Shown in pieces: positions 1 through 64,000 of a DNA stretch of 64,000 nt. A program made the position numbers and the translations under genes. The DNA is from Parcubacteria group bacterium GW2011_GWA2_48_9 (GTDB lineage Bacteria > Patescibacteriota > Patescibacteriia > UBA10025), in NCBI GenBank assembly GCA_001003705.1, contig LCPQ01000001.1, positions 58,008 through 122,007 of the forward strand, written 5' to 3'. How positions within the stretch are numbered: position 1 is the first letter of the stretch; the number at the start of each line of letters is the position of its first letter. The notes beneath the pieces were generated by a model, which saw nothing but the letters and a program-made list of their open reading frames with translations, was not told where the DNA came from and did no database searches.

Positions 1-503
1 GAAAGGAAATGGATTTTATCGGAGAAAAAACATTTGATGCGGTACCGGCAAAAGTTATCGGAAAAAACGTTTTTCCAGCTCCGCCATCTCTTCTAGTAAA
101 CAGGGGAGCGAGTGTAGGTATTTCTAGTGGCTCCGCTGTTATTACTGATGACGGTGTAATCATTGGTCGCGTCACAGATGTAACCTCCACAACTTCCTTA
201 ATCAGTCTTATTACCGATCCACAGAGTGAATTTGCGGCAAAAGTACAAAATGAAACCCTGAGCACTGGGATACTTCTTGGCTCACACGGTTTAGGCCTTC
301 AAATAATCAGAATTCCTTACGACCACTCACTGCTTACCGACCAACGTGTAGTAACAGCGGGTACCGAGGAAGGAATCCCACCGGACCTGTACGTAGGCAC
401 AATAGAATCTATACAGTACACGGAGGGGGAGCTTTTTCAATCGGCTGTCGTCGAGCCAGCAATTGATTTTGAAAATGTCAGTATTGTAGCAATAATACGC
501 TAG
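1..503 (+). CDS. mreC: Rod shape-determining protein MreC, C-terminal portion (the gene starts upstream of the window)
   Basis: ORF 9..503 is open to the window edge. The translation has the MreC C-terminal beta-barrel pattern (…VVTAGTEEGIPPDLYVGTIES…) and sits immediately upstream of mreD-like and PBP2 genes. Confidence 0.6.
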   Translation, partial: KEMDFIGEKTFDAVPAKVIGKNVFPAPPSLLVNRGASVGISSGSAVITDDGVIIGRVTDVTSTTSLISLITDPQSEFAAKVQNETLSTGILLGSHGLGLQIIRIPYDHSLLTDQRVVTAGTEEGIPPDLYVGTIESIQYTEGELFQSAVVEPAIDFENVSIVAIIR

Positions 504-518
504 CTCACAAAAAAAGTA

Positions 519-1049
519 ATGCGAACCGTAATATTTGTTGCAATCTTCGCTGCAATTGTAGCAATCACGCAGATAAGCTTTGTGTCCCAGAGCTCTTTCT
601 TAAGTACCTACACTCATCTTGCCTTGCTGACTTCCACGCTAGTAACAATATTTCTCAACCCAAAAGTTTCTGTGCCGTTCGTAGTTCTAGTGGGTATATT
701 TCTCGATGGGGTCACCACATTACCCATGGGTACTATGACTATTGCTCTTTCTGCATCAACTATAATCATTTGTTTCATTTTAAAGCCCTTGCTCCGAAAC
801 AAGTACATTCTTGTCTTGGTCACCACGGTTGTTGGGCCTAGCATACTTACGTTAGTTGCTTGGCTATTTGATAAGCTTTTTGCATGGTTTGGTGGTGCGG
901 GTACCCATCTCATCATGGGACAACAATTACTGCACCAGCTTTTATCAATTACGTCTGGTAACCTCGTTCTTTCAATTATTGTGCTGTTGGTAGGGAAGGT
1001 ATCGAGTGAATACATATCAAAGCGCTTTATTAAAGTTCAATCGCAGTGA
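519..1049 (+). CDS. mreD: MreD-like polytopic membrane protein
   Basis: 176-aa hydrophobic protein with 5–6 predicted TM segments. It lies between mreC and mrdA, and its stop overlaps the mrdA start, as in the conserved mreCD-mrdA arrangement. Confidence 0.5.
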   Translation: MRTVIFVAIFAAIVAITQISFVSQSSFLSTYTHLALLTSTLVTIFLNPKVSVPFVVLVGIFLDGVTTLPMGTMTIALSASTIIICFILKPLLRNKYILVLVTTVVGPSILTLVAWLFDKLFAWFGGAGTHLIMGQQLLHQLLSITSGNLVLSIIVLLVGKVSSEYISKRFIKVQSQ

Positions 1050-2989
1050 AGAACCCATTTATCATCGATGCAGATAGACAAAAGTCCATTAAGCACCGCG
1101 AAGTTGCTAGCTTCAGCCGTGATCGCGTTATAGGTACGGAAGTTCCCTGGATATTTCCAGAAACAGATTCAATCCGTATGCATACCGACGAAAAAAGAGT
1201 TCATTGGCTTTTTTTTCTCGGTATAGTAGTATTCAGTATACTCTTGTACCGCACAGCCTCGCTTCAAATTGCTTCTGGCGACCAGTACAGACTTTGGGCG
1301 GAGCAGAATCGAATTCGTATTCAGTCTGTCATAGCTCCCCGCGGGATAATTTTTGATAGGATGAATAAAGAACTGGTTAAGAACATCCCAAATTTTCAAC
1401 TCTTGTTAATCCCCGCAGACCTTCCTCGAGGTGCTGATCAATTAGCCGATGTTATTAATAACCTCACCCCCTACAGCGGACTGTCGTCCGATGATTTAGA
1501 AAACCTCATTGGCAATGCCGATAGTTCATCATACCAGCCGCTGCTCATTCGAGAGCACGTCCCGCATGACGAGGCAGTCGTTATTGAAATCGCGACACGC
1601 GACATTCCGGGAGTACACACGGAGATTACGGCATCGAGAGAGTATGTATACGATGACCAGCTAGCGCACGTACTTGGATATACCGGTAAGCTTACTGAAA
1701 AGGAGTATGAAAGTGTTCTCTCGGAAGGTGCGCAATATGAACTAAATGAAGTAACCGGTAAAAGCGGCATCGAAAAGTCATATGAGAATATACTCAGGGG
1801 AATAAATGGAAAACGTGAAGTTGAGGTAGATGCCCTTGGAAAAGTGCAAAGACTTATTACTGATTCACCCCCTACTCCTGGAAATAATCTCACACTTACC
1901 ATTGATGCTGCCCTACAATCTGAGTTATCACGGCGCATATCAGAGCAACTTGCACATCTTCCAAACTCCACAGGTGCTGCCGCTGTAGTACTCGACCCTC
2001 GTTCAGGTTCGATACTGGCCCTCGCTTCGCAGCCGAGTTATTCCTCAAACGCATTTATCACGGGCCAATCGGATGAGGAATACCAGGATCTTATTAATGA
2101 TCCCAAGAATCCACTTTTTTTTCGCACTATCAGCGGCGAATACCCTTCCGGTTCGGTCATTAAGCCAATTATTGCAGCGGCAGCACTCGAGGAGGGTATC
2201 GTTAATTCCAAAACTACTTTTTTAAGTACTGGCGGCGTTTCTGTTGGGCCTTGGTTTTTTCCAGATTGGAAAGCTGGTGGCCACGGAGTTACCGATGTTA
2301 AAAAGGCTATCGCAGAATCCGTCAATACCTTTTTTTACCTTGTTGGTGGCGGCGATAATGTAACAACGACCGGCCTTGGTGTTGAACGAATTCGAGAATA
2401 CGGAGAACGATTCGGCTTGTCGCACCCGTTGGGAATCGATTTACTCGGCGAGGCGTCTGGTTTTTTGCCCTCGAAACAGTGGAAAGAGGACACAAAAGGT
2501 GAGCCATGGTATATTGGCGATACGTATCATCTTTCAATCGGTCAAGGTGATCTTCTCGTCACACCCTTACAGGTCGCAAGCTACACGGCAACTATCGCAA
2601 ACGGTGGAACCCTGTACCAGCCATATCTCGTTAACGAAGTAAAAGATTCAACAGGAAGAATAATCTCACAACACGCAAAGAAGATACTTTCTTCGGGCTT
2701 TGTAAGCCCCGCAAATATTCAAATTGTACGAGAGGGCATGCGATCAGGGGTAACTTCAGGAAGTTCACAACAACTAGCATCCCTACCTTTTACAACGGCG
2801 GGCAAAACAGGCACTGCGCAGTTTGGTGCAGACTCAAAAACTCACGCGTGGTTTACTGCATTTGCGCCGTATGAGAACCCAGAAATCGTTATCACGGTAC
2901 TTGTGGAGGCGGGTGGAGAGGGCCATGCAGCAGCGCTGCCAATAGCTAAGGAAATCCTTTCATGGTGGTATGAAAATGCTCGCTTGTAA
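1046..2989 (+). CDS. mrdA: Penicillin-binding protein 2 (peptidoglycan D,D-transpeptidase)
   Basis: 647 aa with an N-terminal TM anchor, a PBP dimerisation domain and a transpeptidase domain carrying SxxK (…SVIKP…), SxN and KTG(T) motifs (…AGKTGTAQF…). Confidence 0.9.
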   Translation: MKNPFIIDADRQKSIKHREVASFSRDRVIGTEVPWIFPETDSIRMHTDEKRVHWLFFLGIVVFSILLYRTASLQIASGDQYRLWAEQNRIRIQSVIAPRGIIFDRMNKELVKNIPNFQLLLIPADLPRGADQLADVINNLTPYSGLSSDDLENLIGNADSSSYQPLLIREHVPHDEAVVIEIATRDIPGVHTEITASREYVYDDQLAHVLGYTGKLTEKEYESVLSEGAQYELNEVTGKSGIEKSYENILRGINGKREVEVDALGKVQRLITDSPPTPGNNLTLTIDAALQSELSRRISEQLAHLPNSTGAAAVVLDPRSGSILALASQPSYSSNAFITGQSDEEYQDLINDPKNPLFFRTISGEYPSGSVIKPIIAAAALEEGIVNSKTTFLSTGGVSVGPWFFPDWKAGGHGVTDVKKAIAESVNTFFYLVGGGDNVTTTGLGVERIREYGERFGLSHPLGIDLLGEASGFLPSKQWKEDTKGEPWYIGDTYHLSIGQGDLLVTPLQVASYTATIANGGTLYQPYLVNEVKDSTGRIISQHAKKILSSGFVSPANIQIVREGMRSGVTSGSSQQLASLPFTTAGKTGTAQFGADSKTHAWFTAFAPYENPEIVITVLVEAGGEGHAAALPIAKEILSWWYENARL

Positions 2990-3005
2990 TGTGTGGATAA
3001 CTCTC

Positions 3006-3034
3006 TTGACACTACGGCCACGCGCGACTATCAT
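3006..3034 (+). promoter_or_regulatory. Sigma70-like promoter: TTGACA, 17-nt spacer, TATCAT, upstream of greA
   Basis: Read directly: TTGACA at 3006-3011, a 17-nt spacer, TATCAT at 3029-3034. It lies about 80 nt upstream of the greA start. Confidence 0.5.
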
Positions 3035-3112
3035 CGATTAAGTAAGTTTTCGAAATTCAAACTAAAACTCTATCACCGAGATCCGTACTATAAATAGGAT
3101 CATCGGCTTAGA

Positions 3113-3589
3113 ATGGTACTTATGGATAAAAAAACCTATTTAACAGGCGAGGGCTTCAAGAAAGTCATACGTGAGCTCGATGAACTGAAGAATGTAAAAA
3201 GGAAGGTTATTGCTGAACGAATACAGGACGCAAAAGAACTCGGAGATTTATCGGAAAACGCAGAATACGCTGAAGCAAAGAATGAGCAGTCTTTTACTGA
3301 GGGGCGGATAGCTGAACTTGAAACAATAGTAAAAAATGCTGAGATTATAGACAGTTCTAAACTTACAGCTGTTTCTGTTGAGGTTGGCAATACAGTGAAA
3401 CTGAAAGCGGAAGAAAATATCAGCCGTGAGTTTTCAATTGTTGGATCCAATGAAGCCGATCCGAATACAGGGCGCATCTCTAATGAATCACCACTTGGAC
3501 AAGCAATGCTTGGGAAAAGAGTTGGTGAGGAGGTAGTGATTTTTACCCCCGGTGGAAGAATCTCATACACCATCGAGTCGATTATTTGA
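3113..3589 (+). CDS. greA: Transcription elongation factor GreA
   Basis: 158 aa with an N-terminal coiled coil (…KELGDLSENAEYAEAKNEQ…) and a C-terminal FKBP-like domain, typical of GreA/GreB. Confidence 0.9.
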   Translation: MVLMDKKTYLTGEGFKKVIRELDELKNVKRKVIAERIQDAKELGDLSENAEYAEAKNEQSFTEGRIAELETIVKNAEIIDSSKLTAVSVEVGNTVKLKAEENISREFSIVGSNEADPNTGRISNESPLGQAMLGKRVGEEVVIFTPGGRISYTIESII

Positions 3590-3655
3590 ATTAATAACTT
3601 GATGACGCTCATAGAAGAAAGTAGCGGTTTTTTGTATTGCCAGTAAGTCATTCAG

Positions 3656-5158
3656 GTGGTACTATATTGTAAAGAAGTTAACCCTATGATTGAACACCGG
3701 ACAGAGCGCGCCACCAGAGAGCAAAGAAGGAAAGCTCTCATTGAAAGAGGTTATAATCCGTATCCTGCTAGAGTTGCTCGTACGCATCAGTGCCGTGAGG
3801 TCGAAGTTAACTTTGATGCATTGGAGTCAAGTGCAGAACGAATCAGTATTACTGGCCGAATAAGATCATTGCGAAAACACGGCGGGTCATGTTTTCTTGA
3901 TCTTGAAGACCAGAGTGGACGACTTCAGGTTTTTGTAAAAAAAGATTCAGTCGGTGATTCTACCTATTCTCTCCTAGTAGATTTCACTGACGTTGGCGAC
4001 TTTGCAGAAATTTCCGGTACGGCATATCGCACCCAGCGTGGTGAAAAATCACTTCTTGCGCAAACCTACAGAATTATCAGTAAATCCCTTGAACCGCTTC
4101 CTGAAAAATGGCACGGGCTTTCAGACGTTGAAGTACGTTATCGGAAAAGGTATTTAGATCTACTGGCCAATTCTGAGATAAAAACAGTTTTTAAAAAACG
4201 CGATCTCATAATGAGGGCAGTGAGAAAATTTTTGGAAGCAGAGCAATGCATGGAAGTCGAAACTCCAGTGTTGCAGCCGATTCCCGGAGGCGCGCTGGCG
4301 CGCCCATTTACTACTCACCATAACGCGCTTGGCAGTGATTTCTATCTTCGTGTGGCTCCAGAGTTGTACCTTAAACGGCTTATTGTCGGAGGTTTTGAAA
4401 AAGTATACGAAGTAGCCCGCTGTTTTAGGAATGAAGGTGTCGACCATTCCCACAATCCTGAATTCACTCAAGTAGAATGCTATATCGCCTATATGGACTA
4501 TGAGAAATTAATGGAATTTATTGAGCAGTTGATAGCGAGTACAGTTACTGCTGTTACCGGAGAACTTAAAACTGAGTTTGAGGGACACATGATAGAATTC
4601 TTTGCACCTTTTCAACGGATTACATTTCGAGACGCATTACAAAAATACGCGAAAATTGATATTGATAAGTTCCCAGAAACCTCCTCACTCCACAAAGAAC
4701 TTTTACGAAGGGATTTCCGGGTTGAACCAGGGTGGCAAAGGGCTGAAATGATGGATGAGCTCTTAAAAGACTTTGTGCGTCCCGCGCTCATTCAGCCAAC
4801 ATTCATCTATCGATACCCGGTTGAATTATCACCACTTTCAAAAAAAACTGAGGATGATCAGCGTTACGTCGAGCGATTTCAGCTTTTCTGTGCAGGAAAA
4901 GAAATAGTTAATGCATTTTCAGAAATAAACGATGCTATCGACCAGCGTGAACGATTTACGGACCAGGATAGGCGGCGAGCACAGGGTAATGAAGAACTGC
5001 ACAGAATTGATGAAGAATTCCTTGATGCACTTGCACACGGCATGCCGCCGACAGCAGGATTCGGGCTGGGGATAGACAGACTAACAAACATTTTAACAAA
5101 TACACACTCAATTAAAGAAGTGATTTTCTTTCCTACGTTAAAGCCGAGTGCGCAATGA
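3656..5158 (+). CDS. lysS: Lysine--tRNA ligase (class II)
   Basis: 500 aa with an N-terminal OB anticodon-binding domain and class II motifs (…FRNEGVDHSHNPEFT…, …GLGIDRL…). Confidence 0.9.
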   Translation: MVLYCKEVNPMIEHRTERATREQRRKALIERGYNPYPARVARTHQCREVEVNFDALESSAERISITGRIRSLRKHGGSCFLDLEDQSGRLQVFVKKDSVGDSTYSLLVDFTDVGDFAEISGTAYRTQRGEKSLLAQTYRIISKSLEPLPEKWHGLSDVEVRYRKRYLDLLANSEIKTVFKKRDLIMRAVRKFLEAEQCMEVETPVLQPIPGGALARPFTTHHNALGSDFYLRVAPELYLKRLIVGGFEKVYEVARCFRNEGVDHSHNPEFTQVECYIAYMDYEKLMEFIEQLIASTVTAVTGELKTEFEGHMIEFFAPFQRITFRDALQKYAKIDIDKFPETSSLHKELLRRDFRVEPGWQRAEMMDELLKDFVRPALIQPTFIYRYPVELSPLSKKTEDDQRYVERFQLFCAGKEIVNAFSEINDAIDQRERFTDQDRRRAQGNEELHRIDEEFLDALAHGMPPTAGFGLGIDRLTNILTNTHSIKEVIFFPTLKPSAQ

Positions 5159-5712
5159 CCCCTTCCCGTAGTGAGGCATGGAAACTACTAAATGAGTTTA
5201 CAAAATCGCCAAGTCTTATTAAGCATATGATTGCCGTGGAGGCGGCTATGCGTGCATATGCGAAAAAATTTAATGCAGACCAGGACTGGTGGGGGATAGT
5301 CGGACTACTGCACGACTTTGACTACGAGCGCTACCCTGACCTGAAGGATCATCCGTTTCAAGGTGCGGAAGTTTTAAGAAAGCATAAATACCCTGAGGGC
5401 ATTATTCACGCTATTCTTGCGCATGCACCACATACAGGGGAGCCGAGAGACTCGCTTGCGAAGAAGGCCATCTACGCTGTCGATGAATTATGCGGGTTTA
5501 TAGTCGCAGTTACATTGGTTCGTCCGTCAAAACATTTGAGTGACGTGAGCGTCGAGTCTGTTAAAAAGAAAATGAAGGACAAGGCATTTGCGCGCCAGGT
5601 CAGCCGTGAAGACATTGTTCAGGGAGCCGAAGAACTCGAGATGCCGCTGAATGATCACATAGCTACGGTACTATTATCGATGCAAGGTGTAGCCAGTGAA
5701 CTGGGGTTATGA
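5155..5712 (+). CDS. HD-domain phosphohydrolase
   Basis: 185 aa with an H…HD motif (…GLLHDFDYE…) and a later …HAILAH… His cluster. There is a 4-nt overlap with the lysS stop. Confidence 0.75.
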   Translation: MTPSRSEAWKLLNEFTKSPSLIKHMIAVEAAMRAYAKKFNADQDWWGIVGLLHDFDYERYPDLKDHPFQGAEVLRKHKYPEGIIHAILAHAPHTGEPRDSLAKKAIYAVDELCGFIVAVTLVRPSKHLSDVSVESVKKKMKDKAFARQVSREDIVQGAEELEMPLNDHIATVLLSMQGVASELGL

Positions 5713-5829
5713 GAAACAGGTAGTAGCCCCATATCCTTTGCCCATGCGGTATTCTAGTACGAGTCAAAAAAATACACGGGCAGGTTCGGAAGACTGCGAA
5801 GCGAAATCCAATAAGCAAGTAATATACAT

Positions 5830-7104
5830 ATGCTCGATATTAAATACATAAGACAGCAGCGAGCCGAAGTGATACAGAGTTTGGCTACAAGAAAAGTACG
5901 CGCTGATAGAATCGAATTAGTCATGCAGTTAGATGAGAATCATCGGCAGCTCCTCCAGAAGCTTGAGGATATTCGCGCCGAAAAAAATACCATTTCTAAG
6001 TCGATTACGTCATTAAGCCCTAAGGAAAAATCTCGCGTGCTTCAACGCATGGCAGACCGTTCGAAAGAAGAAAAAAAACTGGAGCAAAACACTGCTGAAA
6101 TTGAATCCAAGCGAATAGAAGCGCTTGGTGCATTACCAAACCTCCCTCATCAGAGTGTTCCCGTCGGAAATGACCAATCTCAAAATAAAGTCGTAAAAAC
6201 TGTTGGAAACAAACCTGACCTTGGATTCACCCCACTTGACTACATTACACTGAGTGAACGCCATGGACTTATTGACATTGTTCGCGCTGCAAAAATAAGT
6301 GGTTCACGATTCGGATATCTTACTGGCAATGGCGCACAACTTTGGTTCGCGCTCATGCAATACACTTTTGACATACTCCGTTCGAACGGCTTTTCATTTT
6401 TTTTCCCCCCCGTACTGGTAAAAAAACAAATAATGGAAAATACCGGTTACGATTCATATATTGAGGGCCAGGAGGCATACTACATCGAAAAAGATGATTT
6501 ATTTCTCATAGGGACGGGTGAACATGCGCTTGTGCCGTATCACAGCGGAGAAACATTGCCATCAGAGACCCTCCCGCGCCTTTATGCGGCATACTCGACG
6601 TGCTTTCGGAGAGAGGCGGGAAGCTACGGTAAGGACACAAAAGGTATTATGCGTGTACACCAGTTCGATAAAATTGAAATGGTTATTATCACGGATCCAG
6701 ACACCTCTTGGGACCAATTCGATAAGCTAGTAGAAATACAGGAACGCATAGTCACGGGACTCAAACTACCATATCATTTACTGGAGGTATGTACTGGTGA
6801 TCTTCCAAAACCGTCAGCAAAAGTTATTGACCTCGAGTGTTGGGTTCCATCTGAAGGACGCTATCGAGAAACCCATTCGGCTTCAAATTGCACCGATTAC
6901 CAGGCGCGTCGCAACATGATTAGATGTAAGGAGTCGGATCAACCAACGTCATTCGTTCACATTCTGAATGCTACGGCGATCACCCCGCGTACGCTTGTTG
7001 CCATCATTGAAAATTATCAGCTTGCTGACGGTTCAATACAGATACCACAAGCACTCCAACCGTACTTTGCGGGAAAATTAGTACTCACCCCTTCGACAAA
7101 ATAA
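5830..7104 (+). CDS. serS: Serine--tRNA ligase
   Basis: 424 aa with an N-terminal coiled-coil arm and class II core motifs (…FRREAGSYGKDTKGIMRVHQF…). Confidence 0.9.
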   Translation: MLDIKYIRQQRAEVIQSLATRKVRADRIELVMQLDENHRQLLQKLEDIRAEKNTISKSITSLSPKEKSRVLQRMADRSKEEKKLEQNTAEIESKRIEALGALPNLPHQSVPVGNDQSQNKVVKTVGNKPDLGFTPLDYITLSERHGLIDIVRAAKISGSRFGYLTGNGAQLWFALMQYTFDILRSNGFSFFFPPVLVKKQIMENTGYDSYIEGQEAYYIEKDDLFLIGTGEHALVPYHSGETLPSETLPRLYAAYSTCFRREAGSYGKDTKGIMRVHQFDKIEMVIITDPDTSWDQFDKLVEIQERIVTGLKLPYHLLEVCTGDLPKPSAKVIDLECWVPSEGRYRETHSASNCTDYQARRNMIRCKESDQPTSFVHILNATAITPRTLVAIIENYQLADGSIQIPQALQPYFAGKLVLTPSTK

Positions 7105-7110
7105 ATTTGC

Positions 7111-8256
7111 TTGTGCATGGCTACGAATACTACTTGGGTTGAAATTTCTCGACAGGCACTTAAGCACAACGTACAACTTTTTCAGGCTATGCTACGTCGA
7201 TCAGGATCGACGCTCATGGCAGTGGTGAAGTCAAACGCCTACGGCCATGGAATATCCGAGACTGCTCGAATTACTCAAGCATTGGGAGTTCGATGGTTTG
7301 GTGTTGCTGACACGAAAGAAGCGTTATTCCTAAGGAAAGAAGGGATTAGGTCGCGAATCCTCGTTTTGAGCTTCATCCAGCGAGATCTTGTTGCACATGC
7401 ACTTAAATCAAATATATCTTTACCGGTACACGATTATTCTATGGCGCTGATAATTTCTCGCATAGCTGTACGTACAAGGCATAAAGCGAATATTCATATT
7501 AAGATTGACACTGGCACTCATAGACTGGGAATAGCTGCCACCGACGCACTACATATTGTGCAGCGAATCTTGAAATTGCCCAACATTAACTTGGAGGGCT
7601 TTTTCACTCACTTCGCTGATTCAGAAAATCCGGACCAGCAATTTACAAACAAACAAACTGCCATTTTCAATAGTACCATCCAAGAAATGAAACGTAACGG
7701 AATTATAAGTAAAATGTGCCATGCTGCCTGCAGTGCTTCTACGCTCCTCAATAGGTCCTCACATATGAATCTTGCGAGAGTGGGTCTATCACTCTACGGC
7801 CTTTCTCCTCTGGAAAAAGAGCACCTTTCAATATCTCATAAGTTACGGCCCGTGCTTTCATGGAAAACAAGAATTATACAGGTTAAAACGGTTGTGAAGG
7901 GCGATACCATCGGTTATGGAAGAACGTTTCGTGTAAAGCACAAAATGCGCATAGCAACGATCGCTGTTGGTTACTGGGATGGTTATGACCGTAAGCTCTC
8001 AAATACCGGGAGGGTACTAGTACATGGGGCATACGCACCACTCATTGGAAGGGTGTGTATGAATGTATCCATGGTCGACGTCACTAACATTACTTCCTGT
8101 AAAGCTGGCGATGAGGTAGTCTTACTTGGCTCCCCTCGTAGAAGTAAATACGCGAGTAGGGGAGTCACTGCGGGGGAATTAGCTAGGAAGATAGGAACTA
8201 TCAACTACGAGGTAGTGACGCGGATTAACCCGCTGCTTCCGAGAATAATTGTGTAA
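7111..8256 (+). CDS. alr: Alanine racemase
   Basis: 381 aa with the PLP-lysine motif AVVKSNAYGHG and the C-terminal beta-domain. It is adjacent to ddl. Confidence 0.9.
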   Translation: MCMATNTTWVEISRQALKHNVQLFQAMLRRSGSTLMAVVKSNAYGHGISETARITQALGVRWFGVADTKEALFLRKEGIRSRILVLSFIQRDLVAHALKSNISLPVHDYSMALIISRIAVRTRHKANIHIKIDTGTHRLGIAATDALHIVQRILKLPNINLEGFFTHFADSENPDQQFTNKQTAIFNSTIQEMKRNGIISKMCHAACSASTLLNRSSHMNLARVGLSLYGLSPLEKEHLSISHKLRPVLSWKTRIIQVKTVVKGDTIGYGRTFRVKHKMRIATIAVGYWDGYDRKLSNTGRVLVHGAYAPLIGRVCMNVSMVDVTNITSCKAGDEVVLLGSPRRSKYASRGVTAGELARKIGTINYEVVTRINPLLPRIIV

Positions 8257-8267
8257 TAACCACATCC

Positions 8268-9395
8268 ATGCCAACAAAGAAATTACGAACCATTGCAGTC
8301 ATCTTCGGTGGACGGACTCCCGAACATGAAGTATCCATCGTATCAGCGCGTTCAGTAATAGAAGGACTCAAAATTACAGGCAATACGGTCGTACCCATTG
8401 GCATAACAAAAGAAGGACAGTGGCTTTTGGGAAGTGAAGCCCAAAAACTCCTCGAGGGAGCTGCACCGGACATGGAACACGCAACTGAGGGTACTATTCT
8501 TCCAGTCCCTATTGATGGGACATTCGCTTCTTCGGTCGCCCCGCGCATAAGAACACTAAAATCGCTTGATGTTGTTTTCCCAGTTATTCATGGCCCACTG
8601 GGAGAAGATGGATCGCTCCAAGGACTTTTTGAACTTGCAAACTTACCCTACGTAGGTGCTAACGTCCTTGGATCAGCAGTCGGCATGGACAAGGCAGTGA
8701 TGAAACGGCTCTTTATTGTTGCTGGCCTTCCAGTAGCAGAGTTCATAACCTTCGTAAAAGGGGAGTGGCTGAGAGACCGGAGAACAATCCTGAAAGAACT
8801 CTCGCAACTTACGTATCCTCTGTTTGTAAAGCCAGCAAATATGGGGTCATCAGTAGGTATATCGAAAGTACATGACCATAAACAACTCGCAAAAGCAATT
8901 GCACTAGCTCTAACGTACGATAGAAAAGTCCTTGTTGAAAAAGCCTTAAAGGGAGCGCGTGACATTGAATGCTCGGTCGTTGGCAATGATTTCCCTAAGT
9001 CGTCAATTCCGGGTGAAGTAGTCTCATCAAACGAATTTTATGATTATGACGCAAAATACGTTGACGGAAAGTCTCAAGCAATAATTCCTGCCCGGCTTCC
9101 TAAGGCAATGATGCGGAAAATTCAAGATATGGCGATTCAAGCGTTCCAGGCAATAGACCTGTGCGGTATGGCTCGCGTTGACTTTCTTGTTCACGGAAAA
9201 ACAATTTGGGTCAATGAAGTGAACACTATCCCTGGCTTCACCCCCATCAGTATGTACCCAAAACTTTGGGATGCGTCAGGAATTTCATACCCGCGACTAC
9301 TCGATGAGCTTGTCACGCTTGCAATCGAGCGACACAAAGAAAAGCAAGGGCTCAGCAGAACGTACGCGCCAAAAGTTGCGTGGCATAAAAAGTAA
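8268..9395 (+). CDS. ddl: D-alanine--D-alanine ligase
   Basis: 375 aa with the ATP-grasp fold and the typical N-terminal motif (…IAVIFGGRTPEHEVS…) and C-terminal motif (…ARVDFLV…NEVNTIPG…). Confidence 0.9.
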   Translation: MPTKKLRTIAVIFGGRTPEHEVSIVSARSVIEGLKITGNTVVPIGITKEGQWLLGSEAQKLLEGAAPDMEHATEGTILPVPIDGTFASSVAPRIRTLKSLDVVFPVIHGPLGEDGSLQGLFELANLPYVGANVLGSAVGMDKAVMKRLFIVAGLPVAEFITFVKGEWLRDRRTILKELSQLTYPLFVKPANMGSSVGISKVHDHKQLAKAIALALTYDRKVLVEKALKGARDIECSVVGNDFPKSSIPGEVVSSNEFYDYDAKYVDGKSQAIIPARLPKAMMRKIQDMAIQAFQAIDLCGMARVDFLVHGKTIWVNEVNTIPGFTPISMYPKLWDASGISYPRLLDELVTLAIERHKEKQGLSRTYAPKVAWHKK

Positions 9396-9414
9396 ACTAT
9401 CCTTTCTGTAACTA

Positions 9415-10263
9415 ATGCGTTGGTCTTACCGATATAGAAAAAACCCAATATCAGCCCGGAAAGCGGATACGGTGGGGGATACTCGCCGTGCTCACGGTCA
9501 AAAACAACTTTTTGGGAAAAAGTTAGGCTCGTATTCGTTAATGCTGGTACTCGATGCAGCGCTTCTTATTGTGTACGTATTTCTTTATTCTCCCTTGCTT
9601 GTCATAGACCAACTGCACATATCCGGTGGCGAAAATGTGTCAGAAGCAGTGATCCAAACACTAGTACGTGATTACAATAAAACACTACGATTCGGGATTA
9701 TTCCACAAACAAACCTACTGGCATTTTCTGCTTCTAGTTTTAAAGATTACGTCTCGGAACAATTTGACTTTGAGGAAATCTCCGTGCAAAAAAAACTTTT
9801 TCATACGCTGACTATCAATGTAAAGGAGAAGTCGCCTTTCGCACTTTTTTATTCGGTAGATAGGAAATTTCTTATAGAAAAAAACGGATTTATAGCAGGG
9901 GAGTACACGGGAGATATTGGAAATGAACAAGCGTTTCAAAAAATAGTGGAGGAGGTTGCACTTGGCGAACCAAAAGTAGCCGATCAGCTTGTTTCACCCG
10001 ATACAGCACTCTTTATGCAGGGTTTCCCCGCAAAACTGTCCGGTGATGCAGGACTGACGTTTTCCGAGTGGACTATACCGTCGCGTGATTCTCAACGCCT
10101 ACATGCGCGCGTCTCTGACGGGTGGTATATAGTTTTTCAAATGCAAAAGGATCTTACGCAACAATATCAGAATTTTCTGACTATTTGGAACGAGAAGCTT
10201 GCTGTTAATCCACCAAGTGAGTACGTCGATGTTCGCATAACCGATAGGGTATTCTTTAAATAA
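9415..10263 (+). CDS. ftsQ: FtsQ/DivIB-like cell division protein (single TM plus POTRA-like domain)
   Basis: 282 aa with a basic N-terminus, one TM segment and a periplasmic POTRA-like region. It sits directly downstream of ddl, as in dcw clusters. Confidence 0.55.
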   Translation: MRWSYRYRKNPISARKADTVGDTRRAHGQKQLFGKKLGSYSLMLVLDAALLIVYVFLYSPLLVIDQLHISGGENVSEAVIQTLVRDYNKTLRFGIIPQTNLLAFSASSFKDYVSEQFDFEEISVQKKLFHTLTINVKEKSPFALFYSVDRKFLIEKNGFIAGEYTGDIGNEQAFQKIVEEVALGEPKVADQLVSPDTALFMQGFPAKLSGDAGLTFSEWTIPSRDSQRLHARVSDGWYIVFQMQKDLTQQYQNFLTIWNEKLAVNPPSEYVDVRITDRVFFK

Positions 10264-10272
10264 GCACGCCAC

Positions 10273-10722
10273 ATGCTTTTACTTGCACACATTGTTGCTG
10301 GCTCATCTATCGGGGTACTGGCAAAAAACGGCGGGGAAGCGTTCGCTCTGGGCATGATCTCACATTTTGTAATGGATACGCTTCCTCACTGGAACTATAT
10401 CCTACGCGTCCCAATTACTCTCAAAAAGATTGTTGCCTACAGTCCTGACGTACTTACTCCATTGATCGTATTTTGGTGCTTTGTGACAGCCTTTCCAGAG
10501 CAGTCGGGGATAATTACACTCGCTACGCTAGGAGCCGTATTTCCAGACATAATCTCAATGATAGCTTTAGTATCAAAAACCTTAAGGGCTACGGTAGTAA
10601 TTCGTGTATTTCAAAAATTTCACAGTTCGATTCAATGGGAAATCGGTATATTGCCCGGCATGACAGTACAAGTGTTCGCTACTGCTGCCATACTACTTGC
10701 CACGAGGGTTTGGTACCCATAA
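10273..10722 (+). CDS. YdjM-like (DUF457) membrane-bound putative metal-dependent hydrolase
   Basis: 149-aa hydrophobic protein. The N-terminus (MLLLAHIVAGSSIGVLAKN) and the …SHFVMDTLPH… motif resemble the YdjM family. Family assignment is tentative. Confidence 0.4.
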   Translation: MLLLAHIVAGSSIGVLAKNGGEAFALGMISHFVMDTLPHWNYILRVPITLKKIVAYSPDVLTPLIVFWCFVTAFPEQSGIITLATLGAVFPDIISMIALVSKTLRATVVIRVFQKFHSSIQWEIGILPGMTVQVFATAAILLATRVWYP

Positions 10723-10814
10723 TACTCGAAATGATTGTGTCTTGGTTCGTCTAAGATATATTGTGCGACGCATGATACTGTAAATATAAGAAGCGCTATA
10801 TTGATCCCCTTGCG

Positions 10815-12077
10815 CTAAGGGAGATAGTCCAGTGGGTTAACTGGTATGCCGCTGAGACGCACTTCAAAATGAAGATGTGGGCCTGTAGTGAGGCGTCCGG
10901 CGCCAGGTGTGCCCGGCATACCGCCAGAGAGGCCTATCTGCTGTCCCCTAACGACGTACTGCTCTTCAGAAACGTCTATTCTACTGACATGACCAAACAC
11001 GGTTGAAAGCTCGTTTCCATGGACAATCATTATAAAACTATACCCCATTCCAGCGTTTCTAGCTCGAGCTACATATCCATCGGCAGGCGCATAGAGAGCA
11101 GTACCTTGTGGAACTCGAATATCAATGGCTGGATGTTCAAAATACTTTCTGTATGGGTATGTCGGATCCTGGAAGTACGCGGAAATGCCGTTGTGTGACA
11201 TTACGGGCCATGACAACGTAGCGTTGCTATCTAAGAGATCATCCCCACCCTCTCTAAGCTTATCGCGCACATTCTGCTCGATAGTATAGATCTCAGAGTT
11301 AATCTGTTTTTGATCGAGTTGAGCTTCTTCGAGCAGGTCCTCAAATACTTCCTGGCTTTCTTTTGTCTGGTCAAGCAGAGTGAGTTTGTACGTTTGCTGG
11401 CTCTCCAAATCTCCAATGGAAAGAGTAAGCTTGCCCTCCAGGCTAGAAAGCTCTTCTTTCTTTTTCGACTGGACGTTCTGTTCTTCTTCGAGTTCCTGCT
11501 TAGCATCCTTCAGCGAAGTCAGATTTTTTGAAATAGTTGTTTCGATATCCTCAAGAGACTTAACGTAATCAAAGTATCCTGATATCGATGAATTCGTAAG
11601 AAAAACAGCAAGCATGTCGTGGCTGTCGGATATATTGAGCTGGCGAATATACTCAGAAAGTTGCCCCTTGAGCATCCCGAGCATCTCACGGCTTTTCTCT
11701 ATGTCAAGAGTGAGTCGTTCAATCTCTAGCCGTGCACGATCTGACTCAAGTTTAATACGCTCAATGTCGGCGTTAGTTTGAGTTATTTGAGAATCAAGTA
11801 ATGTCAGCTGGCCCTGTATTGATAGAGCCTCTTGGCGTTTGATATCCAGACTTTCTTCATATTGTTCAATCTTCTGATTAATCTCGTCAATGAGCAACTT
11901 TTTCTCCTCAATCTGTTTATTGAGTTCTTGGTACTCTTCCGTTGTCGCATTGTCGCTTGCCTGGGCCGCCAACTCACTGCCGCCGTGCACAAAGTAAAAA
12001 ACCGCCAGTACGAGTATTCCGAGTACCAGTGGAAAAGCGCGCATTAAATGGTTTTGTTTCTGTTTGAAATATACCAT
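10815..12077 (-). CDS. M23 (LytM-type) peptidase with a long N-terminal coiled coil (EnvC-like)
   Basis: 420 aa with a signal/TM segment and about 250 aa of heptad-rich coiled coil. The C-terminal M23 domain carries HxxxD and HxH motifs (…GPHLHFEV…). Confidence 0.85.
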   Translation of the reverse strand: MVYFKQKQNHLMRAFPLVLGILVLAVFYFVHGGSELAAQASDNATTEEYQELNKQIEEKKLLIDEINQKIEQYEESLDIKRQEALSIQGQLTLLDSQITQTNADIERIKLESDRARLEIERLTLDIEKSREMLGMLKGQLSEYIRQLNISDSHDMLAVFLTNSSISGYFDYVKSLEDIETTISKNLTSLKDAKQELEEEQNVQSKKKEELSSLEGKLTLSIGDLESQQTYKLTLLDQTKESQEVFEDLLEEAQLDQKQINSEIYTIEQNVRDKLREGGDDLLDSNATLSWPVMSHNGISAYFQDPTYPYRKYFEHPAIDIRVPQGTALYAPADGYVARARNAGMGYSFIMIVHGNELSTVFGHVSRIDVSEEQYVVRGQQIGLSGGMPGTPGAGRLTTGPHLHFEVRLSGIPVNPLDYLP

Positions 12078-12111
12078 ATCAGCGTTATTGCAGGCACATC
12101 ATAGCACAGAT

Positions 12112-13593
12112 TTAGGCTTTTTTCAAGCCCTGGGCAAGAATGAGGGCCGTAGCTACTCGTTGAGTAATTACCTCTCTTCCAAGTACCGCCATCATGGCAA
12201 ATACATCAGGACTGGCTTTTTTGCCGGATATGGCAACCCGGAGTGGCCAAAGTATTTCGCCATTCTTCTTGCCACTTGATTTTATCCGATTTACAAAAAG
12301 GTCGCGAAGTACGGGCTCAGTAAAGTCTTCGTCATTCATCTTTTCTAATACCTCGGAAACAAAAATAAGTGCGACAAGCGCAGTTTCCTTCGTACCGGGT
12401 GCCGGAATCAATAATGCCGGGTCGTAGGCAATGTCTTTTTGAAAAAAGTAACTCCCCCATTCCCCTATTTCTTCTAAGGTCTCGATGCGATCACGAATGG
12501 AGACGAGAAGATTGGCGAGTTTCTCATCAGAAATTTCTTTGTCGGTAACGAACTTTCGTGCAAAAGGGGCGAGTCTGTTCGGCTCCATCGTACGTAGGTA
12601 CGATGCGTTTGTCCATCGCATTTTCTGAATATCAAAAATTGATGGTGCCTTATTAACTTTTTCAATAGAAAATCCATTTGTAAGCTGATTGAGAGTGAAA
12701 AATTCTCGATCGCCCCCTGGATTCCACCCAAGTAACGCGATGTAGTTAATGACCGCTTGAGGGAGAAATCCGCGCTGCCTGTATTCAAGCGCTGGTTCTG
12801 CGCCGTGTCGTTTAGAGAGTTTGGTTCTGTCACTGCCGAGGATCATCGGCAAGTGTGCAAAAAATGGCGGTGTCCATTCAAGGGCTTTGTAAAGAAGTAT
12901 ATGCTTGGGTGTCGAAGGGAGCCATTCTTCGGCACGTATGACATGAGATATGTTCATTAAGTGGTCGTCTACAACATTTGCGAGATGATACGTAGGAAAT
13001 CCATCAGACTTAAGCAACACCTGGTCGTCGATAGTCGCACACTCAAACGTTACCTCTCCTCTAATCATGTCTCGAAATGTTAAGCTACCTTCGGTTGGAA
13101 CACGTAAGCGTATTGTATGGGATGTGCCAGAGACGAGTCGTGACTTCACCTCAGATGGGTTTAGAGCGCGACACAGACCATCATAGCGCGGAGTTTGTTT
13201 TTCACTAGCTTGTTTTTTCCGCAAGGAGTCTAGTCGCTCCGTAGTGCAAAAACACGGGTAGGCAGCACTTCGTTCAAGTAATTCACTAACGTGTGTTTGA
13301 TAGATCTTTTTTCGTTTTGATTGAATGTAGGGACCGGCATCGCCGATTGACTTTTCAAATGGATCCAATGGATCCGGACCTTCGTCCCATATGAGTCCGT
13401 ACCACTGCAACGCTTCTATAATATTTGCAAGCGATTCTGGGACGTATCTCGCCGCATCAGTGTCTTCAATTCGTAAAATAAAGGTGCCACCGTGTTTTTT
13501 TGCAAAAAGGTAATTAAATAAGGCTGTTCGCAGGCCTCCAATATGCAGAAAACCAGTCGGTGATGGTGCGAATCGCACCCGTACGTTCTTCAT
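12112..13593 (-). CDS. gltX: Glutamate--tRNA ligase
   Basis: The start was moved to the internal MKNVRVRFAPSPTGFLHIGG (HIGH motif). The KMSKS-type motif is …KLSKRHG…. The ATG overlaps the stop of the upstream transporter gene (ATGA). Confidence 0.9.
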   Translation of the reverse strand: MKNVRVRFAPSPTGFLHIGGLRTALFNYLFAKKHGGTFILRIEDTDAARYVPESLANIIEALQWYGLIWDEGPDPLDPFEKSIGDAGPYIQSKRKKIYQTHVSELLERSAAYPCFCTTERLDSLRKKQASEKQTPRYDGLCRALNPSEVKSRLVSGTSHTIRLRVPTEGSLTFRDMIRGEVTFECATIDDQVLLKSDGFPTYHLANVVDDHLMNISHVIRAEEWLPSTPKHILLYKALEWTPPFFAHLPMILGSDRTKLSKRHGAEPALEYRQRGFLPQAVINYIALLGWNPGGDREFFTLNQLTNGFSIEKVNKAPSIFDIQKMRWTNASYLRTMEPNRLAPFARKFVTDKEISDEKLANLLVSIRDRIETLEEIGEWGSYFFQKDIAYDPALLIPAPGTKETALVALIFVSEVLEKMNDEDFTEPVLRDLFVNRIKSSGKKNGEILWPLRVAISGKKASPDVFAMMAVLGREVITQRVATALILAQGLKKA

Positions 13594-14663
13594 ATAATAT
13601 CCTTGATAAAGTAATAGATCTCTGCGAGAACGCCAACACCAAAAAGTGTGCCGACCAGTATAATCCACAAGGGCGAGCGTGCTTTTTCCGGCTCGAACTT
13701 TTTCTTAGCCTTGCGATACATTGCGAGGATGAGTAACCCTTCAAATCCAAGGAGAATGCCGCCAATGAGTGAAATAACCCAAATAAAATCGTTGAGGCCA
13801 AAAAAGTACAGTGCAAGTGGCACAACGCAAGCAAGAAGCCATGCGTAGAATTTCCTCACGCCAAAATCGTATCGATAGGTATTTGTGATGCTTAAACCAA
13901 GGGCCAAAAAAGAGGTAAAGGTAGTAATAAATCCAAAGACGTAGCCGAGTGTTATGACACCGTCACCGAGTGATGACGTGAGTCCGGATATTGCCTCGAT
14001 TGAGGTATCGGAGCCCGTGATACCCAGAACGAGAAAAACGAACAGAAGGTATATTGTTAAACTGACGAAAAGACCAGCTACAAGTACTCGCGAAAATACT
14101 CGGCCTGAAACACCGACGATATCGCGAATCTCTGGAATAACCGAGCTGCCCCAAAATGAAAACATGACGGCGCCAAATGGCAATAAAAGATTTTCAGGAT
14201 AAAAAGTGTTTAAATTTGAAAATTCAATTTTCTTCCAACCTGCTATAACAAGCCCTGTGACAATAATAATGAAAATAGCTAGAAAAAAAAGTTCTGTGGA
14301 AGCGATAGATTTCCTTCCTCTGAGAACTAATGTCGCACCAATACTAAAAAAAATGAGGACCCCAAAAATATCGGGTAGTGGGAATAACGTGCTTGAGAAA
14401 AGATCGGACAGAAACCCCCCGCCAACGATAAGGTATGCGAGCAAGCTTCCCGTAAAACCAATAACCACCACGTATGCATATGCACTATGTATGAAGTATA
14501 CGATTCCTCCAAGTACGACGCAGTATACCAACGTAGGAATAAAGCCGACTCGACTGGCAATGTAGGGCAAGCCAAAAATACCTACCCCTATGACCGTACC
14601 GGAAAGCACCGCTAGCCCAAGAAAGAATTTTTTCCATTCCATGAGGTAAGTATACCACCACAA
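13590..14663 (-). CDS. Polytopic membrane transporter, possibly an amino-acid permease
   Basis: 357 aa with about 10 TM segments. The N-terminal …GTVIGVGIFGLPY… resembles amino-acid transporter signatures. Confidence 0.5.
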   Translation of the reverse strand: MWWYTYLMEWKKFFLGLAVLSGTVIGVGIFGLPYIASRVGFIPTLVYCVVLGGIVYFIHSAYAYVVVIGFTGSLLAYLIVGGGFLSDLFSSTLFPLPDIFGVLIFFSIGATLVLRGRKSIASTELFFLAIFIIIVTGLVIAGWKKIEFSNLNTFYPENLLLPFGAVMFSFWGSSVIPEIRDIVGVSGRVFSRVLVAGLFVSLTIYLLFVFLVLGITGSDTSIEAISGLTSSLGDGVITLGYVFGFITTFTSFLALGLSITNTYRYDFGVRKFYAWLLACVVPLALYFFGLNDFIWVISLIGGILLGFEGLLILAMYRKAKKKFEPEKARSPLWIILVGTLFGVGVLAEIYYFIKDII

Positions 14664-14688
14664 GACCTTTTTTTAAAGGTTTTTTTAT

Positions 14689-15848
14689 TTACTCATCCTG
14701 AAGTACCAAGTCCTGTTCCGTGCCAGTTTTAAGCATCAAATCTGATCGGGGGGTAGATGTACTCACCGTTTTTCGGAAGCCGATTCGGTCAGGCGCGTGC
14801 ACAGGGGCAAGACGATGTAAAGTGCCCCAATGCACCGTTTCTTCCCCAAAGCGGTCATTCAAGACATCCATGGCGGCATAGACCGCGTCTTTTCGCGGCT
14901 GTGCCCAAAAACATCCTTGGTGCGATAACGTCCTCAGTCGAAAGACGCCGATGGCGAACGACTGCGCAGTATACGAACCAATCAGGCGTTCCAGGATACG
15001 CCAACCAAGCCGAAATATCTCGTCACCCCCCGTAAGAGAGCGGCTGAGAGTAACGTTTTTCCCATAGTAGCCACCTTCGCGAAGACCGACCGAAACGAAA
15101 AGCCCCTGTGCTTCCAGTCCGCGTGTACGCACATCCCTGCCAGTACGTTCCGCAAGCCGCATGAGTACTGACTGATAAAACCTCCGGTCAGTCGTACGGG
15201 TACGCAAAACATGTGAGTGCCCGATGGATTTCGGCTGTTCGACTGGCGTGGCCAGACGCGCCGGGGCGAGTTCGATACCATTGACATTCGCCCAAAGTTC
15301 ATGTCCTCTGATGCCGAGCAAACGCTTCAAGGCGTGCGGCTCGCACATCATGAGTTCGTCGAGCGTCCGAATGCCCAAAAGATGGAGACGGGCGGCAGTG
15401 CGATCAGCGATGCCCCACGCTTCTATCAGGTCGCGCCCCTTGAGATACCCCAAAAGGTTGTTGCGACTCAAAACCACTATCCCTCCTTTTTCACACGTGT
15501 CAGAACCGAATTTGGCCAGCCATCGAGTCGGCGCGATGCCTATGGAGTTCGTACATCCGAATACTGCCTGATGATAGAAAAGATTTTTTCAGTCGTCGAA
15601 CGGTACTTCGACGGATCGACTTCTACTAATATGATATCTGGGTATAAAAACTTTGCCTCGTCGGCACGACAACCGGTCTTAATGCCCACCGCCTTCGCTT
15701 CCTTCGATGAAGCGAGAATACACCCGTGCGGTGTCATGGTGGCGACAACTCCCAAGGGTTTCCCGCGTAGCGTAGGATTCGCCTGCTGCTCAACGCTGGC
15801 AAAGTACGAATTCATGTCCAGATGCATAATGATGCGCTTCGCTGGCAT
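14689..15848 (-). pseudogene. dinB: DNA polymerase IV (Y-family, DinB) disrupted by an internal deletion of about 130 nt plus a frameshift
   Basis: ORF 15540..15848 encodes DinB residues about 1–100 (…HLDMNSYFASVEQ…). ORF 14689..15477 and its upstream extension encode residues about 145–360 (…GIAPTRWLAKFGSD…YLKGRDLIEAWGIADRTAARL…). The segment holding the catalytic SIDEAxLD motif is absent. Translating both frames across 15530-15590 shows the two halves abut in different frames. Confidence 0.6.
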
Positions 15849-15862
15849 ATATGACAGTATCG

Positions 15863-16111
15863 CTATTCAATTTGTATCTCACTCAATACCCATATCAGGC
15901 GCTCAGGGTCATACTCCAGTCCATACGTGTTTCCTCCGTCTGAAACGGCAAAACACCATACATAGCGGGAACCTACCCGTTTCCGATATACCAAGTTCAC
16001 CCTTTCCACATCATATCGCTTTCCTGCCCGTAAAAAGGCTAAAGGACGGACTTTCACGCCGTCAAAGTCCACAACCACCCGTATGGGCTCCCGCATGCGT
16101 TCTACGAGCAT
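15863..16111 (-). CDS. Small hypothetical protein (82 aa) immediately upstream of dinB and co-oriented with it
   Basis: ORF with a 14-nt gap to dinB. No family recognised. Confidence 0.35.
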   Translation of the reverse strand: MLVERMREPIRVVVDFDGVKVRPLAFLRAGKRYDVERVNLVYRKRVGSRYVWCFAVSDGGNTYGLEYDPERLIWVLSEIQIE

Positions 16112-16299
16112 ATAATGCGTCTGAGAGGGTCCTTATTTATGGGTAATCCCCTTCTAAACCCTCTGCATTCATTATACCGAAGAAAAACCGAACATGCAAG
16201 CCCCACGTGACGCTCGTCCTGAAGCTACGCGATAGTGAAGCAGAAGGACCTCATTGAGCGACGCTGGCCAGATAACACCTTCTGTCCTAGCGGGAGCAC

Positions 16300-17253
16300 T
16301 TATACATTTTTTACTTCCACTGGTGATGTGCTGGTAAAAGCAGTGTCAACAGTAGGCCGAGGAGGTTCGATGTATTTTCTTCCAGACCTCTGCACCATGT
16401 AAATCGATCCCACAAGAATGATGCCACCAATGACTTGAGTTGTTACCAAAGCTTGATCAAGAAAAATCCAGTTGAGCGCTACCGCTGAAAACGGAAAAAC
16501 CAGCTCAGCAATTGTTGCTACGGAAGCTTTAGTTGATTTGAGGCCGTAGTAATAAATGAGTAGGGCTCCTGTACCCGTAAAAACTGTGATGAGTAGCAGA
16601 CGAGTAATATCTGTGCCAGACAATCCTCCCAGAAGGTGGAGGGTTCGCTGTGTGACGATAAAAAACAACATAAAGAGTAATGCAACGCTCAAACGGAGTG
16701 ATGTCAAGGCTGGATATGTTAACTTACGAAGCACATACCTACCCATCACTGTTGACCCGCCCCAAAAGAAAGCAGCCAAGAGCGCATACCATACCCCTTT
16801 CATACTCGTGAGCGAAAGGTTTCCTATCCCGTCCGGGAATGAAACGAAGTATGCGCCTCCAAGCGCCAAAAGCGTCCAGATCCAAAACGATGTGGCGAGA
16901 CGTTCTTTGAGGAGAAGCGCCGCTAATACTAATGCGATTATCGGCTGAGTTTTTTGCAATAAGATCGCTACGGTTGGCGAAACATATGTAAATGCAGACG
17001 TGAAAAAATACGTCGCCAGAGCCGAACCCCCGACGGCGATAAACAGCACTGCCCACAACTCCTTCCGATTCAATGCCTCAAACTGTTTTCTACTCTTCCA
17101 AAGAATTGGAAGAAGTAAAATAGCCCCAAAAAGATGCTCATAAAAAACAATCGTCGAGCTCGAGATACCCTCCGTTAACGGCTGACGAAGTAATGAATCA
17201 GCACTCCAAAGTAGAGCCGCTATCATTATGAAAAATGCACCGTACTTCCGCAT
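16300..17253 (-). CDS. EamA/DMT-family transporter
   Basis: 317 aa with 10 TM segments and two EamA-like repeats. Confidence 0.75.
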   Translation of the reverse strand: MRKYGAFFIMIAALLWSADSLLRQPLTEGISSSTIVFYEHLFGAILLLPILWKSRKQFEALNRKELWAVLFIAVGGSALATYFFTSAFTYVSPTVAILLQKTQPIIALVLAALLLKERLATSFWIWTLLALGGAYFVSFPDGIGNLSLTSMKGVWYALLAAFFWGGSTVMGRYVLRKLTYPALTSLRLSVALLFMLFFIVTQRTLHLLGGLSGTDITRLLLITVFTGTGALLIYYYGLKSTKASVATIAELVFPFSAVALNWIFLDQALVTTQVIGGIILVGSIYMVQRSGRKYIEPPRPTVDTAFTSTSPVEVKNV

Positions 17254-17335
17254 ATTGGAGCTAAGAGTACACCCCCCTATGTATCGGTGTCAATATTCCT
17301 TCGCAGGACTTATTCTTAATTTGTATCTTTTCCTT

Positions 17336-19279
17336 TTACAATTCCTCCCACGTCTCATCCAAAGCTCTCCAAATTCCACCTGGCCCTGAAGTAAATGATG
17401 TACTGGCAAGACCTGACTCGTACGTGACCTCCACATTATTATCGAGCTGTAACAAATACCCAGTCGCCTCATTCAACTCAGCGTTATTACTTATTTCAAG
17501 CATCCCTTGGCTCGTGAAGAAAATAGCGCCGCTGACATTATTTTGGATATGTATTGCAGGGTCTGTAAGAGCAGTTATACCCTTGTTTGTAGATGCAACC
17601 ATGACATAGCTATCAGCTGCGCCGGACCCCTGAATGTCACCATTATTGTTTATAACTACTTTTCCTTGTGTTTGTTGGTATGAAGGGTCGTCAACGATAA
17701 TAACTGAACTTTGGGATCCAAAGGATGGGGACAGTTTGATATCAGCGTTGTTATCTATGGTAAGATTGCCTTTGACCCAAATAATACCATTCATTGTTAC
17801 TTGGGCGCTGTTAGTTATGAAAAGGTTTCCATCTATCTTCACGGGACCAAGAGTGGTTCCATTTGGCACTGTATATGTAGTTCCCACCCCTCCTGGCGGA
17901 GTAACGACTCCTCCTATTTCAGCATCAATTTCCCACTGCTTAATCTGTGCATTTGAAATCGGCATGTTCTCTGGAGGCGCGTCAACAGGAGGATCAACTG
18001 CGGTTGGGCAGGTTTTTACTCCGGATACCGTGTTGCTGCTCTCAGTTTCACACGTGAGATTGCCACTGATCACTGAGTTCGTCACATTCTCGGCGGTTAC
18101 ATTCCCGGCAATGGTACCTTGGTTGATTGACCCGCATTCCACATCACCAGCTACGGTCGTGCTTTCCATGATCTGACATTCGACATTGGCGGAGATATTT
18201 GAAGTTTGAATAGTATTGGCATGAACAAATCCTCCGGCTGTCGCCGGCACTCGCAAACCAGTAATGGAGGTCGGGACCCCACCCATGAAGACTTTAAAAC
18301 CGAAATCGGCGTTTGCGCTCTGCCATGGGTCGCTACCCCAGTCTTTGGAAAACATACCGATCCCGTTCCCGTAACCCGCGTTATCGTGAGCCCCCCATAT
18401 CCAATACTTACTGGCATTTTTACTACCTACGTCAAAAATTATCCAGTACGTAGATCCTTTTATGAGAGGTGGGGTGGTGTTAAAAGTAATATCTATCCAA
18501 CCATATGTAGTGGTCACCAGTGTTGCATTCAGTGTCCCGGAGGCAAGTTCTGTAGTTCCGGGTAATCCAGCATTATCTGTCACTATATGCATCGTAGCGT
18601 TCGATGGGCTGCCGACTTTTTTTATATATAAGCTGATTTTATTCATGACATTTGTTTCTCCTGCTTTGAAGCTCTGTGCAGCATCAGTTTCATTGGTTGT
18701 CCTTCCGACATCATATTCAGAGCTCTGGACTATCTGGCTTTGGTCAGGTGTAAGGGCGGTCCCCCCGGCGACAATGACACTTCCTTGTATTTCAGCGTTG
18801 TTACCGGCGGTGATACTGCCATTCGAGTAGACATTCCCTTTCACAATCGCATTATTGTCCATATTAAGCCCCCCTTCACCTACTTGAACACCGTAATAAA
18901 AGGATGCCTCACTTGTTGCGGGTTCGTCTGTTGCTGTTACCCGTATAGTTCGTTGCACATTGCCTGTGGTTCCGACGGATGTAACCTCCTTGTTGTCACC
19001 AACAACAGCTACTGAAACAGAAAAGGAACCCGCGCCCAGTTGAGTAGTTTCTCCGATGTATGGATTACCACATACGGCAGGCTTGTTAAGACACCAGAGT
19101 GCCCGATCAATTCCTGCTTCAGCAAGCTGAAAAGCAAGTGTCCGACGCGTCTCTTTGCGCAACACAAAAGAGTTATAGGCAGTGGTCGAGGTAATCGCGA
19201 GGACGATTACAATGGCAGAACTCACCATGATCAGTGCCAGTATGAGTGCCTGTCCTTTATTTGTTCCTGAGACGTGCAT
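17336..19279 (-). CDS. Large type IV pilin-like protein (prepilin-type N-terminal helix plus about 600 aa Thr/Ser/Asn/Gly-rich beta-rich domain)
   Basis: The N-terminus (…NKGQALILALIMVSSAIVIVLAITS…) resembles a class III signal peptide with a hydrophobic helix. The remainder is low-complexity and repeat-like. It lies adjacent to two pseudopilin genes. Confidence 0.5.
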   Translation of the reverse strand: MHVSGTNKGQALILALIMVSSAIVIVLAITSTTAYNSFVLRKETRRTLAFQLAEAGIDRALWCLNKPAVCGNPYIGETTQLGAGSFSVSVAVVGDNKEVTSVGTTGNVQRTIRVTATDEPATSEASFYYGVQVGEGGLNMDNNAIVKGNVYSNGSITAGNNAEIQGSVIVAGGTALTPDQSQIVQSSEYDVGRTTNETDAAQSFKAGETNVMNKISLYIKKVGSPSNATMHIVTDNAGLPGTTELASGTLNATLVTTTYGWIDITFNTTPPLIKGSTYWIIFDVGSKNASKYWIWGAHDNAGYGNGIGMFSKDWGSDPWQSANADFGFKVFMGGVPTSITGLRVPATAGGFVHANTIQTSNISANVECQIMESTTVAGDVECGSINQGTIAGNVTAENVTNSVISGNLTCETESSNTVSGVKTCPTAVDPPVDAPPENMPISNAQIKQWEIDAEIGGVVTPPGGVGTTYTVPNGTTLGPVKIDGNLFITNSAQVTMNGIIWVKGNLTIDNNADIKLSPSFGSQSSVIIVDDPSYQQTQGKVVINNNGDIQGSGAADSYVMVASTNKGITALTDPAIHIQNNVSGAIFFTSQGMLEISNNAELNEATGYLLQLDNNVEVTYESGLASTSFTSGPGGIWRALDETWEEL

Positions 19280-19847
19280 GTGTTTGTAATGTGTGAGTTA
19301 GTGTGCGCTGACCAGCTATGGTAGATATGGTAAACGTACTTGCGACATCGTAACTATTCTCCGGATCGGTATCGGTATAAGTAAACGTGAGATCTTCTAT
19401 GTGAGATCCGAGAACTTCCGTTCTGTCTGTGCGCGAACTCGTATCATCTGCATCGGTAACGCGAAGCATTTTTGTAGTATCGAGAGGATCCAAGGTGAGA
19501 ACCATGTAATCGTATGTATTCGGAATAATAGATCCGTCACCATCAATGGCAAGCGCCTCAAGAATTACTGTAGTTGAACCTGTGAGGTATGGCTGAGAAA
19601 GGATACTCTTCGATTGGACGATCCTTGATGAAGGAAGTACTGTGTCACTAATGCGCTTTGCTATTGTCGACGCTTCAAATAGTAACTCCTGCTTTACGCG
19701 AGAATCACGAGCTGTCCGTGAAAAATTAATAAAGAGCGGACCAAGTAGTGTGACTAAAGTGACAAGCACCCCGATAGTAATGAGCATATCAACAAGAGTG
19801 AATGCTCCTCTAGGTTTCGTTGTGTTCCTTAAGAATCGTACAGGCAT
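19257..19847 (-). CDS. Prepilin-type (pseudopilin / minor pilin) protein
   Basis: N-terminus …KPRGAFTLVDMLITIGVLVTLVTLL… matches the G-F-T-L-(I/V)-E-like prepilin cleavage and methylation motif. Confidence 0.6.
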   Translation of the reverse strand: MPVRFLRNTTKPRGAFTLVDMLITIGVLVTLVTLLGPLFINFSRTARDSRVKQELLFEASTIAKRISDTVLPSSRIVQSKSILSQPYLTGSTTVILEALAIDGDGSIIPNTYDYMVLTLDPLDTTKMLRVTDADDTSSRTDRTEVLGSHIEDLTFTYTDTDPENSYDVASTFTISTIAGQRTLTHTLQTHARLRNK

Positions 19848-19860
19848 TAAGGTAAAACAC

Positions 19861-20760
19861 TCAGTCTATTAATATAGATGGTGTTAGAGAGCGACTGAAG
19901 CGTTGCCACCCGGAAGCAACCTGATCTACTGTTTCTGTAACTGCTGGAAAACTCCAGAAGTTACTTGTTATATTTGATACAAAAACATCATCAAAGTCGG
20001 CGGTAACACCGTCGAGTGCCGCGAGCGCATAGAGCCCTTGATCAAATGTGTTGTCATTGATGGGTGCACCGGTTTCATAGCTCCCATTAATGGAGATAGT
20101 AAACGCTCCGCCAGTCGCCGTTACCCGCATCGAATACCACACATCTTTCGAAAATGCTTTCGCCTTTGTCCAGAGTTGAGTCTGCACTCCTTCTACCACA
20201 CGAACCATTGTTATCTGAGCCGCAGATACACTAATAAGGTAGTAATTCTGCGTGTCATGATAGCGTATGTACATCCCGGTGCGCCAGCTAGCTTGGGATT
20301 CGTTTCGTGCACGGAAATATAACTCCATGGTAGCATCTCCAATGCGCCCGACAGGGACAATCTGCCTACTTGGATTTGCACTGCCAGTAGCACTGCCAGC
20401 TGCATAGACATAGGGTGAAGACCTTGGGTTCACAGGGTCTTGAATTGACCAATTTCCGCTGTTGTAGCCAACTTCAATGAAAGATGTCGCGGTTCGATTT
20501 CCTAAATCAGCAAAAGACGCGCTACGCAAAGCCTCCACCTCCTCGATCAGTAATTGGCGCGCAAGTGTTAGGTATTGGCTATGTCGCTGTAGCCTCTGGG
20601 TGTTACTGAATCCTGCAACAACAATCACGAGAATAGTCACTACACCAATTGCTATGACTGTCTCAATGAGGCCTACTCCGCTTCGCCCTGCAAAAGATTG
20701 GCGTGCACTCGCCGTACGTATATCCTCCATGTGTGGGTGTATTATACCATATTTATACAA
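19861..20760 (-). CDS. Prepilin-type (pseudopilin) protein
   Basis: N-terminus …GRSGVGLIETVIAIGVVTILVIV… shows the prepilin motif with Glu at +5. Confidence 0.55.
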   Translation of the reverse strand: MYKYGIIHPHMEDIRTASARQSFAGRSGVGLIETVIAIGVVTILVIVVAGFSNTQRLQRHSQYLTLARQLLIEEVEALRSASFADLGNRTATSFIEVGYNSGNWSIQDPVNPRSSPYVYAAGSATGSANPSRQIVPVGRIGDATMELYFRARNESQASWRTGMYIRYHDTQNYYLISVSAAQITMVRVVEGVQTQLWTKAKAFSKDVWYSMRVTATGGAFTISINGSYETGAPINDNTFDQGLYALAALDGVTADFDDVFVSNITSNFWSFPAVTETVDQVASGWQRFSRSLTPSILID

Positions 20761-20796
20761 AAAATCAACCCACTTGTGAAACTGTCAGTTTTTTAA

Positions 20797-21375
20797 TTAT
20801 TGAGTTCTTACCGAAAATCGAATATCTTCGACTCGGTGTAAATTTCTTTTTGCGTCGTCAAACTTCTGTCGCAAATAGCCAGTAAGATTGCAACGAAGAA
20901 GTTCTTCGACAACATGTTCAACAACAGCATGTACGGTGTCTACACGTGCCTTATCGCCTTGTGTCGCAGCGGCAACTGATAATCTCACTAATTCACCAGT
21001 AACATCGGCGAGTGCGCCGATAGTTTCATCATACTCGGGCTCAAATGGTGTGGTGATCTCAATAGTCCCTTTGGTAACAAATGTATAATACATCAGTGCT
21101 TCAAGGTACTCTTCCATAGCTGCACGAATTGAACCTTCATATCGTAGCTTAGACTCTCGCTTCCACATGGAACGCAGTTTTTTCAAATCTCGTTCCGCCT
21201 CACGAATTTCCCTACGCGCTTCTTTGACATTGTCACGATGCAGCGAAAAAATTGCACGTTTCGAGTGTTGAAGCGCGCCTTGGGAGTACGCAAACGATTT
21301 TGAACGTGACTGACTGAAGGCTTGGGCAGCTGATAGTAGCGATCGAAAAAAGCGTGATTCAGACATTGTCTTCAT
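20797..21375 (-). CDS. Translin-like helical protein (tentative)
   Basis: 192-aa all-helical protein. The C-terminal half (…EEYLEALMYYTF…YDETIGALADVTGELVRLSV…) resembles the translin (E)Y…GLxDLTGELxR signature. Recognised by eye only. Confidence 0.45.
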   Translation of the reverse strand: MKTMSESRFFRSLLSAAQAFSQSRSKSFAYSQGALQHSKRAIFSLHRDNVKEARREIREAERDLKKLRSMWKRESKLRYEGSIRAAMEEYLEALMYYTFVTKGTIEITTPFEPEYDETIGALADVTGELVRLSVAAATQGDKARVDTVHAVVEHVVEELLRCNLTGYLRQKFDDAKRNLHRVEDIRFSVRTQ

Positions 21376-21622
21376 TCTCTATCCGAGCATTTTCAGCAAT
21401 TTCAGGAAAACTGGATTGAAGGTTTTCGCGCAGTACAACCGAATCTTCATCCTCCGTCATGCGCCCATCTTCTATAAACTCACTAATAACCTCGTCAATG
21501 AGTGACTCGAACTCTTCGTACGTTAATGAAGGGTTCTCCATCTTCTTCTGAATATTTTTGATTATCTCGGTGGTTAGTTCTGGTGCTTCCATGGTCTTAT
21601 GCGTTATCTCCGTTTTGTTCAA
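21359..21622 (-). CDS. Small acidic hypothetical protein (87 aa)
   Basis: ORF overlapping the neighbouring genes by a few codons. Very Glu/Asp-rich. No family recognised. Confidence 0.3.
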   Translation of the reverse strand: MNKTEITHKTMEAPELTTEIIKNIQKKMENPSLTYEEFESLIDEVISEFIEDGRMTEDEDSVVLRENLQSSFPEIAENARIENEDNV

Positions 21623-21815
21623 ACTTTTTCTTGATATTTTCGATCTTATTTTCCACTTCTTTAAGCTTTGTCTTTAGTTTTTGAGCAATCGCTAAACCTT
21701 CTTCAAATTTTTTCAACCCCTCATCAATTTCAATATCGCCGCGTTCAAATTCAGTGGCAATTTTTTCCAGGTCATCAAAGAGCTTCCCGAAACTTGTTGC
21801 TAGCTGTTTTGGCAT
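21597..21815 (-). CDS. xseB: Exodeoxyribonuclease VII small subunit
   Basis: 72 aa (…SFGKLFDDLEKIATEFERGDIEIDEGLKKFEEGLAIAQKLKTKL…) matches XseB. It lies directly downstream of xseA. Confidence 0.85.
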   Translation of the reverse strand: MPKQLATSFGKLFDDLEKIATEFERGDIEIDEGLKKFEEGLAIAQKLKTKLKEVENKIENIKKKFEQNGDNA

Positions 21816-21817
21816 AA

Positions 21818-22987
21818 CTAGGTTACTTGTGAAATTACTTCACCCTTAGCAAGGCGTGTAGACAGTATATCACCCTTTACAGTATCCTGAGAACCCTTCA
21901 GGACTTTACCACCTTTTCGGGTAACACTGTACCCCCTGTCGAGAGTGGACTGCGGAGACAGTGTCCTCACAAGACGCTCGAGATGCTGAACTTTCTCATA
22001 CTTTTTACGAATAGCATAATCGAATTCCCGGAACGAAGTAATGAATCGCTGGTACACATTTTGTGCTTTTTCCGTTTGCGAGCGCATCATAGTTTCGAGA
22101 AGTCCTAATGAACGCTGTGCCCGATCCTGGTATCTTTCGATCGTTTCTCGAAGGCCATCCTCTAGCGAAGCTGCGAGTGTTTCGATTTGAAAAAGGATTT
22201 CCCTTCTGTCAGGGACCACCCGTTCTGCGGCATTCGATGGTGTGGACGCACGGACATCAGCGACCAAATCAGCGATTGTCCAGTCGCGTTCGTGCCCAAC
22301 ACCACACACAACGGGAACTCGCGAACCAAATATGGCCCGAGCAAGATCCTCGGAGTTAAACGACTGGAGATCCTCCAGAGACCCACCTCCACGCGTTAAT
22401 ATTATTGCGTCCACTTCTTTTACGCTACTGAGATATCTCAGCGCCTTTACAATCGATGAGATAGAGCCAGGGCCTTGAACCCCTACGGGCGCGAACTGAA
22501 TAGTCACTCCGCTCCAACGATTGTTCATGACACGAACTACATCTGTGTATGCTGCTGCGTCAGGCGACGTAATAAGTCCTACTATATGAGGAAAACGGGG
22601 CAACGCCCGTTTGCGCTCCTCCGCGAATAGTCCTTCTTTTTCGAGCTTGTCTTTCAACATGAGCAGCGCCTTATTCAGGGCGCCTTTTCCGACCAATTCA
22701 ATTTCTCGTACGCGCACATGGAATCCGCCACTTTTTTTAAAGAGTGATGCGTTTCCATGAACTCGAATTTCCATGCCGTCCTCGAGGATAGTATGGAGAT
22801 CATATTTCATCATGAAACAGACTACCCTTGAAGATTCGTCTTTTAGTTCGAAAAAAATGAGTCGTTCTTGTGCGAGGCGGTACCCTGTCACTTCCCCTTG
22901 GATAGACACGTTGCCTAATCCATCCTCCAGGTACTCCTTGATCGCGGAGACAAACTCCGACACAGAATAGACCTTGTTTGCACTCAT
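21818..22987 (-). CDS. xseA: Exodeoxyribonuclease VII large subunit
   Basis: 389 aa with an N-terminal OB fold (…VSIQGEVTGYRLAQERLIFFELKDESSRVVCFMMKY…) and a catalytic core (…RGGGSLEDL…). Confidence 0.9.
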   Translation of the reverse strand: MSANKVYSVSEFVSAIKEYLEDGLGNVSIQGEVTGYRLAQERLIFFELKDESSRVVCFMMKYDLHTILEDGMEIRVHGNASLFKKSGGFHVRVREIELVGKGALNKALLMLKDKLEKEGLFAEERKRALPRFPHIVGLITSPDAAAYTDVVRVMNNRWSGVTIQFAPVGVQGPGSISSIVKALRYLSSVKEVDAIILTRGGGSLEDLQSFNSEDLARAIFGSRVPVVCGVGHERDWTIADLVADVRASTPSNAAERVVPDRREILFQIETLAASLEDGLRETIERYQDRAQRSLGLLETMMRSQTEKAQNVYQRFITSFREFDYAIRKKYEKVQHLERLVRTLSPQSTLDRGYSVTRKGGKVLKGSQDTVKGDILSTRLAKGEVISQVT

Positions 22988-23106
22988 ACCTATAGGGTAC
23001 CAAAAAGTGCGCTCCGTGTCATTGACAGTAACACTACTACATGGTACAAACGATCCAATCGCTCTGTATTCAACTTAAAAGGAGGAGGTGCGTGGAAACT
23101 ATCAGA

Positions 23107-23571
23107 ATGACCGTGTGCTTCCCTCTTACGGGAACGCACATTTGGCTTGGTAAAAAGAAACGCAGTTTCGGCAGCGGACTCTGGAACGGATTTGGCGGAC
23201 GCCAAAAACTCGGTGAAACGATCCGGGAAACTGCGAAACGTGAGTCGCACGAAGAGGCAGGTATTATGCTTATCCGCATGAAACGGGTAGCTGTAATTCG
23301 CTTTGTCTTTCGGCAAACACGGATTGCGTGCGAGGTCCACTATCACCTCTCTACTCAGTGGAGAGGTGTACCCGTCGAGACGGAAGAAATGTTTCCAGCC
23401 ATATTCGAAATCGACGACATCCCTTACGGGACTATGTGGCCAGCGGACAAATTGTATCTGCCTGTCGTGCTATCCGGAGGACTCTGGGTCGGGACATGCA
23501 TCTACAGCGACCCCGTAAAACGGCGACTCATTCGCCTTGATCTTTCAGAAACCAAGAGGCTTCCATACTGA
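23107..23571 (+). CDS. Nudix hydrolase (MutT-like)
   Basis: Nudix box GGRQKLGETIRETAKRESHEEAGI. The start was moved to an internal Met (MTVCFPL…). Confidence 0.8.
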   Translation: MTVCFPLTGTHIWLGKKKRSFGSGLWNGFGGRQKLGETIRETAKRESHEEAGIMLIRMKRVAVIRFVFRQTRIACEVHYHLSTQWRGVPVETEEMFPAIFEIDDIPYGTMWPADKLYLPVVLSGGLWVGTCIYSDPVKRRLIRLDLSETKRLPY

Positions 23572-23580
23572 CAGACGTCT

Positions 23581-23614
23581 GAGGCCCCGCATCAACTGTT
23601 GGGGTCTTTTTCTT
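23581..23614 (+). terminator. Rho-independent terminator downstream of the Nudix gene
   Basis: GAGGCCCC…GGGGTCTT stem (8 bp including G-U pairs) followed by TTTTTCTT. Confidence 0.5.
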
Positions 23615-24431
23615 ATTCCGGAGCGTTTTCTCCACTTCTCACTCTTTCTTTCTGTCTTAAGGAAATAATATACACTACAAAAAATATTGGCGTCATAATC
23701 GCCAAAAAAGGAATAAGAAACTCATCAGATGTAAGAAAGTAACCCGTAATGATTAAACCGACTGTTTGCGCAACTACGAGAATCATCGCAGAAACCTTCC
23801 CAAAATCTCGAAACAAAATAAGGGTGAAAAGAACAAGAAACATGAAGTCACCGCTTCCTAAGCTGATATTTCCAACTGACACGGATGGGAAAAGAAAATT
23901 TGGCCTCGTTGTCTGGACAGGAACGGTAAAGGTTGGTAATACAAATTCAGTCAAAATTATGTCGTAGGCCGTCCATAGAATTGCTATAGCACATAGTACC
24001 TTAGTGCGGAGGTAGTCCATGCGGATGAGCAGTGTCGCCGCGCCAAACGTTACGAGAATGACTATCACACCCAAAAGCCAAAAAGATGGAAATAGAAGAT
24101 ACGATCCAAAAATGACCCCCGAGCCGACAAGTCCAGCAAGAATTGAGAGAAAGTTCGATTGCAGCCATCTCATTGCGAACAGGAAAAAGGATTCAAAAAG
24201 CAGCAATGCAAAAAGCGTCATGAAAATACGGGAAGGACCTGGAATACCTCCCGAAGTAGAAATGAGGTACCAGACCACGACGCCAATCACCAGAGCGAGA
24301 AAGACTGAGGGAAGACTGACTTTATTTGGAAGTCGACGTTTCAATTCTTCCTTCGTTGGCACCTCGCGGTAATACCAAATCGCGAGAAAACCCGCCAGGA
24401 GAAAAATTGCGGCGAGAATTACGAAGTCCAC
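23613..24431 (-). CDS. Polytopic membrane protein with YD and GxGD motifs, candidate GxGD intramembrane aspartyl protease (prepilin-peptidase or presenilin-like)
   Basis: 272 aa with about 8 TM segments. …WTAYDIILTEF… and …ISLGSGDFMFLVL… sit within TM helices, as in A24/A22 GxGD proteases. No PilD-type gene is otherwise visible in the window. Confidence 0.4.
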   Translation of the reverse strand: MDFVILAAIFLLAGFLAIWYYREVPTKEELKRRLPNKVSLPSVFLALVIGVVVWYLISTSGGIPGPSRIFMTLFALLLFESFFLFAMRWLQSNFLSILAGLVGSGVIFGSYLLFPSFWLLGVIVILVTFGAATLLIRMDYLRTKVLCAIAILWTAYDIILTEFVLPTFTVPVQTTRPNFLFPSVSVGNISLGSGDFMFLVLFTLILFRDFGKVSAMILVVAQTVGLIITGYFLTSDEFLIPFLAIMTPIFFVVYIISLRQKERVRSGENAPE

Positions 24432-24501
24432 AAATTTAGAGAATCTTTTTAACCACCATTGTTAATACGTGGGATACAGTATACGACACACTCGTAGAAG
24501 C

Positions 24502-25206
24502 TCAAAATGAGGATAAAGACTTCAAGATTAATTCAAACCAAAGTCGATGGCCTTCGGGATTCGGATGATATTTATCTGGAGCGAAAATATGCATTCCCGG
24601 AGGAGCATAGGGAATTATATGGGTAACATTTGAATATTTCTCGCATGTTTCAGCCAAAATCGTAGCATACCGATGTTCACGGAAACGCATAATCATCCGG
24701 TGTCCACCAATGAGCGCGGGTAACTCAGACATTTTTGCAGGACCAGCGATGACCACCTGTTTGGCAACAGCAGAGTATGCATCAAGCACTTCGCGTGTGG
24801 CCAGGGCAAATCTACGCAGGGGAGTAAACTTATACACATCGTTCGAAGATACGATAAGAACCACCAGGTCGTACCTTTCATCTGGTGCGCCCTGGTTAGC
24901 GAGGTCGATCATTCGTACGCCCGGTTTCCCCTTGTTTACAACAGTTACATAATGAGTGGTACTGAAATGCTGAGCAAGCAACCCTGCTATTGTTTGCTCT
25001 GGAGTGTAAGCTCCGACACCAGCGGCAACACTGTCTCCATGGACAAGTATTTTCATCTGTGAATTTGATAGGTCGCCCATGACTATAGTTCCACGGTGAG
25101 TAAGGCGCGAAACCCCCCATATCCGAAACAAATAATAACCAGAAGATGCTACCCGTATACACAGGTAGAACAGGATGCCAAACCCAAGATAAGTTACAAC
25201 CTCCAT
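24502..25206 (-). CDS. SGNH/GDSL-family hydrolase
   Basis: N-terminal TM segment, then …ILVHGDSVAAG… (GDS block). A second motif (…PDKYHPNPEGHRL…) is consistent with the SGNH catalytic His block. Confidence 0.7.
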   Translation of the reverse strand: MEVVTYLGFGILFYLCIRVASSGYYLFRIWGVSRLTHRGTIVMGDLSNSQMKILVHGDSVAAGVGAYTPEQTIAGLLAQHFSTTHYVTVVNKGKPGVRMIDLANQGAPDERYDLVVLIVSSNDVYKFTPLRRFALATREVLDAYSAVAKQVVIAGPAKMSELPALIGGHRMIMRFREHRYATILAETCEKYSNVTHIIPYAPPGMHIFAPDKYHPNPEGHRLWFELILKSLSSF

Positions 25207-25239
25207 ATGATTGCTATAACGAAAAAAAATAAACGCGTC

Positions 25240-25926
25240 CTACTGTATGGAAGTTCTGAGTTTGTTCAAGAGCTTACTTCCATTCGCACAGAGGAATCGA
25301 TGATCGGTATCAACGACCCGTCGACCATCGAAATCACAGAAACGCGCACCCGCCTCTTTCGAGCCATGGCGAGTCAGCCTGGAAATGATATCATGATTAC
25401 GTGGTCCTGATGAACGATAACTTGCCATGAAAGCGATCGTCGAGTGCGAAAGTTCGCGCACCTTATTTACATGGAGGCGACGATTGCCTACATACGCACC
25501 TTGTCCTCGAATTGCAGAGTACGTCGTATGTAGTAATGGATGGTAGATTACTGAAGCGAGAAGCATTTTCCTATAGAGCAGCGCTATCGGTACTGTAAAG
25601 TTCGGAATACCGATAACAAAATTATACGTTCCATCGAGGGGATCAACTACCACAGTAAAATCGGAGTGCCTGCTCAACATCCCGGCTTCTTCTGAAATAA
25701 TGTTATATTTTGGAAATTTCCGAGTAAGTACGCTTAAAATTGCCGATTCCGACCCGAGGTCCGCTCGTGTGACGAAATCGCTCTCGTGTGTTTTCTTTTT
25801 TTGTCGAAGCTCTTCGCCAAAGTAACCACGCACTACTCTTCCGCCAGCTTCGGCAGCGCTCACCATGACCCGGAGAGACCGCCTCACAGTTTGCAGTGAT
25901 ATTTCGGCTGAAAAAATAGTACTCAT
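25240..25926 (-). CDS. Inositol monophosphatase-family phosphatase
   Basis: …ISEEAG… and …VVDPLDGTYNF… are metal-binding motifs of the IMPase/FBPase superfamily. Confidence 0.8.
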   Translation of the reverse strand: MSTIFSAEISLQTVRRSLRVMVSAAEAGGRVVRGYFGEELRQKKKTHESDFVTRADLGSESAILSVLTRKFPKYNIISEEAGMLSRHSDFTVVVDPLDGTYNFVIGIPNFTVPIALLYRKMLLASVIYHPLLHTTYSAIRGQGAYVGNRRLHVNKVRELSHSTIAFMASYRSSGPRNHDIISRLTRHGSKEAGARFCDFDGRRVVDTDHRFLCANGSKLLNKLRTSIQ

Positions 25927-25966
25927 AACAACTTGAGTAGACTAGGAAAGTTGAATCTTCATGAAT

Positions 25967-27691
25967 CTACCAGCTCCCTCCGCCGCCGCCGCCGAAACCA
26001 CCGCCAGAAAATCCGCCGCCGCCGAAACCGGATGATCCGCCCCCGGCACTCGATGGATGTGATGACATTGTGGAATTCAGATTTGAGGACATGTCAGACA
26101 TTACAGAGGCGAAGATTACTGCATTAAAAACACCAGCGCCCGATCCCTCATACCACTCAGGCTGCGCTTTGTAAATATCTGCAAACTGACCCGCCCATTG
26201 CTTTTCCACTCCTAGCGACATGGCATAGGGAAGGAAGTGTTCGAACTGTTCTGGCGTTCTGCCTGGAGGATTATAAAACTTTAAACGCTCCTTCTCCGTG
26301 ACTGACAGGAACCATTTAAAACCCTGGATGTGCTCTTTTACTTCGGCGCCAAAAAGTGTCTTAGCAGGCATGATCCATCCATAGAAACAGACAAGAGCGC
26401 CAGTGATCACCCCAACTACCACCATCCAGCCTGAAAAGCCTGGCAGTAAAAACAACGAAATCCCTAAGATTACCAACCCGACTGTTAGATAACGCTTTCT
26501 AATCGCATCAGGATTATGTAGGTAGTATTTTTTTTGCACCAAACTCTCATACATAGCCTTCTTGATATCAGGCAAATGCTTGTAAAATTTATTCTTTAAG
26601 TCGCTCATCTCAACACTCTCCCCCACCTTCCTGTTACCAAACAGCGATTCAAATATCTCTTTTTCGGCAGCATCGAGACCCACATCTTCTTCTTTCAGTT
26701 TAGTAAATGCAAAATCCTTTTTGCCCTTCTGTGCAATTTTTACGTACCCTTTCACTGCCATACCTACAATTGCCGCTGAAATATCTTTCAGGTCAGCTCG
26801 CTCATCCCACAGTGAACCCAGCACCGCCGTACTCATGTTTTCTGGGGGTTCATACATGGGGATTACTGGCTGTCGCGCTTTCGGATCACGTCCCTTGAGG
26901 TACCAATGTCGGTGAAGTAATGCCCAAACAATGAGCGGAATAAACGCATACCAATTGTCATAAAGAAAATCGGCTACACTTTGTAAAATCGGAGGCTTCT
27001 TAATCACTCCTTTCGGCAGTCCGACAACGATAGTAAGTCCCTCTCCTGCATTAAACGCGCTGTCTGATTGAAAACTAACTACGCCAGCCGTAGAGACATC
27101 ATAACTGCAATCAGAAGCTGCTGATCCATTCGGACCAGTGTAGCAGGCATGTCGTATGTCAGTCGCGGGTATGCTCTGGGGTAAAAAGACCACCGCAGAC
27201 GATTGTTTTATCGAAACAAGCCATTCGTTCCCAGTGACGTTCCAATACAACTCATCATGATCGTCAAAAAAGTTTACCCCCCGACGAATTTTGTAAACGA
27301 TTTTGTAGTGGCGAACTCCATCTACAAAAACATTCGGATCACCTATCTTAATCGAAACCTTTCCTCCTGACCGAGAAGTTGAAAACTGCTGTTCAGCACC
27401 GAGCCCATCTGTCACAGAGAGCACGTCCAGCCGAAGAGAATACTTAGCTCCATTGCGCGTGTACTGGTACGGAATGTCGCGAAAAATGCCGTGACGTTCG
27501 AGTACGCCGAAATCATACGTGATTTCCTCTGTAACTACCAGTGAGCTGTCTTTGTGAATAACAATTGAGGCCGAAAAATCACTCACATGCTCCTCACTAG
27601 TTTGCGCGTTCGCGGTAAACGGTACAAGCATGCCACAGAAGACGACCAATACAGCTGTCAGCAAGATCTTCTTTGTAGCTATGTATTCCAT
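25967..27691 (-). CDS. DUF2207-like membrane protein with a C-terminal poly-Gly tail
   Basis: 574 aa with a signal peptide, a roughly 230-aa ectodomain, TM segments and a cytoplasmic region ending …GGGSSGFGGGGFSGGGFGGGGGGSW. Confidence 0.6.
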   Translation of the reverse strand: MEYIATKKILLTAVLVVFCGMLVPFTANAQTSEEHVSDFSASIVIHKDSSLVVTEEITYDFGVLERHGIFRDIPYQYTRNGAKYSLRLDVLSVTDGLGAEQQFSTSRSGGKVSIKIGDPNVFVDGVRHYKIVYKIRRGVNFFDDHDELYWNVTGNEWLVSIKQSSAVVFLPQSIPATDIRHACYTGPNGSAASDCSYDVSTAGVVSFQSDSAFNAGEGLTIVVGLPKGVIKKPPILQSVADFLYDNWYAFIPLIVWALLHRHWYLKGRDPKARQPVIPMYEPPENMSTAVLGSLWDERADLKDISAAIVGMAVKGYVKIAQKGKKDFAFTKLKEEDVGLDAAEKEIFESLFGNRKVGESVEMSDLKNKFYKHLPDIKKAMYESLVQKKYYLHNPDAIRKRYLTVGLVILGISLFLLPGFSGWMVVVGVITGALVCFYGWIMPAKTLFGAEVKEHIQGFKWFLSVTEKERLKFYNPPGRTPEQFEHFLPYAMSLGVEKQWAGQFADIYKAQPEWYEGSGAGVFNAVIFASVMSDMSSNLNSTMSSHPSSAGGGSSGFGGGGFSGGGFGGGGGGSW

Positions 27692-27945
27692 ACAAGCAGT
27701 ATATCACTTTTTGAGATGTTAGCACATAAATGGTTCGTGAATAGAGGGAAAAAACATTGCCAGATTAGGACACTTTCAGCCCCTTGACAAGAAGTATGGG
27801 CATGGGAGTAGACTAACGATGCCAGTAATATGGCACATTGACAGACCGAGAGAAACCCGGTTGGGTTTTGTTTTGCAGGGTTGACACCCTGCAGTAATAC
27901 CTACAGGTACCTAAACCAGTTTCCTTCAGTAAGGGGTGATGATGT

Positions 27946-28365
27946 ATGCAAAACGGATCAAGAATAACATGGACAAAGGTGGATACTTTGTTCGTGTTCC
28001 TGTCCGTATGGACTGTCGTGCAGTTTACGATGTGTCTGATGGAATTCCTCCACTGGGACAACTACGCTGTTCCATTGGAGATGCCACTCAGTTACTTCCT
28101 TCTCGTCATGATCTATGTGCTCCGAAAGGAAGTGGATCGGTGGCTCAAAAAGTCTTTGCGGAAACGCAAGGGCGAGTATTTCCTCCTGGGGTGGTGGCTT
28201 GCAATGCTCGTGATGTTTGTCATCGAGTTTATGACGCTAGGCCGCTACTCCGTACCTTCACGGATGGTCGAGACGTGCATCTGGGTCCTTATCCCATACT
28301 GCTTGTCTGCGCTCTCGAAAATCCTGCACACGTATTCATCAACGCGTAACGGACCACAACGGTAG
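27946..28365 (+). CDS. Small membrane protein (hypothetical)
   Basis: 139 aa with 3–4 TM segments. A strong terminator lies downstream. Confidence 0.3.
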   Translation: MQNGSRITWTKVDTLFVFLSVWTVVQFTMCLMEFLHWDNYAVPLEMPLSYFLLVMIYVLRKEVDRWLKKSLRKRKGEYFLLGWWLAMLVMFVIEFMTLGRYSVPSRMVETCIWVLIPYCLSALSKILHTYSSTRNGPQR

Positions 28366-28442
28366 TATCACACAGCGAGGGTTGAAAATGCACACAACCT
28401 CACCATGTCTGAGCCCCAACCAGTTTCATCGGTTTTTCAAAT

Positions 28443-28500
28443 GGCAGGAAGGATCTCGGCGTGTCTCCGAGTATCTTTCCTGCCAGTCAATGTTTTTGAT
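28443..28500 (+). terminator. Long imperfect hairpin followed by a T-run (rho-independent terminator)
   Basis: GGCAGGAAGGAT-CTCGG-cgtgtct-CCGAG-tATCTTTCCTGCC, followed by agtcaatgttttt. Confidence 0.5.
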
Positions 28501-28519
28501 ACTAATTTGAGGAAGACGA

Positions 28520-29302
28520 TCAGGTGTTACCTGGTCGTTTTAGTGTGCTGCGTTCACGCAATACCGCAATAGAAAATTTGACTGTTGCCGTGAGGATTCG
28601 CGGAAATCTCCATGGCTGCTTGAGAAGTCGAAAAAACCACTCAAGACCAAGGGCGCGCACCCAACTAGGTGCCCTACGTATCGAGCCGGATACGTAGTCA
28701 AAAACACCACCGACACCCACGGCAATTTTTACCGTTGGTAGTCGAGAAAGTGCAGCAGCAATCCATTTCTCCTGTTTCGGATGGCCAAAGGCAACAAAAA
28801 TAACATCCGGCTTGACTTCGTTGATATAGCTTAATAGAAATGCTTGCTCATCAGCATCGATAACTATACGCGTGTCTTCGAGCAGTATATGCGGGCCGCT
28901 TGCAGCTCCAGCCACACGCAATAAGGGAAACTGCACTTTTAGCCGCTGTGCAGCCCTGTATGCTACGTGCTGATCTTTTCCACCAAGAAAGAAAACAGAC
29001 TTGCTATCCCGTTCGGCAATAAACAATAAATCGTGAAAAAGATCATACCCAGTGTAGCGCGAAGGGCGAGTCCCACTGATGAGACGTGTGGCGAGAACAA
29101 GCCCTGCGCCATCCACCGTAGTGAGTGATGAATTATTGATGAGCGCAAGAAATTCGGAGTCCTTTTGCGCCCACATAACCATCTCGGGGTTAAGGGTGAC
29201 AATATGGTGCTGGCCGCCTTTCAATAACCATGATTCAAGAAGATGGCGCACATCCTGCTTTGAAAAAGTATCAACTCGAGTGGAAAGAATATGCAGGCTC
29301 AT
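28520..29302 (-). CDS. WecB/TagA/CpsF-family glycosyltransferase (N-acetylmannosaminyltransferase-like)
   Basis: 260 aa. …IVTLNPEMVM…, …VFFLGG… and …GVGGVFDY…EWFFRL… are characteristic of this family. Confidence 0.8.
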   Translation of the reverse strand: MSLHILSTRVDTFSKQDVRHLLESWLLKGGQHHIVTLNPEMVMWAQKDSEFLALINNSSLTTVDGAGLVLATRLISGTRPSRYTGYDLFHDLLFIAERDSKSVFFLGGKDQHVAYRAAQRLKVQFPLLRVAGAASGPHILLEDTRIVIDADEQAFLLSYINEVKPDVIFVAFGHPKQEKWIAAALSRLPTVKIAVGVGGVFDYVSGSIRRAPSWVRALGLEWFFRLLKQPWRFPRILTATVKFSIAVLRERSTLKRPGNT

Positions 29303-29868
29303 ATGAATATTTGCTTTACAAGCGTGTACACGGGGCCGTCAGTTGTAAGAGTGCTTTTCATAATGTCGATTGTATGTACCGGGCATGTTGCAGAAAAGTG
29401 TATCAATGAATACTGCACGGCATTCAGAACACCCGCGCGCGTACGCCCAATAGTCACATGGGGCCTGAATGGCTGCACATCAAGCGGTACCAATCCGAAT
29501 GCTTCTAGTCGTGTCGATAGTGCCGCAGTAAGTGAGTCGAGTAATACATTTTCCATGACAGAAAGTGCAACTACACGAGCTCTCTTTGCACTTGGCAAAA
29601 ACTCAAATTCCTGAATTTCGAGCTTAAAGGGACGAACGTCAGCTGTACATTTCGAAACAATATCTGATAGAGCTATAAGTTCGCTTTTTTCCACTTCACC
29701 GATAAATCGAAGGGTTACGTGGGCTTGTCTGGGATCCACCCAATGGACACCGGCCATCTTCACCTTTAAAACTCCGATCAGATCGCGGAGCTGCCTACGT
29801 ACAACTTCGGTAAGTGGGATGGAAATAAATACCCTTTTCACGTTAAAATAGTATACCATGAGCACCAA
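29299..29868 (-). CDS. thpR: RNA 2',3'-cyclic phosphodiesterase (2H phosphoesterase, LigT/ThpR)
   Basis: Two H-x-T-x motifs (…HVTLRF… and …HVTIGR…) in a 189-aa protein. Confidence 0.8.
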   Translation of the reverse strand: MVLMVYYFNVKRVFISIPLTEVVRRQLRDLIGVLKVKMAGVHWVDPRQAHVTLRFIGEVEKSELIALSDIVSKCTADVRPFKLEIQEFEFLPSAKRARVVALSVMENVLLDSLTAALSTRLEAFGLVPLDVQPFRPHVTIGRTRAGVLNAVQYSLIHFSATCPVHTIDIMKSTLTTDGPVYTLVKQIFI

Positions 29869-29949
29869 ATATCAGTCACCCATTCTACATCGACAAAAGG
29901 GGTTTTCCGTGATATACTCCTTGATGCGAAAAAATCACCTGATCGAAGC

Positions 29950-31332
29950 ATGAAGGCTTTTATTAAAAATATTATAGCTTGCTCCTTAGCTCTCGTACTT
30001 CTGGCACCGTCTGCTTCAGAAGCAATTTTTAATCCAAACTTTATACTAGGAGACCGTGATCTCGTTGATAGTACTTCCATGTCTGTCGATCGTGTTCAAA
30101 GCTTCCTACAATCGCAAGGGAGCGGTCTTGCATCATACGTTACAGACGCACCAGGAGGATTGCGGAAAACAGCTGCTCAAGTGATCTATGAAGCTGGTCG
30201 TTATTGGGGCATCAACCAACGTTACTTGATGGTGCGAATGCAAGTCGAACAAAGTTTAGTGACCGATAGCACTCCGAGCGAGCGGCAGTTAAACTGGGCG
30301 ACAGGGTACGCTGTCTGTGATTCGTGTTCGACAAGCGACCCCGCAATACAGCAATACCGTGGATTTTTTAACCAAGTCAACTGGGCCGCGAGAAGAATTC
30401 GAGAAAGATACCTTCCTGACCTCGCACAAAACGGGGTCACTTTCACCGGCTGGGGTCCTGGCAAAACGAAAAAGACGGGCGACGGATACTTCGTTACCCC
30501 CGAAAATAATGCGACATCGGTTATGTATACGTACACTCCCTATGTGTATAATGCAAATTACAATGTATGGCGTTTTTGGAACACTTGGTTTATCCGCCAT
30601 TATCCGGACGGTTCACTTCTGCAAGATAGCGCTTCTGGAGGAATCTGGAAAATTGAAAATGGGAAGCGACGCCCATTCCAATCACGGTCCGCTTTCTTCT
30701 CACGATATGATGCAAACCAAGCTATACCTGTTTCAAAGACTGACTTAGAGGCTTATACTATTGGCGCCCCTATAAAATTTCCAAACTATGCACTCGTGCT
30801 TTCCTCGAACGGCAAAGTATATTTGCTTGACGGGGATTCTAAACGGTGGATAGTCTCGCCTGAAGTTTTTAGGGCTATAGGGTTTAATCCGGAAGAAATT
30901 ATTACTGTATCAGACAGCGACTTGGCAACATATACCAATGGCGAACCAGTTTCTTTACAGAGCGCATATCCTTCGGGGGTATTGTTTCAATCGTTGCAAA
31001 CCGGCGGAATTTCATTTATTAAAGATGGTGTACGACACTCCGTGTGGTCACGGGAAATCCTTAATTCGCAATTCAAAAACCGCTCTGTGGCAACCGTCAA
31101 CGATGAAGTCATACAGCGATTTGCAAAGGGCGACCCGATTCTTTTCCGTGACAGCGAACTGGTCACTTCACCAGGCAACCGAAGCGTATTCTTTATCTCA
31201 AACGGCATAAAACGACCTATCGCATCTAAGGAAGCGTTTGACGCATTGGGCTTTCGGTGGGAAAATATTATCAGGACGTCGGACAAAGCTTTAGAAATCC
31301 ACCCGACAGGTTCACAAATCAAGCTCGAATAA
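29950..31332 (+). CDS. Secreted protein with four tandem repeats of about 50 aa
   Basis: Signal peptide MKAFIKNIIACSLALVLLAPSASEA. The C-terminal half holds four repeats of the pattern KRxIxSxExFxxxGFxxxxIxxVSDxxLxxYxxGxPI. Confidence 0.5.
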   Translation: MKAFIKNIIACSLALVLLAPSASEAIFNPNFILGDRDLVDSTSMSVDRVQSFLQSQGSGLASYVTDAPGGLRKTAAQVIYEAGRYWGINQRYLMVRMQVEQSLVTDSTPSERQLNWATGYAVCDSCSTSDPAIQQYRGFFNQVNWAARRIRERYLPDLAQNGVTFTGWGPGKTKKTGDGYFVTPENNATSVMYTYTPYVYNANYNVWRFWNTWFIRHYPDGSLLQDSASGGIWKIENGKRRPFQSRSAFFSRYDANQAIPVSKTDLEAYTIGAPIKFPNYALVLSSNGKVYLLDGDSKRWIVSPEVFRAIGFNPEEIITVSDSDLATYTNGEPVSLQSAYPSGVLFQSLQTGGISFIKDGVRHSVWSREILNSQFKNRSVATVNDEVIQRFAKGDPILFRDSELVTSPGNRSVFFISNGIKRPIASKEAFDALGFRWENIIRTSDKALEIHPTGSQIKLE

Positions 31333-31337
31333 ACCCT

Positions 31338-32135
31338 ATGCTCGTATTCGCCGCAATTACTCCACATCCTCCAATAGTCATTCCAACGATTGGCAAGGAT
31401 AACATGAAGTTTGTAACAAAGACGGTAAATGCCTACCGAGAGCTTGGGGAAGATATGTACGCAGCCCGGCCTGACACGATTATCGTGATTTCACCCCATG
31501 GCCCAATGTTACAGAATGCCTTCGCAATAAACCTCATGCCGCGTTTCGGGGCAAACTTTGAGGAATTTGGCGATCTGGTCACCTGGTTTACTATCCCCGG
31601 AGATGTCGGCTTCACCCACCAATTGAAGGAACATATTGAGACCCGTTACCCCGTCGTTCTTATGTCACAGGAAAAACTCGACCACGGTGTCGGTGTTCCC
31701 CTTTACTTCCTGACACAGAACCTTAACCGCAACAATGTTAAACTTATTCCGATGTCCTTCTCGCTGCTCGATTATGAAAGCCACTTCGAATTCGGGCGTG
31801 CGCTCCAAGAAGAAATTATCAACGATAATCGTCGTATTGCAGTAGTGGCCTCCGGCGACCTTTCGCATAAATTAACTGAGCACTCACCCGCAGGATATAA
31901 CCCGAAGGCAAAGGAATTCGACGAACACCTTATCCAACTCATAAAAAAGAATGACGTAGCAGGAATCCTCCACCTGAACCGCGAACTCGTAGAGGAGGCC
32001 GCTGAATGCGGACTGAGATCAATTATTATCCTCCTGGGTATATTGAATAGCATGCGCGTGAAGCCGAATATTATGAGTTACGAAGCCCCGTTTGGTGTCG
32101 GCTATCTTACTGCGTCATTCACATTAGGAAATTAG
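31338..32135 (+). CDS. Class III extradiol dioxygenase / MEMO1-like (LigB superfamily) protein
   Basis: …AAITPHPPIVIP…, …ISPHGP…, …LDHGVGVPL… and …ASGDLSHKL… resemble LigB/MEMO1-family metal-binding motifs. The start was moved to the internal ATG at 31338. Confidence 0.6.
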   Translation: MLVFAAITPHPPIVIPTIGKDNMKFVTKTVNAYRELGEDMYAARPDTIIVISPHGPMLQNAFAINLMPRFGANFEEFGDLVTWFTIPGDVGFTHQLKEHIETRYPVVLMSQEKLDHGVGVPLYFLTQNLNRNNVKLIPMSFSLLDYESHFEFGRALQEEIINDNRRIAVVASGDLSHKLTEHSPAGYNPKAKEFDEHLIQLIKKNDVAGILHLNRELVEEAAECGLRSIIILLGILNSMRVKPNIMSYEAPFGVGYLTASFTLGN

Positions 32136-32146
32136 ACTTTTTTTCG

Positions 32147-32902
32147 ATGCGTGTTATACCGATCCGAACTCCCCTCATCAAGCCGGGTGAGGATGTGATT
32201 GACGTGCTTCTTGTACATTTAAAGCACATGCGCGTACATAATGGCGATGTGGTAAGCATATCTTCAAAAGTCGCAGGCCTCGCGGAAGGAAGGATTGTAA
32301 AGCTTCATTCGATACTTCCACGTAGTCACGCCCGTTTAATGGCACGTACATACCACCTACTCCCCTCATTTGCACAAGTGGTTATCGACCATGCCGACAG
32401 GGTTATTGGCGGAGTGCCTGGAACGCTTATTACTCTAAAAAATGGCATTATTGTACCAAATGCCGGTGCAGATCAGTCAAACGCTCCACCGGGGTTTGCG
32501 ATTTTGTGGCCGAAATCGCCAGAAGTACTTGCTGAAAAGATACGAAAAGCCATAAGAAAAGAACTTCACAGAAATATCGGCGTGATAATCACCGACTCTG
32601 GATTCATTCCTGGGAGGCGAGGCACTGTCGGTATCGCCATTTCAGTGGCGGGCTTCGATCCTGTTCGTGATGAACGTGGAAAACCGGACCTCTTCAGACG
32701 GAAAATGCGATTGACAAGGGTTAATGTGGCTGATAGTCTGGCAACAGCCGCTCAAGTAGTGAGCGGTGAACGAAATGAATGTATCCCGTTCGTACTTATA
32801 AAAGAAAGTTACGTTCCTCTCACGTCAATACCGGCAAAAAAACTTACCCGCCGCTTGATAATGAGAAGATCGCAGGACCTTTTTAAGCACCATCTGACAT
32901 AA
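32147..32902 (+). CDS. CofE-like protein (F420-0:gamma-glutamyl ligase family fold)
   Basis: …IPIRTPLIKPGEDVIDVL… and …ITDSGFIPGRRGTVGIAISVAGF… are typical of CofE/FbiB-N family proteins. Confidence 0.7.
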   Translation: MRVIPIRTPLIKPGEDVIDVLLVHLKHMRVHNGDVVSISSKVAGLAEGRIVKLHSILPRSHARLMARTYHLLPSFAQVVIDHADRVIGGVPGTLITLKNGIIVPNAGADQSNAPPGFAILWPKSPEVLAEKIRKAIRKELHRNIGVIITDSGFIPGRRGTVGIAISVAGFDPVRDERGKPDLFRRKMRLTRVNVADSLATAAQVVSGERNECIPFVLIKESYVPLTSIPAKKLTRRLIMRRSQDLFKHHLT

Positions 32903-32910
32903 TTCATAAT

Positions 32911-33597
32911 ATGAAAAAAACGCTTGTCATTGTCCTCGGCCTCACTATCTCATTATTCGCACTTCAAATCCCGTTTTCGGTGCTTATTGGAGGTTCAAAT
33001 CAGCAATTTTCAATGTTCGATTTTATTGCCCCGTCTCTAGGCGGATTTTTTGGTTCAATCATAGGTGCAATAACCATCGTGGCGGCAAAAGCATTCAATA
33101 CGTTCGCGCATGAAGAACCATTTAACATGATCAATGTTATACGACTATTTCCACTTGCATTTGGCGCATTGTACTTTGGGTTACGAAAATTCCCTTTTGT
33201 AAAGGCATTTATTCCACTACTTTGTATGGTGCTTTTTAACCTGCATCCAGAGGGTCGCGGTGCATGGTATTACTCTCTCTACTGGCTAATTCCAGTTGTG
33301 GCACTTCTCACACCACACAGCCTCATCTTCAAGAGCCTTGGTGCAACGTTTACAGCCCACGCAGTCGGTGGCGTTGCTTTCTTGTATGCATTTAACCTGC
33401 CCGCAGAGGTCTGGATTGCGCTCATACCAATCGTGTTTATCGAACGCATGCTCTTTACCGCAGGGATCGCCGCATCTTATCTCGCCACGAACTCAGTTCT
33501 CGCATTTATAAGCTCGCATCCTAAATTTGCATTTATGGCTCGACTAGTCGATGTCCAGTATGTGTTCTCCAGGTCATTTCTGAAGAAATTCGTCTGA
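32911..33597 (+). CDS. Polytopic membrane protein (hypothetical; ECF S-component-like size and topology)
   Basis: 228 aa with about 6 TM segments. It lies immediately downstream of the CofE-like gene. Confidence 0.4.
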   Translation: MKKTLVIVLGLTISLFALQIPFSVLIGGSNQQFSMFDFIAPSLGGFFGSIIGAITIVAAKAFNTFAHEEPFNMINVIRLFPLAFGALYFGLRKFPFVKAFIPLLCMVLFNLHPEGRGAWYYSLYWLIPVVALLTPHSLIFKSLGATFTAHAVGGVAFLYAFNLPAEVWIALIPIVFIERMLFTAGIAASYLATNSVLAFISSHPKFAFMARLVDVQYVFSRSFLKKFV

Positions 33598-33729
33598 ATT
33601 TCTTCATCGAATTGCATCCTAGATCAGCGAACCATATATAGTTACTCTGATATCTCGCCCAATTGACACTCTCATTCATGAATGTGGCGGCTTTTTCTAG
33701 CTACAAATACTTGATACAATGAATGAGCT

Positions 33730-35565
33730 ATGTACGCAGAAGTAATACTTTCTCGACGTTTTCCGAAATCAATGGGGGTTTTTGACTACAAAGTTCCTGA
33801 GTCGCTTTTGGGTCGTATCAGAGTGGGACACCTTGTATCAATCCCTTTCAGAAAAAGTGTGGCCGAAGGGGTTGTTGTCCGTCTGAAAGAAAACCCCTTT
33901 CCCGGAGTTTCAATAAAGACACTGACAGGGATCACTGATGATCCTCCACTGTTAACTGACCAGCAACTCCAGTTCGCTCAGTGGATGTCCGACTACTATG
34001 CCGTATCAATCGGCACGGTCATTAAATCAATGATTCCCGGCATCCCGAAGCGTACCCGCGTTCGAGCAATTATGGAATGGCCAAAAATAACGCCAACGAC
34101 ACCAACAAACATTACGCGCAGCGAACAGCCGGTTTTGGTGTGGATCGAAAGCGTAGGGTTGCGACAAGACTGGTATGCGACTTTTTTTAGTACGTTAAAA
34201 AAACAAACATTGGTTGTCCTCCCTGAGGTTGCAAAAGTCCATTTTTTCCTAGCTCTCGTACCCCCAGATCTTAGGAAACATACCGTGGTAGTTCATAGCA
34301 AACTCGGAATAGCAGAATTCTACGATGCGTGGAAAAAAATACGAAACGGGTCAGCGCGGCTCATCGTTGGAACTAAAATGTCGGTGTTCTTGCCATTTTC
34401 TTCGCTTGATAGCATCCTCGTTGATGATGAGCACGACGAAGACCATAAGCAATATGATCAAAATCCACGTTTTGACGTGCGAACGTCGGTTCTAACGCTT
34501 AAAAAACTTTTTTCGTGTGGACTATGGTTTGTTTCGCCAGCTCCGACAGTCGAGCGATACTTTCAGGCCGCTGCGGGACATATGACACTTCAAAAAGAGA
34601 CAAGCAAAGTACGTCCAGCTATCTCAATAGTTGACATGAAGGAGGAGCGGGTAAAAAAGAATTTTTCACTTATATCTGACGCGCTTCATGACACATTGCA
34701 AGCTTCCTTAAGCAAAAAAAGCAGGGTTTTTCTTTTTCTTAATAGACGCGGTGAAGCTTCAACCGTCGTATGTAAAGAATGCGGTCATACGGTCTTTTGT
34801 CCGGATTGTAAGCGCCCTCTCGCCATACATACTCAAAAGCGGCAAACGGAGCTAGTATGCCATGCGTGCAACGCGCGCCATGAACTCATACGATGCGGAC
34901 ACTGCTCGTCAGTATCCTTCAAATACATCGGCGGAGGTACACAGCGCCTAGAAAGAGAGGTTATAAATGCTTTTCCGGGCACAGCGGTATCACGTCTAGA
35001 TGCGGATACTACGCTATATAACGCTACGGCAGAGATTGTCATCGGTACCGAACTCGCGAGAAAAAGGATTGTGCTCACAGAATTCCTGTGTATCGGCGTT
35101 ATTGCGGCGGATATCATGTTTCAAAGACCCGATTTTCGCTCCTCGGAGAAAGCGTTTCAATCGCTTACTGAACTTCTCACAGAATCGTCTCATAGCGCAT
35201 CAATTATCATCCAAAGCTACTCTCCACATCATCCGGCCATCACCCATCTACTATCAAACGACCTGGAAGCTTTTTACAGAAATGAACTTACTGAAAGAAA
35301 GGAACACTTATACCCCCCGTATTCGCAAATTGTAAAACTCATGAATACACATTACAACGACCCCGAAGCATCAATACGACTTATTCAAAAGTTTAAGGCA
35401 GATAAGCTCTCCGCCTATGAACTCCCCCACCAGGGAGGTCAACATAACAGACCTACTGTCATTCTCAAGCTTCCGCTTGAAACCACCATGCGACAATGGA
35501 AGGTCATTGTGAGCCGCATACCTGACACCTGGCTGATAGACCGTGACCCCGTCTCATTGTCGTAG
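33730..35565 (+). CDS. priA: Primosomal protein N' (PriA)-like protein with a degenerate Walker A motif
   Basis: It has a 3'-DNA-binding N-terminal domain, a DExH box (…VDDEHDEDHKQ…) and a Cys4-type zinc ribbon (CKECGHTVFCPDCK…CHACN…CGHC). Where GxTGSGKT(E) is expected the sequence reads …WIESVGLRQDWYAT…. Confidence 0.8.
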   Translation: MYAEVILSRRFPKSMGVFDYKVPESLLGRIRVGHLVSIPFRKSVAEGVVVRLKENPFPGVSIKTLTGITDDPPLLTDQQLQFAQWMSDYYAVSIGTVIKSMIPGIPKRTRVRAIMEWPKITPTTPTNITRSEQPVLVWIESVGLRQDWYATFFSTLKKQTLVVLPEVAKVHFFLALVPPDLRKHTVVVHSKLGIAEFYDAWKKIRNGSARLIVGTKMSVFLPFSSLDSILVDDEHDEDHKQYDQNPRFDVRTSVLTLKKLFSCGLWFVSPAPTVERYFQAAAGHMTLQKETSKVRPAISIVDMKEERVKKNFSLISDALHDTLQASLSKKSRVFLFLNRRGEASTVVCKECGHTVFCPDCKRPLAIHTQKRQTELVCHACNARHELIRCGHCSSVSFKYIGGGTQRLEREVINAFPGTAVSRLDADTTLYNATAEIVIGTELARKRIVLTEFLCIGVIAADIMFQRPDFRSSEKAFQSLTELLTESSHSASIIIQSYSPHHPAITHLLSNDLEAFYRNELTERKEHLYPPYSQIVKLMNTHYNDPEASIRLIQKFKADKLSAYELPHQGGQHNRPTVILKLPLETTMRQWKVIVSRIPDTWLIDRDPVSLS

Positions 35566-35607
35566 CTACCGCTAGACGAAAGAATATCCTCACGGTACTA
35601 TGCGCCT

Positions 35608-36903
35608 ATGAGTGTACTCACAGTAACTTACCACCCGAACAGCCTCCTCCGAGCAACATTACTACCCGTGGAACTCGGCGCGCTTCAATCACCAGGAATA
35701 CAAAAAATGATCGATACAATGGTTGAGACGATGTTCGCCAAGAACGGTATTGGTATTGCAGCAAACCAAGTTGGTAAGAATCACCAGATTGCTATCCTTA
35801 ATACGGCGGAAGGTCCGGTGATAATTATTAATCCTCGGATTACGAAACTATCAATCCTGAAGGAGAACGGCGAAGAAGGCTGTCTCTCTGTTCCTGGCCT
35901 TTTCGGCATGGTAAGAAGACACCGGTCACTTACGTTGAGTGCATATGACCGCCACGGAAAATCATTTACCATGAAGGCGCGGGGCCTACTGGCTAGAGTC
36001 ATACAGCATGAAGTTGACCATCTCAATGGTATTCTCTTTCAATCAATTGACGTGGTCGGCGTTTTGACGCAACCAGACAAACCAGCCGGCAGGGGGTACC
36101 ATCTAATTGAGTCCCCTATTAAGAGACTTGCGCGGCGATATAAACTTCCTATCTACCAGCCCTTAACAGTGACCGATCCGTCTAGTATCGAGTTACTATC
36201 GGGACTCTCTCTCGACGTTGTCGTACTCGCTGCGTATGGTGAGTTGATCCCTAAAAAACTCTTGTCATTGCCTCGATGTGGCTGGTTGAACGTGCATGCA
36301 TCACTTTTGCCGAGACTGCGTGGCGCATCCCCCATCCAGCACGCACTTTTGGAGGGATACACAGAAACCGGCATTACCCTGATGAAAATGGTGGAAAAAC
36401 TTGACGCGGGCCCGGTGATCGCCAAATCTGTAATACTAGTTGATAAAGATGATACAGCCGGCTCACTCCATGACAAACTCGCCTTGCTAGGCGCGAAGTG
36501 CATTGAGGAGTATCTCATTGCTTACCTTACTGATCGGCGGCCAATAACCGAACAAGACCATGAGCAAGCGACATATTGCAAAAAAATTCGCAGTAGTGAC
36601 GCCCGTATCGATTGGCACGCATCTGCCGATGAGATTAATAGGCTTGTTCGCGCAATGAATCCAGCGCCTGGCGCCTTTACCCAATTTAATGGTAATCAAG
36701 TTAAGATTTTTGCCATTGAAACTTTTCAACATGAAGTTATTGGGCCTCCAGGAACTGTGGGAGGTGTTGGCGCGCATTTAGTGGTGTCGTCAGGTACTAG
36801 ACCATTACATATTCTTTCGCTTCAACTTCCAGGCAAGAAAAAAGTGACCGGTGCGGAATTCATCAACGGCCATAGGAATATACTCCCTTTTTCATTCGTA
36901 TAG
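35608..36903 (+). CDS. Peptide deformylase – methionyl-tRNA formyltransferase fusion protein
   Basis: The N-terminal about 150 aa carry all three Def motifs (GIGIAANQ, EEGCLSVPG, QHEVDHLNG). The Fmt core follows directly, starting at …DVVGVLTQPDKPAGRG… with …NVHASLLPRLRGASPIQ…. The Def C-terminal helix and the first roughly 27 Fmt residues are missing. Confidence 0.85.
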   Translation: MSVLTVTYHPNSLLRATLLPVELGALQSPGIQKMIDTMVETMFAKNGIGIAANQVGKNHQIAILNTAEGPVIIINPRITKLSILKENGEEGCLSVPGLFGMVRRHRSLTLSAYDRHGKSFTMKARGLLARVIQHEVDHLNGILFQSIDVVGVLTQPDKPAGRGYHLIESPIKRLARRYKLPIYQPLTVTDPSSIELLSGLSLDVVVLAAYGELIPKKLLSLPRCGWLNVHASLLPRLRGASPIQHALLEGYTETGITLMKMVEKLDAGPVIAKSVILVDKDDTAGSLHDKLALLGAKCIEEYLIAYLTDRRPITEQDHEQATYCKKIRSSDARIDWHASADEINRLVRAMNPAPGAFTQFNGNQVKIFAIETFQHEVIGPPGTVGGVGAHLVVSSGTRPLHILSLQLPGKKKVTGAEFINGHRNILPFSFV

Positions 36904-37085
36904 TCATACCCTGCATCATACTGCGCAAAATGCTCATAACTGCGCGTGATGTTGTGTACGACATTGGGTGTATCGATGAACATAGGGCACCCGTACAGTA
37001 GGCTTCGAACTCTCACCGCTTGCCTATGGTAAAGCGCGATTAAATATATGGCAGTGAAATGCAAACATTCGCGTATTACATAAAG

Positions 37086-37132
37086 ACTTCAGAAAGGCAG
37101 ATCTCACTGAAGCTGCCGTGGTGTTTTTTTGT
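37086..37132 (+). terminator. Hairpin plus T-run (rho-independent terminator) about 190 nt downstream of def–fmt
   Basis: CTTCAG/GGCAG…CTGAAG/CTGCC stem followed by GTGGTGTTTTTTTG. Confidence 0.45.
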
Positions 37133-37284
37133 TACAGGCGTTATGAGTGACATTTGTCGTTTTCTCGCAAGCAGATGCCGCCCAAACACATTGGTCATTT
37201 CTTACGGCTTTACAATTCCAGGCTGGAAACCGCAAGAAATCATCCACACAAATCAAATGCGCAAATTCTTATACGTCTACCGAA

Positions 37285-38793
37285 CTATTCAACCGTAGTG
37301 GCGCTATGCTTTATGCGCTTTCGAAGCTTTCGGGTAACATCAAAACCAAGATACTTCCCTAGCATCAGACGTGTTACTGCATCAGTAGCAGGAATAGAGC
37401 CAAAAAATATCAACGTGACGGGCAAAAGTGCCCACTGAAATATCATGATAAGGTACCGCCACTTACTTGCTTGTGGCGGTTTTGGTGGTAAAAGTGTCGC
37501 ACCGAGAATTGCAGAAAGAAAAATTCCCAGCATTGCTGCGCTCATGAGCCAGGAGAGGATATTCGGCGCATTCTGAGCTATTGCATCAACAGTTTTTTGC
37601 TGTTGTGCGATCCAAAGCGGGAGCCGTCCTACAATAAAGATGACAATGGGTGCGGTAGCCCATGAGTACACTCCTTCGAGCTGGTTGAAAACGTAACGAA
37701 ACTTTACGACAAATGGCATACGTGCATTTATGCCAAAATTCCAAATCATCCATGGAAAGTTTTCGACACCATACGCCCATCTGCGCTGCTGTTTGTACTG
37801 GCTCTTTACGGTTTGCCAAAACGTTCTGCCACTCACGATATCCATTGAAAGAGGGATGTAGAGTGGCTCGATCCGATAATCGCCATCATAGTGCATCAGG
37901 CCCTGCAGCCCAATGCGTGAATCTTCTGTAACTATGTCTCGTTGCCAAAACCCGACATCAACCAGGGCCTGAAAGCTCATGCTATGTGATGAAAAGGTGT
38001 ACATCCTTTCAGGACGTAGCTGTTCTGACATGAGCCAAAACGTCGTACTGTATGAAACAACGCGACTGAACGCGTGCGTTTCCCACACGTTGTTGTTAAA
38101 AAGCGGCACAGGCTGAAAGCTAGCATGCGTCGGATTTGGATGAGTAAAATAACGGTACGTAAGATATGAAAAATACTGCGAGTGGACAACGGTGTCAGCA
38201 TCAAAAGATGAAACAATCACTTTATCGTAATGCACACCCAACGTGTCAATAAGCTTCTTCGCCTCATTGCCAGCCCATGCAATATTTGACCCCTTTCCCG
38301 GCAAGTCGCCAGGGGCGTTTTGCGGGTGCACAGTTATAAGAAAATCAAAAAAGACTTTTCCAAATTCTGACCGCAATGTGTTAGCAATACGGAGAAAATC
38401 ATTCGCATCTTTTTCTTCGCCAGCAAGGACCACGATAAACCGATCTAAAGGAAATGACGATCTTGTGAGCCCGTTAAAAGTGTCACGTAGCACTTCATAG
38501 GGTTCTTTATATGTCGGTATGAAGATTAAATGATATACCGTGCGCCAATCAGTCAATTGTTCACACTTCTCTAGCCAGTCAACAGACGATTCTTTCCTGA
38601 AACGGCTATACCCCAAATACACATACACCATCATGTAACTGATCCTCACGAGCCAGTATAGATCAAATACAATGATAAAATATATAGCCCAAATTGGGCG
38701 GAAGACAGACAGTCCGAGCGCAATCGCAAACGTAGCCCAAACCATGAGGCCGGGAACCATCTCAAGAAGACGATATTTTCGGTAATCAGTCAT
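37285..38793 (-). CDS. Processive family-2 glycosyltransferase (cellulose/hyaluronan-synthase-like membrane GT2)
   Basis: 502 aa with TM segments flanking a GT2 domain. It carries D, DxD-like (…SFDADTV…) and Q(Q)xRW (…QQRRWAYG…) motifs. Confidence 0.8.
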   Translation of the reverse strand: MTDYRKYRLLEMVPGLMVWATFAIALGLSVFRPIWAIYFIIVFDLYWLVRISYMMVYVYLGYSRFRKESSVDWLEKCEQLTDWRTVYHLIFIPTYKEPYEVLRDTFNGLTRSSFPLDRFIVVLAGEEKDANDFLRIANTLRSEFGKVFFDFLITVHPQNAPGDLPGKGSNIAWAGNEAKKLIDTLGVHYDKVIVSSFDADTVVHSQYFSYLTYRYFTHPNPTHASFQPVPLFNNNVWETHAFSRVVSYSTTFWLMSEQLRPERMYTFSSHSMSFQALVDVGFWQRDIVTEDSRIGLQGLMHYDGDYRIEPLYIPLSMDIVSGRTFWQTVKSQYKQQRRWAYGVENFPWMIWNFGINARMPFVVKFRYVFNQLEGVYSWATAPIVIFIVGRLPLWIAQQQKTVDAIAQNAPNILSWLMSAAMLGIFLSAILGATLLPPKPPQASKWRYLIMIFQWALLPVTLIFFGSIPATDAVTRLMLGKYLGFDVTRKLRKRIKHSATTVE

Positions 38794-38857
38794 GTGGCTG
38801 TTCTTTCTGAATAAAATTCATTATACTGCAAAGTGGTATTCCTGAAAACTGCCACTT

Positions 38858-39274
38858 ATGGAGCCAAAACTATTTGTCGCTACGAAAGCGTTTATTATCT
38901 ATCGGGAAAAGGTTCTTATTGTCCGAGAATCACACTCGTATGCTGATGGAACAAACGCAGGCAAGTTCGATGTCGTTGGCGGACGAATGCACCCAGGTAC
39001 ACGATTTGATGAAAATCTTAAACGTGAAGTTAAGGAGGAAACGGGGTTGGATATCGCTGTCGGTCTGCCGTTTTTTGTCAACGAATGGTATCCTAAGGTG
39101 AGAGGAGAGCAATGGCAAATAATTGGCATGTTCTTTTCATGTCGAGCTCAAGGGGCAAAGGTACTATTGAGTAGTGACCACGTTGATTACTTGTGGATTC
39201 AACCGACGGACTACGCCAAGTATCCACTTATAGAGAATCTTGTACCCGCCTTTAAAGCGTTTATCGAACTCTAG
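38858..39274 (+). CDS. Nudix hydrolase
   Basis: Nudix box GGRMHPGTRFDENLKREVKEETGL. Confidence 0.75.
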   Translation: MEPKLFVATKAFIIYREKVLIVRESHSYADGTNAGKFDVVGGRMHPGTRFDENLKREVKEETGLDIAVGLPFFVNEWYPKVRGEQWQIIGMFFSCRAQGAKVLLSSDHVDYLWIQPTDYAKYPLIENLVPAFKAFIEL

Positions 39275-39276
39275 AT

Positions 39277-39966
39277 ATGCTTAAGATTGGTCATCGTGGC
39301 GCCGCTGGACACGAGCCGGAAAATACGATGATATCTTTTCAGCGTGCAATTGATATGGGGGCAGACGCCATCGAGCTGGATGTGCAAACGACAAAAGACG
39401 GTGAAGTCATTGCCATGCATGATGCAACTGTCAATAGAACAACTAACGGAGGTGGACGGGTATCACATTTATTATCAGTAGATATACGACGTTTGCGAAC
39501 CAAAAAAAGGAACCAGCCAATCCCAGCATTACGTGAAATCCTCGATGTTTACCAAAACAACCGAGCAATATTTATTGAGATTAAAGACCTTAATAGTGTT
39601 AAATACGTTGCTGACCTGCTACTAAAGCGAGACCACTTTCATAACATTGTTGTCATTTCACTGAACAGACAAGTACTCAAGTCTTTCAATGCACATGCAC
39701 CAAATATTAACACCGGATCATCGTTTATAATACCACCATTTCCGCTGCCGTTTGTCGCGCAGCACTTCATTATCCCTCGTGCACGAATACTAAACGCGCA
39801 GTGGATAAATCTTTTTCATCCTATGATCACTCAATCCCTCGTTATAAGCCTTCACAAAAATGGTTTCAAGGTTAATGCATGGACAGTTGATACGCCAAGT
39901 GCCATAGAACGAATGAGACGATACGGTGTAGATGGCATTATTTCTAACTTCCCGGATCGCCTATGA
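39277..39966 (+). CDS. Glycerophosphodiester phosphodiesterase
   Basis: …IGHRGAAGHEPENT…ELDVQTTKDGEVIAMHD… is the GDPD signature. Confidence 0.85.
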   Translation: MLKIGHRGAAGHEPENTMISFQRAIDMGADAIELDVQTTKDGEVIAMHDATVNRTTNGGGRVSHLLSVDIRRLRTKKRNQPIPALREILDVYQNNRAIFIEIKDLNSVKYVADLLLKRDHFHNIVVISLNRQVLKSFNAHAPNINTGSSFIIPPFPLPFVAQHFIIPRARILNAQWINLFHPMITQSLVISLHKNGFKVNAWTVDTPSAIERMRRYGVDGIISNFPDRL

Positions 39967-40829
39967 TTACTGTTATCCTAACGAGTTCTACGGAACATTT
40001 TAGAAAACGACTTGAATCCGCTGGCGATATCCAGGTCATGGATTCTGATGTAAATAATGACGGAAAAAGGGTCTTCCCTGATGGTGAGGCCTATGCGAGA
40101 CTTTCTCATGCTGATGAACTTGCGGGTAGGGTCATCATCCTCCATTCAGGTGCACCGTACCCTAACCGCGGGTTGCTTGAGCTGGAGATGCTGATCGAAA
40201 TTGTCAGGAATTCCCCATCTGGTGTTCCTGAGATATTTTTTACATATTTTCCGTATGGGATGCAGGACGCGCAATTTCAAATAGGCGAGATAAATGTAGC
40301 AGATAACATTTTTAGAAAGCTCACATCATACTACGGCATAAAGAAAATTTACACTGTCGACCTCCACTGCGCTGGCAAACTATGGATGGTGAAATATCCA
40401 GTAGTCAACGTCTCCGCACTCGAACTACTGAGAGGCGTGGCATCACAAGAATACCCAGATGCGGTATTTGTCACTCCTGACAGCGGACATGAGCGCCGCA
40501 CCGGTATCAAAGGGGCTAAAAAGACGCGCATACATTCTTATCACTCTGAACTGCATTTTGATGATACCATGAAAAGCCTTGTGGTCGGGAAAACCGTTGC
40601 GGTCGTCGACGACATCCTCGAAACAGGCGGTACATTAGATCATTTTTACGATGAATGTAAAAAATATGGCGCAAAAGAGCTACTTGCACTCATCGCGCAT
40701 GGCATCCTCCGCGATGGGATTAATCGTATAACGAATAAATACAAACAGCTGTATCTCACGAATTCGGTAAACCATCCTGAAACGAACGTAGACATCACCC
40801 CACTCATTATTCAAACACTCAATACTTGA
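39963..40829 (+). CDS. prs: Ribose-phosphate pyrophosphokinase-like phosphoribosyltransferase
   Basis: The N-terminal Prs-like domain is followed by the PRPP-binding loop …VAVVDDILETGGTL…. Confidence 0.7.
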   Translation: MITVILTSSTEHFRKRLESAGDIQVMDSDVNNDGKRVFPDGEAYARLSHADELAGRVIILHSGAPYPNRGLLELEMLIEIVRNSPSGVPEIFFTYFPYGMQDAQFQIGEINVADNIFRKLTSYYGIKKIYTVDLHCAGKLWMVKYPVVNVSALELLRGVASQEYPDAVFVTPDSGHERRTGIKGAKKTRIHSYHSELHFDDTMKSLVVGKTVAVVDDILETGGTLDHFYDECKKYGAKELLALIAHGILRDGINRITNKYKQLYLTNSVNHPETNVDITPLIIQTLNT

Positions 40830-40830
40830 T

Positions 40831-42147
40831 ATGCTCCAATCTGATTTCCCATACTACAATACCATTGACCAAATCTACCATACACGGTGGGTTACCGATA
40901 AGCTCGCTAGAATTGAGCGACTACGAGGTATCATTGCCGATCTATGGCCGGCAGGTCATCCGACGCGCTTTATTCATGTCGCTGGTACGAGTGGTAAGGG
41001 CTCTGTATGCAAATTTCTTGAAGCTGGATTTCGAACGATTGGTTCAGCTGGTTCACTTACTGGTCCACATCTTTTCGATTACTGCGAGCGCTTCAGTATT
41101 GGGACGAATGATGTGACACACGCGGATGTTACAGATGCGTGGGAAAACACTGTGCGTCCACTATCGGTAGCCATGGCACGAACTACAGATAAAGAAGGAC
41201 TGGGATTTGGAGAAGTTACTATGCTCATAGCGCTTGTCCTTTTTGAGAGGTACAAATTGCAATGGGCCGCAATCGAGGGATTTGTTGGGGGCAGATATGA
41301 CTACCCAATGGCACTCAATGTTGATGCAACTATTCTTACAAATGTAGGAAACGACCACGCCCATCTGCTAGGCCAAAATAAGTGGCAACGCACATTAGAT
41401 AAAGCTGGTATCTCACGAAAAGGTATCCCACTGATCCTGGGAACCAGCGACCTCGACGTTGTCTCGATAGTTGATTCGGTATGTTCTCACGTTGGTGCCG
41501 AGTTGCTCCCCACCCGGCCTCAAAATACGCAGTATTGCGATGACTACGTCCGCAATCATTCACAGGAAATGCCATCTGATGCCCTCCTCCATGCTACACA
41601 CCAGGTGGTGAATGCTGCTACTGCACTCACAGCATTACAACGGCTCATTCCCCATCCTGATGTGCAGAAAATTATTGGAACGATGGCATCACTTACCATG
41701 CCAGGACGTCTACAACAGATTGAGGAAGGTATTTATATCGATGTTGCACACAACCCCGATAAAATTCTTCGACTTGTCGATGAAGTCAAAAAACGATTTG
41801 TGAACCGAAAGAAGCTTTTTCTCGTTGGATTGTCAAAGAAGCGCTCAGGGAATGAAGTACTCACTCCCATTATGGATATAGCTGACACTGTTATAGTCTC
41901 ATTGCCATCCCACCAAGGTGTCGACCCAATGGAGGTTGGTAAGGAACTTGCGTCCTATAATAAAGGCACGAGGCTAGAAGTGATTCAGAATCCCCAAAAG
42001 GCTATCGCGAAATTGAGGCATCTCCGCAATCACGGCGATGCTATCATCATCACTGGTTCAACATATCTTATAGATGATGCCATCAATCCTGACAGGCTAC
42101 TTCAGCATATTGGCGCCTCTGCCGGATGGAGATCAACTACTGTATAA
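40831..42147 (+). CDS. folC: Folylpolyglutamate synthase / Mur-ligase-family protein
   Basis: P-loop …HVAGTSGKGSV… and Mur ligase middle and C-terminal domains. 438 aa. Confidence 0.75.
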   Translation: MLQSDFPYYNTIDQIYHTRWVTDKLARIERLRGIIADLWPAGHPTRFIHVAGTSGKGSVCKFLEAGFRTIGSAGSLTGPHLFDYCERFSIGTNDVTHADVTDAWENTVRPLSVAMARTTDKEGLGFGEVTMLIALVLFERYKLQWAAIEGFVGGRYDYPMALNVDATILTNVGNDHAHLLGQNKWQRTLDKAGISRKGIPLILGTSDLDVVSIVDSVCSHVGAELLPTRPQNTQYCDDYVRNHSQEMPSDALLHATHQVVNAATALTALQRLIPHPDVQKIIGTMASLTMPGRLQQIEEGIYIDVAHNPDKILRLVDEVKKRFVNRKKLFLVGLSKKRSGNEVLTPIMDIADTVIVSLPSHQGVDPMEVGKELASYNKGTRLEVIQNPQKAIAKLRHLRNHGDAIIITGSTYLIDDAINPDRLLQHIGASAGWRSTTV

Positions 42148-42157
42148 AGAAAGCTTT

Positions 42158-42286
42158 CTAAAACGCCTCTTCTCCATTTTGCGTCTCTGTTACTTCAAAG
42201 CCGGCATGGTGCAAACTGGCATGAAGAACTCCACGAACTGCTTTTTCGTCTTCAACTATTAAGATTTTTCTTTGTTGCTCTGCCAT
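42158..42286 (-). pseudogene. Response-regulator receiver-domain remnant (about 42 aa)
   Basis: MAEQQRKILIVEDEKAVRGVLHASLHHAGFEVTETQNGEEAF matches the first roughly 40 residues of a CheY-like REC domain and then stops. There is no downstream continuation in any frame. Confidence 0.45.
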
Positions 42287-42332
42287 AAGCCTATGATGTA
42301 TAAGTTGTAGGTACTGGTATCTTACAATGCCC

Positions 42333-43145
42333 TTACCTGGCGAGCCAAGAGCGCAAATCGCTGTATGACATAAGGTTGAGGATATTTCCAGGCTTGATGC
42401 CACGGCTAAAAAGACGATTAACCCCAAGGGTCAATTGACTATGCTGACGCGCAGTAAGTTTCCCGGTTTCTCCATCAACGTCAGGATGGATATCAGTCCC
42501 TAGAGAAACCATGGCCCCTACTTCCCCAATTAAATCAATAAAGTTCTCGTCATATTGCCATGAGGTATTGTATTCTACCGCAATGTTATTTTTTTTCGCG
42601 ACGGTAAGTACTTCCCTCCAATTGTCTAATGTAAGCGGAAAAACATACCTCGTCGGGTGGCTAAGAATATGGACTCGCGAAGACTCGAGAGAAGAACGGA
42701 AATCCCGCATTATCACTTGGGGATCTTTTTCATTTAAGCCTCCGTGTCGAGCAATTATCACAATATCAAGTTGTGAAAGTATATAGTCAGGAACCTCTAA
42801 TTTTCCATTGGGCATGATGCTCATCTCCACACCTATCAGAACATGAAAATCCTTTAACTTCCCTTCTGATTGAAGATCATCCATCCGCTGCTGATTTTCG
42901 AGAAGCTCCTTTGCGCGCCGTGCGTCTATGGTATGCGGAGAGACAGGGTTAGTCGGGTGTTGCACTATTGCAACATACTCCATTCCAATATCATTTTTTG
43001 TCATTTCAACCATGTCAAAAAGCGACTGCGGACCGCATGAAACAGGGTCGCCTCGTATCTCACCGGCATGGTGGGTGGAACACTCCGTATGGTGACTATG
43101 GACATGAAGATCCCCCCGCAGACGATACGTTGGTGAGCTGTTCAT
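42333..43145 (-). CDS. PHP-domain metal-dependent phosphoesterase
   Basis: …DLHVHSHHTECSTHHAGE… and distal His/Asp motifs of the PHP fold. 270 aa. Confidence 0.7.
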   Translation of the reverse strand: MNSSPTYRLRGDLHVHSHHTECSTHHAGEIRGDPVSCGPQSLFDMVEMTKNDIGMEYVAIVQHPTNPVSPHTIDARRAKELLENQQRMDDLQSEGKLKDFHVLIGVEMSIMPNGKLEVPDYILSQLDIVIIARHGGLNEKDPQVIMRDFRSSLESSRVHILSHPTRYVFPLTLDNWREVLTVAKKNNIAVEYNTSWQYDENFIDLIGEVGAMVSLGTDIHPDVDGETGKLTARQHSQLTLGVNRLFSRGIKPGNILNLMSYSDLRSWLAR

Positions 43146-43154
43146 ATGTTCTAC

Positions 43155-44004
43155 TCAATATTTTTCTACTTTGATGTGCATCCACTTCTTTCCCTGCGGA
43201 AGTGCCCGTAGAATCAGCCCATGCTTGGCGCCAATTTGTTGAACAACTGACGCCGAATTGATCGATGCCAGTCTGAGCGCGTAGTCAATGTCGCCCGGAC
43301 GTTTAATCAAACCTGCAACAAACCCGGAGCCGTATGCATCACCAGCACCCGTCGTATCGACTGCCTTCACCGGGTTGATCACTACCTTTCTCACTGTCAT
43401 GCCATCGCATACCCATGAACCTTTTTTACCTTCAGTGATCACGGCAATGCCGTCACATACGCGATCCATTCCTCTCACAAAGTGCAACGTGGGTTCTATA
43501 CTTCCTTGCCATAGACAGAGCTTTCTTTAACAGCGGAATGTTCCCTGCTAGCGAAGAGATATAAAACCACCGTGTGCGGGCTTTCGACCAAGAAACGTCG
43601 TTAGGCTGAAGTGTATGACTGACACCACGGTATACGAGAATAGTGCGTTCACCGCTAGAGGTCAAAAAAATAGTCGAATACCCAGTCCGGCCTTCCGGAT
43701 CTGTAATGACAAAAGGGAGATATATGCCATACGACATTAAGAGACGTTTAACTGACTCGCCAGCGGGATCTAAGCCGACTCTCGTTACGACAGCTGTACG
43801 CAGGCCTTGGCGTGAAAAGGTTACAGCAGTATTCGTCGCTCCGCCCCCAACTTCAAAGAGCACATCGTCGAGCTCAACTTTTGTCCCAAACGCGAAACAC
43901 TCCGCCTGCCCAGTAATAAAGCGTTTATCGCGGATAATGCGGAATCGTTTGCTTACCAGGTAGACATCCTGAGTTGCCTGGCCGATAGAAATTACGTCGT
44001 ACAT
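43155..44004 (-). pseudogene. PfkB-family carbohydrate kinase (ribokinase-like) split by a frameshift, possibly with a small internal deletion
   Basis: ORF 43453..44004 carries the N-terminal GG motif (…FEVGGGATNTAV…). ORF 43155..43487 carries the C-terminal DTTGAGDAY motif. The two are in different frames, overlapping by about 35 nt. Confidence 0.55.
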
Positions 44005-44005
44005 A

Positions 44006-44986
44006 TTAGCGTTTCCTTCTCAATACAGTATACACCGCTTTAGTGATGTCAGCAGCAGCAAGATGGTATTTTTTCATAAGCTCAGAAGGTTTTCCAGACT
44101 CACCAAAAGTATCCCCTACTCCTATACGTTGAATTGGCACGGGTAGTGCCTCACTCAGGAGCTCCGCTACCGCAGCACCCATCCCTCCAGTAATTTGATG
44201 TTCTTCGGCAGTTACTATCGCACCTGTCTTCTTGGCAGAATGTATAATTGTTCGCCGATCAGCTGGTTTGATGGTGTGATTATTTACTACTTCCACGTGA
44301 ATTCCTTTTGTACGCAAGTTTTTGGCCACCATAAGCGCTTCATACACTAGCGCGCCGCAGGCTATGATAGTAACATCGGTTCCAGGATGATAGATTTCTG
44401 CCTTGCCGATCGCAAAGGGTGTTCTGGGCGTGGTAACCACCGGCACCGCTTCACGCCCCATGCGTATATACACCGGTCCTTTGACCTTCACAGCGGCCAA
44501 TACGGCCTTCTCGGCCTCTAGCGCGTCTACAGGAGCAATAACCGTCATGTTTGGTAGTACGCGCATTATTGCAATGTCTTCGAGTGCTTGATGCGTTGCA
44601 CCGTCAGGCCCCACTGAGATCCCCGCATGTGCCCCAATGATTTTTACATTAGCTTTACTGTAACAGATTGATACGCGAATTTGATCCCAATTCCTCCCTG
44701 GGGAGAAAACTGCATATGAAACAATAAACGGAATTTTTCCTGCTAGTGCAAGACCGGCACTGATTCCCGCCATATTTTGCTCGGCCACACCTATTTCGAA
44801 GAATCTTTCTGGGAACGAATTCCGAAATACGAGCGATCTTGTCGATTCAGTTAAATCGGCACACAAAACCACCACGTTCCGGTTTTTCTTTCCAGCCTTT
44901 ACAACGCCCGTACCGTACCCATCACGCATCGGCACCAATTTTACTCCCCGTGAAAATACACTTGGTGATAGATATAACTTATTCAT
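44006..44986 (-). CDS. tkt: Transketolase, C-terminal (pyrimidine-binding) subunit
   Basis: 326 aa with the Pyr and C-terminal transketolase domains (…GVAEQNMAGISAGLAL…). Confidence 0.85.
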   Translation of the reverse strand: MNKLYLSPSVFSRGVKLVPMRDGYGTGVVKAGKKNRNVVVLCADLTESTRSLVFRNSFPERFFEIGVAEQNMAGISAGLALAGKIPFIVSYAVFSPGRNWDQIRVSICYSKANVKIIGAHAGISVGPDGATHQALEDIAIMRVLPNMTVIAPVDALEAEKAVLAAVKVKGPVYIRMGREAVPVVTTPRTPFAIGKAEIYHPGTDVTIIACGALVYEALMVAKNLRTKGIHVEVVNNHTIKPADRRTIIHSAKKTGAIVTAEEHQITGGMGAAVAELLSEALPVPIQRIGVGDTFGESGKPSELMKKYHLAAADITKAVYTVLRRKR

Positions 44987-45715
44987 GCTCCGAAGTGATT
45001 TTACCTTTGAGCGTCCTCAATGAATTTAGATCCTTCATTGCGCGTACTGCTTCTTGACCTTCCGGCGGTTTCCCATGCCAGTGAAAGTCAAACTCCATAA
45101 AACCAACACCTTTGCCTGGAATTGTATGACAGATAATTGCTACCGGTTTATCCCAAATTGCACGCGCCGTATGGCAGGCATCAATGATCTGTTGGATATT
45201 GTGACCATCTACCTCAAGTACGTGCCAATTGAATGACTCGTATTTTTTTCTGAGGGGCTCGATAGGCATGATGTCCTCCACTGGCCCATCTATTTGGATG
45301 CGAGTCTGCCCGCAAGCGCCATGCCAATAGATTGTGAGAGTCCCTGACCTAGCGGGCCGCTAGTATTTTCAATTCCTGGCAATGAACGATTGTGTGGATG
45401 ACCTTGGAGGCGCGAGTTAATTTTTCGAAGTGTATGGAGCTCTTTTACTGGAAAATAGCCTGCGTGCGCAAGCACTGCATACAGCACCGGAGCGAGATGG
45501 CCTGCGGAAAGTACCAGGCGATCTCGGTCGGGCCACTCGGGGCGCCGAGTATCATACCGCAAAACGCAAAAATAGAGTGCAGTAAATACGTCCGCCATAT
45601 CGAGCGGCCCGGCAGAGTGACCGGAGCCGGCGCTAACGAGCATTTTGATAATATCTTTCCGTATGTGGTTCGCTATCGACTCCAGTTCTGCGATTGAATA
45701 CGAACGTTTCTTCAT
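44979..45715 (-). pseudogene. tkt: Transketolase N-terminal (TPP-binding) subunit disrupted by an internal deletion of about 150 nt plus a frameshift
   Basis: ORF 45290..45715 ends …GPLGQGLSQSIGMALAGRLASK*. The next frame resumes at …IQIDGPVEDIMPIEPLRKKYESFNWHV…. The intervening GDGE…N TPP-binding segment (about 45–50 aa) is missing, and the halves are in different frames. Confidence 0.6.
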
Positions 45716-45727
45716 AGCGTCAGTATA

Positions 45728-46366
45728 TCACAGGCCAACACTGCGTCGCACTTCGCGAAGTGCTTCAAGTGGGTCCTGCGCCGAAAAAAGGTAGGAGTTC
45801 ACCGCAAATGAAGTAGCGCCGGCGGCACGCGCTTTTTTCGCCGTATCAGGGGTAACGCCGCCATCCAGCTCGATTGGTAAAAACGGCACCGCAACTCGTA
45901 TCTGCGCTATACGGTCAAGCATTTCTGTATGAAATTCTCCCCCTTCAAATCCCGGCGTGACGCCCAGTACCAGCACTCTATCAACGACCGTAAAGTACGG
46001 CCCGATGCGTTCAAGCGGAGTGGCGGGCGCAATACCGATACCCACTTCCAGCCCTAGTTTTTTCGCTACGGCGATATGGGCGGCAATGTCACCAGACGAC
46101 TCTATGTGAATGATGATTCGTTTTGCACCAGCTTGGTACCAGTCCTGTATATACATAGTGGGATCCTCGACCATGAGCTGCGCTTCAACAGAAAACTTTG
46201 CAAGCTCGGATGGAAATGCTGCTGCCTCTAAAGTAGTGTTACGCGCAAACACACCGTCGACGACATCTATCTGAATCCACGCCGTATGAGCATCGAGTAA
46301 ACTCAGACGTTCATGTGCCACATCTGCCGATTTTACTAGCAGTGTAGGAAGAACTTCTATTTTCAT
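45728..46366 (-). CDS. rpe: Ribulose-phosphate 3-epimerase
   Basis: 212-aa TIM barrel (…IQIDVVDGVFARN…, …IHIES…, …LVLGVTPGFEGGEF…). Confidence 0.85.
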   Translation of the reverse strand: MKIEVLPTLLVKSADVAHERLSLLDAHTAWIQIDVVDGVFARNTTLEAAAFPSELAKFSVEAQLMVEDPTMYIQDWYQAGAKRIIIHIESSGDIAAHIAVAKKLGLEVGIGIAPATPLERIGPYFTVVDRVLVLGVTPGFEGGEFHTEMLDRIAQIRVAVPFLPIELDGGVTPDTAKKARAAGATSFAVNSYLFSAQDPLEALREVRRSVGL

Positions 46367-46812
46367 CGTTCCAGTTTGGCAATTTTACGTTTTCTGCGCT
46401 GATATCGATCGACGGGTAAAAACGACGAGTGTAACCAGCGAATAACTATTCGTTTCGCAACCCCGAAGGTAACGTAATCTGCTGGAAGACACAGTACATT
46501 CACATCATCCTCTCGTCTACTCCTTGCCGCTACTGACTCTTGCCAGACGGTGCCGGCACGGACCCCGTGAAACTTATTTGCCGCTATGTCCATGCCAATA
46601 CCAGTCGAACAAACGAGAATTCCGAGATTCGCCCTTTTTCCAATTTTTTTCGCGACCAATTTGGCAACATCTGGGTAATCCGCTATTCTCGAGTCGTGTG
46701 TTCCGACATCATGTACGGTATACCCTTGTGTATGTAGAAAAGCGGCTAAACGGTTTTTTAATTTATAACCGCGGTGATCAGCGCCGAGATAGATAATTTG
46801 CTTCAGAATCAT
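46363..46812 (-). CDS. rpiB: Ribose-5-phosphate isomerase B
   Basis: 149 aa (…IYLGADHRGYKLK…GILVCSTGIGMDIAANK…) is the RpiB/LacAB signature. Confidence 0.9.
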   Translation of the reverse strand: MILKQIIYLGADHRGYKLKNRLAAFLHTQGYTVHDVGTHDSRIADYPDVAKLVAKKIGKRANLGILVCSTGIGMDIAANKFHGVRAGTVWQESVAARSRREDDVNVLCLPADYVTFGVAKRIVIRWLHSSFLPVDRYQRRKRKIAKLER

Positions 46813-46818
46813 GGCTAT

Positions 46819-47193
46819 CTACGTGAAATCAACAGGCCGAAAACCTTGCGCGGTAATACTGCATTCTTGCCGCACACGCACCCCGCGCTCTTCAAGATAC
46901 GTTAGCAAAGGTTCGCTCGCCGTACCGGGATTGAGAAACACCTCTTTTACACCCTTGTCAATGATTTGGGGGGCTATGGTGAGCCCCACGTCGGACCTGA
47001 CATAGACACTGGCTACATCTACAGTGCCAGGGATTTCATTCAAGGATTTGTAAGCTTTCAAACCTTCGATGAATTGTTCGTGTAAATTGACAGGATACAC
47101 TTCATACCCGGCGAGCCGAAAAGCGCGTACAGCTTTGTTCCCGAATTTACTACGATCTGCAGACGCGCCAATGATGGCAGCAGTTTTTGTCAT
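46819..47193 (-). CDS. CoA-binding-domain protein (YccU-like)
   Basis: 124 aa (…AAIIGASADRSKFGNKAVRAFRLAGYEVYPVN…) is a Rossmann-type CoA-binding fold. Confidence 0.75.
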   Translation of the reverse strand: MTKTAAIIGASADRSKFGNKAVRAFRLAGYEVYPVNLHEQFIEGLKAYKSLNEIPGTVDVASVYVRSDVGLTIAPQIIDKGVKEVFLNPGTASEPLLTYLEERGVRVRQECSITAQGFRPVDFT

Positions 47194-47255
47194 TGATAGT
47201 GAGGGTTAGTATATATGCAACGGCGTAATCGAATGATTATGGGGTGTACGTGTAA

Positions 47256-48644
47256 CTATTTCTTGCTTTCAGCAAGCGGCAAAAGAACTGTTACCTGTGT
47301 TCCAACACGTTCAATACTATCGACGTATATTTCGCCTTTCATAAGACGTATCAATTCTTTGGTAATCCATAAACCTAACCCCGTACCTGTGACAGAGTTC
47401 GTTTCGCGATTTTGAATCCGATAAAACTTTTCAAATAGCCGCTCTCGATCTTTTCCAGACATCCCTATACCAGTGTCAATAATTTTTACTTCAGCCATAT
47501 GCTCCTTTTGGACAAGCGTTACACGCACAGAACCCTTCAGGGTATACTTAATCGCGTTCCCGATGAGATTAACCAGAACCTGCCGTAAACGGTCCGGGTC
47601 GCACAAGATTTCAGGAAAGGGTTTCTTTGGTTCTTCGAAGCTTACTGTAAGACCATCAGCTTTGGCTTGAGCTTCGAGTTGAATAATCACATTTCTAACG
47701 GCGGCTAACAGGTCATGAGGGGCAATAGACATTTTCAGTCTTCCCTGCTCAATTCGTGACACATTGAGAAGATCTTCAACAAGTTCTGCGAGCTGCTTCG
47801 AAGCGGTTTGAATGAGAAGGAGTTTTTCAAGTACCACTCCTTCCACTGGGCCAAATTGGTTCGTTGTCAACATCTGAAGATACCCTTGAATTCCAGTAAT
47901 TGGCGTCCGAAGTTCATGCGATGCCATAGAAATAAAATCATCCTTCATCTGATCCACTTCCTTGAGTTTACGGAAGAGCATCGCATATTCAAAGAGCCTG
48001 GTATTGGTAATGAGCAGCAGCACGATGATGACAATGGTGATGACGAGGACTAGGACTGAGCGGTTAATATTCTGTTCAGTGAGATCGTCAATGATTTTTG
48101 AAGATATTTTCATCGAAACTAGCGCAACCTTTTCTCCAGCTGAATCTTTCACAGGACTCGTTACTACCCAAAATCGTTCACTGCCCCGATCAGCTTTCGT
48201 ACCTTCAAATGCCGTAGAGATACCAGAAGATTGGGTAGTATATGCGATACTTTCATGCGTTTTCCACGCAATTGTATAGTTAAGAAATGATGTCACCGTC
48301 CCAACAGCAGACGGGTCAACGCTGACAATAACTCGAAAATCCTCGCCGTTAGGTACGAGTACGTCGAGTCCGTAAATTTCATCACTTGCAGAGGTTATTC
48401 GATCAACGTATGACTGTACCTTTTGCAGTTGATCAATATCATCCTGCACTAGTGAGCTGAATAAGCTCGTTGCTAAATACGCTTTTCGCTCGAGTTCCAC
48501 ATCTATAACCTTTTGTGAATTTTGTATCAAGAATACAGAGTTCAGTACCACAGCAATTGGAATCAGTAAAAGCAAAATAACTGCATAGGTAACCTGGAAA
48601 TACTTCCGCAGAAATAAATTTGTGTCCCCGGAAAAAAGACGCAT
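47256..48644 (-). CDS. Sensor histidine kinase (two TM segments flanking an extracytoplasmic sensor domain; HisKA plus HATPase_c)
   Basis: H-box …SHELRTPITGI… with N, G1 and G2 boxes in the C-terminal ATPase. No cognate response regulator is adjacent. Confidence 0.85.
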   Translation of the reverse strand: MRLFSGDTNLFLRKYFQVTYAVILLLLIPIAVVLNSVFLIQNSQKVIDVELERKAYLATSLFSSLVQDDIDQLQKVQSYVDRITSASDEIYGLDVLVPNGEDFRVIVSVDPSAVGTVTSFLNYTIAWKTHESIAYTTQSSGISTAFEGTKADRGSERFWVVTSPVKDSAGEKVALVSMKISSKIIDDLTEQNINRSVLVLVITIVIIVLLLITNTRLFEYAMLFRKLKEVDQMKDDFISMASHELRTPITGIQGYLQMLTTNQFGPVEGVVLEKLLLIQTASKQLAELVEDLLNVSRIEQGRLKMSIAPHDLLAAVRNVIIQLEAQAKADGLTVSFEEPKKPFPEILCDPDRLRQVLVNLIGNAIKYTLKGSVRVTLVQKEHMAEVKIIDTGIGMSGKDRERLFEKFYRIQNRETNSVTGTGLGLWITKELIRLMKGEIYVDSIERVGTQVTVLLPLAESKK

Positions 48645-48660
48645 ACCTAGCTGTTTAGCA

Positions 48661-50685
48661 TTAAGCCCGTTTCATTCGGACTAATCTGATGAGTACGTAA
48701 ATAAAGAATCCTCCAAGTACTAGGAGAATGGCAATAATTATGTATTCTCGAACTAGTTCTGAAGACGTTGATTCAACATTAGTATACCCGCGCAGGTATT
48801 CTTCCTCATTAACGGCGCGTGCGCTGCGGACAAAGAAAGAGAAGGATGAGCTTTTTTTATCAATCTTTCCTGTTTCGTCGGTGATGGTCGCATAAACCTC
48901 GTGCTTACCGTCAAGAATTTCTTTATCAAGTACATAGCTGAAATTTCCATTCGCGTCAGTCTTTGTTACGACAACTATTGGTGAGCTATAGATAAAGATT
49001 GTAATTGTGGAATATGGGGGGCCAATCCCACTAATAACAATGCTGTTCCCTTGGTCTACAATTGTAGAATTGAATACTGTTATAATCTGCAAGTCTTCAG
49101 AGGTGATTCCTGATGTGATCGGGTTATCTACTGGCAAACCTTTTACAAAGGTGTTGAACTCTTCGGCACCTTGGGATCCAATGCCATCCTCAAGGGATCC
49201 CGATCCGCCAGGGTTTTCTCCAGCTAATACCTCCTCTGCGTCGAGACGTCCGTCACTATCACTGTCAAGAGTATTCGGATTAAGGCCATACTGTTCTTCA
49301 ACTGTATTAGGAATACCGTCGCCATCGTCATCGGCAGGCATGGGCGAATATTCCACAGGTGTAGTTGCAGTCGACGTGTTTGAAATATGCAATTGAACGG
49401 GCTTACTTGCATAGAGATCGCCCGATAGCATTTCCACTCGGGCTATTATTTCATAGGTAGCATTCTCAGTGCCACTAGTGTCCCACTGTGTTTTCCATAC
49501 GTCACCTTCATTATTACCTACACCAATGAAAATATTACTCCGTGAACCGTTTAAATAAAAAGATGTGAGCTTAATGTTCGATCCACTAACTTTTGCTGAA
49601 AGTTCGACAGTGCCCTGAACCGTGGCTCCAGAACTCGGTGAAATGATATTTATAATGGGCGGCGCAGCTTGTTCATCCCCCGAGGTATTGGTAGACGAGT
49701 TAGTAGTATTTGTGTTGTTATTCGAATTGGACGCATCGCTGCTAGGCTGACTAACACATTCACGGGATGTTTCCGGTTTCCCCGCATCAGTATTGCATGC
49801 GTGAGAATCAACACAATTTCGCGTCTGACTTTTACTGATACAAACCGACCAAGTGCCACACTCCCATTGTACGGCACAGAGTGGTGCATTTGAGACTTCA
49901 ATCCAGCGGGTGTATACAGATTCTAAAAAGACACCTGGGCGGGTCTTTATGTTTAACCTGACTTCATAATTTCCATCCGGCACCGATGTGGTGTCCCAGG
50001 TACTTGACCATACTGAAAGCGATGGCGATGACTGCGCTCTCGTTGCGGCTTGACTGACGGTGACTGGCCCGGATTCGCGAATATGAACTTCCGCAGCTTC
50101 GCCAGGGAGGGTGGCCGTAATCGTCACCACGCCAGAAGCTTTTTGTTGGTCGCCTGAAAAAGAAAGCTGGTAAGTATTGTGGATGTAGATTGGTCCGAAT
50201 ACTGGAGGCAGTCCAGCACTATTGGAAAGTTGAAGAGGTGACCCGGCAGTATCCTTTGCAAATACGTTTACAGAATACGAACCATTGGGAATATGCATAG
50301 TTTCGCAACGAAGACGCCATATCCCTGTAGTATCGTGCGATATAGTCTCGCAATGGCCATCAGCTATTATATTTCCCTGCTGAAGATATGTAATGCCTAC
50401 AGCCGCAGTTATTCCATCCGGCACAAAGCGTATATGAAATTCCGATTGCCCTTGCAGGACAGGTGGTTGCACTGATGATGTGTCGGGCGAAATTATATAT
50501 ACGATTGAAACAGTCCCCGAGCCCGGGATCGTTACCTGATCACTTGGAGGGTTCACCTGCGCAGATACATGGAAAGAAACCCCAAATACTACAGATGAAA
50601 TAGCATACGTACAAACTACAACTCCTGCCAGGGTTGCGAGTGTCTGTTTCAAAGTATATGAAAAATGTATTTTCTTTGCCTCCAT
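48661..50685 (-). CDS. Large cell-surface protein with an N-terminal signal/anchor, Ig-like beta regions, a Cys-rich module, acidic DxDxDG calcium-binding-like motifs and a C-terminal TM anchor
   Basis: 674 aa with an N-terminal hydrophobic segment. It has a Cys-rich stretch (CAVQWECGTWSVCISKSQTRNCVDSHACN), a poly-N/S/T linker, …ADDDGDGIPN… and …DSDSDGRLDAEE…. The C-terminal TM is …IIIAILLVLGGFFIYVLIRLVRMKRA. Confidence 0.5.
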   Translation of the reverse strand: MEAKKIHFSYTLKQTLATLAGVVVCTYAISSVVFGVSFHVSAQVNPPSDQVTIPGSGTVSIVYIISPDTSSVQPPVLQGQSEFHIRFVPDGITAAVGITYLQQGNIIADGHCETISHDTTGIWRLRCETMHIPNGSYSVNVFAKDTAGSPLQLSNSAGLPPVFGPIYIHNTYQLSFSGDQQKASGVVTITATLPGEAAEVHIRESGPVTVSQAATRAQSSPSLSVWSSTWDTTSVPDGNYEVRLNIKTRPGVFLESVYTRWIEVSNAPLCAVQWECGTWSVCISKSQTRNCVDSHACNTDAGKPETSRECVSQPSSDASNSNNNTNTTNSSTNTSGDEQAAPPIINIISPSSGATVQGTVELSAKVSGSNIKLTSFYLNGSRSNIFIGVGNNEGDVWKTQWDTSGTENATYEIIARVEMLSGDLYASKPVQLHISNTSTATTPVEYSPMPADDDGDGIPNTVEEQYGLNPNTLDSDSDGRLDAEEVLAGENPGGSGSLEDGIGSQGAEEFNTFVKGLPVDNPITSGITSEDLQIITVFNSTIVDQGNSIVISGIGPPYSTITIFIYSSPIVVVTKTDANGNFSYVLDKEILDGKHEVYATITDETGKIDKKSSSFSFFVRSARAVNEEEYLRGYTNVESTSSELVREYIIIAILLVLGGFFIYVLIRLVRMKRA

Positions 50686-50724
50686 AGCTTACAACGATGT
50701 TATTATGATACCATTTTTTTGCCT

Positions 50725-50768
50725 TTTTGTCAAAGAAAAAACCCCTCGCCGTTTGCTGTGACGAGGGG
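50725..50768 (-). terminator. Rho-independent terminator (minus strand) downstream of the CDP-alcohol phosphatidyltransferase gene
   Basis: CCCCTCG…CGAGGGG stem with a 13-nt loop, followed on the minus strand by TTTTTTCTTT. Confidence 0.5.
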
Positions 50769-50788
50769 GTGATCGCTCCTCCACCCAC

Positions 50789-51478
50789 TTACGAAGTATC
50801 AAGTGCGGAGAAAATCTTATACGCCTCAATCATTCGTTTGACGAGGACGTACACAGTCAGTGCGCAGACAGTGAACAAGCTTACCCAGAAGAATACCGTC
50901 AGCTCATCATACTGCACATACCGCGTGCACAGGCAGACTACAATGACAGCGACGTGAAATCCTGCTCGAGTAAGCGGCCTCTGTTGCTTCTTAAACGTGT
51001 GACCATGCTTTTCAAGGGTTGCGCGCAGGTAGCTCGAAATAATATGAGATCCCAGCGCAATCACGAGCCCGAAGACCAGCACTCGTTCTTCGAAGCCGTC
51101 AGCAGGATACATGCGGATCGTCCTCATGATGAGGCCAGTAAAAATAAAAAGATCCGCAATCCTGTCAATGAGTCCGTCGAGGATATAGCCCATCTGTTTG
51201 AGGTACATCTTCCTCGATCCTGAGGCGTCGAGCAGTCGGGCAAGCTCTCCGTCGACGACATCGCAGATGCCATTTGCTGCAAGAAGTAGGACAGCTGCCC
51301 ACCATGATCCCATCCAGAGTGCATACCCGACACCCAGGGCAAATACAGCGCTGAACCCTGTTACCCAGTTCGGATCGATCCGAAGACGCTCGAGAACTGT
51401 GACGACTGGATGCAAAATCCATGCCGCACCGCGATGGAGAACTGTAGATCGCAATACAACCTTCGTAGATTGTGTCAT
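50789..51478 (-). CDS. CDP-alcohol phosphatidyltransferase-family protein
   Basis: …DVVDGELAR…G…LDGLIDRIAD… matches the D-G-x2-A-R…G-x3-D-x3-D signature. Polytopic membrane protein. Confidence 0.8.
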   Translation of the reverse strand: MTQSTKVVLRSTVLHRGAAWILHPVVTVLERLRIDPNWVTGFSAVFALGVGYALWMGSWWAAVLLLAANGICDVVDGELARLLDASGSRKMYLKQMGYILDGLIDRIADLFIFTGLIMRTIRMYPADGFEERVLVFGLVIALGSHIISSYLRATLEKHGHTFKKQQRPLTRAGFHVAVIVVCLCTRYVQYDELTVFFWVSLFTVCALTVYVLVKRMIEAYKIFSALDTS

Positions 51479-51577
51479 GACTACTACCCCCTAGTAAAGT
51501 GTGCTGTTTCAGTTATTTATAACACCCTACACCATACCCAAAAAACGCACAAGCGAGGTTGCCCGCCATTGTATCAG

Positions 51578-52363
51578 CTAAGTAAGCGATTCTATTAACT
51601 TACCGATAAAGAAAGCTACCGATGACGCTATAACGCCGACGAGGAGCATCTCTGCGCCAGACCGTAACCACGACTTCTGGTTTAATCTTGACCGGAATGC
51701 ACCTGCCACAAAGAGGGTTGCCCCAGATAAAACAATTGAGAGAGTAAATTTGCCGTCCTTGACTAGCGGAAAAATAAACGGTATGAGTGGAGCCAGCCCG
51801 GCAATAAGGAACGAAATGAACGTCGCCAGGGCATGTCGTGCCGGTGAACCGTCCCCCTCATCAACGATCCCCAAATGCTCTCGCATCATGAGCCTCAACC
51901 ATCCTTGCTGATTCGAGCTCACTACTTCAACTGCCCTCTCGAGATCCGCGCCGCTAAAGCCGTATTTGGAGAGAATTTCGTTTGTCTCATCAATTTCCCG
52001 TTCACGGTGGTGCCTCAGCTCCCACGCTTCGCGTTCCTTCTGCGCATTTTGGTAGCCCTGCTCCGACTTTTTACCGAGATAGTTTCCCAGCGCCATCGAA
52101 ACACCGTCAGCCATCAGGTTTGCAAACCCTAGAATTAGAACTATCGTTGGCGAAAGGCCACCCCCGATCGATCCAGCAACTATGGCAAACGTAGTAACAA
52201 TGCCGTCACTTGCGCCAAAAACAGCGTCACCAATATACCTACCTCCGGTACGTTGATGAAAAGATTCTTCCAGTTCCTGCATGGAAAATCTCCCCTTGCG
52301 ACGAAGGTCCTGTTCTGTTTTCGCGTACTCACGCGATAGCACTTTTTCTTGCTCGAAATCCAT
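51578..52363 (-). CDS. VIT1/CCC1-family putative iron/manganese transporter
   Basis: An N-terminal cytoplasmic helical region precedes the VIT membrane domain (…GASDGIVTTFAIVAGSIGG…). The start was moved to the internal MDFEQEK…. Confidence 0.7.
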   Translation of the reverse strand: MDFEQEKVLSREYAKTEQDLRRKGRFSMQELEESFHQRTGGRYIGDAVFGASDGIVTTFAIVAGSIGGGLSPTIVLILGFANLMADGVSMALGNYLGKKSEQGYQNAQKEREAWELRHHREREIDETNEILSKYGFSGADLERAVEVVSSNQQGWLRLMMREHLGIVDEGDGSPARHALATFISFLIAGLAPLIPFIFPLVKDGKFTLSIVLSGATLFVAGAFRSRLNQKSWLRSGAEMLLVGVIASSVAFFIGKLIESLT

Positions 52364-52367
52364 TTTG

Positions 52368-53159
52368 TTAAGATGAAAGAAACTTATAAATACGGCTGTA
52401 GTGTCGTGTAAGAAATTCAGTGGACATGAGTGAATGTTCCTTGCCGCGCAACAGAACATAGGTGCAACCAATCTTTTTTGCGAAATGTTTGCCCGGCAGA
52501 TACGGCACGATCGGGTCATTTTTTTCATGCATGATCATGACCTTTTTTCCAGCTACCTTTGACGCATGCGCTACGGGATTATAAAACACTCCATTATACA
52601 GTTTTTTCACGTCGTGTTTCGAACAGCGATACCCTTCCCCGAAACTTTCTTTCGTAAGGCGGTAGAGCCAGTTAGCGGGCTCAGACTTCTTTTGTGCATT
52701 CCAGTCTACCACAGGGGCGAGGGCAAGGACTTTTGTTACAGACGGGTGGGTTGATGCTAATAGAGCTGCCGGACCGCCGAAGCTCGTGCCAATAAGGTAC
52801 ACCGAGCGGGGTTTTATTCTATACCTCCTACCGCTTATGGTATCCTTAAAACCCTTTTTTATGCCCTTAATAACGTCGAGAATGTCTAGGTGTGGTGATT
52901 TCCTTAAAAATTCACCCTTGCTTTCCCATGTGCCACGGTAGCGTGGGTGAAACGCCCAATATCCCTTTTTTGAAAGGAACTCAAGCTCATCTCGCTTGTT
53001 TGGTACTGTGGGCATACCTTGGCAAAGAATGATCACCTTATGTGACCTTCTTACTGGCGGTAAAAATTCTGCAACAATATCTTTTGCGAACCGCGTACGA
53101 AGTGGCCTCATAGATGTAGTATAATAAAAAAAGTGGTCACTGAGAACGTTTTGTGACAA
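52368..53159 (-). CDS. Alpha/beta-fold hydrolase
   Basis: Nucleophile elbow …LIGTSFGGPAA… and a C-terminal …MIMHEKNDPIVPY… acid/His region. Confidence 0.7.
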   Translation of the reverse strand: MSQNVLSDHFFYYTTSMRPLRTRFAKDIVAEFLPPVRRSHKVIILCQGMPTVPNKRDELEFLSKKGYWAFHPRYRGTWESKGEFLRKSPHLDILDVIKGIKKGFKDTISGRRYRIKPRSVYLIGTSFGGPAALLASTHPSVTKVLALAPVVDWNAQKKSEPANWLYRLTKESFGEGYRCSKHDVKKLYNGVFYNPVAHASKVAGKKVMIMHEKNDPIVPYLPGKHFAKKIGCTYVLLRGKEHSLMSTEFLTRHYSRIYKFLSS

Positions 53160-53874
53160 TAAACTTCGGTAGAGTCACTGCGATGATTACAGCAAACATG
53201 GCAACGGCAAGATATATCAGCCTTACTCCTTCACTTACCTCGAGCAACTTCTGACCGTATGTCGTGAGTATCAAGCCAGTGGATAAAAAGCCAATAGAAA
53301 TGATCTTCAGAAACCTACGAAACGAAATTGTTGAAAGTCCGATAGCGAAGCTTGCAACGTCGACTGGAAAAGCCGGAAGGAGGTACACCAGCCACATCAT
53401 CAGTTCGTTTCTTCCGAGAAAAGCGTCATAGAGGGAGAGTTGCTCCTTTTTTACTAAACGTCCGACTATGGGGCGGCCAAATTTACGTGATATCCAAAAG
53501 GCGAGAGTTGATCCGATCATATTTCCAACCCACGCATAGAGTATACCCGGCCAAACGCCATAGAGAATCCCTAAGGCGATAACTACTACCCCGCCAGGTA
53601 TCGGTGCAATAACCGTTTCGGCGATAATGATGGCCATAACGACAAACGGACCACCGCCCCCGAACTGTGATGTCCAGGTCTCAACTTCATCCCTCCCAGG
53701 AAAGTATTTACCAAAAAAGGCAAAGGCGACCATCATAAGAAGAAAGAACCCTATGATGGCAACATCCGTACGCCAAAGTGCACGGTTACGTTTAAATGCG
53801 TTAGCAAAATTATGTAAAACACCCATGTGTCTATTGTAGCATGAGTCACCGTTCTTGAGATTAAGCAAAAGCAC
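53137..53874 (-). CDS. DedA/TVP38-family membrane protein
   Basis: 245 aa with about 5–6 TM segments and the DedA-like re-entrant region. The true start is probably the internal Met near 53826. Confidence 0.7.
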   Translation of the reverse strand: MLLLNLKNGDSCYNRHMGVLHNFANAFKRNRALWRTDVAIIGFFLLMMVAFAFFGKYFPGRDEVETWTSQFGGGGPFVVMAIIIAETVIAPIPGGVVVIALGILYGVWPGILYAWVGNMIGSTLAFWISRKFGRPIVGRLVKKEQLSLYDAFLGRNELMMWLVYLLPAFPVDVASFAIGLSTISFRRFLKIISIGFLSTGLILTTYGQKLLEVSEGVRLIYLAVAMFAVIIAVTLPKFIVTKRSQ

Positions 53875-53946
53875 AAGGGGGCGCCACCTATCGGTGACAC
53901 CCCCACGTACGCGTGCAAGGTTGTAGTAAGATTACTTCTTCAGCTA

Positions 53947-54738
53947 CTACTTTGCCAGCTCAGCATCAATAACCGAGGCAAACTGTTCGTACGGTACCGC
54001 TCCTGAGACGAGCGTCCCATTGACGAAGGTCGCGGGTGTTCCCTGTACGCCGTATTGGGTTCCTTGAGTTGTGTCGTCCTGTACTTTTGACTGGTATTTG
54101 CCTGAGTCGAGACAACCATCAAACTGGCTCTGGTTCAACCCGAGGCCCCCGGCAGCACTCTTAAAGTTTTCTATGCTTAACGTGCCGGCCGCATTCATCT
54201 CAAAAAGCTTATCATGCATCTCCCAAAACTTACCTTGCTCTGCCGCGCATTCAGAGGCCTCTGCAGCCTTCTGCGCCAAGGGATGAAGTGATGTCAAGGG
54301 AAAGTGCCGATAGATAAGCCGTACATCATCTCCATATGTGTCGAGAATCCGCTGCGTAGTTGGATTAACCTGTTCACAGAATGGGCACTGAAAATCTGAA
54401 TATTCCACTAATGTGACTTTCGCGTTTTCACCGCCGCGAATATAATCATCGTCGCGAATAGGAATGTCGACCACTGTTGGAGCAGCTGTGGGCGCAGCGG
54501 CAGTCGGGGCAGTATTTGTTGGGGCAACAGTGTTTGTAGTCGTCCCTGCAACTTTCCCGGTGTTTGAATTCTTAGAACCTACGCTGCCTCCCGTCCGAAG
54601 CATGGAGAAAGTCAGCATAAAACCTATGAAACTGATTGCGGCTATCCCTGAAACAAGTCCGAAGTAGAAGGTCATTTTCGATGAACCCTGGAATAAACCT
54701 TGTTCCGATTCTTGTGGCTGCGTACGTTCATGGTCCAT
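53947..54738 (-). CDS. DsbA-like thioredoxin-fold oxidoreductase with N-terminal TM anchor and a Thr/Ala-rich linker
   Basis: CxxC active site …DFQCPFCEQ… in a DsbA-type domain. It has its own promoter carrying a TACTAC-N5-GTAGTA operator. Confidence 0.8.
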   Translation of the reverse strand: MDHERTQPQESEQGLFQGSSKMTFYFGLVSGIAAISFIGFMLTFSMLRTGGSVGSKNSNTGKVAGTTTNTVAPTNTAPTAAAPTAAPTVVDIPIRDDDYIRGGENAKVTLVEYSDFQCPFCEQVNPTTQRILDTYGDDVRLIYRHFPLTSLHPLAQKAAEASECAAEQGKFWEMHDKLFEMNAAGTLSIENFKSAAGGLGLNQSQFDGCLDSGKYQSKVQDDTTQGTQYGVQGTPATFVNGTLVSGAVPYEQFASVIDAELAK

Positions 54739-54787
54739 ATTGGCATGCCTGAGGTTAATGGGTAAGATTAGGTAAATACTAAATATC

Positions 54788-54823
54788 TACTACACATTGT
54801 AGTAGAACTGTAGGATCAGTCAA
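54788..54823 (-). promoter_or_regulatory. Promoter of the DsbA-like gene with overlapping BlaI/CopY-type operator
   Basis: Minus strand reads TTGACT, a 16-nt spacer, then TACAAT. The perfect inverted repeat TACTAC-acatt-GTAGTA at 54788-54804 overlaps the -10. The core TACAnnnTGTA resembles BlaI/MecI/CopY boxes. Confidence 0.55.
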
Positions 54824-54845
54824 GAAAGTTATACACACCCTAAAA

Positions 54846-57053
54846 TTATTTCCATCTCTTAAGAAGAAGGGAGTTTGCGACCACGGATACACTTGAGAGA
54901 GCCATAGCCGCACCGGCAATCTCAGGACGGAGTTGCCATCCAAAAATAGGGTAGAAAATTCCGGCAGCAATGGGAATCCCGGCAATATTGTAGATGAGCG
55001 CCCAAAAAAGGTTCTGAACTATCTTTCGGAAGGTTCTTCGTGAAAGTGTGATGGCATGGACAACGTCGCGAAGATCGTTCTTGACCAGCACGATTTGCCC
55101 GGTCTCGAGGGCCACATCTGTCCCCGACCCAATGGCGATCCCAAGATCTGCTGTCGCAAGCGCCGGAGCGTCGTTGATGCCATCGCCGACGAAAGCAACT
55201 CTTTTTCCCCGTCCCTGCAGCTTCTTCACTTCATTTGCTTTGTCTTCCGGGAGGACTTCCGCGAGAATATAGCTGATGCCGATTTGTCCGGCTACCGCAT
55301 TGGCGGTGCGCTGGTTATCTCCTGTAATCATGGCAGTATGAATACCGAGCTTTTCAAGACTGCTGATCGCATCCGAAGCGTTGTCTTTCACCGTGTCGGC
55401 CACAGCAATCAATCCTGCCGCAGCATTTCCGATCCCGATGATCATGACGGTCTTGCCTTCATGCTCGAGACGTTCGAGGTCAGCATCAAGCTGCATAATA
55501 TCGATATGCTCTCGATCGAAGAGTCGCCGGTTTCCTAGCATCACCCTCTGGCCGTCAATGTTGCCGACTACCCCATGGCCCGGTACTGCAGTAAAGTACT
55601 CGACCTCAGATAGGGTAAGCGCATCCTGTGCGGCGCGTGTAACGATCGCTTCTGCCAAAGGATGTTCTGATCGCTTCTCGACTGATGCAGCATACATCAA
55701 TAGTGTGTGTTCATCTACCCCAGATGCCGTCACAATATTAGTCACGACTGGCTTGCCATTCGTCAATGTACCGGTCTTGTCGAACATAACAATATCGATC
55801 CTCCGCGCAGCTTCAAGCGCCTCGCCTCCTTTAATTAAAATACCCTTGGAGGCGCCTATGCCCGTGCCGGTGATGATTGCAGTGGGTGTAGCAAGGCCAA
55901 GGGCACAGGGGCAGGCGATAACCAAAACTGCGACAAATGCGAGCAAGCTTGGGACAAAAGGTTGGAGCGCAATAAAGTACCACGCAATAAACGTGATAAG
56001 TGCAATAGCAATGACGGCGGGAACAAAGTACGCCGAAACTCTGTCAGCAAACCGTTGAATGGGCGCTTTAGACGCTTGAGCATCTTCGACAAGTTTAATG
56101 ATGCCTGCAAGTAACGTGTCTTTACCAACTTTTGTGGCCTTAAAAATGAATGTTCCGTGTTTGTTGATCGTCCCGCCTATGACAACAGATTCAACGATCT
56201 TTTCGGTGGGGATGCTCTCACCTGTTACCATTGATTCATCAACTGATGAGGCTCCTTCTTCGACGACGCCGTCAACGGGGATTTTTGTACCAGGCTTGAC
56301 GCGAATTCGGTCACCGACGACAACATCGTTCAGGGAAATCTCAATCTCGCTGTTCCCACGAACCACGATAGCTGTCTTCGGGGCCAAGCCCATCAGCTTT
56401 TTGATCGCTTCTCCTGTTTTGCCCTTTGCCCGCGCTTCGAGCCATTTACCCAACAGAACAAACGCGATGAGAATACTGCCGATCTCAAAGTATACTTCTC
56501 CCGCCACAAGGCCGAGGACTACGATGATCGAATACACATACGCAGTTGATGTACCAATCGCAATGAGAGAATCCATGTTAGCCGTTCGGGCTTTCAGAGC
56601 GCCCCAGAAACCCCGATAAAATTGCCATCCCGCCCAAAACTGTATTGGCGTAGCAAAGAGAAACTGCAGCCATTCGCGATACGGAACGCTTTCAATAACT
56701 GGAAAAACTCGCATGCCCATGCTCAATACAAGGACAGGAAGTGAGAGCGCCACGCTTATGGCGAATTTACTTTTCAACTTTCGTATTTCATTCCTCCGGC
56801 TTTCTTCCTCACTTTGGCGAGATTCGTCGTTTTCCTTCAGCTCTTTCGCCCCATAGCCTACGGCTTCGACTCCTTTTACAAGGGCGCTGATGTTGGTAAT
56901 GGAAGAATCATACACCACATGCGCTCGTTCCGTACCGTAATTCACTGAGGTTTGCTGGACACCACTGACACGTTTCAACCCACGTTCAATTAGCTGAGCG
57001 CAGCTTGCGCAATGCATTCCAGATACTGACAATAGTACGTTCTGATCGGCCAT
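54846..57053 (-). CDS. copA: Copper-translocating P1B-type ATPase
   Basis: N-terminal HMA domain (…GMHCASCAQLIE…), TM CPC motif (…IACPCALGLATP…), DKTGTLT phosphorylation site and GDGINDAP hinge. Confidence 0.95.
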   Translation of the reverse strand: MADQNVLLSVSGMHCASCAQLIERGLKRVSGVQQTSVNYGTERAHVVYDSSITNISALVKGVEAVGYGAKELKENDESRQSEEESRRNEIRKLKSKFAISVALSLPVLVLSMGMRVFPVIESVPYREWLQFLFATPIQFWAGWQFYRGFWGALKARTANMDSLIAIGTSTAYVYSIIVVLGLVAGEVYFEIGSILIAFVLLGKWLEARAKGKTGEAIKKLMGLAPKTAIVVRGNSEIEISLNDVVVGDRIRVKPGTKIPVDGVVEEGASSVDESMVTGESIPTEKIVESVVIGGTINKHGTFIFKATKVGKDTLLAGIIKLVEDAQASKAPIQRFADRVSAYFVPAVIAIALITFIAWYFIALQPFVPSLLAFVAVLVIACPCALGLATPTAIITGTGIGASKGILIKGGEALEAARRIDIVMFDKTGTLTNGKPVVTNIVTASGVDEHTLLMYAASVEKRSEHPLAEAIVTRAAQDALTLSEVEYFTAVPGHGVVGNIDGQRVMLGNRRLFDREHIDIMQLDADLERLEHEGKTVMIIGIGNAAAGLIAVADTVKDNASDAISSLEKLGIHTAMITGDNQRTANAVAGQIGISYILAEVLPEDKANEVKKLQGRGKRVAFVGDGINDAPALATADLGIAIGSGTDVALETGQIVLVKNDLRDVVHAITLSRRTFRKIVQNLFWALIYNIAGIPIAAGIFYPIFGWQLRPEIAGAAMALSSVSVVANSLLLKRWK

Positions 57054-57077
57054 AAAGAATATGCAGTAAGCTAATCG

Positions 57078-57449
57078 TTATTCGACCACAATCTTCCCCT
57101 GATACATCCCCATATCGCATGTAAAAGGGATTTCCCCTGTTTCGGTAGGAGTAAACTCAACATCAGTCATGCCAAATGCCTTGAGATCCTTCCGAATCTT
57201 CATCCCCTCAAAGGTAACATACCGCGAACAATCCGCATGTTCTTGGCGGTTAAAGTGAAGGCGTACGGGAATCCCCGCTTTTACCGTAATGATGTTTGGA
57301 TCGTATGCCCCTTTTACTAAGATGGTGATTTCTTGTACACCGCTATTCATTTCCGCTTTTTCCTGCTTCCTTTGGAACCGGAGCCAAAGAAAAAAAATTC
57401 CGAAAATACCCGCTGTAAGGACGATGCCGATAACTTGACGTGAATCCAT
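57078..57449 (-). CDS. Small membrane-anchored cupredoxin-like protein
   Basis: 123 aa with an N-terminal TM segment. The C-terminal domain ends …FTCDMGMYQGKIVVE, a Cupredoxin_1-like CxxGMxxGxI motif. It is a paralogue of the next gene. Confidence 0.55.
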   Translation of the reverse strand: MDSRQVIGIVLTAGIFGIFFLWLRFQRKQEKAEMNSGVQEITILVKGAYDPNIITVKAGIPVRLHFNRQEHADCSRYVTFEGMKIRKDLKAFGMTDVEFTPTETGEIPFTCDMGMYQGKIVVE

Positions 57450-57492
57450 GGCCGTCTTATGAAACTATAATCAACCTTCGCATGTTCAGGTG

Positions 57493-57930
57493 TTAAATGA
57501 CATTAATCGTACCCCGAAACATCCCCATAGAGCATTGAAAAACAATGGAACCCTTCTCCTGTGCAACGAATTCAACCGTATCTTCTCCTGTTGTTTGTAG
57601 ATTCTTAGTTATTCCAAGCTTTGGAATTGTGAACGACCGCGCGCATCCGTAGGTATTGTTTGTCACTAATTTCATTCGTACCCTCTGTCCTTGCTTAACA
57701 GTCACTTGGGAGGGAGAATATCCATTTGAAGCAACGTTGATGGTTACAGAGTCGGAAACGACGTCAACATCTTGATCTGTATCCCCCTGGTCTACGGTGG
57801 CATCTGCATTCAGGCCGCTCCCTAACCTCCACGCTATTCCGCCGCCGATGACGATGACCAGGCCGACAATAATCATTATATTAGTAAAAGACTTACTATC
57901 ATCCGACTGTTTGCTATTTTGTCGTTTCAT
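57493..57930 (-). CDS. Small membrane-anchored cupredoxin-like protein (paralogue)
   Basis: 145 aa with an N-terminal TM segment, ending …FQCSMGMFRGTINVI. It has the same architecture as 57078..57449. Confidence 0.55.
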   Translation of the reverse strand: MKRQNSKQSDDSKSFTNIMIIVGLVIVIGGGIAWRLGSGLNADATVDQGDTDQDVDVVSDSVTINVASNGYSPSQVTVKQGQRVRMKLVTNNTYGCARSFTIPKLGITKNLQTTGEDTVEFVAQEKGSIVFQCSMGMFRGTINVI

Positions 57931-57952
57931 ACTATAAGTACAAAATTAATTA

Positions 57953-58708
57953 TTACTTACTAAACCAGGATTCCGGCTGAAAATCATTGAGCGCACGGTT
58001 GATATACACATTTGTCAAATACAGTTGATTCGTTATCATGAGAACTCCAATCAGCATCAAGAGTGCTGCGCTGACCATCGTGACCATTCTATGGTGCTTT
58101 TTAATAAACTGAGTGGCTTCGATTATTCTGCTGTAAAAAAGGGTAAACGTGAGAAGGGCAACTGCAAGACCAAGCGAGTAGAGGCTGAAATACGCGATAC
58201 CGCTGCCAATATTCCCTGTCTGACTTACCAGCGCTACGACACCGAGGAGAAAGGGACCGATGCATGGAGTCCAGACAAAAGCGAACGTGGCACCAAAAAA
58301 CAGGTTTCCGATAAACGTGCGCTGGTGTGGCTTCCAGTGAATCCGAGCTTCGCCGTTCATCCAGCGGAGAAATGATAGCGGATAAACAAAATTGAGTCCA
58401 AGGAGAAATACTACAGCCCCAGCAACTACTGCTATGATCTCCCGTGCGCTACCAATCGCCTCCGCAGCAACACCGATAAGCGCACCCAATGGAATAAAGA
58501 TAAGAAAAAATCCGAGAACGAAACCAGTGGCATTTGAAAGAATTTGGCGGCGGAAAGTATGACTGTCATCGGTAGTTCGCAATTCCTCGGTACTCAACCC
58601 AGTAATGGTGGTGAGATACGCGGGGAGCAAAACGACGACGCAGGGAGAAATGATTGAAAGAACACCGTAGAAAAACGAAAAGAAAAATGGTATAGTGCTA
58701 ATATCCAT
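57953..58708 (-). CDS. ccdA: CcdA/DsbD-family thiol-disulfide transporter (membrane electron-transfer protein)
   Basis: 251 aa with 6+ TM segments and conserved Cys in TM1 (…LSIISPCVVVLLPAYL…) and TM4 (…WTPCIGPFL…). Confidence 0.8.
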   Translation of the reverse strand: MDISTIPFFFSFFYGVLSIISPCVVVLLPAYLTTITGLSTEELRTTDDSHTFRRQILSNATGFVLGFFLIFIPLGALIGVAAEAIGSAREIIAVVAGAVVFLLGLNFVYPLSFLRWMNGEARIHWKPHQRTFIGNLFFGATFAFVWTPCIGPFLLGVVALVSQTGNIGSGIAYFSLYSLGLAVALLTFTLFYSRIIEATQFIKKHHRMVTMVSAALLMLIGVLMITNQLYLTNVYINRALNDFQPESWFSK

Positions 58709-58711
58709 GCG

Positions 58712-58960
58712 CTAGGAAACTAGTTCACGTGCCTCATATCCTGTCTTTCTGATTTGGTCAAAAATCTTCTCTCTCGTAATCTTTCCGGGGTCGAAGACAA
58801 TCTCGCCAGTGTTGTGCTGTTCGTTGATTTTCACCACTACGCCAATATCCTCGAGGTCCATGGTTATGAGCCGGCTACAAGATGCACAATGCATACCTGA
58901 AATAGTAATGTTCATTGTCTCCATATCATCTATTGCAAAAACACCGATCTCGGTCCCCAA
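58712..58960 (-). CDS. copZ: Heavy-metal-associated copper chaperone (CopZ-like)
   Basis: 82 aa with GMHCASC metal-binding motif and an HMA ferredoxin-like fold. Confidence 0.8.
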   Translation of the reverse strand: MGTEIGVFAIDDMETMNITISGMHCASCSRLITMDLEDIGVVVKINEQHNTGEIVFDPGKITREKIFDQIRKTGYEARELVS

Positions 58961-59883
58961 ACCATAAGGAGTATCCCGGCAAGCACGACAGCAAAATTCA
59001 GTAAAGTATACGGCCAGAATCCATACGGGCGTACTTCCTGGCGCCCGTGTTTATGTTCCTTATATACCAGATAACTCATCCCAGCCAAAATCATCAGCGT
59101 CGCGACAAAAAAGATAGGCAGAAATATGGTGAGACGATCGGAGAACATCATCACCGCTGTCATTGCCCCCATAGTACCCCCCATCAAACCAGCCATCATA
59201 CCTTCCATGATACCCATAATTCCACAGCAGGCACCTACCCATCCGCCTACGCCCATACCTATGATCATGCCAAAAACCGATCCAACAAACATGCCATTAG
59301 TAGTTCCAATGACAATACCAAGGAGTAATCCGGAAATCATTCCGATAGTCATACCGATCATCATACCTGTCATACAAGACACGGCTCCGCGAAAAGCGCG
59401 CAAGTGCCTGATTGCCCCGCCGGTAGCCACCACGGCAATTATGAGATAACCGATATACTGACCGTAGTTTCCCCAGAATGATTCAACATTCCAGAAGAAA
59501 ACGAAGTAAGTAAAATATGCGAGAGCTGCGACAACCACAAGTGTCCCCAGAGTGGATTTAATCACATTCTTTTCAAATGTGTACGCGGCTGGATCTTTGA
59601 AAAAAGATTGTTTGACGCGTCGCACTCGCTCGGACAATGATTCCCCACTGTCCCGGTCTTGCACAGACGTCTCAGACGCACTATAACCGACATTGGCGAT
59701 AGCTTCACGTACCTTTGAGAAGGGTACAATTGCCGGGTCATAACGAAGCTCAACGCGCTCACTTGTATACCGAATATCCTCCACCTCAACACCTATCCGC
59801 CCGAGAGCTTTTGTAATAGTTTTCTCACATGCATCGCAATGCATCCCCTGTATCCAAATGTCTTTGACGATTGTTTCGGTCAT
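58930..59883 (-). CDS. HMA-domain protein fused to a Met/Gly-rich polytopic membrane domain
   Basis: N-terminal HMA domain (…IQGMHCDACEKTI…), then several TM helices packed with MxxxM/GxxxG patterns (…MIGMTIGMISGLLLGIVIG…FGMIIGMGVGGWVGACCGIMGIMEGMMAGLMGG…). Confidence 0.6.
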   Translation of the reverse strand: MTETIVKDIWIQGMHCDACEKTITKALGRIGVEVEDIRYTSERVELRYDPAIVPFSKVREAIANVGYSASETSVQDRDSGESLSERVRRVKQSFFKDPAAYTFEKNVIKSTLGTLVVVAALAYFTYFVFFWNVESFWGNYGQYIGYLIIAVVATGGAIRHLRAFRGAVSCMTGMMIGMTIGMISGLLLGIVIGTTNGMFVGSVFGMIIGMGVGGWVGACCGIMGIMEGMMAGLMGGTMGAMTAVMMFSDRLTIFLPIFFVATLMILAGMSYLVYKEHKHGRQEVRPYGFWPYTLLNFAVVLAGILLMVWGPRSVFLQ

Positions 59884-59894
59884 AGTTATTAAGT

Positions 59895-60938
59895 TTATTG
59901 AGCTTTTGACTGCACTTCCTCGCAGGTCGTCGCATGCCCCGAGGGGTCTGTTATGCATGTCTTATTTTCGGGCATATTTAAAAGAAGCTGCGGAATAATC
60001 CCTGGACATACGGTCGACTGGGACATAAGATGCGCCGCCGTACCATCGACCGGCATTTGTGGGGCAGCAGAGATGGAGTGGGAAAAAACTATTGAACCCA
60101 TAAAAAACAACAGAGCTACAAGTGGGATAATGACAGCGACCCGCGTATGTGGGTAAAACTGTCTATTAATAATTCGCTCAATACGGTCATTAATAGCGGA
60201 AAAAGCGGGGATGGTGGCTGGAATCATTGTTTCACGGACTTTCAACGCCTTTACGAGCGCCCTACCCAGAAAATGATCCGTGCCCTGTTGTCGAATAGCT
60301 GCTTCATCAGCAGAAATTTCCAATAACGTTTTAATATATTCAGCGAACTTCGCGATCCCAGGGATAAACCAGAATACCTTTGTAAAAAAATGTACAATGA
60401 GAAGTCGGCTAGTGTCCCGCTTTATGCAATGGTGTTCTTCATGCAGAAGAACTCCGAGAAGTTCGCCATCGTTGAGCATTTCTATCATACCCCTACTGAT
60501 ATAGATAGTCGGGTGCGAAAAACCGGCACTTACAACGTAAGAACGGGAATCATCAATTTCAAGGACTGGAAATCCTACCCGTTCAGTAATTTTCTGAAGT
60601 CTCATGCTCATGTTCTTACTAGTTTTAGAGCGGAGTGAACGAATATAATTTGCAGTCCGGATAAACGTCACAGCTAGTAAAATAACCGCCACGAAGAAAA
60701 ACACACTTACTGCACCCAACAGGGCAATATTGATTGAGCTCAATACGACGTCTTTGCCCGTCAATCCCGCTATAAGCTGGCTGCAGGCATGAACGAATTC
60801 AGCAAGTACAACACCAACAAACCCTGAAATATGAGGGATAAGGTTAAGTGCGAGCACGAGAGCGCCTAAGACAAGCCCAAGGCCGCTTAATGCAAAAAGA
60901 GAGAACTGCCGACCGCTTGTTTGATCAGATACGTTCAT
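59895..60938 (-). CDS. M56-family (BlaR1/MecR1-like) membrane zinc metalloprotease signal transducer lacking a PBP sensor domain
   Basis: N-terminal polytopic domain with HExxH (…LLHEEHHCIKRD…). The C-terminal roughly 100 aa is extracytoplasmic and His/Met/Cys-containing (…HLMSQSTVCPGIIP…KTCITDPSGHATTCEEV…), with no transpeptidase-like motifs. Confidence 0.8.
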   Translation of the reverse strand: MNVSDQTSGRQFSLFALSGLGLVLGALVLALNLIPHISGFVGVVLAEFVHACSQLIAGLTGKDVVLSSINIALLGAVSVFFFVAVILLAVTFIRTANYIRSLRSKTSKNMSMRLQKITERVGFPVLEIDDSRSYVVSAGFSHPTIYISRGMIEMLNDGELLGVLLHEEHHCIKRDTSRLLIVHFFTKVFWFIPGIAKFAEYIKTLLEISADEAAIRQQGTDHFLGRALVKALKVRETMIPATIPAFSAINDRIERIINRQFYPHTRVAVIIPLVALLFFMGSIVFSHSISAAPQMPVDGTAAHLMSQSTVCPGIIPQLLLNMPENKTCITDPSGHATTCEEVQSKAQ

Positions 60939-61317
60939 TGCTTTTCTCCCTAATTTTCTTTTCGAGAAGCTCGAGTTTTTTCGGGTCTACCTTATCAAGC
61001 GTCTTGACAAACTCAGCGATGGCCACATCACCACACTCGGATATAAGCTTCTTGATGATATCGCCGGAAGCACGAGAAAAAAAAGATTCGCGTTTTTGCG
61101 CCGCTGAGTACTCAAAAGCGCCAGTGTGATCCTTTCGATTCAAGAGTCGCTTCTCCGCGAGGCGGTACATAACCGTCATAACGGTGGTATATGCTATGTG
61201 TCGCTTCTTCCGAAGAATTTTCACAACATCGCGCACCGTAACGGTACCCCGCTCCCAGATAATTTCCATAATTTGTTTTTCAAGCTCTCCGAGTAGGTAG
61301 AATGAGTGTTTTGTCAT
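60925..61317 (-). CDS. BlaI/MecI/CopY-family winged-helix repressor (without C-terminal CxC metal cluster)
   Basis: 130 aa (…LGELEKQIMEIIWERGTVTVRDVV…AYTTVMTVMYRLAEKRLL…) is the penicillinase-repressor fold. The C-terminus is a coiled coil with no CxCxxxxCxC motif. Confidence 0.85.
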   Translation of the reverse strand: MTKHSFYLLGELEKQIMEIIWERGTVTVRDVVKILRKKRHIAYTTVMTVMYRLAEKRLLNRKDHTGAFEYSAAQKRESFFSRASGDIIKKLISECGDVAIAEFVKTLDKVDPKKLELLEKKIREKSNERI

Positions 61318-61336
61318 AACTAGGGTGGATAATCTC

Positions 61337-61373
61337 TACTACGAAATGTAGTATCTCTGAATAAAGGTGTCAA
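61337..61373 (-). promoter_or_regulatory. Promoter of the copY-like operon with overlapping BlaI/CopY-type operator
   Basis: Minus strand reads TTGACA, a 17-nt spacer, then TACATT. The inverted repeat TACTAC-gaaat-GTAGTA at 61337-61353 overlaps the -10. Arrangement and arms are the same as at 54788-54804. Confidence 0.55.
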
Positions 61374-61425
61374 GAGGTGCTTATCGATTTGGCTCAAGGG
61401 CGTCCTGCCTGTCGGCAGACAGGGA

Positions 61426-61881
61426 TCAGGTCCCTACCGGTTCATGCTGAATACGTCGATATGCTGTGACGTTCGTGATCAAGATGCCAAGATAAAAAAG
61501 CAACCCATATACGCAAGCGGGTAAACCGGTAAAGGTAAGTTTGAGAATCCAAACCTCGTACACAATTAGAGTTGATGAAAAAAGTGTTCCAACGACACCG
61601 AGAATAATTAGCGCTTTGATCATGCTCTTCTTCGGTTTTCCCGCTAATGCTGCGGCTGACAGGAGAAATACCGTGAAGAACATTGCAAAACCGTATACAC
61701 AGGTGGGTAAACCGAAAATAAGTACCTTAGCTGGACCGCCGCACGAAACTAACCAATTCAAAGGACCTTGGTGACAACTAGGACCGATAAGATTCCAATA
61801 AGTTAAATACCCCGAGAGTAAACTCCCGGCAAATGCAAAAGTGAGGCTGACGATAGCTAGTTTACGATTACTTGTCATCAT
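61426..61881 (-). CDS. Small polytopic membrane protein with internally duplicated GLPxCVYG motifs and a Cys-rich loop
   Basis: 151 aa with 4 TM segments. Loop …IGPSCHQGPLNWLVSCGGP…. Two halves each contain GLP(T/A)CVYG(F/L) at a helix start. It lies downstream of arsR–YHS in the same orientation. Confidence 0.4.
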   Translation of the reverse strand: MMTSNRKLAIVSLTFAFAGSLLSGYLTYWNLIGPSCHQGPLNWLVSCGGPAKVLIFGLPTCVYGFAMFFTVFLLSAAALAGKPKKSMIKALIILGVVGTLFSSTLIVYEVWILKLTFTGLPACVYGLLFYLGILITNVTAYRRIQHEPVGT

Positions 61882-61910
61882 AGACTCATGTGGTTAACAA
61901 GAACTTACTA

Positions 61911-62387
61911 CTAAATATACCGGACAGCCCGTTTTTCAAATGCAGTTTTACAGCCAGAGGCGCAAAAGTAATATTCGCTCCGCTTATACCAAGAAGATAG
62001 AACAGCAGTCTCAGGAGAGAGTTTCATGCCGCATACAGGATCAATAACGCGCGGTATAGCAGCTTTTTGGCTTATTCGGCTCCATGGTTGAGACTTTTTC
62101 TGGTCAACGAGAATTCCGTGGATGGCATCAAAGGCTTTTGCCACATTATGATGTGCCAGGCAGTACGTCATTTCACGTCCCTCTCGCTTAGGAAGAACCA
62201 GGCGTTCTTGCCGCAACACCTGCAAATGCTGGCTGACGTTTGATTGCGCCATTCCGGTCATTCGCTGTATATCGGTTACCGTCAACGAATGGCTGCGCAA
62301 AAGCTGTATAATTTCCAGGCGTTTGGGGTTGGCAAGCGCTTGAAAAATGCCGCTGTCTTGTTTAAATGCGTCGTTATACATATTCAA
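61911..62387 (-). CDS. ArsR/SmtB-family transcriptional regulator fused to a C-terminal YHS/TRASH metal-binding domain
   Basis: HTH …LANPKRLEIIQLLRSHSLTVTDIQRMTGMAQSNVSQHLQVLR…. C-terminal …DPVCGMKL…YYFCASGCKTAF… is the YHS/TRASH Cys signature. Confidence 0.75.
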   Translation of the reverse strand: MNMYNDAFKQDSGIFQALANPKRLEIIQLLRSHSLTVTDIQRMTGMAQSNVSQHLQVLRQERLVLPKREGREMTYCLAHHNVAKAFDAIHGILVDQKKSQPWSRISQKAAIPRVIDPVCGMKLSPETAVLSSWYKRSEYYFCASGCKTAFEKRAVRYI

Positions 62388-62394
62388 TAAGCTG

Positions 62395-62422
62395 AATATA
62401 TCAAATCAGTTTATTCTGTCAA
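62395..62422 (-). promoter_or_regulatory. Sigma70-like promoter of the arsR–YHS gene
   Basis: Minus strand reads TTGACA (62417-62422), a 16-nt spacer, then TATATT (62395-62400). The -10 ends only about 7 nt from the start codon, so the mRNA may be leaderless or carry a very short leader. Confidence 0.45.
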
Positions 62423-62629
62423 CACGCGGTTATCCACAGCTACATCAACAACAAAAACCGTATACATACGTACGGACGTCAATAAGTTTATTTAATGTAC
62501 CTCTTCCTCCAGAACTCGGATTCGGTTCTGGGCGCCACGCACGCTCGCGGCTTCGAATCCAAGCTGCGTTACCAAAAAACCTTATCATCTTGCACAATGT
62601 TTGCTTGATTAACCTCGTCTATTCCCTTT

Positions 62630-62700
62630 CTCCGGGACTTGGATTCGAACCAAGATACCAGGCTTCAAAGGCCTGTGTCCTACCATTAGACGATCCCGGA
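62630..62700 (-). tRNA. tRNA-Gln (anticodon UUG)
   Basis: Folded by hand. Acceptor UCCGGGA/UCCCGGA with the U1-A72 pair typical of bacterial tRNA-Gln. D-arm GUCU-AAUGGUA-GGAC. Anticodon arm CAGGC-CUUUGAA-GCCUG. T-arm CUUGG-UUCGAAU-CCAAG. Discriminator G. No encoded CCA. Confidence 0.8.
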
Positions 62701-62762
62701 ATACACTAAAACAACTGGCCTATGCACGCACAGTATACGGATTCAGCTATACAGTGTAAAGA

Positions 62763-63680
62763 CTATACTTTGAGATACTTCCCTACTGCGACTGCCGAAC
62801 TGATCACGCTTAACCCCATAGCTATGACAAGCTGTAGAAGCATGATTGAAAGCAAGTGCGACGTGAAATACTGCAAGAGATTGAAATCATAGCCCTCAAA
62901 GAGTGTAGCAATGTAAGGAGAGACTACATGCACAAAAGGATACAGAAGTGCCATGGAAAACAGTACTGCTATGAACGCGTAGAGAATACTTTCTAATACA
63001 AACGGGAATCGGATGAACCAGTTCGATGCGCCAACAAGTTTCATAATACCTATCTCCTCACGATGCGTGTAAATCGTAATACGAATAGTGTTGAATATAA
63101 TAAGTATACTGATTAAAACAAATACACCCGTTACGAGCATTCCGATACGCTGCACCCTCGAAGCGATATCTGAAAGCCGGTCGGTGATCACCTGATTATC
63201 ATCGAAATTACTGTTTTCAATTAACTCCGCATAATCAGGGTCTTCGAGCATTTCGAGAATCAACGGGTAGTCTTCGATATTTTTCGCCTTTATCACGAGT
63301 GTCGCACCGAGCGGGTTCTCCTCAAGTTCATCAAGTGACTGGATAATCTCCGGATCATTTACGTGCCGCTCGCGAAAACGACGTTCAGCCTCTTCTTTTG
63401 AAACAAGGGTTACATTGTCGACGCTTCGTAATGACTCGAAACGATATTGAATATTCTGGATCTCTTGCTGGTCGACATCAGGGTTAAAGTACACTGATAC
63501 GTCAATCTTATTTTCAATAGATGATACCACTTCGCGTGCAACGACATTTACTCCGCCAACCATGCTCACAGAGAATAAGGTGAGTACGAGAATGATCACC
63601 GTTACCACGGAAAGCCAAATGTTTCGCCAGAAACCCTGAAGGGCAAAATGGAAAGCTCGAATGAGTGAAGTTACAATCAT
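62763..63680 (-). CDS. ftsX: Cell-division ABC transporter permease FtsX
   Basis: 305 aa with a TM segment, a large periplasmic loop, three further TM segments and the conserved FtsX C-terminal region. It is directly downstream of ftsE. Confidence 0.85.
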   Translation of the reverse strand: MIVTSLIRAFHFALQGFWRNIWLSVVTVIILVLTLFSVSMVGGVNVVAREVVSSIENKIDVSVYFNPDVDQQEIQNIQYRFESLRSVDNVTLVSKEEAERRFRERHVNDPEIIQSLDELEENPLGATLVIKAKNIEDYPLILEMLEDPDYAELIENSNFDDNQVITDRLSDIASRVQRIGMLVTGVFVLISILIIFNTIRITIYTHREEIGIMKLVGASNWFIRFPFVLESILYAFIAVLFSMALLYPFVHVVSPYIATLFEGYDFNLLQYFTSHLLSIMLLQLVIAMGLSVISSAVAVGKYLKV

Positions 63681-63686
63681 ATGGTT

Positions 63687-64000
63687 TTACAAAAGGTATC
63701 TTCCGGTTTTCTGGTCGGAGATTACCATGCCCTGGTCTATCGTCACGACTCGCTTATGGAGCATATTCACAATTTCCCGGTTATGAGTTACGAGCACAAT
63801 TGTTGTTCCAAACTCGTTTATCTTCCGAAGAAGTTCGATAATATCATGGGCGTTGATTGCATCCAGATTACCTGTCGGTTCATCAGCGACGAGGATCTTT
63901 GGGCGATGAACGAGTGCTCTGGCGATGACCGCTCGTTGCTGCTCGCCGCCGGATACCTCACGCGGAAAACGGTCCATTTTTCCTTCGAGTCCGACTATCT
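63687..64000 (-). CDS. ftsE: Cell-division ABC transporter ATP-binding protein FtsE (C-terminal part; the gene continues beyond the window end)
   Basis: ABC signature and Walker B (…SGGEQQRAVIARALVHRPKILVADEPTGNLD…) plus the H-loop (…LVTHN…). The ORF is open to the window edge. Confidence 0.8.
   Translation of the reverse strand, partial: IVGLEGKMDRFPREVSGGEQQRAVIARALVHRPKILVADEPTGNLDAINAHDIIELLRKINEFGTTIVLVTHNREIVNMLHKRVVTIDQGMVISDQKTGRYLL

What the first reader, a model, noticed from the sequence alone, without database searches (positions are those of the whole stretch)
35608..36903. Single-polypeptide Def–Fmt fusion (peptide deformylase plus methionyl-tRNA formyltransferase)
def and fmt are normally adjacent but separate genes. 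Here one 431-aa ORF has a complete Def catalytic core (all three metal-ligand motifs) running straight into the Fmt core at …HEVDHLNGILF-QS-IDVVGVLTQPDKPAGRG…. The Def C-terminal helix and the first roughly 27 residues of Fmt (the first Rossmann strand) are missing. A bifunctional enzyme for formylation and deformylation would be unusual. Alternatively this is an in-frame deletion that damages the Fmt N-domain.
Basis: seen in the sequence. Interest (0 to 1): 0.55.

Follow-up and report, generated by a model that had tools for sequence, protein, structure and literature searches.

The report
Def–Fmt "fusion" from assembly deletion
The single Def–Fmt gene exists in this deposited sequence, but it arises because 121 bases between two normally separate, overlapping genes are missing from this one metagenome assembly, most likely through an assembly error, so it is not a new bifunctional enzyme.

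Summary
The 431-aa ORF (35608..36903, +) is there exactly as described: a Def core with all three metal motifs runs straight into Fmt lacking its first 27 residues. It is GenBank KKW02404.1 from MAG GW2011_GWA2_48_9 (Ca. Kerfeldbacteria, Rifle aquifer). Ten other contigs of the same population, from several independent assemblies and including zero-SNP contigs, carry an extra 121 nt at 36037|36038. That block restores a 163-aa def and a 314-aa fmt overlapping by 20 nt, and one further scaffold has an N-gap at that spot. A more distant Patescibacteria single-cell genome has the same two-gene layout. The window also lacks four other private blocks (87, 127, 134, 130 nt); three of them split conserved genes and the 87-nt one shortens a permease gene in frame. 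Another MAG from the same IDBA-UD pipeline has its own private missing blocks elsewhere, and MEGAHIT and Logan contigs have none. All three junctions checked show no microhomology, and block edges coincide with contig ends in other assemblies. Best reading: a collapsed local assembly error (about 0.87). A real minor deletion allele remains possible (about 0.1), and a selected functional fusion is very unlikely. Complete Def–Fmt fusions do exist and are already published (Exiguobacterium, functional), but they keep the full Fmt N-terminus.

The parts
35608..36903 (+). Chimeric 431-aa ORF (GenBank KKW02404.1, annotated 'Peptide deformylase', MAG GW2011_GWA2_48_9)
35608..36037 (+). def-derived part: Def residues 1-143 with motifs GIGIAANQ, EGCLS and QHEVDH. 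The native last 20 residues (CIDRISRVTQGTMPNGKKKV) are absent.
36037..36038 (.). Junction where 121 nt present in all other assemblies are missing. The block holds the def 3' end and stop, the 20-nt def/fmt overlap and fmt codons 1-26. Placement is unambiguous with zero microhomology, and hybrid codon T|TT gives F144.
36038..36903 (+). fmt-derived part: Fmt residues 28-314 plus stop, identical to allele P0122. It keeps NVHASLLPRLRG and LDAGP (the Asn/His/Asp catalytic residues) and the C-terminal domain, but lacks beta1 (KVLFAGTPDF) and alpha1 (AVPILSALVR).
33730..35565 (+). priA (611 aa), upstream synteny anchor shared with all sister assemblies and with the Patescibacteria SAG
37285..38793 (-). 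GT2 glycosyltransferase (502 aa), downstream synteny anchor
14463..14464 (.). Second private gap: 87 nt missing relative to MHKE01000017.1. It shortens a Trp_Tyr_perm permease from 379 aa (the window's mechanically listed ORF is 357 aa).
15552..15553 (.). Third private gap: 127 nt missing relative to MHKE01000017.1. It frameshifts a DinB-type polymerase (IMS), 428 aa reduced to a 262-aa ORF.
43155..44004 (-). PfkB-family kinase split into 183-aa and 110-aa ORFs by a fourth private gap (134 nt missing at 43480|43481). GenBank annotates KKW02413.1 as 'nonfunctional'; sister assemblies have 327 aa.
44979..45715 (-). Transketolase N-terminal subunit split into 141-aa and 100-aa ORFs by a fifth private gap (130 nt missing at 45300|45301). 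Sister assemblies have 264-288 aa.

Best explanation
The organism (a Candidatus Kerfeldbacteria population from the Rifle aquifer) has the ordinary arrangement: a 163-aa def and a 314-aa fmt that overlap by 20 nt in different frames. In the deposited assembly of MAG GW2011_GWA2_48_9, 121 nt spanning the def 3' end and the fmt 5' end are missing. Because 121 = 3n+1, the loss puts fmt codon 28 onward into the def frame, and a gene caller sees one 431-aa ORF. The loss is most likely a local assembly or scaffolding error: two contig ends were joined with the intervening roughly read-length piece dropped. So the fusion protein is probably never made. If it were made, the Def part could still be catalytic, because its C-terminal tail is dispensable for catalysis. 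The Fmt part would lack the central beta1 strand and alpha1 helix of its Rossmann-type N-domain and would probably not fold. What is shown: the deletion itself, its privacy to one assembly, and the four companion gaps. What is inferred: that reads do not support the junction, and the folding consequence.
For: (1) The exact 431-aa protein is KKW02404.1 from GW2011_GWA2_48_9. Its 90% cluster otherwise holds only a separate Def (163 aa, 8 contigs) and Fmt (314 aa, 12-16 contigs) and their fragments, none carrying the junction. (2) The DNA alignment shows identity apart from 2 SNPs and one 121-nt gap. Of the 11 other contigs, 10 contain the block and one (MHKE01) has an N-gap there. They comprise three NCBI MAGs, ENA MEGAHIT re-assemblies of PRJNA268031 runs and other ENA assemblies. 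Contigs with zero SNPs to the window (L007, L008) carry the block, so the same haplotype is intact elsewhere. (3) The window has four further private gaps of similar size (87, 127, 134, 130 nt). Three of them frameshift conserved genes, although the sequences are otherwise about 99.9% identical. (4) A second MAG from the same laboratory pipeline (MHKE01000017.1) has its own private gaps (157, 144, 28, 11 nt) at other sites plus N-runs, one of them inside this very def/fmt junction. MEGAHIT and Logan contigs show none. (5) Zero microhomology at the three junctions checked (36037|36038, 43480|43481, 45300|45301). (6) Block edges coincide with contig ends in independent assemblies: L007 ends on the last base before the 134-nt block, and four contigs start 8-75 nt before the 121-nt block. 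[quoted passage not shown] (8) A more distant Patescibacteria single-cell genome keeps priA-def-fmt-GT2 with the same 20-nt overlap and conserved Def C-terminal and Fmt N-terminal residues, so the missing residues are under selection. (9) The junction is absent from JGI metagenome contigs.
Against: The reads were not available, so lack of read support for the junction is inferred and not shown. Exact coincidence of block edges with forks or dead ends in independent assemblies could also arise if a real deletion allele co-exists in the population. The JGI junction scan has little power, because the intact edge was found only once. Five errors in 64 kb is a higher density than the 13 per 1.13 Mb cited by the pipeline authors for one genome. 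The 87- and 127-nt gaps rest on a single comparator. A GATC sits 6-8 nt inside the left edge of three blocks and has no explanation.
Confidence: 0.87

Rival explanations
1. A real 121-nt deletion allele exists in a sub-population sampled in GWA2. It would be a recent loss-of-function lesion that inactivates fmt and trims def, tolerated because formylation is not strictly essential and def is dispensable once fmt is lost.
For: The ORF is in the deposited record. Independent assemblies fork or end exactly at block edges, as expected if two alleles co-exist. That fmt/def double loss is viable in E. coli rests on established knowledge (the delta-def-fmt strain of Mazel et al. 1994, used in PMC12690207).
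Against: It would require five independent deletions of about 90-135 nt in 64 kb, three of them frameshifting conserved genes of a streamlined genome (a PfkB-family kinase, transketolase, a DinB-type polymerase), on a background with almost no SNPs. The same kind of private gap occurs at other sites in another MAG from the same pipeline. No other assembly or protein fragment carries the junction. Zero-SNP contigs are intact.
Confidence: 0.1
2. A selected, functional bifunctional Def-Fmt enzyme in which the Def HEXXH helix region or another element compensates for the missing Fmt beta1/alpha1.
For: All catalytic motifs of both enzymes are present. Functional Def-Fmt fusions exist in nature (PMC12690207; P0010/P0035 and P0002/P0005). 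The AF2 model drew residues 127-143 as a strand plus helix resembling Fmt beta1-alpha1.
Against: The fusion is not conserved in any relative. Every real fusion examined keeps Formyl_trans_N from profile position 2-9 and a Def C-terminal linker, whereas this one starts at 27. The same residues cannot serve both as the Def metal-binding helix and as the Fmt core. The AF2 feature follows a MAFFT misalignment and has pLDDT of about 50. The companion gaps in the window are plainly destructive.
Confidence: 0.02

Closest known systems
Canonical bacterial def-fmt operon (two adjacent, often overlapping genes; E. coli def-fmt, Mazel et al. 1994)
   Same: Same two enzymes in the same order, downstream of priA. 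The intact alleles of this population and the Patescibacteria SAG show the two-gene layout with a 20-nt overlap.
   Different: In the window the overlap region, the def stop and fmt codons 1-26 are absent, so the two read as one ORF.
Exiguobacterium Def-Fmt fusion protein (Mol Biol Evol 2025, PMC12690207)
   Same: A single polypeptide with Def at the N-terminus and Fmt at the C-terminus.
   Different: [quoted passage not shown] The window's ORF is private to one assembly, lacks 27 Fmt N-terminal and 20 Def C-terminal residues, and has no second def in the 64 kb.
Full-length Def-Fmt fusions in metagenomes (e.g. P0010/P0035, P0002/P0005/P0007, P0129-P0137)
   Same: Pfam architecture Pep_deformylase + Formyl_trans_N + Formyl_trans_C. 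About 35 of the 150 top-scoring 50%-identity representatives are two-stretch proteins of 412-522 aa, the pattern expected of Def+Fmt calls; eight checked with Pfam are confirmed fusions, and one other (P0128) is an Fmt-only duplication.
   Different: They are 445-522 aa, keep a linker after the Def H-motif and the complete Fmt beta1 motif (R/K-hh-F-x-G-T-x-x-F), and their junctions are conserved across 49-62% identical pairs.
Local assembly errors in IDBA-UD metagenome scaffolds (Chen et al. 2020, Genome Res, PMC7111523; ra2.py)
   Same: Short stretches of consensus that differ from the true sequence, private to one assembly, and corrupting protein-coding genes in public databases. There are several per scaffold here, and different ones in a second MAG from the same pipeline.
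   Different: The defining test, no read perfectly supporting the region, could not be run. The density here (5 in 64 kb) is higher than the published example.
Indel-derived def-fmt fusions in other metagenome assemblies (P0004, P0008)
   Same: Look-alike chimeras. P0008 (435 aa) joins a complete Def directly to Fmt lacking about 40 N-terminal residues. P0004 has a frameshifted Def tail running into a full Fmt.
   Different: A different, Clostridia-like lineage. Their origin was not investigated.

Membership tests
Peptide deformylase (PF01327 / TIGR00079) | Three metal/active-site motifs: G-h-G-h-A-A-x-Q, E-G-C-x-S, Q-H-E-x-D-H | tested here: met
   GIGIAANQ, EGCLS and QHEVDH can be read in the translation. 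Pfam 136.9 bits, TIGR00079 129.6 bits, both above cut-off.
Peptide deformylase (PF01327 / TIGR00079) | Complete domain including the native C-terminal segment | tested here: not met
   Profile coverage ends at 146 of 156. The 20 native C-terminal residues present in P0123 are missing. This segment is dispensable for catalysis but implicated in ribosome docking (PMC3660681).
Methionyl-tRNA formyltransferase (TIGR00460; PF00551 + PF02911) | Score above the curated cut-off, with both the catalytic N-domain core and the C-terminal domain | tested here: met
   TIGR00460 253.2 bits against a 201.5 cut-off. Formyl_trans_C covers 1-100 of 100. NVHASLLPRLRG and LDAGP are present.
Methionyl-tRNA formyltransferase (TIGR00460; PF00551 + PF02911) | Intact Rossmann-type N-domain starting with beta1 (hhFxGTPxF) and alpha1 | tested here: not met
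   Formyl_trans_N starts at profile position 27 of 181 here, against position 4 in the intact allele and 2-9 in the real fusions examined. True homology to E. coli Fmt begins near residue 25.
Natural bifunctional Def-Fmt fusion (Exiguobacterium type) | The fusion is conserved among related genomes | tested here: not met
   Ten other contigs of the same population and a Patescibacteria SAG have separate def and fmt.
Natural bifunctional Def-Fmt fusion (Exiguobacterium type) | Both enzyme domains are complete | tested here: not met
Natural bifunctional Def-Fmt fusion (Exiguobacterium type) | Both activities are demonstrated (complementation of delta-def-fmt) | not testable with these tools
   This needs a wet-lab experiment. 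It has been done only for Exiguobacterium alkaliphilum.
Local assembly error (IDBA-UD-type) | The sequence variant is private to one assembly of a population that is otherwise identical | tested here: met
Local assembly error (IDBA-UD-type) | Multiple similar lesions in the same scaffold, and different ones in other scaffolds from the same pipeline | tested here: met
   Five gaps in the window. MHKE01 has four private gaps plus N-runs. MEGAHIT and Logan contigs have none.
Local assembly error (IDBA-UD-type) | No read perfectly supports the junction | not testable with these tools
A junction-peptide search was uninformative.

The most novel reading that the evidence does not exclude
The 121-nt loss is a real allele in the GWA2 sub-population. 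That would mean a CPR bacterium caught in the act of abandoning initiator-tRNA formylation, with fmt inactivated and def fused and trimmed, and with several other recent gene-killing deletions of about 130 nt that would imply an unusual deletion mechanism, possibly linked to GATC sites.
Probability: 0.08. Interest if true: 0.4.

Novelty: not a real feature. Interest (0 to 1): 0.06.

Why it matters
If the fusion were real it would be a truncated bifunctional formylation/deformylation enzyme. The evidence says it is an assembly artefact, and complete, functional Def–Fmt fusions are already published, so there is little biological news. The practical value is a caution. GenBank KKW02404.1 and neighbouring entries of MAG GW2011_GWA2_48_9 (for example KKW02412.1 and KKW02413.1) are corrupted by dropped segments of about 90–135 nt. 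Domain-fusion ("Rosetta stone") inferences drawn from uncurated metagenome assemblies should be checked against sister assemblies before being believed.

Tried and rejected
(1) Three look-ups returned 'not on record' only because I trimmed the wrong end of minus-strand ORFs. They carry no information, and redid one of them correctly.
(2) An AlphaFold2 model of the chimera had mean pLDDT 85, but the Def part was weak. Residues 127-143 were drawn as strand plus short helix because MAFFT had aligned Fmt N-termini onto the Def HEXXH helix. I did not use the model to judge function.
(3) Microhomology-mediated deletion between the Def '...DHL...' and Fmt alpha1 regions, an idea suggested by the phmmer alignment running into the Def helix, was rejected because the junction has zero microhomology.
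(4) A GATC motif lies 6-8 nt inside the left edge of three blocks. The raw probability is 1e-6 to 1e-4, but it falls to about 0.004-0.016 after allowing for post-hoc choice, and the motif is absent from that position in the 87- and 127-nt blocks. It is left unexplained.
(5) The junction scan of JGI metagenome contigs was negative, but the control for the intact edge hit only one contig, so its power is low.
(6) A junction-spanning 62-aa peptide search found nothing, not even the known Fmt cluster, so it is uninformative.
(7) The genome-contig scan did not return the source species. It returned only distant relatives, most with adjacent def and fmt.
(8) P0128, which looked like a reversed Fmt-Def fusion, is an Fmt-only partial duplication.

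Full report
**Observation.** The ORF at 35608..36903 (+) is real and encodes 431 aa. Pfam places Pep_deformylase at residues 5-144 (profile 3-146 of 156), Formyl_trans_N at 146-298 (profile 27-176 of 181) and Formyl_trans_C at 326-423. NCBIfam's fmt equivalog TIGR00460 scores 253 bits (cut-off 201.5) but starts at profile position 13, and pept_deformyl TIGR00079 scores 130 bits. Against solved structures, true homology to E. coli Fmt (1FMT) starts near residue 25, so strand beta1 and helix alpha1 of the N-domain are absent. The three Def motifs (GIGIAANQ, EGCLS, QHEVDH) and the Fmt catalytic stretches (NVHASLLPRLRG, LDAGP) are all present.

**Source.** An exact-sequence look-up identifies the protein as GenBank KKW02404.1, 'Peptide deformylase', from MAG 'Parcubacteria group bacterium GW2011_GWA2_48_9', on a 148,973-bp contig. 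The same 90%-identity cluster otherwise holds a separate 163-aa Def (KKW16612.1, HCJ52455.1; 8 contigs), separate 314-aa Fmt sequences (KKW16613.1, OGY82818.1, HCJ52454.1; 12-16 contigs) and fragments of each. None of them carries the junction. One Fmt allele (P0122) is identical to the window's Fmt part residue for residue, yet it has the full N-terminus MEKRKYKVLFAGTPDFAVPILSALVRI.

**What differs at the DNA level.** The Candidatus Kerfeldbacteria contig DPTA01000015.1 has the same gene order (priA 611 aa, def, fmt, a 79-aa ORF, GT2 502 aa, NUDIX and so on) with def (163 aa) and fmt (314 aa) overlapping by 20 nt in different frames.
- Over 1.36 kb the window and that contig differ by 2 SNPs and one 121-nt gap in the window between 36037 and 36038.
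- The missing block holds the def 3' end and stop, the overlap, and fmt codons 1-26.
- Because 121 = 3n+1, its loss brings fmt into the def frame, creating hybrid codon T|TT (F144).
- An in-frame outcome has a prior of one in three, so it is not evidence of selection.

**Is the gap private?** Yes. Of the 11 other contigs of this population, 10 contain the 121-nt block and one (MHKE01) has an N-run there. They comprise:
- NCBI MAGs GCA_003527115, GCA_001004025 (GWC2_49_9) and GCA_001818285;
- ENA MEGAHIT re-assemblies of SRR1658466 and SRR1658344 from PRJNA268031;
- the ANAN16 scaffolds and other ENA assemblies.

Contigs L007 and L008 have zero SNPs to the window over 6-7 kb and still carry the block, so the very same haplotype is intact elsewhere. 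A more distant relative, Patescibacteria single-cell genome AM-311-L03, has priA-def-fmt-GT2 with the same 20-nt overlap. Its Def tail (LCIDRMTRITQGKMPDGRKEV) and Fmt head (MDEKKYNIIFFGTPEF...) are conserved. Two overlapping genes are therefore the ancestral, selected state.

**The gap is one of a series.** Base-by-base comparison of the whole window with sister contigs shows four more window-private gaps:

| Position | Missing | Effect |
|---|---|---|
| 14463\|14464 | 87 nt | shortens a permease from 379 aa |
| 15552\|15553 | 127 nt | DinB-type polymerase, 428 aa reduced to a 262-aa ORF |
| 43480\|43481 | 134 nt | PfkB kinase, 327 aa split into 183 + 110 aa |
| 45300\|45301 | 130 nt | transketolase N subunit split into 141 + 100 aa |

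- The deposited record itself annotates the kinase fragments as KKW02413.1 'nonfunctional' and KKW02412.1, so these lesions belong to the GenBank assembly.
- Apart from these gaps the sequences are about 99.9% identical.
- The other MAG produced by the same laboratory pipeline (MHKE01000017.1) has its own private gaps relative to the window and everyone else: 157 nt at window 46227, 144 nt at 53513, and 28 and 11 nt. It also has N-runs, one of them inside this def/fmt junction. MEGAHIT and Logan contigs have none.
- The three junctions checked (121-, 134- and 130-nt gaps) are unambiguous and have zero microhomology.
- Block edges coincide with contig ends in independent assemblies. L007 ends on the last base before the 134-nt block and starts 8 nt before the 121-nt block. 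L006, L010 and L011 start 36-75 nt before the 121-nt block. L006 carries a 36-nt divergent tip that ends exactly at that block's left edge.

**Best explanation (about 0.87).** Contigs broke at difficult spots and were joined with the intervening, roughly read-length piece dropped. The Def-Fmt ORF is a by-product and the organism has ordinary def and fmt genes. Shown: the deletion, its privacy to one assembly, and the companion lesions. Inferred: that no reads support the junction.

**Rivals.**
- A real minor deletion allele (about 0.1) would explain the forks at block edges. It would require five gene-altering deletions of about 90-135 nt in 64 kb, three of them frameshifting conserved genes, on a background almost free of SNPs. 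It also leaves unexplained why a second MAG from the same pipeline shows the same kind of lesion at different sites.
- A selected functional fusion (about 0.02) is contradicted by the lack of conservation and by the missing Fmt core elements.

**If the protein were made.** The Def C-terminal segment is dispensable for catalysis but helps ribosome docking (Meinnel et al. 1996 and Bingel-Erlenmeyer et al. 2008, as cited in PMC3660681), so deformylase activity is plausible. Loss of the central beta1 strand and alpha1 helix of the Rossmann-type Fmt N-domain should prevent folding; this is an inference from the known Fmt fold. An AF2 model (pLDDT 85) was not decisive. It borrowed Def residues 127-143 as a pseudo beta1-alpha1 at pLDDT of about 50, following a MAFFT misalignment.

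**Comparison with what is known.** Complete Def-Fmt fusions are real and already described. In Exiguobacterium, def and fmt are fused in all four reference genomes, and the synthesised gene complements E. coli delta-def-fmt (PMC12690207).

In an exhaustive HMMER scan of 1.84 billion representatives, about 35 of the top 150 hits are two-stretch proteins of 412-522 aa. Eight of the nine highest-scoring ones (P0129-P0134, P0136, P0137) are confirmed by Pfam as Def+Fmt fusions with Formyl_trans_N starting at profile position 2-9; the ninth, P0128, is an Fmt-only duplication. The pairs P0010/P0035 (62% identity) and P0002/P0005 (49%) keep identical junction architecture with a linker and the full Fmt beta1 motif. 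The window's ORF fails these criteria.

Other indel-derived look-alikes exist in metagenome data (P0004, P0008). No second def or fmt lies in the window.

**Checks with low power.** The junction is absent from JGI metagenome contigs, but the intact edge was found only once. A junction-peptide search was uninformative.

**Verdict.** This is not a real biological feature but a database artefact, so interest is low. The decisive test is read mapping across the five junctions.

Noticed in passing
window 14463|14464, 15552|15553, 43480|43481, 45300|45301: Four further window-private missing blocks (87, 127, 134, 130 nt). They shorten a permease and split a DinB-type polymerase, a PfkB kinase (GenBank KKW02413.1 'nonfunctional' plus KKW02412.1) and the transketolase N subunit. 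Sister assemblies are intact.
   Followed up: yes
L004/L012/L019 (MHKE01000017.1), aligned to window 43318, 44525, 46227, 53513 and 36005-36037: The RIFCSP Kerfeldbacteria MAG has its own private missing blocks (28, 11, 157, 144 nt) and N-runs, including 20 Ns inside the def 3' end. The lesions are of the same kind but at different places.
   Followed up: partly
L002 9964, 17529, 19484 (inside the blocks missing at window 36037|36038, 43480|43481, 45300|45301): GATC lies 6, 7 and 8 nt inside the left edge of three of the five missing blocks, and the 144-nt block missing from MHKE01 starts CCGATC. After post-hoc correction p is about 0.004-0.016. The 87- and 127-nt blocks do not show it. There is no explanation.
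   Followed up: partly
L006 1-36; L007 both ends; L010 and L011 starts; L022 end (its 170-nt terminal tail, adjoining window 45301): Independent contigs start or end at or just before the block edges. L006 has a 36-nt tip about 70% identical to def that ends exactly at the left edge of the 121-nt block. This suggests a co-existing divergent strain or a reproducible coverage break at these sites.
   Followed up: partly
L009 5708-6100: The last roughly 390 nt of ENA contig k141_2707061 do not match the window or its sister contigs, so the contig end may be chimeric or a strain-specific rearrangement.
   Followed up: no
P0004 and P0008: Two near-identical Clostridia-like 'Def-Fmt fusions' look indel-derived. 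P0004 has a frameshifted Def tail before a full Fmt. P0008 joins a full Def to Fmt lacking about 40 N-terminal residues. This shows that such chimeras recur in metagenome gene calls.
   Followed up: no
P0010/P0035, P0002/P0005/P0007, P0129-P0137: These are complete Def-Fmt fusions whose junctions are conserved across 49-62% identical pairs. None carries a source name or an NCBI/UniRef record in the tables returned, so the architecture appears wider than the published Exiguobacterium case.
   Followed up: partly
window ~53900-62400 (minus strand): A metal and redox gene cluster, judging from the Pfam hits on the identical sister contigs: P-type ATPase with an HMA domain (735 aa), two cupredoxin-domain proteins, a DsbD-like protein, HMA proteins, a BlaR1-like M56 peptidase with a Penicillinase_R repressor, VKOR, an ArsR-type HTH/YHS protein and a DsbA-like thioredoxin.
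   Followed up: no
Genome-contig collection: The scan with exact peptide words from this protein did not return the source species or any Kerfeldbacteria genome, only relatives at 29-44% identity. The species may be absent from, or masked in, that collection.
   Followed up: no

What the first reader, a model, noticed from the sequence alone, without database searches (positions are those of the whole stretch)
53947..61373. Copper-efflux / extracytoplasmic thiol-redox island under a BlaI–BlaR1-type (M56 protease) regulatory pair, with two identical TACTAC-N5-GTAGTA operators
Nine co-directional minus-strand genes are packed with gaps of 0–45 nt: a BlaI/CopY-family repressor, an M56 BlaR1-like protease, an HMA/Met-rich membrane protein, copZ, ccdA, two cupredoxin-like proteins and copA. 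A DsbA-like oxidoreductase follows with its own promoter. Both promoters (61337-61373 and 54788-54823) have the same build: TTGAC(A/T), a 16–17-nt spacer, TACA(T/A)T, and a perfect inverted repeat TACTAC-N5-GTAGTA laid over the -10. The core resembles the TACAnnTGTA boxes bound by CopY/BlaI/MecI. The gene content (DsbD-like CcdA, DsbA-like, copper chaperones, P1B ATPase) recalls the Scs (suppressor of copper sensitivity) logic, here joined to efflux. A protease-gated control of copper efflux through a BlaI/BlaR1-type pair, instead of direct Cu(I) sensing by CopY, is not the textbook CopY mechanism.
Basis: partly seen in the sequence, partly recalled or inferred. Interest (0 to 1): 0.7.

Follow-up and report, generated by a model that had tools for sequence, protein, structure and literature searches.

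The report
Protease-gated copper-export and thiol-redox regulon
An uncultivated (Parcubacteria-like) bacterium appears to switch on its copper-export and disulfide-repair genes with a repressor and membrane-protease pair of the kind known from penicillin resistance, rewired with a small cysteine-rich outer sensor; this wiring recurs in many metagenomes and I found no paper describing it.

Summary
TACTAC-N5-GTAGTA occurs exactly twice in 64 kb (54788-54804 and 61337-61353). Each copy overlaps the -10 of a TTGAC-type promoter. All nine gene assignments were confirmed.

The repressor is BlaI-family without CopY's Cys motif. The M56 protease keeps its catalytic residues, lacks a beta-lactam sensor, and ends in a ~60-aa outside tail with three invariant cysteines.

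- The two "cupredoxins" are CupA-type Cu(I) chaperones.
- The operator spacing matches PetR's GAC-N5-GTC, not the cop box.
- The island extends upstream to VKOR-like and ArsR-YHS genes.

Comparative evidence is strong. The same operon and operator recur in relatives whose M56 is 40-65% identical, and the operator recurs in a 27%-identical sister clade. A metagenome scan found the promoter-operator in front of DsbA-like, HMA-DsbD-CupA, DUF305 and BlaI genes.

Best reading: extracytoplasmic copper, or copper-driven thiol stress, activates the protease. It cleaves the repressor and derepresses copper export plus thiol-redox repair. The inducer and the cleavage are inferred.

The nearest precedent is cyanobacterial PetR/PetP, which does not control copper efflux. 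Verdict: new variant of a known kind. A conserved Met/Cys-rich membrane protein of unknown fold is a bonus.

The parts
61911..62387 (-). ArsR-family HTH fused to a YHS (TRASH-like) metal-binding domain. It is a second candidate metal regulator with its own strong promoter (62422-62395). It borders the island and its membership is uncertain.
   Evidence: Pfam HTH_5 8.2e-14 and YHS 2.2e-10. Promoter scan gives 11 of 12 with a TG.
61426..61881 (-). VKOR-like membrane protein, a possible DsbB-type partner of the DsbA-like protein. It lacks a canonical CXXC.
   Evidence: Pfam VKOR 31.7 bits against a 27.5 cutoff. Sequence.
61337..61373 (-). Promoter and operator 1. The -35 TTGACA is at 61373-61368, the -10 TACATT at 61350-61345, and the operator TACTAC-N5-GTAGTA at 61337-61353 overlaps the -10.
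   Evidence: The same architecture lies upstream of blaI in L001, L003, L004, L022 and L023.
60925..61317 (-). BlaI-family winged-helix repressor, 130 aa. Recognition helix A42-L53 (AYTTVMTVMYRL). Single Cys95. E102|F103 aligns with the S. aureus BlaI N101|F102 cleavage site. No CxCx4CxC.
   Evidence: Pfam Penicillinase_R 95 bits. Best PDB match is M. tuberculosis BlaI, 2G9W. Alignment. CopY_TcrY model below cutoff.
59895..60938 (-). M56 membrane zinc metalloprotease, 347 aa, translationally coupled to the repressor gene by a 14-nt overlap. TM helices 13-31, 41-59 and 71-89. Cytoplasmic protease domain with H166-E-x-x-H170, E207-x3-D211 and R252. TM helix 267-285.
   Evidence: Pfam Peptidase_M56 58.6 bits. 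Invariant columns. Topology. Foldseek hits to BlaR1 (8EXS, 8EXQ) and ZMPSTE24, E about 1e-4.
59898..60083 (-). Extracytoplasmic C-terminal tail of the M56 protease (residues 286-347) with invariant C311, C328 and C339. It occupies the position of BlaR1's penicillin-binding sensor domain and is the candidate sensor.
   Evidence: Of 30 M56 partners at operator loci, 23 have 3-4 Cys in a 24-60 aa tail.
58930..59883 (-). HMA domain (CDAC) fused to a 7-helix Met/Gly/Cys-rich membrane domain that no Pfam or NCBIfam model covers. Candidate Cu(I) conduit or membrane Cu buffer. The ORF extends to 59958, but homologs start at M26.
   Evidence: AF2 model pLDDT 89.9. No PDB relative for the membrane part. 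Always next to CopZ, CupA and CopA in DPANN archaea.
58712..58915 (-). CopZ-type HMA copper chaperone. The ORF extends to 58960.
   Evidence: Pfam HMA. NCBIfam CopZ models. L002 calls a 67-aa product.
57953..58708 (-). CcdA/DsbD-type transmembrane thiol-disulfide electron transporter. The two membrane Cys lie in SPC and TPC motifs.
   Evidence: Pfam DsbD_TM 54 bits. Sequence. Fused to HMA and CupA domains in other lineages.
57493..57930 (-). CupA-like Cu(I)-binding cupredoxin 1, membrane-anchored. Positive residues precede the TM helix, so the domain is predicted to face outside. The C...CxMxM motif is kept.
   Evidence: Pfam Cupredoxin_1. PDB CupA 2MRY/4F2E, E = 6e-5. Topology.
57078..57449 (-). 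CupA-like Cu(I) chaperone 2, membrane-anchored. Positive residues follow the TM helix, so the domain is predicted to be cytoplasmic. The C...CxMxM motif is kept.
   Evidence: PDB CupA 2MRY/4F2E, E = 1.4e-15; CopA N-terminal domain 4F2F, E = 2.2e-10..
54846..57053 (-). P1B-1 type Cu(I)-exporting ATPase CopA, with an N-terminal HMA domain, CPC, YN and MALSS motifs.
   Evidence: Pfam. TIGR01511, 636 bits against a 397 cutoff. Motifs read from the sequence.
54788..54823 (-). Promoter and operator 2. The -35 TTGACT is at 54823-54818, the -10 TACAAT at 54801-54796, and the operator is at 54788-54804.
   Evidence: The homologous site lies upstream of dsbA in L001, L002, L003 and L004.
53947..54738 (-). 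Membrane-anchored DsbA-like thiol-disulfide oxidoreductase (CPFC) with a low-complexity linker.
   Evidence: Pfam Thioredoxin_4 97.6 bits and DSBA 92.2 bits. DsbA-like genes are the commonest gene after this operator in metagenomes (13 of 83 sites).
53877..53904 (-). Intrinsic terminator closing the dsbA transcription unit. The stem has 12 bp, 9 of them G-C, followed by a T-rich tail.

Best explanation
This is an autoregulated copper-stress regulon made of two transcription units.

Unit 1 (61373 to 54846, minus strand) encodes a BlaI-family repressor, an M56 membrane protease, an HMA-fused Met/Cys-rich membrane protein, CopZ, CcdA, two CupA-type Cu(I) chaperones and the Cu(I)-ATPase CopA. Unit 2 encodes a membrane-anchored DsbA-like oxidoreductase.

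In the resting state a repressor dimer sits on TACTAC-N5-GTAGTA and covers the -10 of both promoters. The protease has BlaR1 topology, but a ~60-residue extracytoplasmic tail with three invariant cysteines replaces the penicillin-binding sensor.

When copper appears outside the cell, this tail is occupied or oxidised. The trigger could be Cu(I), Ag(I), or thiol oxidation caused by copper. The signal crosses the membrane and the cytoplasmic zinc site cleaves the repressor in its dimerisation helix, at the position equivalent to E102|F103. Both promoters then fire.

The products capture cytoplasmic Cu(I) (CopZ, the inward-facing CupA, the HMA domain) and pump it out (CopA). CcdA carries reducing power to extracytoplasmic cysteines, namely the outward-facing CupA and the DsbA-like protein, to keep them functional and to repair copper-induced mis-oxidised disulfides.

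What is shown: the gene identities, the operator, its position over the -10, its conservation, the intact catalytic residues, the topology by hydropathy, and the linkage to copper and thiol genes.

What is inferred: repressor binding, cleavage by the protease, the identity of the inducer, and the direction of electron and copper flow.
For: Operator. It is exact and unique in the window and lies over predicted -10 boxes.

Unbiased conservation. These loci were found through protein homology, not through the DNA motif:
- L001 (M56 65% identical) has sites before blaI, before dsbA, and before a third thiol-redox operon.
- L003 (44%) has the same three sites.
- L004 (40%) has two sites, one with a single mismatch.
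- L002 (91%) has one site.
- The sister-clade loci L022 and L023 (about 27%) have five sites.

The half-sites are constant while the N5 spacer varies. A TTGAC box lies 13-15 nt upstream at 15 of 16 sites.

Gene order. It is conserved in L001, L003 and L004. BlaI-M56-CcdA-CopA clusters also occur in Chloroflexota (L006) and Actinomycetota (L015, L016).

Metagenome scan with the promoter-operator pattern:
- 36 of 80 loci carry BlaI/M56.
- The first downstream genes are DsbA-like (13), HMA-DsbD_2-CupA or DsbD_2-CupA fusions (10), BlaI (6), DUF305 (3) and CsoR-like (1).
- L087 reads BlaI-M56-[operator]-HMA/DsbD_2/CupA fusion-CupA-CopA.

Protease. HEXXH, EXXXD and an Arg are invariant, as the PvmSR preprint describes for BlaR1-type proteases. 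A short Cys-rich tail is present in 23 of 30 partner proteases.

Repressor. There is no CopY motif. The Phe at the BlaI cleavage position is conserved. The recognition helix is shared with M. tuberculosis BlaI.

Precedent. PetP degrades PetR only when copper is added, including in E. coli extracts.
Against: - There are no expression or biochemical data. The inducer is unknown.
- DsbA-like genes are the commonest operator target. In the sister clade the pair sits with DsbA, thioredoxin and DUF1573 genes, while CopA there has its own CsoR (L022). The primary signal could therefore be thiol or redox stress rather than copper.
- The two Met residues proposed as copper ligands in PetP's TM2-TM3 loop are absent here. 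The loop 60-70 has no Met.
- The AF2 model of the protease is poor (pLDDT 60; tail below 40), so there is no structural support for a metal site.
- A second candidate metal regulator, ArsR-YHS, lies two genes upstream.
- The promoter model assumes sigma-70-like recognition in a CPR bacterium.
Confidence: 0.6

Rival explanations
1. The pair senses extracytoplasmic thiol-disulfide (envelope redox) stress rather than copper itself. Oxidation or reduction of the cysteines in the protease's outer tail is the trigger. Copper export genes are passengers in a regulon whose core job is oxidative protein folding and repair.
For: - DsbA-like genes are the most frequent first gene after the operator (13 of 83 sites).
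- The third operon in L001 and L003 encodes a Redoxin/TlpA-like protein and DsbD-like proteins.
- The sister loci L022, L023 and L026 link BlaI-M56 to DsbA, thioredoxin, DUF1573 and rhodanese genes. In L022, CopA has its own CsoR.
- The tail is Cys-rich and lacks Met.
Against: - Many loci place the operator directly before HMA-DsbD_2-CupA-CopA operons, DUF305 genes or a CsoR-like gene.
- In the window family, eight of the nine controlled genes sit in one operon ending in CopA.
- The only characterised sensor-less BlaR homolog with a known signal, PetP, responds to copper.
- Copper and thiol stress are chemically coupled, so the two readings overlap.
Confidence: 0.25
2. The repressor senses Cu(I) directly, as CopY does, through Cys95 (one per protomer, two per dimer) or other ligands. 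The M56 protease only removes released repressor, or has an unrelated role.
For: - The best NCBIfam hit of the repressor is CopY_TcrY (1.9e-14).
- Cys95 ('SECG') is conserved in the four CPR loci that carry this exact copper operon.
- CopYs with reduced Cys motifs are mentioned in the literature.
Against: - The score of 54 is far below the 121.95 cutoff, and there is no CxC motif.
- Cys95 is Phe or Tyr in other repressors that use the same operator, including those next to copper genes (L006, L015, L087).
- The protease gene is translationally coupled to the repressor gene in every locus and keeps all catalytic residues.
- PetR DNA binding is unaffected by copper.
Confidence: 0.08
3. It is a canonical antibiotic or cell-wall sensing BlaI/BlaR1 system that merely happens to lie next to copper genes.
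For: Family membership of both proteins, Penicillinase_R and Peptidase_M56.
Against: - There is no penicillin-binding sensor domain. The protein has 347 aa against about 585-600, and scores 26.5 against the 400 cutoff of blaR1_generic.
- No beta-lactamase or PBP follows any operator.
- The operator sits in front of copper and thiol genes in many lineages.
Confidence: 0.02

Closest known systems
PetR/PetP of Synechocystis sp. PCC 6803 (Garcia-Canas et al. 2021; bioRxiv 10.1101/2020.07.31.226407)
   Same: - A BlaI/CopY-family regulator without the CopY Cys motif, encoded next to a short M56/M48 membrane protease that lacks the beta-lactam sensor domain.
- The operator is an inverted repeat with 5-nt spacing (GAC-N5-GTC against TAC-N5-GTA) placed between or over the promoter boxes.
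- Copper-dependent degradation of the regulator is demonstrated for PetP.
   Different: - PetRP controls only petE, petJ and two small genes (the plastocyanin/cytochrome c6 switch), not copper homeostasis. A 2023 review states this explicitly.
- PetP's proposed ligands are two Met in the TM2-TM3 loop, and it has no C-terminal outer domain. Here that loop has no Met and there is a Cys3 outer tail.
- The regulon here is copper efflux plus thiol-redox genes.
- Orthology with PetP could not be tested because no PetP sequence was available.
BlaI/BlaR1 and MecI/MecR1 of Staphylococcus aureus
   Same: - Repressor plus M56 membrane zinc protease.
- Same topology, with three TM helices, a cytoplasmic HEXXH domain, a fourth TM helix and an outside C-terminus.
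- Autoregulated operon, operator over the promoter, and a conserved Phe at the repressor cleavage position.
   Different: - No penicillin-binding sensor domain.
- The recognition helix differs (AYTTVM against SDKTIR).
- The operator differs (TACTAC-N5-GTAGTA against TACA/TGTA repeats).
- The regulon has no beta-lactamase or PBP2a.
Sensor-less BlaI/BlaR pairs: M. tuberculosis Rv1846c/Rv1845c, M. abscessus BlaRI, C. difficile CenIR, P. aeruginosa PvmSR
   Same: - Short M56 proteases without the beta-lactam sensor, and an unknown signal.
- The repressor's best solved relative is Rv1846c (2G9W), and the recognition helix is nearly identical.
- From memory, and not verified here, the M. tuberculosis BlaI site is also a TAC(G/T)AC-N5-GT(A/C)GTA-type palindrome.
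   Different: - Those systems control ATP synthase and cell-division, envelope or virulence genes.
- I found none reported to control copper efflux or Dsb genes.
- A Cys-rich outer tail is not described for them in the passages I read.
copY-cupA-copA operon of Streptococcus pneumoniae (and CopY/CopZ/CopA of Enterococcus hirae)
   Same: - Output module: a membrane-anchored CupA cupredoxin-type Cu(I) chaperone with C...CxMxM, plus a P1B-1 CopA.
- The repressor belongs to the same superfamily and is encoded first in the operon.
   Different: - CopY senses Cu(I)/Zn(II) directly through CxCx4CxC and binds the cop box TACAnnTGTA. Both features are absent here.
- S. pneumoniae has no M56 partner, CcdA, DsbA or HMA membrane protein.
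Scs (suppressor of copper sensitivity) and DsbD/CcdA-DsbC/DsbG pathways of Proteobacteria
   Same: The logic of pairing a DsbD-like membrane reductant carrier with DsbA/DsbC-like periplasmic thioredoxin-fold proteins to survive copper.
   Different: - No ScsA-D orthology was shown.
- Scs is not fused to an efflux operon and is not controlled by a BlaI/M56 pair.
- This is a resemblance of function, not of family.

Membership tests
BlaI/MecI/CopY superfamily (Pfam Penicillinase_R) | Winged-helix N-terminal domain plus helical dimerisation domain, with a score above the Pfam gathering threshold | tested here: met
   95.1 bits against 22.6, covering 1-114 of 115 model positions. PDB relatives are 2G9W, 1SD4 and 1OKR.
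CopY/TcrY copper repressors | C-terminal CxCx4CxC (or CxC) metal site | tested here: not met
   The only cysteine is C95 and the C-terminus is ...EKKIREKSNERI.
CopY/TcrY copper repressors | Score above the TIGR02698 equivalog cutoff | tested here: not met
   54 bits against 121.95.
CopY/TcrY copper repressors | cop box TACAnnTGTA in the promoter | tested here: not met
   The promoter sequences contain TACTAC-N5-GTAGTA. No TACAnnTGTA is present in either operator.
BlaR1/MecR1 beta-lactam sensor-transducers | M56 zinc-protease domain with HEXXH, EXXXD and a conserved Arg | tested here: met
   Pfam Peptidase_M56 58.6 bits against 31. H166, E167, H170, E207, D211 and R252 are invariant across 30 sequences. 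Foldseek hits BlaR1, E about 1e-4.
BlaR1/MecR1 beta-lactam sensor-transducers | C-terminal extracellular penicillin-binding (transpeptidase-like) sensor domain | tested here: not met
   The protein has 347 aa and only 62 residues follow the last TM helix. No transpeptidase domain is found. NF000326 scores 26.5 against 400.
PetP-type copper-responsive M56 proteases | Short M56 protease without a sensor domain, encoded next to a BlaI-family regulator | tested here: met
   Description of PetP.
PetP-type copper-responsive M56 proteases | Two conserved Met in the TM2-TM3 loop (proposed copper ligands) | tested here: not met
   The loop 60-70 (TGKDVVLSSIN) has no Met.
PetP-type copper-responsive M56 proteases | Copper-dependent degradation of the cognate regulator | not testable with these tools
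   This needs a biochemical or heterologous assay like those.
PetP-type copper-responsive M56 proteases | Sequence orthology with Slr0241 | not tested
   No PetP sequence could be obtained.
CupA-type Cu(I) chaperones (cupredoxin fold) | Homology to S. pneumoniae CupA, an N-terminal membrane anchor and the C...CxMxM Cu(I) site | tested here: met
   2MRY/4F2E E = 1.4e-15 (57078-57449) and 6e-5 (57493-57930). The Cys and CxMxM columns align. One TM helix in each protein.
P1B-1 Cu(I)/Ag(I) ATPases (CopA) | Score above the TIGR01511 cutoff, plus CPC, YN and MxxSS transmembrane motifs | tested here: met
   636 bits against 397. ACPCALG, LIYNIAGIP and AMALSSVS are read in the translation. Assigning these motifs to subtype P1B-1 rests on established knowledge.
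CcdA/DsbD membrane thiol-disulfide transporters | DsbD_TM domain with one Cys in each of two TM helices | tested here: met
   54 bits against 27.1. ...IISPCVV... and ...VWTPCIGP....
DsbA-like oxidoreductases | Thioredoxin fold with a CxxC active site, and an extracytoplasmic location | tested here: met
   Thioredoxin_4 97.6 bits and DSBA 92.2 bits. CPFC is in the sequence. An N-terminal TM anchor is present.
Scs copper-sensitivity suppressor system | Orthologs of ScsA, ScsB, ScsC and ScsD | not tested
   Only generic DsbD_TM and DsbA-like domains were found. No Scs-specific model was available, so this is treated as an analogy.

The most novel reading that the evidence does not exclude
The short cysteine-rich extracytoplasmic tail of this M56 clade, possibly together with the conserved Cys in TM2, is a previously unrecognised minimal sensor for Cu(I), Ag(I) or thiol stress. 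It converts a BlaR1-type protease into a one-protein transmembrane metal sensor.

The resulting BlaI/M56 circuit would be the main copper-efflux and oxidative-folding regulator across many Patescibacteria (CPR), and in some Chloroflexota and Actinomycetota. That would make it a further class of copper-efflux control beside CueR, CsoR, CopY and the two-component systems.

In the same operon, the HMA-fused Met/Cys-rich seven-helix protein would be a new family of membrane copper conduit shared by CPR bacteria and DPANN archaea.
Probability: 0.35. Interest if true: 0.8.

Novelty: new variant of a known kind. Interest (0 to 1): 0.62.

Why it matters
Copper efflux operons are textbook examples of direct metal sensing by CueR, CsoR, CopY and CusRS/CopRS. 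Here a conserved operator and gene linkage tie a BlaI/BlaR1-type proteolytic switch to copA in several phyla.

Two further points follow.
- Open question. What do the many BlaR1 homologs without a penicillin-binding domain sense (M. tuberculosis BlaR, C. difficile CenR, P. aeruginosa PvmS)? This clade has a clear output (copper and thiol genes), a 17-bp operator and a roughly 25-60-residue Cys-rich candidate sensor. The question could be tested by reconstitution in E. coli, as was done for PetRP.
- CPR biology. This is one of the few regulatory circuits that can be predicted in some detail for uncultivated CPR bacteria. It also flags a widespread, unannotated membrane protein as a likely copper-handling component.

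Tried and rejected
- Word-indexed homolog search with the M56 protein, and again with a 30-sequence profile, returned only 2 and 9 proteins. The exhaustive HMMER search was needed to see the family.
- The AF2 model of the protease, from a 9-sequence alignment, was poor: pLDDT 60 overall and 27-40 in the tail. It was used only for fold assignment and says nothing about a metal site.
- I could not verify the published M. tuberculosis BlaI operator from held papers. It is cited from memory only.
- I could not obtain the PetP sequence or the PNAS paper's supplements, so PetP orthology is untested.
- Horizontal acquisition: GC content is flat across the window and downstream genes are housekeeping, so there is no compositional sign of a mobile island. 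A tRNA-Gln does lie at 62629-62701.
- Rfam found nothing but that tRNA, so no riboswitch is involved.
- Canonical beta-lactam sensing and a CopY-type direct sensor were considered and rejected on tested features (see the membership tests).
- About 36 of the 83 metagenomic pattern hits had no recognisable neighbour. They are probably chance matches or contig ends and were not interpreted.

Full report
**1. Observation**

The 17-mer TACTACNNNNNGTAGTA occurs exactly twice in the 64-kb window, at 54788-54804 and 61337-61353.
- With one mismatch allowed the expectation is 0.06, and no shuffle of 100 reaches two hits.
- Allowing two mismatches adds no further site.

Read on the minus strand, both copies lie inside sigma-70-like promoters that the consensus scan finds on its own: TTGACA-17-TACATT (61373-61345) and TTGACT-16-TACAAT (54823-54796), each 10 of 12. 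The palindrome covers the -10 box in both.

The ATPase passes the copper-ATPase model TIGR01511, 636 bits against a 397 cutoff.

A 12-bp-stem terminator follows dsbA at 53904-53877.

A tRNA-Gln follows at 62629-62701.

GC content is flat and genes further downstream are housekeeping, so nothing marks the region as recently acquired.

**2. The regulator pair**

*The repressor.* It has 130 aa, one cysteine (C95) and no CxCx4CxC.
- It scores 54 bits against the 121.95 cutoff of the CopY/TcrY equivalog.
- Its best solved relative is M. tuberculosis BlaI (2G9W, E = 7.8e-10), ahead of S. aureus BlaI and MecI.
- Its recognition helix, AYTTVMTVMYRL, is nearly identical to that of M. tuberculosis BlaI and of every repressor in the related loci. 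S. aureus BlaI has SDKTIRTLITRL.
- E102|F103 aligns with the S. aureus BlaI N101|F102 cleavage site. That residue assignment rests on established knowledge. The Phe is conserved throughout.

*The protease.* The M56 gene overlaps the repressor gene by 14 nt.
- Hydropathy gives three TM helices, a 177-residue positively charged (cytoplasmic) domain, a fourth TM helix and a 62-residue C-terminal tail that must face outward. This is the BlaR1 topology.
- H166-E-x-x-H170, E207-x3-D211 and R252 are invariant in 30 diverged homologs. A recent preprint lists the same motifs as the BlaR1 active-site signature.
- There is no penicillin-binding domain. NF000326 scores 26.5 against a 400 cutoff.
- The tail carries three invariant cysteines: C311, C328 and C339. 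A further Cys (C52) in TM2 is conserved in all full-length members. Many relatives have a CGC motif at the same place.
- The AF2 model is weak (pLDDT 60). Its core still matches BlaR1 and ZMPSTE24 by Foldseek.

**3. The output genes**

- The two 'cupredoxin-like' proteins are homologs of S. pneumoniae CupA and of the CupA-like N-terminal domain of its CopA (2MRY/4F2E, E = 1.4e-15 and 6e-5). The C...CxMxM Cu(I) site is retained.
- By the positive-inside rule one of them faces the cytoplasm (57078-57449) and the other faces outward (57493-57930). This orientation is an inference.
- CcdA has its two membrane cysteines.
- The DsbA-like protein has CPFC behind a membrane anchor.
- CopA has the CPC, YN and MxxSS motifs of P1B-1 pumps. 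The classification rests on established knowledge.

**4. Comparative genomics**

*The protease family.* The exhaustive HMMER search shows a tight family at 91, 65, 44 and 40% identity. Behind it are 543 short M56 proteins with E below 1e-10.

*Loci found through the protein.* These are unbiased with respect to the DNA motif. They include Parcubacteria and Patescibacteria MAGs.
- They keep the whole operon: BlaI, M56, HMA membrane protein, CopZ, CcdA, CupA, CupA, CopA, then one or two DsbA genes.
- They keep the operator at the homologous promoters:

| Locus | Sites |
|---|---|
| L001 | 9585 (blaI), 16299 (dsbA), 3128 (third operon) |
| L003 | 9578, 16190, 5397 |
| L004 | 9584 (one mismatch), 16158 |
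| L002 | 6132 |

- The third operon encodes a Redoxin/TlpA-like protein, DsbD-like proteins and Cys-rich unknowns.
- The half-sites are constant while the N5 spacer differs from site to site, which is the pattern of a protein-binding footprint.

*The sister clade.* Its M56 is about 27% identical, with a CGC motif and a 3-4-Cys tail. It uses the same operator (L022 at 4097, 7463 and 9075; L023 at 3007 and 4541) next to DsbA, thioredoxin, DUF1573 and rhodanese genes. Across these 16 sites a TTGAC box lies 13-15 nt upstream in 15.

*More distant clusters.* BlaI-M56-CcdA-(thioredoxin)-CopA clusters occur in Chloroflexota (L006) and Actinomycetota (L015, L016), with degenerate TAC-N5-GTA palindromes.

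- Of the 80 loci returned, 36 carry BlaI/M56 homologs.
- The first ORF after the site is:

| First downstream ORF | Sites |
|---|---|
| DsbA-like | 13 |
| HMA-DsbD_2-CupA fusion | 7 |
| DsbD_2-CupA fusion | 3 |
| DsbD_2 or HMA-DsbD_2 | 3 |
| BlaI itself | 6 |
| DUF305 | 3 |
| CsoR-like | 1 |
| Recurring Cys-rich unknown families | about 11 |

- About 36 sites are unclassifiable: chance hits or contig ends.
- L087 reads BlaI-M56-[operator]-HMA/DsbD_2/CupA fusion-CupA-CopA. This fusion ties CcdA-type proteins functionally to CupA and HMA domains.
- Among 30 complete M56 partners from these loci, the outer tail is 24-60 aa long and has 3-4 Cys in 23.

**5. Mechanism**

The best-supported model is a BlaI/BlaR1-type proteolytic switch.
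1. The repressor dimer occludes the -10 of both promoters.
2. An extracytoplasmic signal sensed by the Cys-rich tail activates the cytoplasmic zinc site.
3. The protease cleaves the repressor near E102|F103.
4. The copper-export operon, which includes the regulator genes and so gives feedback, and dsbA are transcribed.

I take copper (Cu(I), perhaps Ag(I)) to be the most likely signal, for three reasons:
- The regulon content.
- The thiolate-rich sensor.
- The only sensor-less BlaR homolog with a known signal, PetP, degrades PetR strictly in the presence of copper, even in E. coli extracts.

A commentary also recalls an unidentified copper-activated protease acting on E. hirae CopY.

The main rival is that the cysteines report envelope thiol-disulfide stress. 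DsbA is the commonest target, and the sister clade lacks CopA linkage (CopA there has CsoR). Copper catalyses non-native disulfides (established knowledge), so the two readings overlap.

Direct Cu(I) sensing by the repressor through Cys95 is unlikely. That Cys is replaced by Phe or Tyr in other repressors with the same operator and copper genes.

**6. Comparison with the literature**

Full-text searches found PetRP as the only copper-responsive BlaI/BlaR pair.
[quoted passage not shown] It adds that the role of BlaR homologs in heterotrophs "remains to be elucidated".
- In the passages I searched, the CopY section of a 2024 metallostasis review lists only direct Cu(I)-sensing CopYs, in Lactococcus, Streptococcus and Enterococcus.
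- Work on sensor-less BlaIR systems (M. tuberculosis, M. abscessus, C. difficile CenIR, P. aeruginosa PvmSR) reports other regulons and unknown signals.
- Further searches combining M56 or BlaR with copA or cop-operon terms found nothing relevant.

Within the held library, a BlaI/M56 pair controlling copper efflux and Dsb genes is therefore undescribed. The principle is known, so I class this as a new variant of a known kind.

**7. Secondary finding**

The HMA-fused membrane protein (58930-59883) belongs to a family of 762 or more proteins. Nearly all are about 305 aa long and come from CPR bacteria and DPANN archaea. No Pfam or NCBIfam model covers the membrane part.
- Its core is strikingly conserved: H185, C195-M, GMMxGMTxGM, ATNG, C244-C245, E252, a ladder of Met and Gly, and D274.
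- AF2 gives a confident seven-helix model (pLDDT 89.9).
- In archaeal contigs it always sits in CopZ-[this protein]-CupA-like-CopA modules under other regulators (ArsR, PadR, MarR/DUF7343).
- It is a good candidate for a new copper-handling membrane protein.

**8. Verdict**

- The inducer and the cleavage are inferred.
- Interest is moderate to high: a conserved, testable circuit in uncultivated lineages, with a candidate ligand-sensing element for orphan BlaR1-type proteases.

Noticed in passing
window 58930-59958 (-); homologs P0158-P0277; loci L027-L033: An HMA-fused seven-helix Met/Gly/Cys-rich membrane protein family with at least 762 members in CPR bacteria and DPANN archaea. It has no Pfam or NCBIfam model and no solved structural relative. 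In archaea it always sits in CopZ-X-CupA-CopA modules. It is a candidate new copper conduit.
   Followed up: partly
window 61911-62387 (-) and 61426-61881 (-): An ArsR-type HTH fused to a YHS/TRASH metal-binding domain, with its own strong promoter (62422-62395). It is followed by a borderline VKOR-like protein that has loop cysteines but single Cys in two 'LP(T/A)CVYG' helices instead of a CXXC. This may be a second metal or redox regulatory unit next to the island. ArsR-YHS-like hits also lie near CopA in L016 and L084.
   Followed up: partly
L087 6589-8091 (-); also L037, L054, L065, L079, L090 (HMA-DsbD_2-CupA), L035/L074/L086 (DsbD_2-CupA), L096 (HMA-DsbD_2): Rosetta-stone fusions that join a cytoplasmic HMA domain, a DsbD_2/CcdA-like membrane domain and a CupA-like cupredoxin in one polypeptide, directly downstream of the operator. 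They imply that CcdA-type proteins work with CupA-type copper sites. One possibility is copper or electron transfer across the membrane.
   Followed up: partly
L003 7475-8095 and 8137-8436; L042 first ORF after 6149; L034/L038/L064/L113 (497 aa); L092 (321 aa): Several operator-controlled proteins of unknown function are Cys-rich (CEFCCG...CGCAHS; RPCCGNSTAFPDCNHG) and end in a conserved ...(Q)VGGC or GGGCG(V/I) C-terminus. No Pfam match. The C-terminal Gly-Gly-Cys tail is unexplained.
   Followed up: no
L049, L076, L112 (first ORF after the operator); L055 6494 (-): DUF305 lipoproteins, and in one case a CsoR-like repressor gene, lie directly behind the same promoter-operator. The second case suggests a BlaI-to-CsoR regulatory cascade in some lineages.
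   Followed up: no
window 60429-60443 (-), M56 residues 166-171: In the window's family and some others (L087, L069, P0008, P0015, P0019) the zinc motif reads HExxHC, with a Cys right after the second zinc-binding His. Most relatives have Leu there. This could be a cytoplasmic Cu(I) or cysteine-switch site on the protease.
   Followed up: no
L022 1388-4050 and 6771-9038: In one sister-clade contig a classical CsoR-CopZ-CopA operon and a DsbA-BlaI-M56 unit lie side by side. TACTAC-N5-GTAGTA sites lie after CopA (4097) and after M56 (9075), each in front of a gene of unknown function.
   Followed up: partly
window 51578-52528 (-), 53137-53874 (-): A VIT1/CCC1-type iron/manganese transporter ORF with a roughly 100-residue N-terminal extension, and a DedA/VTT-family membrane protein, flank the island downstream. 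VIT1 also neighbours the copper module in Nanoarchaeota contigs (L029-L031).
   Followed up: no
L007 9526, L012 2738, L016 3992 and 9273; L008/L009 9239: Actinomycetota (Solirubrobacterales) loci with BlaI-M56 pairs carry TACGAC-N5-GTAGTA or TCCTAC-N5-GTCGTA variants. This fits a clade-wide TAC(N)AC-N5-GT(N)GTA operator that includes mycobacterial BlaI. The genes downstream were not examined.
   Followed up: no

What the first reader, a model, noticed from the sequence alone, without database searches (positions are those of the whole stretch)
58930..59883. HMA metallochaperone domain fused to a Met/Gly-rich polytopic membrane domain
A CopZ-type MxCxxC domain is fused to 4–5 TM helices saturated with MxxxM and GxxxG patterns (GMIIGMGVGGWVGACCGIMGIMEGMMAGLMGGTMGAMTAVMM). 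These are reminiscent of Met-motif Cu(I) conduits in CTR-type and CopB/CopD-type transporters. Its position between copZ and the M56 sensor suggests a dedicated Cu(I) handling or permeation component. This architecture is not a standard annotated family as far as I can tell from sequence.
Basis: seen in the sequence. Interest (0 to 1): 0.5.

Follow-up and report, generated by a model that had tools for sequence, protein, structure and literature searches.

The report
Undescribed copper-operon membrane protein family
The gene is real and belongs to an unnamed family of seven-helix, methionine- and glycine-rich membrane proteins that almost always sit beside copper-chaperone and copper-pump genes in ultra-small archaea and bacteria, which makes it a good candidate for a new kind of copper(I) carrier across the membrane.

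Summary
Observation confirmed. Window 58930-59883 (-) is one 317-aa ORF. It has an N-terminal CopZ-type HMA domain (MHCDAC, Pfam E=2.5e-10) and a membrane domain that AlphaFold2 models with high confidence (pLDDT 93) as 7 TM helices, not 4-5.

TM3-5 carry 13 consecutive glycines at i+4 spacing and invariant methionines. One methionine stripe runs the whole length of TM5.

The membrane domain matches no Pfam or NCBIfam model, no PDB sequence and no solved fold. About 700 cluster representatives exist, mostly DPANN archaea plus some Patescibacteria.

The fusion is not an artefact, because archaea also encode the two halves as adjacent, overlapping genes. In 86 loci the gene order is typically copZ > X > CupA-like cupredoxin > copA. 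Three independent proteins fuse the cupredoxin to the C-terminus of X. Charge bias puts the HMA domain and a His/Cys/Cys-Cys site in the cytoplasm and the C-terminus outside.

Best reading: a transmembrane Cu(I) relay or permease between cytoplasmic HMA chaperones and an extracytoplasmic cupredoxin. Direction and energy source are unresolved, and function is inferred, not shown. The M56/BlaI link applies only to some lineages.

The parts
58930..59883 (-). Gene X: HMA domain plus 7-TM Met/Gly-rich membrane protein, 317 aa plus stop codon
   Evidence: ORF and translation. 768 homologues at E<=1e-3. AF2 pLDDT 93.2.
59668..59883 (-). N-terminal HMA (CopZ-type) domain, aa 1-72, with metal site M14-H-C16-D-A-C19. 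Predicted to be cytoplasmic.
   Evidence: Pfam PF00403 E=2.5e-10. PDB profile hits to CopZ and to the metal-binding domains of ATP7B and CopA. The AF2 model shows the beta-alpha-beta-beta-alpha-beta pattern. There is no signal peptide, and the flanking linker is rich in K/R.
59575..59667 (-). Linker with a short helix (aa 83-96) that leads into TM1. It is rich in K/R.
   Evidence: AF2 secondary structure. Mean K+R of 4.9 in this segment across 121 homologues.
58933..59574 (-). 7-TM membrane domain, aa 104-317. Undescribed family with no solved fold relative.
59146..59376 (-). Core of TM3-TM5, aa 170-246. It holds the Gly zipper (G173 to G221 at i+4 spacing), the invariant Met residues (175, 178, 182, 223, 234, 238, 241, 245), C170, C219-C220 and E227.
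   Evidence: Conservation tables. Motif statistics. 21 Gly and 17 Met in 77 residues.
58712..58924 (-). copZ-like stand-alone HMA chaperone gene, starting 5 nt after the X stop codon
   Evidence: Pfam HMA E=6.8e-8. A small HMA gene lies next to X in most loci.
57953..58708 (-). CcdA/DsbD_TM thiol-reductant transporter gene. It is in the operon only in Patescibacteria.
   Evidence: Pfam PF02683. Same position in L001, L007 and L008.
57493..57930 (-). Cup2: membrane-anchored CupA-like cupredoxin with the ligand pattern GC...CSMGM. Predicted N-in/C-out, so extracytoplasmic.
   Evidence: Pfam Cupredoxin_1. Homology to S. pneumoniae CupA (2MRY/4F2E) at E=6e-5 with the ligands aligned. K/R-rich N-terminus before the anchor.
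57078..57449 (-). Cup1: second CupA-like cupredoxin (DC...CDMGM). Its anchor has the opposite charge bias, so this one may face the cytoplasm.
   Evidence: Pfam Cupredoxin_1 E=7e-18. Charge bias KRn=1 against KRc=4 in the orthologues.
54846..57053 (-). copA: Cu(I)-type P1B ATPase with an N-terminal HMA domain and a CPC motif
   Evidence: Translation. An ATPase ORF longer than 450 aa lies near X in about 60 of 86 loci, and its Pfam domains are seen.
59895..60938 (-). M56 (BlaR1-like) membrane metalloprotease with an HEEHH motif and a 60-aa C-terminal tail rich in Cys, His and Met
   Evidence: Pfam PF05569 E=7.7e-16. Translation.
60925..61317 (-). BlaI/CopY-family repressor without the CopY C-terminal CxCxxxxCxC motif
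   Evidence: Pfam PF03965 E=4.6e-27. Translation.
61337..61353 (.). Inverted repeat TACTAC-N5-GTAGTA that overlaps the -10 element of the promoter-like site upstream of blaI. Putative operator and start of the operon that contains X.
   Evidence: 2 sites in 64 kb against 0.01 expected. The same site lies upstream of blaI in L001 and L007.
54788..54804 (.). Second copy of the same inverted repeat, upstream of the DsbA-like gene (53947-54738)
   Evidence: The same position is conserved in L001, L007 and L008.

Best explanation
Gene X encodes a member of an undescribed family of 7-TM membrane proteins that handle Cu(I). The most likely function is a transmembrane Cu(I) relay or permease.

Proposed mechanism:
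- A cytoplasmic HMA domain (CxxC), either fused to X or encoded by the preceding gene, exchanges Cu(I) with a site on the cytoplasmic face of the membrane domain. That site is built from H160, C170, C219-C220, E104 and E227.
- From there a single-file stripe of invariant methionine thioethers on TM5 (M223, 226, 230, 234, 238, 241, 245), flanked by the TM3 methionines (M171, 174, 175, 178, 182), spans the bilayer. The helices are held at very close range by three full-length glycine zippers.
- The stripe ends at an outer mouth formed by T195, N196 and D249.
- At the outer mouth Cu(I) is exchanged with a membrane-anchored, extracytoplasmic CupA-like cupredoxin (ligands C...CxMxM). This cupredoxin is encoded by the next gene or fused to the C-terminus of X.

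X works alongside the CopA P1B ATPase under copper stress.

Direction: I lean (about 60:40) towards outward transfer, meaning hand-off of cytoplasmic Cu(I) to the surface cupredoxin, possibly coupled to protons through the membrane-embedded E227. The reason is that X is co-transcribed with the exporter.

What is shown: domain content, topology bias, residue conservation, gene order and gene fusions. What is inferred: metal binding by the membrane domain, translocation, direction and energy coupling.
For: (1) The HMA domain with MxCxxC is real.

(2) The membrane domain is modelled as 7 TM helices with pLDDT 93.

(3) Positive-inside analysis over 121 homologues gives about 10.4 K+R on the HMA side against 1.75 on the other side. 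This places the HMA domain, H160, C170 and C219-C220 in the cytoplasm and the C-terminus outside.

(4) The conservation pattern looks like metal ligands rather than generic hydrophobic residues. Met 175, 178, 182, 223, 234, 238, 241 and 245 are 100% Met, never Leu, Ile or Val, across sequences that are only 35-45% identical and come from archaea and bacteria. E104 is 100% conserved, N196 100%, H160 96%, C220 98%, C219 94%, E227 95% (otherwise Q) and D249 96%. C170 is 88% conserved, and His is the most common replacement. In the divergent subfamily the substitutions are ligand-for-ligand: C170 becomes H and E227 becomes H or Q.

(5) Gene order in 86 loci is typically copZ > X > Cup > copA. A cupredoxin gene is present in 82 of 86 loci.

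(6) Gene fusions and splits link X to both partners. HMA is split from or fused to X. Three independent proteins fuse X to a cupredoxin (P0159, P0216, P0251) with no extra TM anchor in between, so TM7 takes the place of the cupredoxin's own anchor.

(7) The cupredoxin partners all keep the CupA Cu(I) ligands. Many have K-rich signal anchors or lipobox signal peptides, which indicates an extracytoplasmic location. P0251 has a SurA-like periplasmic-type domain after TM7.

(8) The divergent subfamily replaces the HMA and cupredoxin domains with other Cys- or Met-rich termini on the same two sides of the membrane.

(9) Precedent: CTR1 combines MX3M methionine rings, a glycine zipper and a cytoplasmic HCH site that relays Cu(I) to chaperones (PMC6437178).
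Against: - There is no experimental datum for any member of the family.
- I could not inspect the model coordinates. Whether the conserved Met side chains line a continuous internal path or face lipid or an oligomer interface is untested.
- No energy-coupling module is evident. A passive Cu(I) path would tend to run inward, because the membrane potential and the Met-to-thiolate affinity gradient both favour import. That is awkward for a gene co-expressed with an exporter.
- An exporter that works alongside CopA would be partly redundant.
- The CC motif is not universal in the widest alignment (below 90% in A4).
- S. pneumoniae CupA, the only characterised relative of the cupredoxin partner, is considered to face the cytoplasm (PMC7558416). 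This differs from the outside location inferred here.
Confidence: 0.5

Rival explanations
1. X is an inward Cu(I) uptake protein, working like MerT/MerP, CopC/CopD or CTR1. The outer cupredoxin captures Cu(I), the Met ladder passes it inward to the Cys/His site, and it moves on to the HMA domain and CopZ. This would remove Cu(I) from the vulnerable outer face in chaperone-bound form, or feed the cytoplasmic copper sensor. This rival shares the conduit with the best explanation and differs only in direction. Its confidence overlaps the 0.5 given there.
For: The ligand gradient (Met-only outer half, then Cys/His on the inner face, then the HMA CxxC) is the gradient seen in the importer CTR1 (residue positions). 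The vicinal CC motif and the HMA partner recall MerT/MerP, and the NCBIfam MerTP model matches the HMA part. An outer beta-sandwich copper protein paired with a polytopic membrane protein, sometimes fused, mirrors CopC-CopD/YcnJ (established knowledge). Passive flow of a cation is inward.
Against: X is co-transcribed with the exporter copA in nearly all loci. Import under copper stress followed by export to the same compartment gives no net gain. DPANN and Patescibacteria have few known cytoplasmic copper needs (general knowledge, not tested here).
Confidence: 0.2
2. X does not translocate copper. It is a membrane-embedded Cu(I) chaperone, buffer or accessory subunit. It holds Cu(I) at the cytoplasmic-face site and hands it sideways to the CopA entry platform, or it scaffolds CopA, CopZ and the outer cupredoxin into one complex.
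For: The tight linkage with copA and copZ. All Cys and His ligands sit on the cytoplasmic face. The HMA domain resembles the N-terminal metal-binding domains of ATPases. No energy-coupling module is visible.
Against: This reading does not explain why seven invariant Met residues span the whole of TM5 to the outer face. It also does not explain the invariant outer-face N196 and D249, or why the tightest partner, and the only C-terminal fusion partner, is an extracytoplasmic Cu(I)-binding cupredoxin.
Confidence: 0.2
3. X is a copper sensor or signal transducer that controls the neighbouring M56 protease and BlaI repressor, or another regulator.
For: X lies directly after blaI-M56 in the window and in three other Patescibacteria loci, and near a BlaI/M56 pair in one Aenigmatarchaeota locus. 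One database protein (P0202) joins HMA and TM1-6 of X to a histidine kinase.
Against: M56/BlaI is present in only about 5 of 86 loci. Most archaeal operons have ArsR- or MarR-type regulators or none nearby. P0202 is almost certainly an assembly chimera. Its kinase half is 99% identical to a stand-alone Treponema kinase, its X half is 78% identical to an ordinary HMA-X protein, no other protein has both halves, and it is a singleton on a 2-kb contig.
Confidence: 0.05
4. The Met/Gly-rich domain has no metal role. It could be a structural membrane anchor for the HMA domain, or a thiol-redox component connected to the CcdA, DsbA and VKOR genes nearby.
For: Met and Gly are common in tightly packed TM helices. 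Thiol-redox genes flank the operon in the window. DsbA-like genes occur in 17 of 86 loci.
Against: A simple anchor would not keep more than 25 invariant positions across two domains of life. All conserved Cys residues lie on one face, so no redox relay across the membrane is possible. CcdA is in the operon only in Patescibacteria. The HMA-less form is still kept next to copZ, cup and copA.
Confidence: 0.05

Closest known systems
CTR1 (SLC31) high-affinity Cu(I) channel-like importer
   Same: It has MX3M methionine thioether sites in a TM helix, a GX3G motif extended to a glycine zipper for tight helix packing, and a Cys/His site on the cytoplasmic side (HCH) that relays Cu(I) to HMA-type chaperones (PMC6437178).
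   Different: CTR1 has 3 TM helices, and its pore forms on the axis of a homotrimer with only two Met rings. X has 7 TM helices in one chain and a Met stripe along a whole helix. There is no sequence or fold match. CTR1 is eukaryotic and is not found in exporter operons.
CopC/CopD (PcoC/PcoD) and the YcnJ fusion
   Same: An extracytoplasmic beta-sandwich copper-binding protein is paired with a polytopic membrane protein, encoded side by side and sometimes fused, in copper operons (established knowledge of these families).
   Different: There is no Pfam CopD match. The soluble partner of X is a CupA-type Cupredoxin_1 domain with Cys/Met Cu(I) ligands, not CopC. X adds a cytoplasmic HMA domain. 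The membrane fold differs.
MerT/MerP and MerTP fusions (mercury uptake)
   Same: A vicinal Cys-Cys in the membrane protein plus an HMA domain, with metal passed by ligand exchange between soluble and membrane sites. The NCBIfam MerTP model matches the HMA part of X.
   Different: The match covers the HMA domain only (aa 8-69, 32.8 bits against a cut-off of 180). MerT has 3 TM helices and no Met ladder. No merA or merR gene is nearby. The context is CopA and CupA-like genes, which points to copper.
S. pneumoniae CupA-CopA system
   Same: The cupredoxin genes next to X are homologues of CupA with the C...CxMxM binuclear Cu(I) ligands. CupA is membrane-anchored and is encoded with copA under a BlaI/CopY-family repressor (PMC7558416).
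   Different: The pneumococcal operon has no counterpart of X. CupA is taken to face the cytoplasm and to pair with a cupredoxin-type N-terminal domain of CopA. Here CopA has an HMA-type N-terminal domain, and most Cup partners are predicted to be outside the cell.
CusA methionine relay (RND Cu(I)/Ag(I) pump)
   Same: Stepwise Cu(I) movement along methionine clusters through a membrane protein, with delivery to or from a small Met-site chaperone, CusF (established knowledge; mentioned).
   Different: CusA is a 12-TM RND trimer driven by protons, with large periplasmic domains. It is unrelated to X in sequence and fold.

Membership tests
HMA / CopZ-type metallochaperone domain (PF00403) | Profile match above the curated cut-off | tested here: met
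   41 bits against a cut-off of 24.8, E=2.5e-10, aa 9-67.
HMA / CopZ-type metallochaperone domain (PF00403) | MxCxxC metal site in the first loop and helix, and a beta-alpha-beta-beta-alpha-beta fold | tested here: met
   GMHCDAC at aa 13-19. The AF2 model gives E5-12, H17-29, E33-38, E43-48, H55-64, E68-70. The CxxC motif is kept in homologues, including the DIECDSC subgroup.
CTR copper transporter (PF04145) | Sequence profile match; 3 TM helices per subunit | tested here: not met
CTR copper transporter (PF04145) | MxxxM in a pore helix plus GxxxG packing motif | tested here: met
   8 MxxxM and 17 GxxxG. This is a shared motif, so it supports 'works like', not membership.
CopD/PcoD (PF05425) | Sequence profile match | tested here: not met
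   No hit in Pfam for the query or for 136 family representatives.
MerT / MerTP (NF033556, PF02411) | Match to the 3-TM MerT membrane part, including the TM1 Cys-Cys | tested here: not met
   NF033556 matches only the HMA portion, 32.8 bits against a cut-off of 180. The membrane part alone gives 0 NCBIfam families.
P1B-type ATPase / 'cation transporter' (names some sources give to homologues) | E1-E2 ATPase and HAD-like hydrolase domains with DKTGT and CPC motifs | tested here: not met
   Only the HMA domain matches. The source names 'heavy metal translocating P-type ATPase' and 'cation transporter' were carried over from the HMA domain.
New family proposed here (7-TM Met-stripe/Gly-zipper domain of cop operons) | Core motif (S/T)CMxGMMIGMTIGM ... 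GATNGMF ... G(K)CCGIMGxMEGMMAGLMGGTMGAM | tested here: met
   The query carries every invariant and near-invariant position.
New family proposed here (7-TM Met-stripe/Gly-zipper domain of cop operons) | Neighbourhood of copZ, a CupA-like cupredoxin and copA | tested here: met
   Window genes 58712-58924, 57493-57930, 57078-57449 and 54846-57053. The same pattern holds in 86 loci.
New family proposed here (7-TM Met-stripe/Gly-zipper domain of cop operons) | Cu(I) binding and translocation by the membrane domain | not testable with these tools
   This needs biochemistry or model coordinates. Only secondary structure and pLDDT values were returned.

The most novel reading that the evidence does not exclude
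X founds a new class of Cu(I) transporter. In this reading a single polypeptide builds a 'methionine wire', seven stacked thioether sites on one helix face held in place by three glycine zippers. The wire carries Cu(I) across the membrane directly between a chaperone domain in the cytoplasm and a chaperone domain outside the cell, without ATP. The system would be largely confined to the ultra-small DPANN archaea and CPR bacteria and shared between them by inter-domain gene transfer.
Probability: 0.35. Interest if true: 0.85.

Novelty: new variant of a known kind. Interest (0 to 1): 0.68.

Why it matters
Prokaryotic copper homeostasis is usually described with P1B ATPases, RND pumps, CopCD, MFS-type CcoA and soluble chaperones. 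How Cu(I) is handled at the outer face of single-membrane cells, and what membrane-anchored cupredoxins of the CupA type hand copper to, is poorly understood.

This family is a conserved component that has no name in the profile libraries and no mention in the papers I could search. It is present in roughly 290 of 185,579 species-level genomes. It physically and genetically links a cytoplasmic HMA chaperone, an outer CupA-like cupredoxin and CopA.

If it conducts Cu(I), it would be:
- a new transporter fold with an unusually readable ligand pathway, useful for studying metal selectivity and for protein design;
- an explanation of how minimal-genome episymbionts cope with copper in anoxic groundwater.

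It also gives Pfam and NCBIfam a clear new domain to define, and it shows that the current names 'cation transporter' and 'P-type ATPase' for these proteins are wrong.

Tried and rejected
- **Histidine-kinase fusion P0202.** This looked like evidence for a sensor role. I rejected it as an assembly chimera after (kinase half 99% identical to a stand-alone Treponema kinase, no second example; singleton on a 2-kb contig).
- **Fold search against afdb50.** The library was not available, so predicted-structure relatives were not checked.
- **PDB sequence profile on the membrane domain.** The only hit was MtrG at E=0.034 over 40 residues, which I treat as a low-complexity chance match.
- **Weak Pfam hits** (DUF7442, Gly-zipper_YMGG, DUF2101, DUF2231, ECF_trnsprt). 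They are all below the cut-offs, each appears in single members only, and I treat them as chance.
- **Canonical cop box TACAnnTGTA near the operon.** It is absent. The only two sites in the window are far away and are consistent with chance.
- **Literature searches.** Five searches for any description of this protein family found nothing relevant.
- **Automated topology call for the cupredoxin partners.** My simple scoring was noisy, with many ties. I therefore relied on the clear cases (lipobox signal peptides, K-rich N-termini) and on the anchor-less fusions.
- **Thiol-redox relay idea.** I rejected it because all conserved Cys residues lie on the same membrane face.
Full report
**1. The observation**

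Window 58930-59883 (minus strand) is a single uninterrupted ORF of 317 codons. The mechanical ORF list extends it to 59958. That extension overlaps the preceding M56 gene, and homologues start at the equivalent of MTETIVKD (P0003 is 317 aa, P0002 is 315 aa). The start is therefore the ATG at 59883, 11 nt after the M56 stop. The TAG at 58930-58932 lies 5 nt before the ATG (58924) of a 70-aa copZ-like gene.

Residues 9-67 match Pfam HMA (E=2.5e-10) and carry GMHCDAC. The rest of the protein (aa ~96-317) matches nothing in Pfam or NCBIfam.

Its periodic motifs exceed what the composition predicts. GxxxG occurs 17 times against 4.9 expected and MxxxM 8 times against 1.75 expected, with none of 20,000 shuffles reaching either count. 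There are 13 successive glycines at i+4 spacing from G173 to G221.

**2. Structure and topology**

An AlphaFold2 model built on 121 homologues is confident (pLDDT 93.2, pTM 0.85). It shows the HMA fold, a short helix (83-96) and seven TM helices: 98-129, 136-163, 170-196, 198-220, 222-245, 251-277 and 289-309. A model of the membrane domain alone agrees (pLDDT 86.6).

Across the 121 sequences, K+R residues sum to about 10.4 in the segments on the HMA side: 4.9 before TM1, 1.7 in loop 2-3, 0.6 for the Lys before the CC motif, and 3.2 in loop 6-7. The other side has 1.75. This gives an N-in/C-out topology. The HMA domain, E104, H160, C170 and C219-C220 face the cytoplasm. T195, N196, D249 and the C-terminus are outside.

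**3. It is a family, and the fusion is real**

The word-indexed search found 768 proteins at E<=1e-3. An exhaustive profile search with the membrane domain alone found 695 cluster representatives at E<=1e-3 and 416 at E<=1e-10. A scan of one genome per species found 290 loci among 185,579 species. The best 80 are nearly all DPANN archaea (Woese-, Nano-, Pace-, Aenigmat- and Micrarchaeota) plus three Patescibacteria.

Source names are only 'heavy-metal-associated domain-containing protein', 'cation transporter', 'P-type ATPase', 'copper chaperone CopZ' or 'hypothetical'. All of these names come from the HMA part.

Many members (221-246 aa) lack the HMA domain. In those genomes a 67-68-aa HMA gene sits immediately upstream and overlaps X by 4 bp (L004, L006). 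This is a classic split/fused gene pair and rules out an ORF-calling artefact.

**4. Conservation**

The sequences are only 35-45% identical overall, yet the core is almost frozen:
- Met 175, 178, 182, 223, 234, 238, 241 and 245 are 100% Met. Met 171, 174, 226 and 230 are at least 90%.
- The glycines of three zippers (TM3, TM4, TM5) are 94-100% conserved.
- E104 is 100%, N196 100%, T179 99%, C220 98%, T195 97%, H160 96%, D249 96%, E227 95% (otherwise Q) and C219 94%.
- C170 is 88% conserved, with His as the most common replacement.

The TM5 methionines (223, 226, 230, 234, 238, 241, 245) have i+3 or i+4 spacing. They therefore form one stripe from the cytoplasmic CC motif to the outer end of the helix. 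Methionine that is never exchanged for Leu, Ile or Val across two domains of life points to the thioether as the selected feature.

A divergent subfamily (P0204, P0223, P0254 and others) keeps the Met/Gly core. It swaps C170 for H and E227 for H or Q. It also replaces the HMA domain with another Cys-rich N-terminal domain and adds a Cys/Met-rich C-terminal tail. Metal-type motifs are thus kept at both ends.

**5. No known relative**

Every search for a known relative of the membrane domain came back empty:
- Pfam at E<=10 on the membrane domain, and Pfam on 136 diverse representatives, found nothing.
- NCBIfam found nothing.
- A PDB sequence profile gave a best hit of E=0.034 to a 40-residue stretch of MtrG.
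- Foldseek against the PDB gave no hit at E<=1e-3, with a best TM-score of 0.27.

The AlphaFold database library was unavailable. Five literature searches found no description of the family.

**6. Genomic context**

In the window the minus-strand order is: blaI-like repressor (60925-61317), M56 protease (59895-60938), X, copZ (58712-58924), ccdA (57953-58708), two Cupredoxin_1 genes (57493-57930 and 57078-57449), copA (54846-57053), then a DsbA-like gene (53947-54738). A 70%-identical Patescibacteria homologue has the same order.

I tabulated 86 loci with phmmer, using the window's proteins as queries. The recurrent order is copZ > X > Cup > copA. A cupredoxin gene is present in 82 of 86 loci and usually follows X directly. 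A P1B-ATPase ORF longer than 450 aa is present in about 60 loci, and many of the remaining contigs are truncated. M56/BlaI is present in only about 5 loci.

Every cupredoxin partner keeps GC...C(S/G)M(G/N)M. The window's Cup2 aligns to S. pneumoniae CupA (2MRY/4F2E, E=6e-5) and to the cupredoxin domain of the pneumococcal CopA (4F2F), with those ligands in register. CupA is a membrane-anchored Cu(I) chaperone with a bis-thiolate S1 site and a Met-rich S2 site (PMC7558416).

**7. Fusions fix the geometry**

Three unrelated proteins carry the cupredoxin directly after TM7, with no further hydrophobic segment between: P0159, P0216 from a Magasanikbacteria MAG, and P0251 from a Chloroflexi MAG. 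TM7 therefore replaces the cupredoxin's own N-terminal anchor. P0251 also has a SurA-like, periplasm-type domain in between.

Stand-alone partners mostly have K-rich N-termini before the anchor, or lipobox signal peptides such as LSAC, VAAC or VAGC. The cupredoxin is therefore outside the cell, on the opposite side from the HMA domain.

An apparent histidine-kinase fusion (P0202) turned out to be a chimera and was discarded.

**8. Mechanism**

What is shown:
- a metal-chaperone domain on each side of the membrane, linked to X genetically or covalently;
- a cluster of Cys, His and carboxylate residues on the inner face;
- an invariant methionine stripe across the bilayer, with invariant polar residues at the outer end;
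- constant co-occurrence with the Cu(I) pump.

The simplest reading is a Cu(I) relay or permease. Ligand exchange would run from the HMA CxxC to the inner Cys/His site, step along the thioethers, and end at the cupredoxin Cys/Met site, or run in the reverse order. The glycine zippers would bring TM3-5 close enough for methionines on neighbouring helices to share a metal ion.

CTR1 uses the same ingredients (MX3M rings, a glycine zipper, a cytoplasmic HCH relay to chaperones; PMC6437178) in a quite different architecture.

Direction is open. Co-transcription with copA argues for an outward, detoxifying hand-off, possibly proton-coupled through the membrane-embedded E227. The Met-to-thiolate affinity gradient and the membrane potential argue for inward flow, as in MerT, CopD and CTR1.

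I put about 0.5 on a translocating relay in either direction, leaning 60:40 outward. I put about 0.2 on a non-translocating chaperone or CopA accessory protein. Small weights go to a sensor role or to a role unrelated to metals. Metal binding by the membrane domain, flux, direction and coupling are all inferred.

**9. Comparison and novelty**

X contains a bona fide HMA domain. Its membrane domain is not a member of the CTR, CopD, MerT or P1B-ATPase families, because each profile test failed. X 'works like' the outer-binding-protein plus membrane-conduit plus cytoplasmic-chaperone relays known for mercury (MerP/MerT/NmerA) and copper (CopC/CopD, CTR1/Atox1).

The kind of system is therefore known, while the membrane family and its fold have no described or solved relative. 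I rate it a new variant of a known kind. There is a substantial chance (about 0.35) that it is a truly new transporter class.

**10. Regulation (side result)**

A perfect inverted repeat, TACTAC-N5-GTAGTA, occurs exactly twice in the 64-kb window against 0.01 expected by chance. One copy overlaps the -10 element of a TTGACA-17-TACATT promoter-like site upstream of blaI (61337-61353). The other lies upstream of the DsbA-like gene (54788-54804). The same sites occupy the same positions in the related Patescibacteria loci. X therefore belongs to an operon that probably starts at the blaI promoter and is controlled by the BlaI-like repressor.

Noticed in passing
window 61337-61353 and 54788-54804; L001 2326-2342, 6507-6523, 13119-13135; L007 (three sites); L008 10848-10864: The inverted repeat TACTAC-N5-GTAGTA occurs exactly twice in the window (0.01 expected). 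Both copies overlap promoter-like -10 elements, one upstream of blaI and one upstream of the DsbA-like gene. The sites are conserved at the same positions in related Patescibacteria, and L001 has a third site before a gene cluster that includes redoxin and DsbD_TM genes. This is probably the operator of the BlaI-like repressor and would define a copper and envelope-thiol regulon.
   Followed up: partly
window 59895-60938 and 60925-61317: The M56 (BlaR1-type) protease has no penicillin-binding sensor domain. Instead it ends in a tail of about 60 aa after the last TM helix, with 3 Cys, 3 His and 4 Met. The BlaI-family repressor lacks the CxCxxxxCxC copper site of CopY. Together they could form a copper-sensing proteolytic switch. 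BlaI/M56 pairs also occur in the cop locus of an Aenigmatarchaeota genome (L015).
   Followed up: no
window 57078-57449 versus 57493-57930: The two CupA-like cupredoxins have opposite charge bias around their N-terminal anchors. Cup1 reads MDSRQ-TM-RFQRKQEK (positive charge after the helix) and Cup2 reads MKRQNSKQSDDSK-TM (positive charge before it). They may therefore face opposite sides of the membrane. The pair is conserved in L001, L007 and L008.
   Followed up: partly
Loci L022, L027, L031-L039, L041, L042, L045-L047, L052-L056, L059, L062, L064, L066, L068, L069, L072, L079 (cupredoxin genes downstream of X): A subgroup of the DPANN cupredoxin partners (160-220 aa) carries a C-terminal extension ending in a Cys/Gly-rich tail (...GGSCGxxGGGCGCGG). 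This could be an extra metal-binding or anchoring motif.
   Followed up: no
P0204, P0206, P0221, P0223, P0254, P0256, P0263, P0250; locus L087 8001-8999: A divergent subfamily of X occurs in genomes of Gram-negative type, with MutS, RseP and DsbC genes nearby. It has a different Cys-rich N-terminal domain, SHM in place of SCM, WCCGPMAV(H/Q), and a C-terminal tail NPF...EMxCGAMM. In L087 it lies beside cytochrome b and DUF1924 genes and 4 kb from a P1B ATPase.
   Followed up: partly
P0202 (JGI, 2,093-bp contig): This database protein joins HMA and TM1-6 of X to a HisKA_3 histidine kinase. It is almost certainly an assembly chimera, because the kinase half is 99% identical to a stand-alone Treponema kinase.
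   Followed up: yes
window 61426-61881, 61911-62387, 57953-58708, 53947-54738: VKOR, an ArsR-family regulator fused to a YHS/TRASH metal-binding domain, CcdA and a DsbA-like thioredoxin surround the cop genes. The arrangement recalls the Scs (suppressor of copper sensitivity) systems, which link copper stress with repair of envelope disulfide bonds.
   Followed up: no
window 62629-62701: A tRNA-Gln (anticodon TTG) lies on the minus strand between the ArsR-YHS gene and the ftsX/ftsE genes (62763-63680 and 63687 onward).
   Followed up: yes
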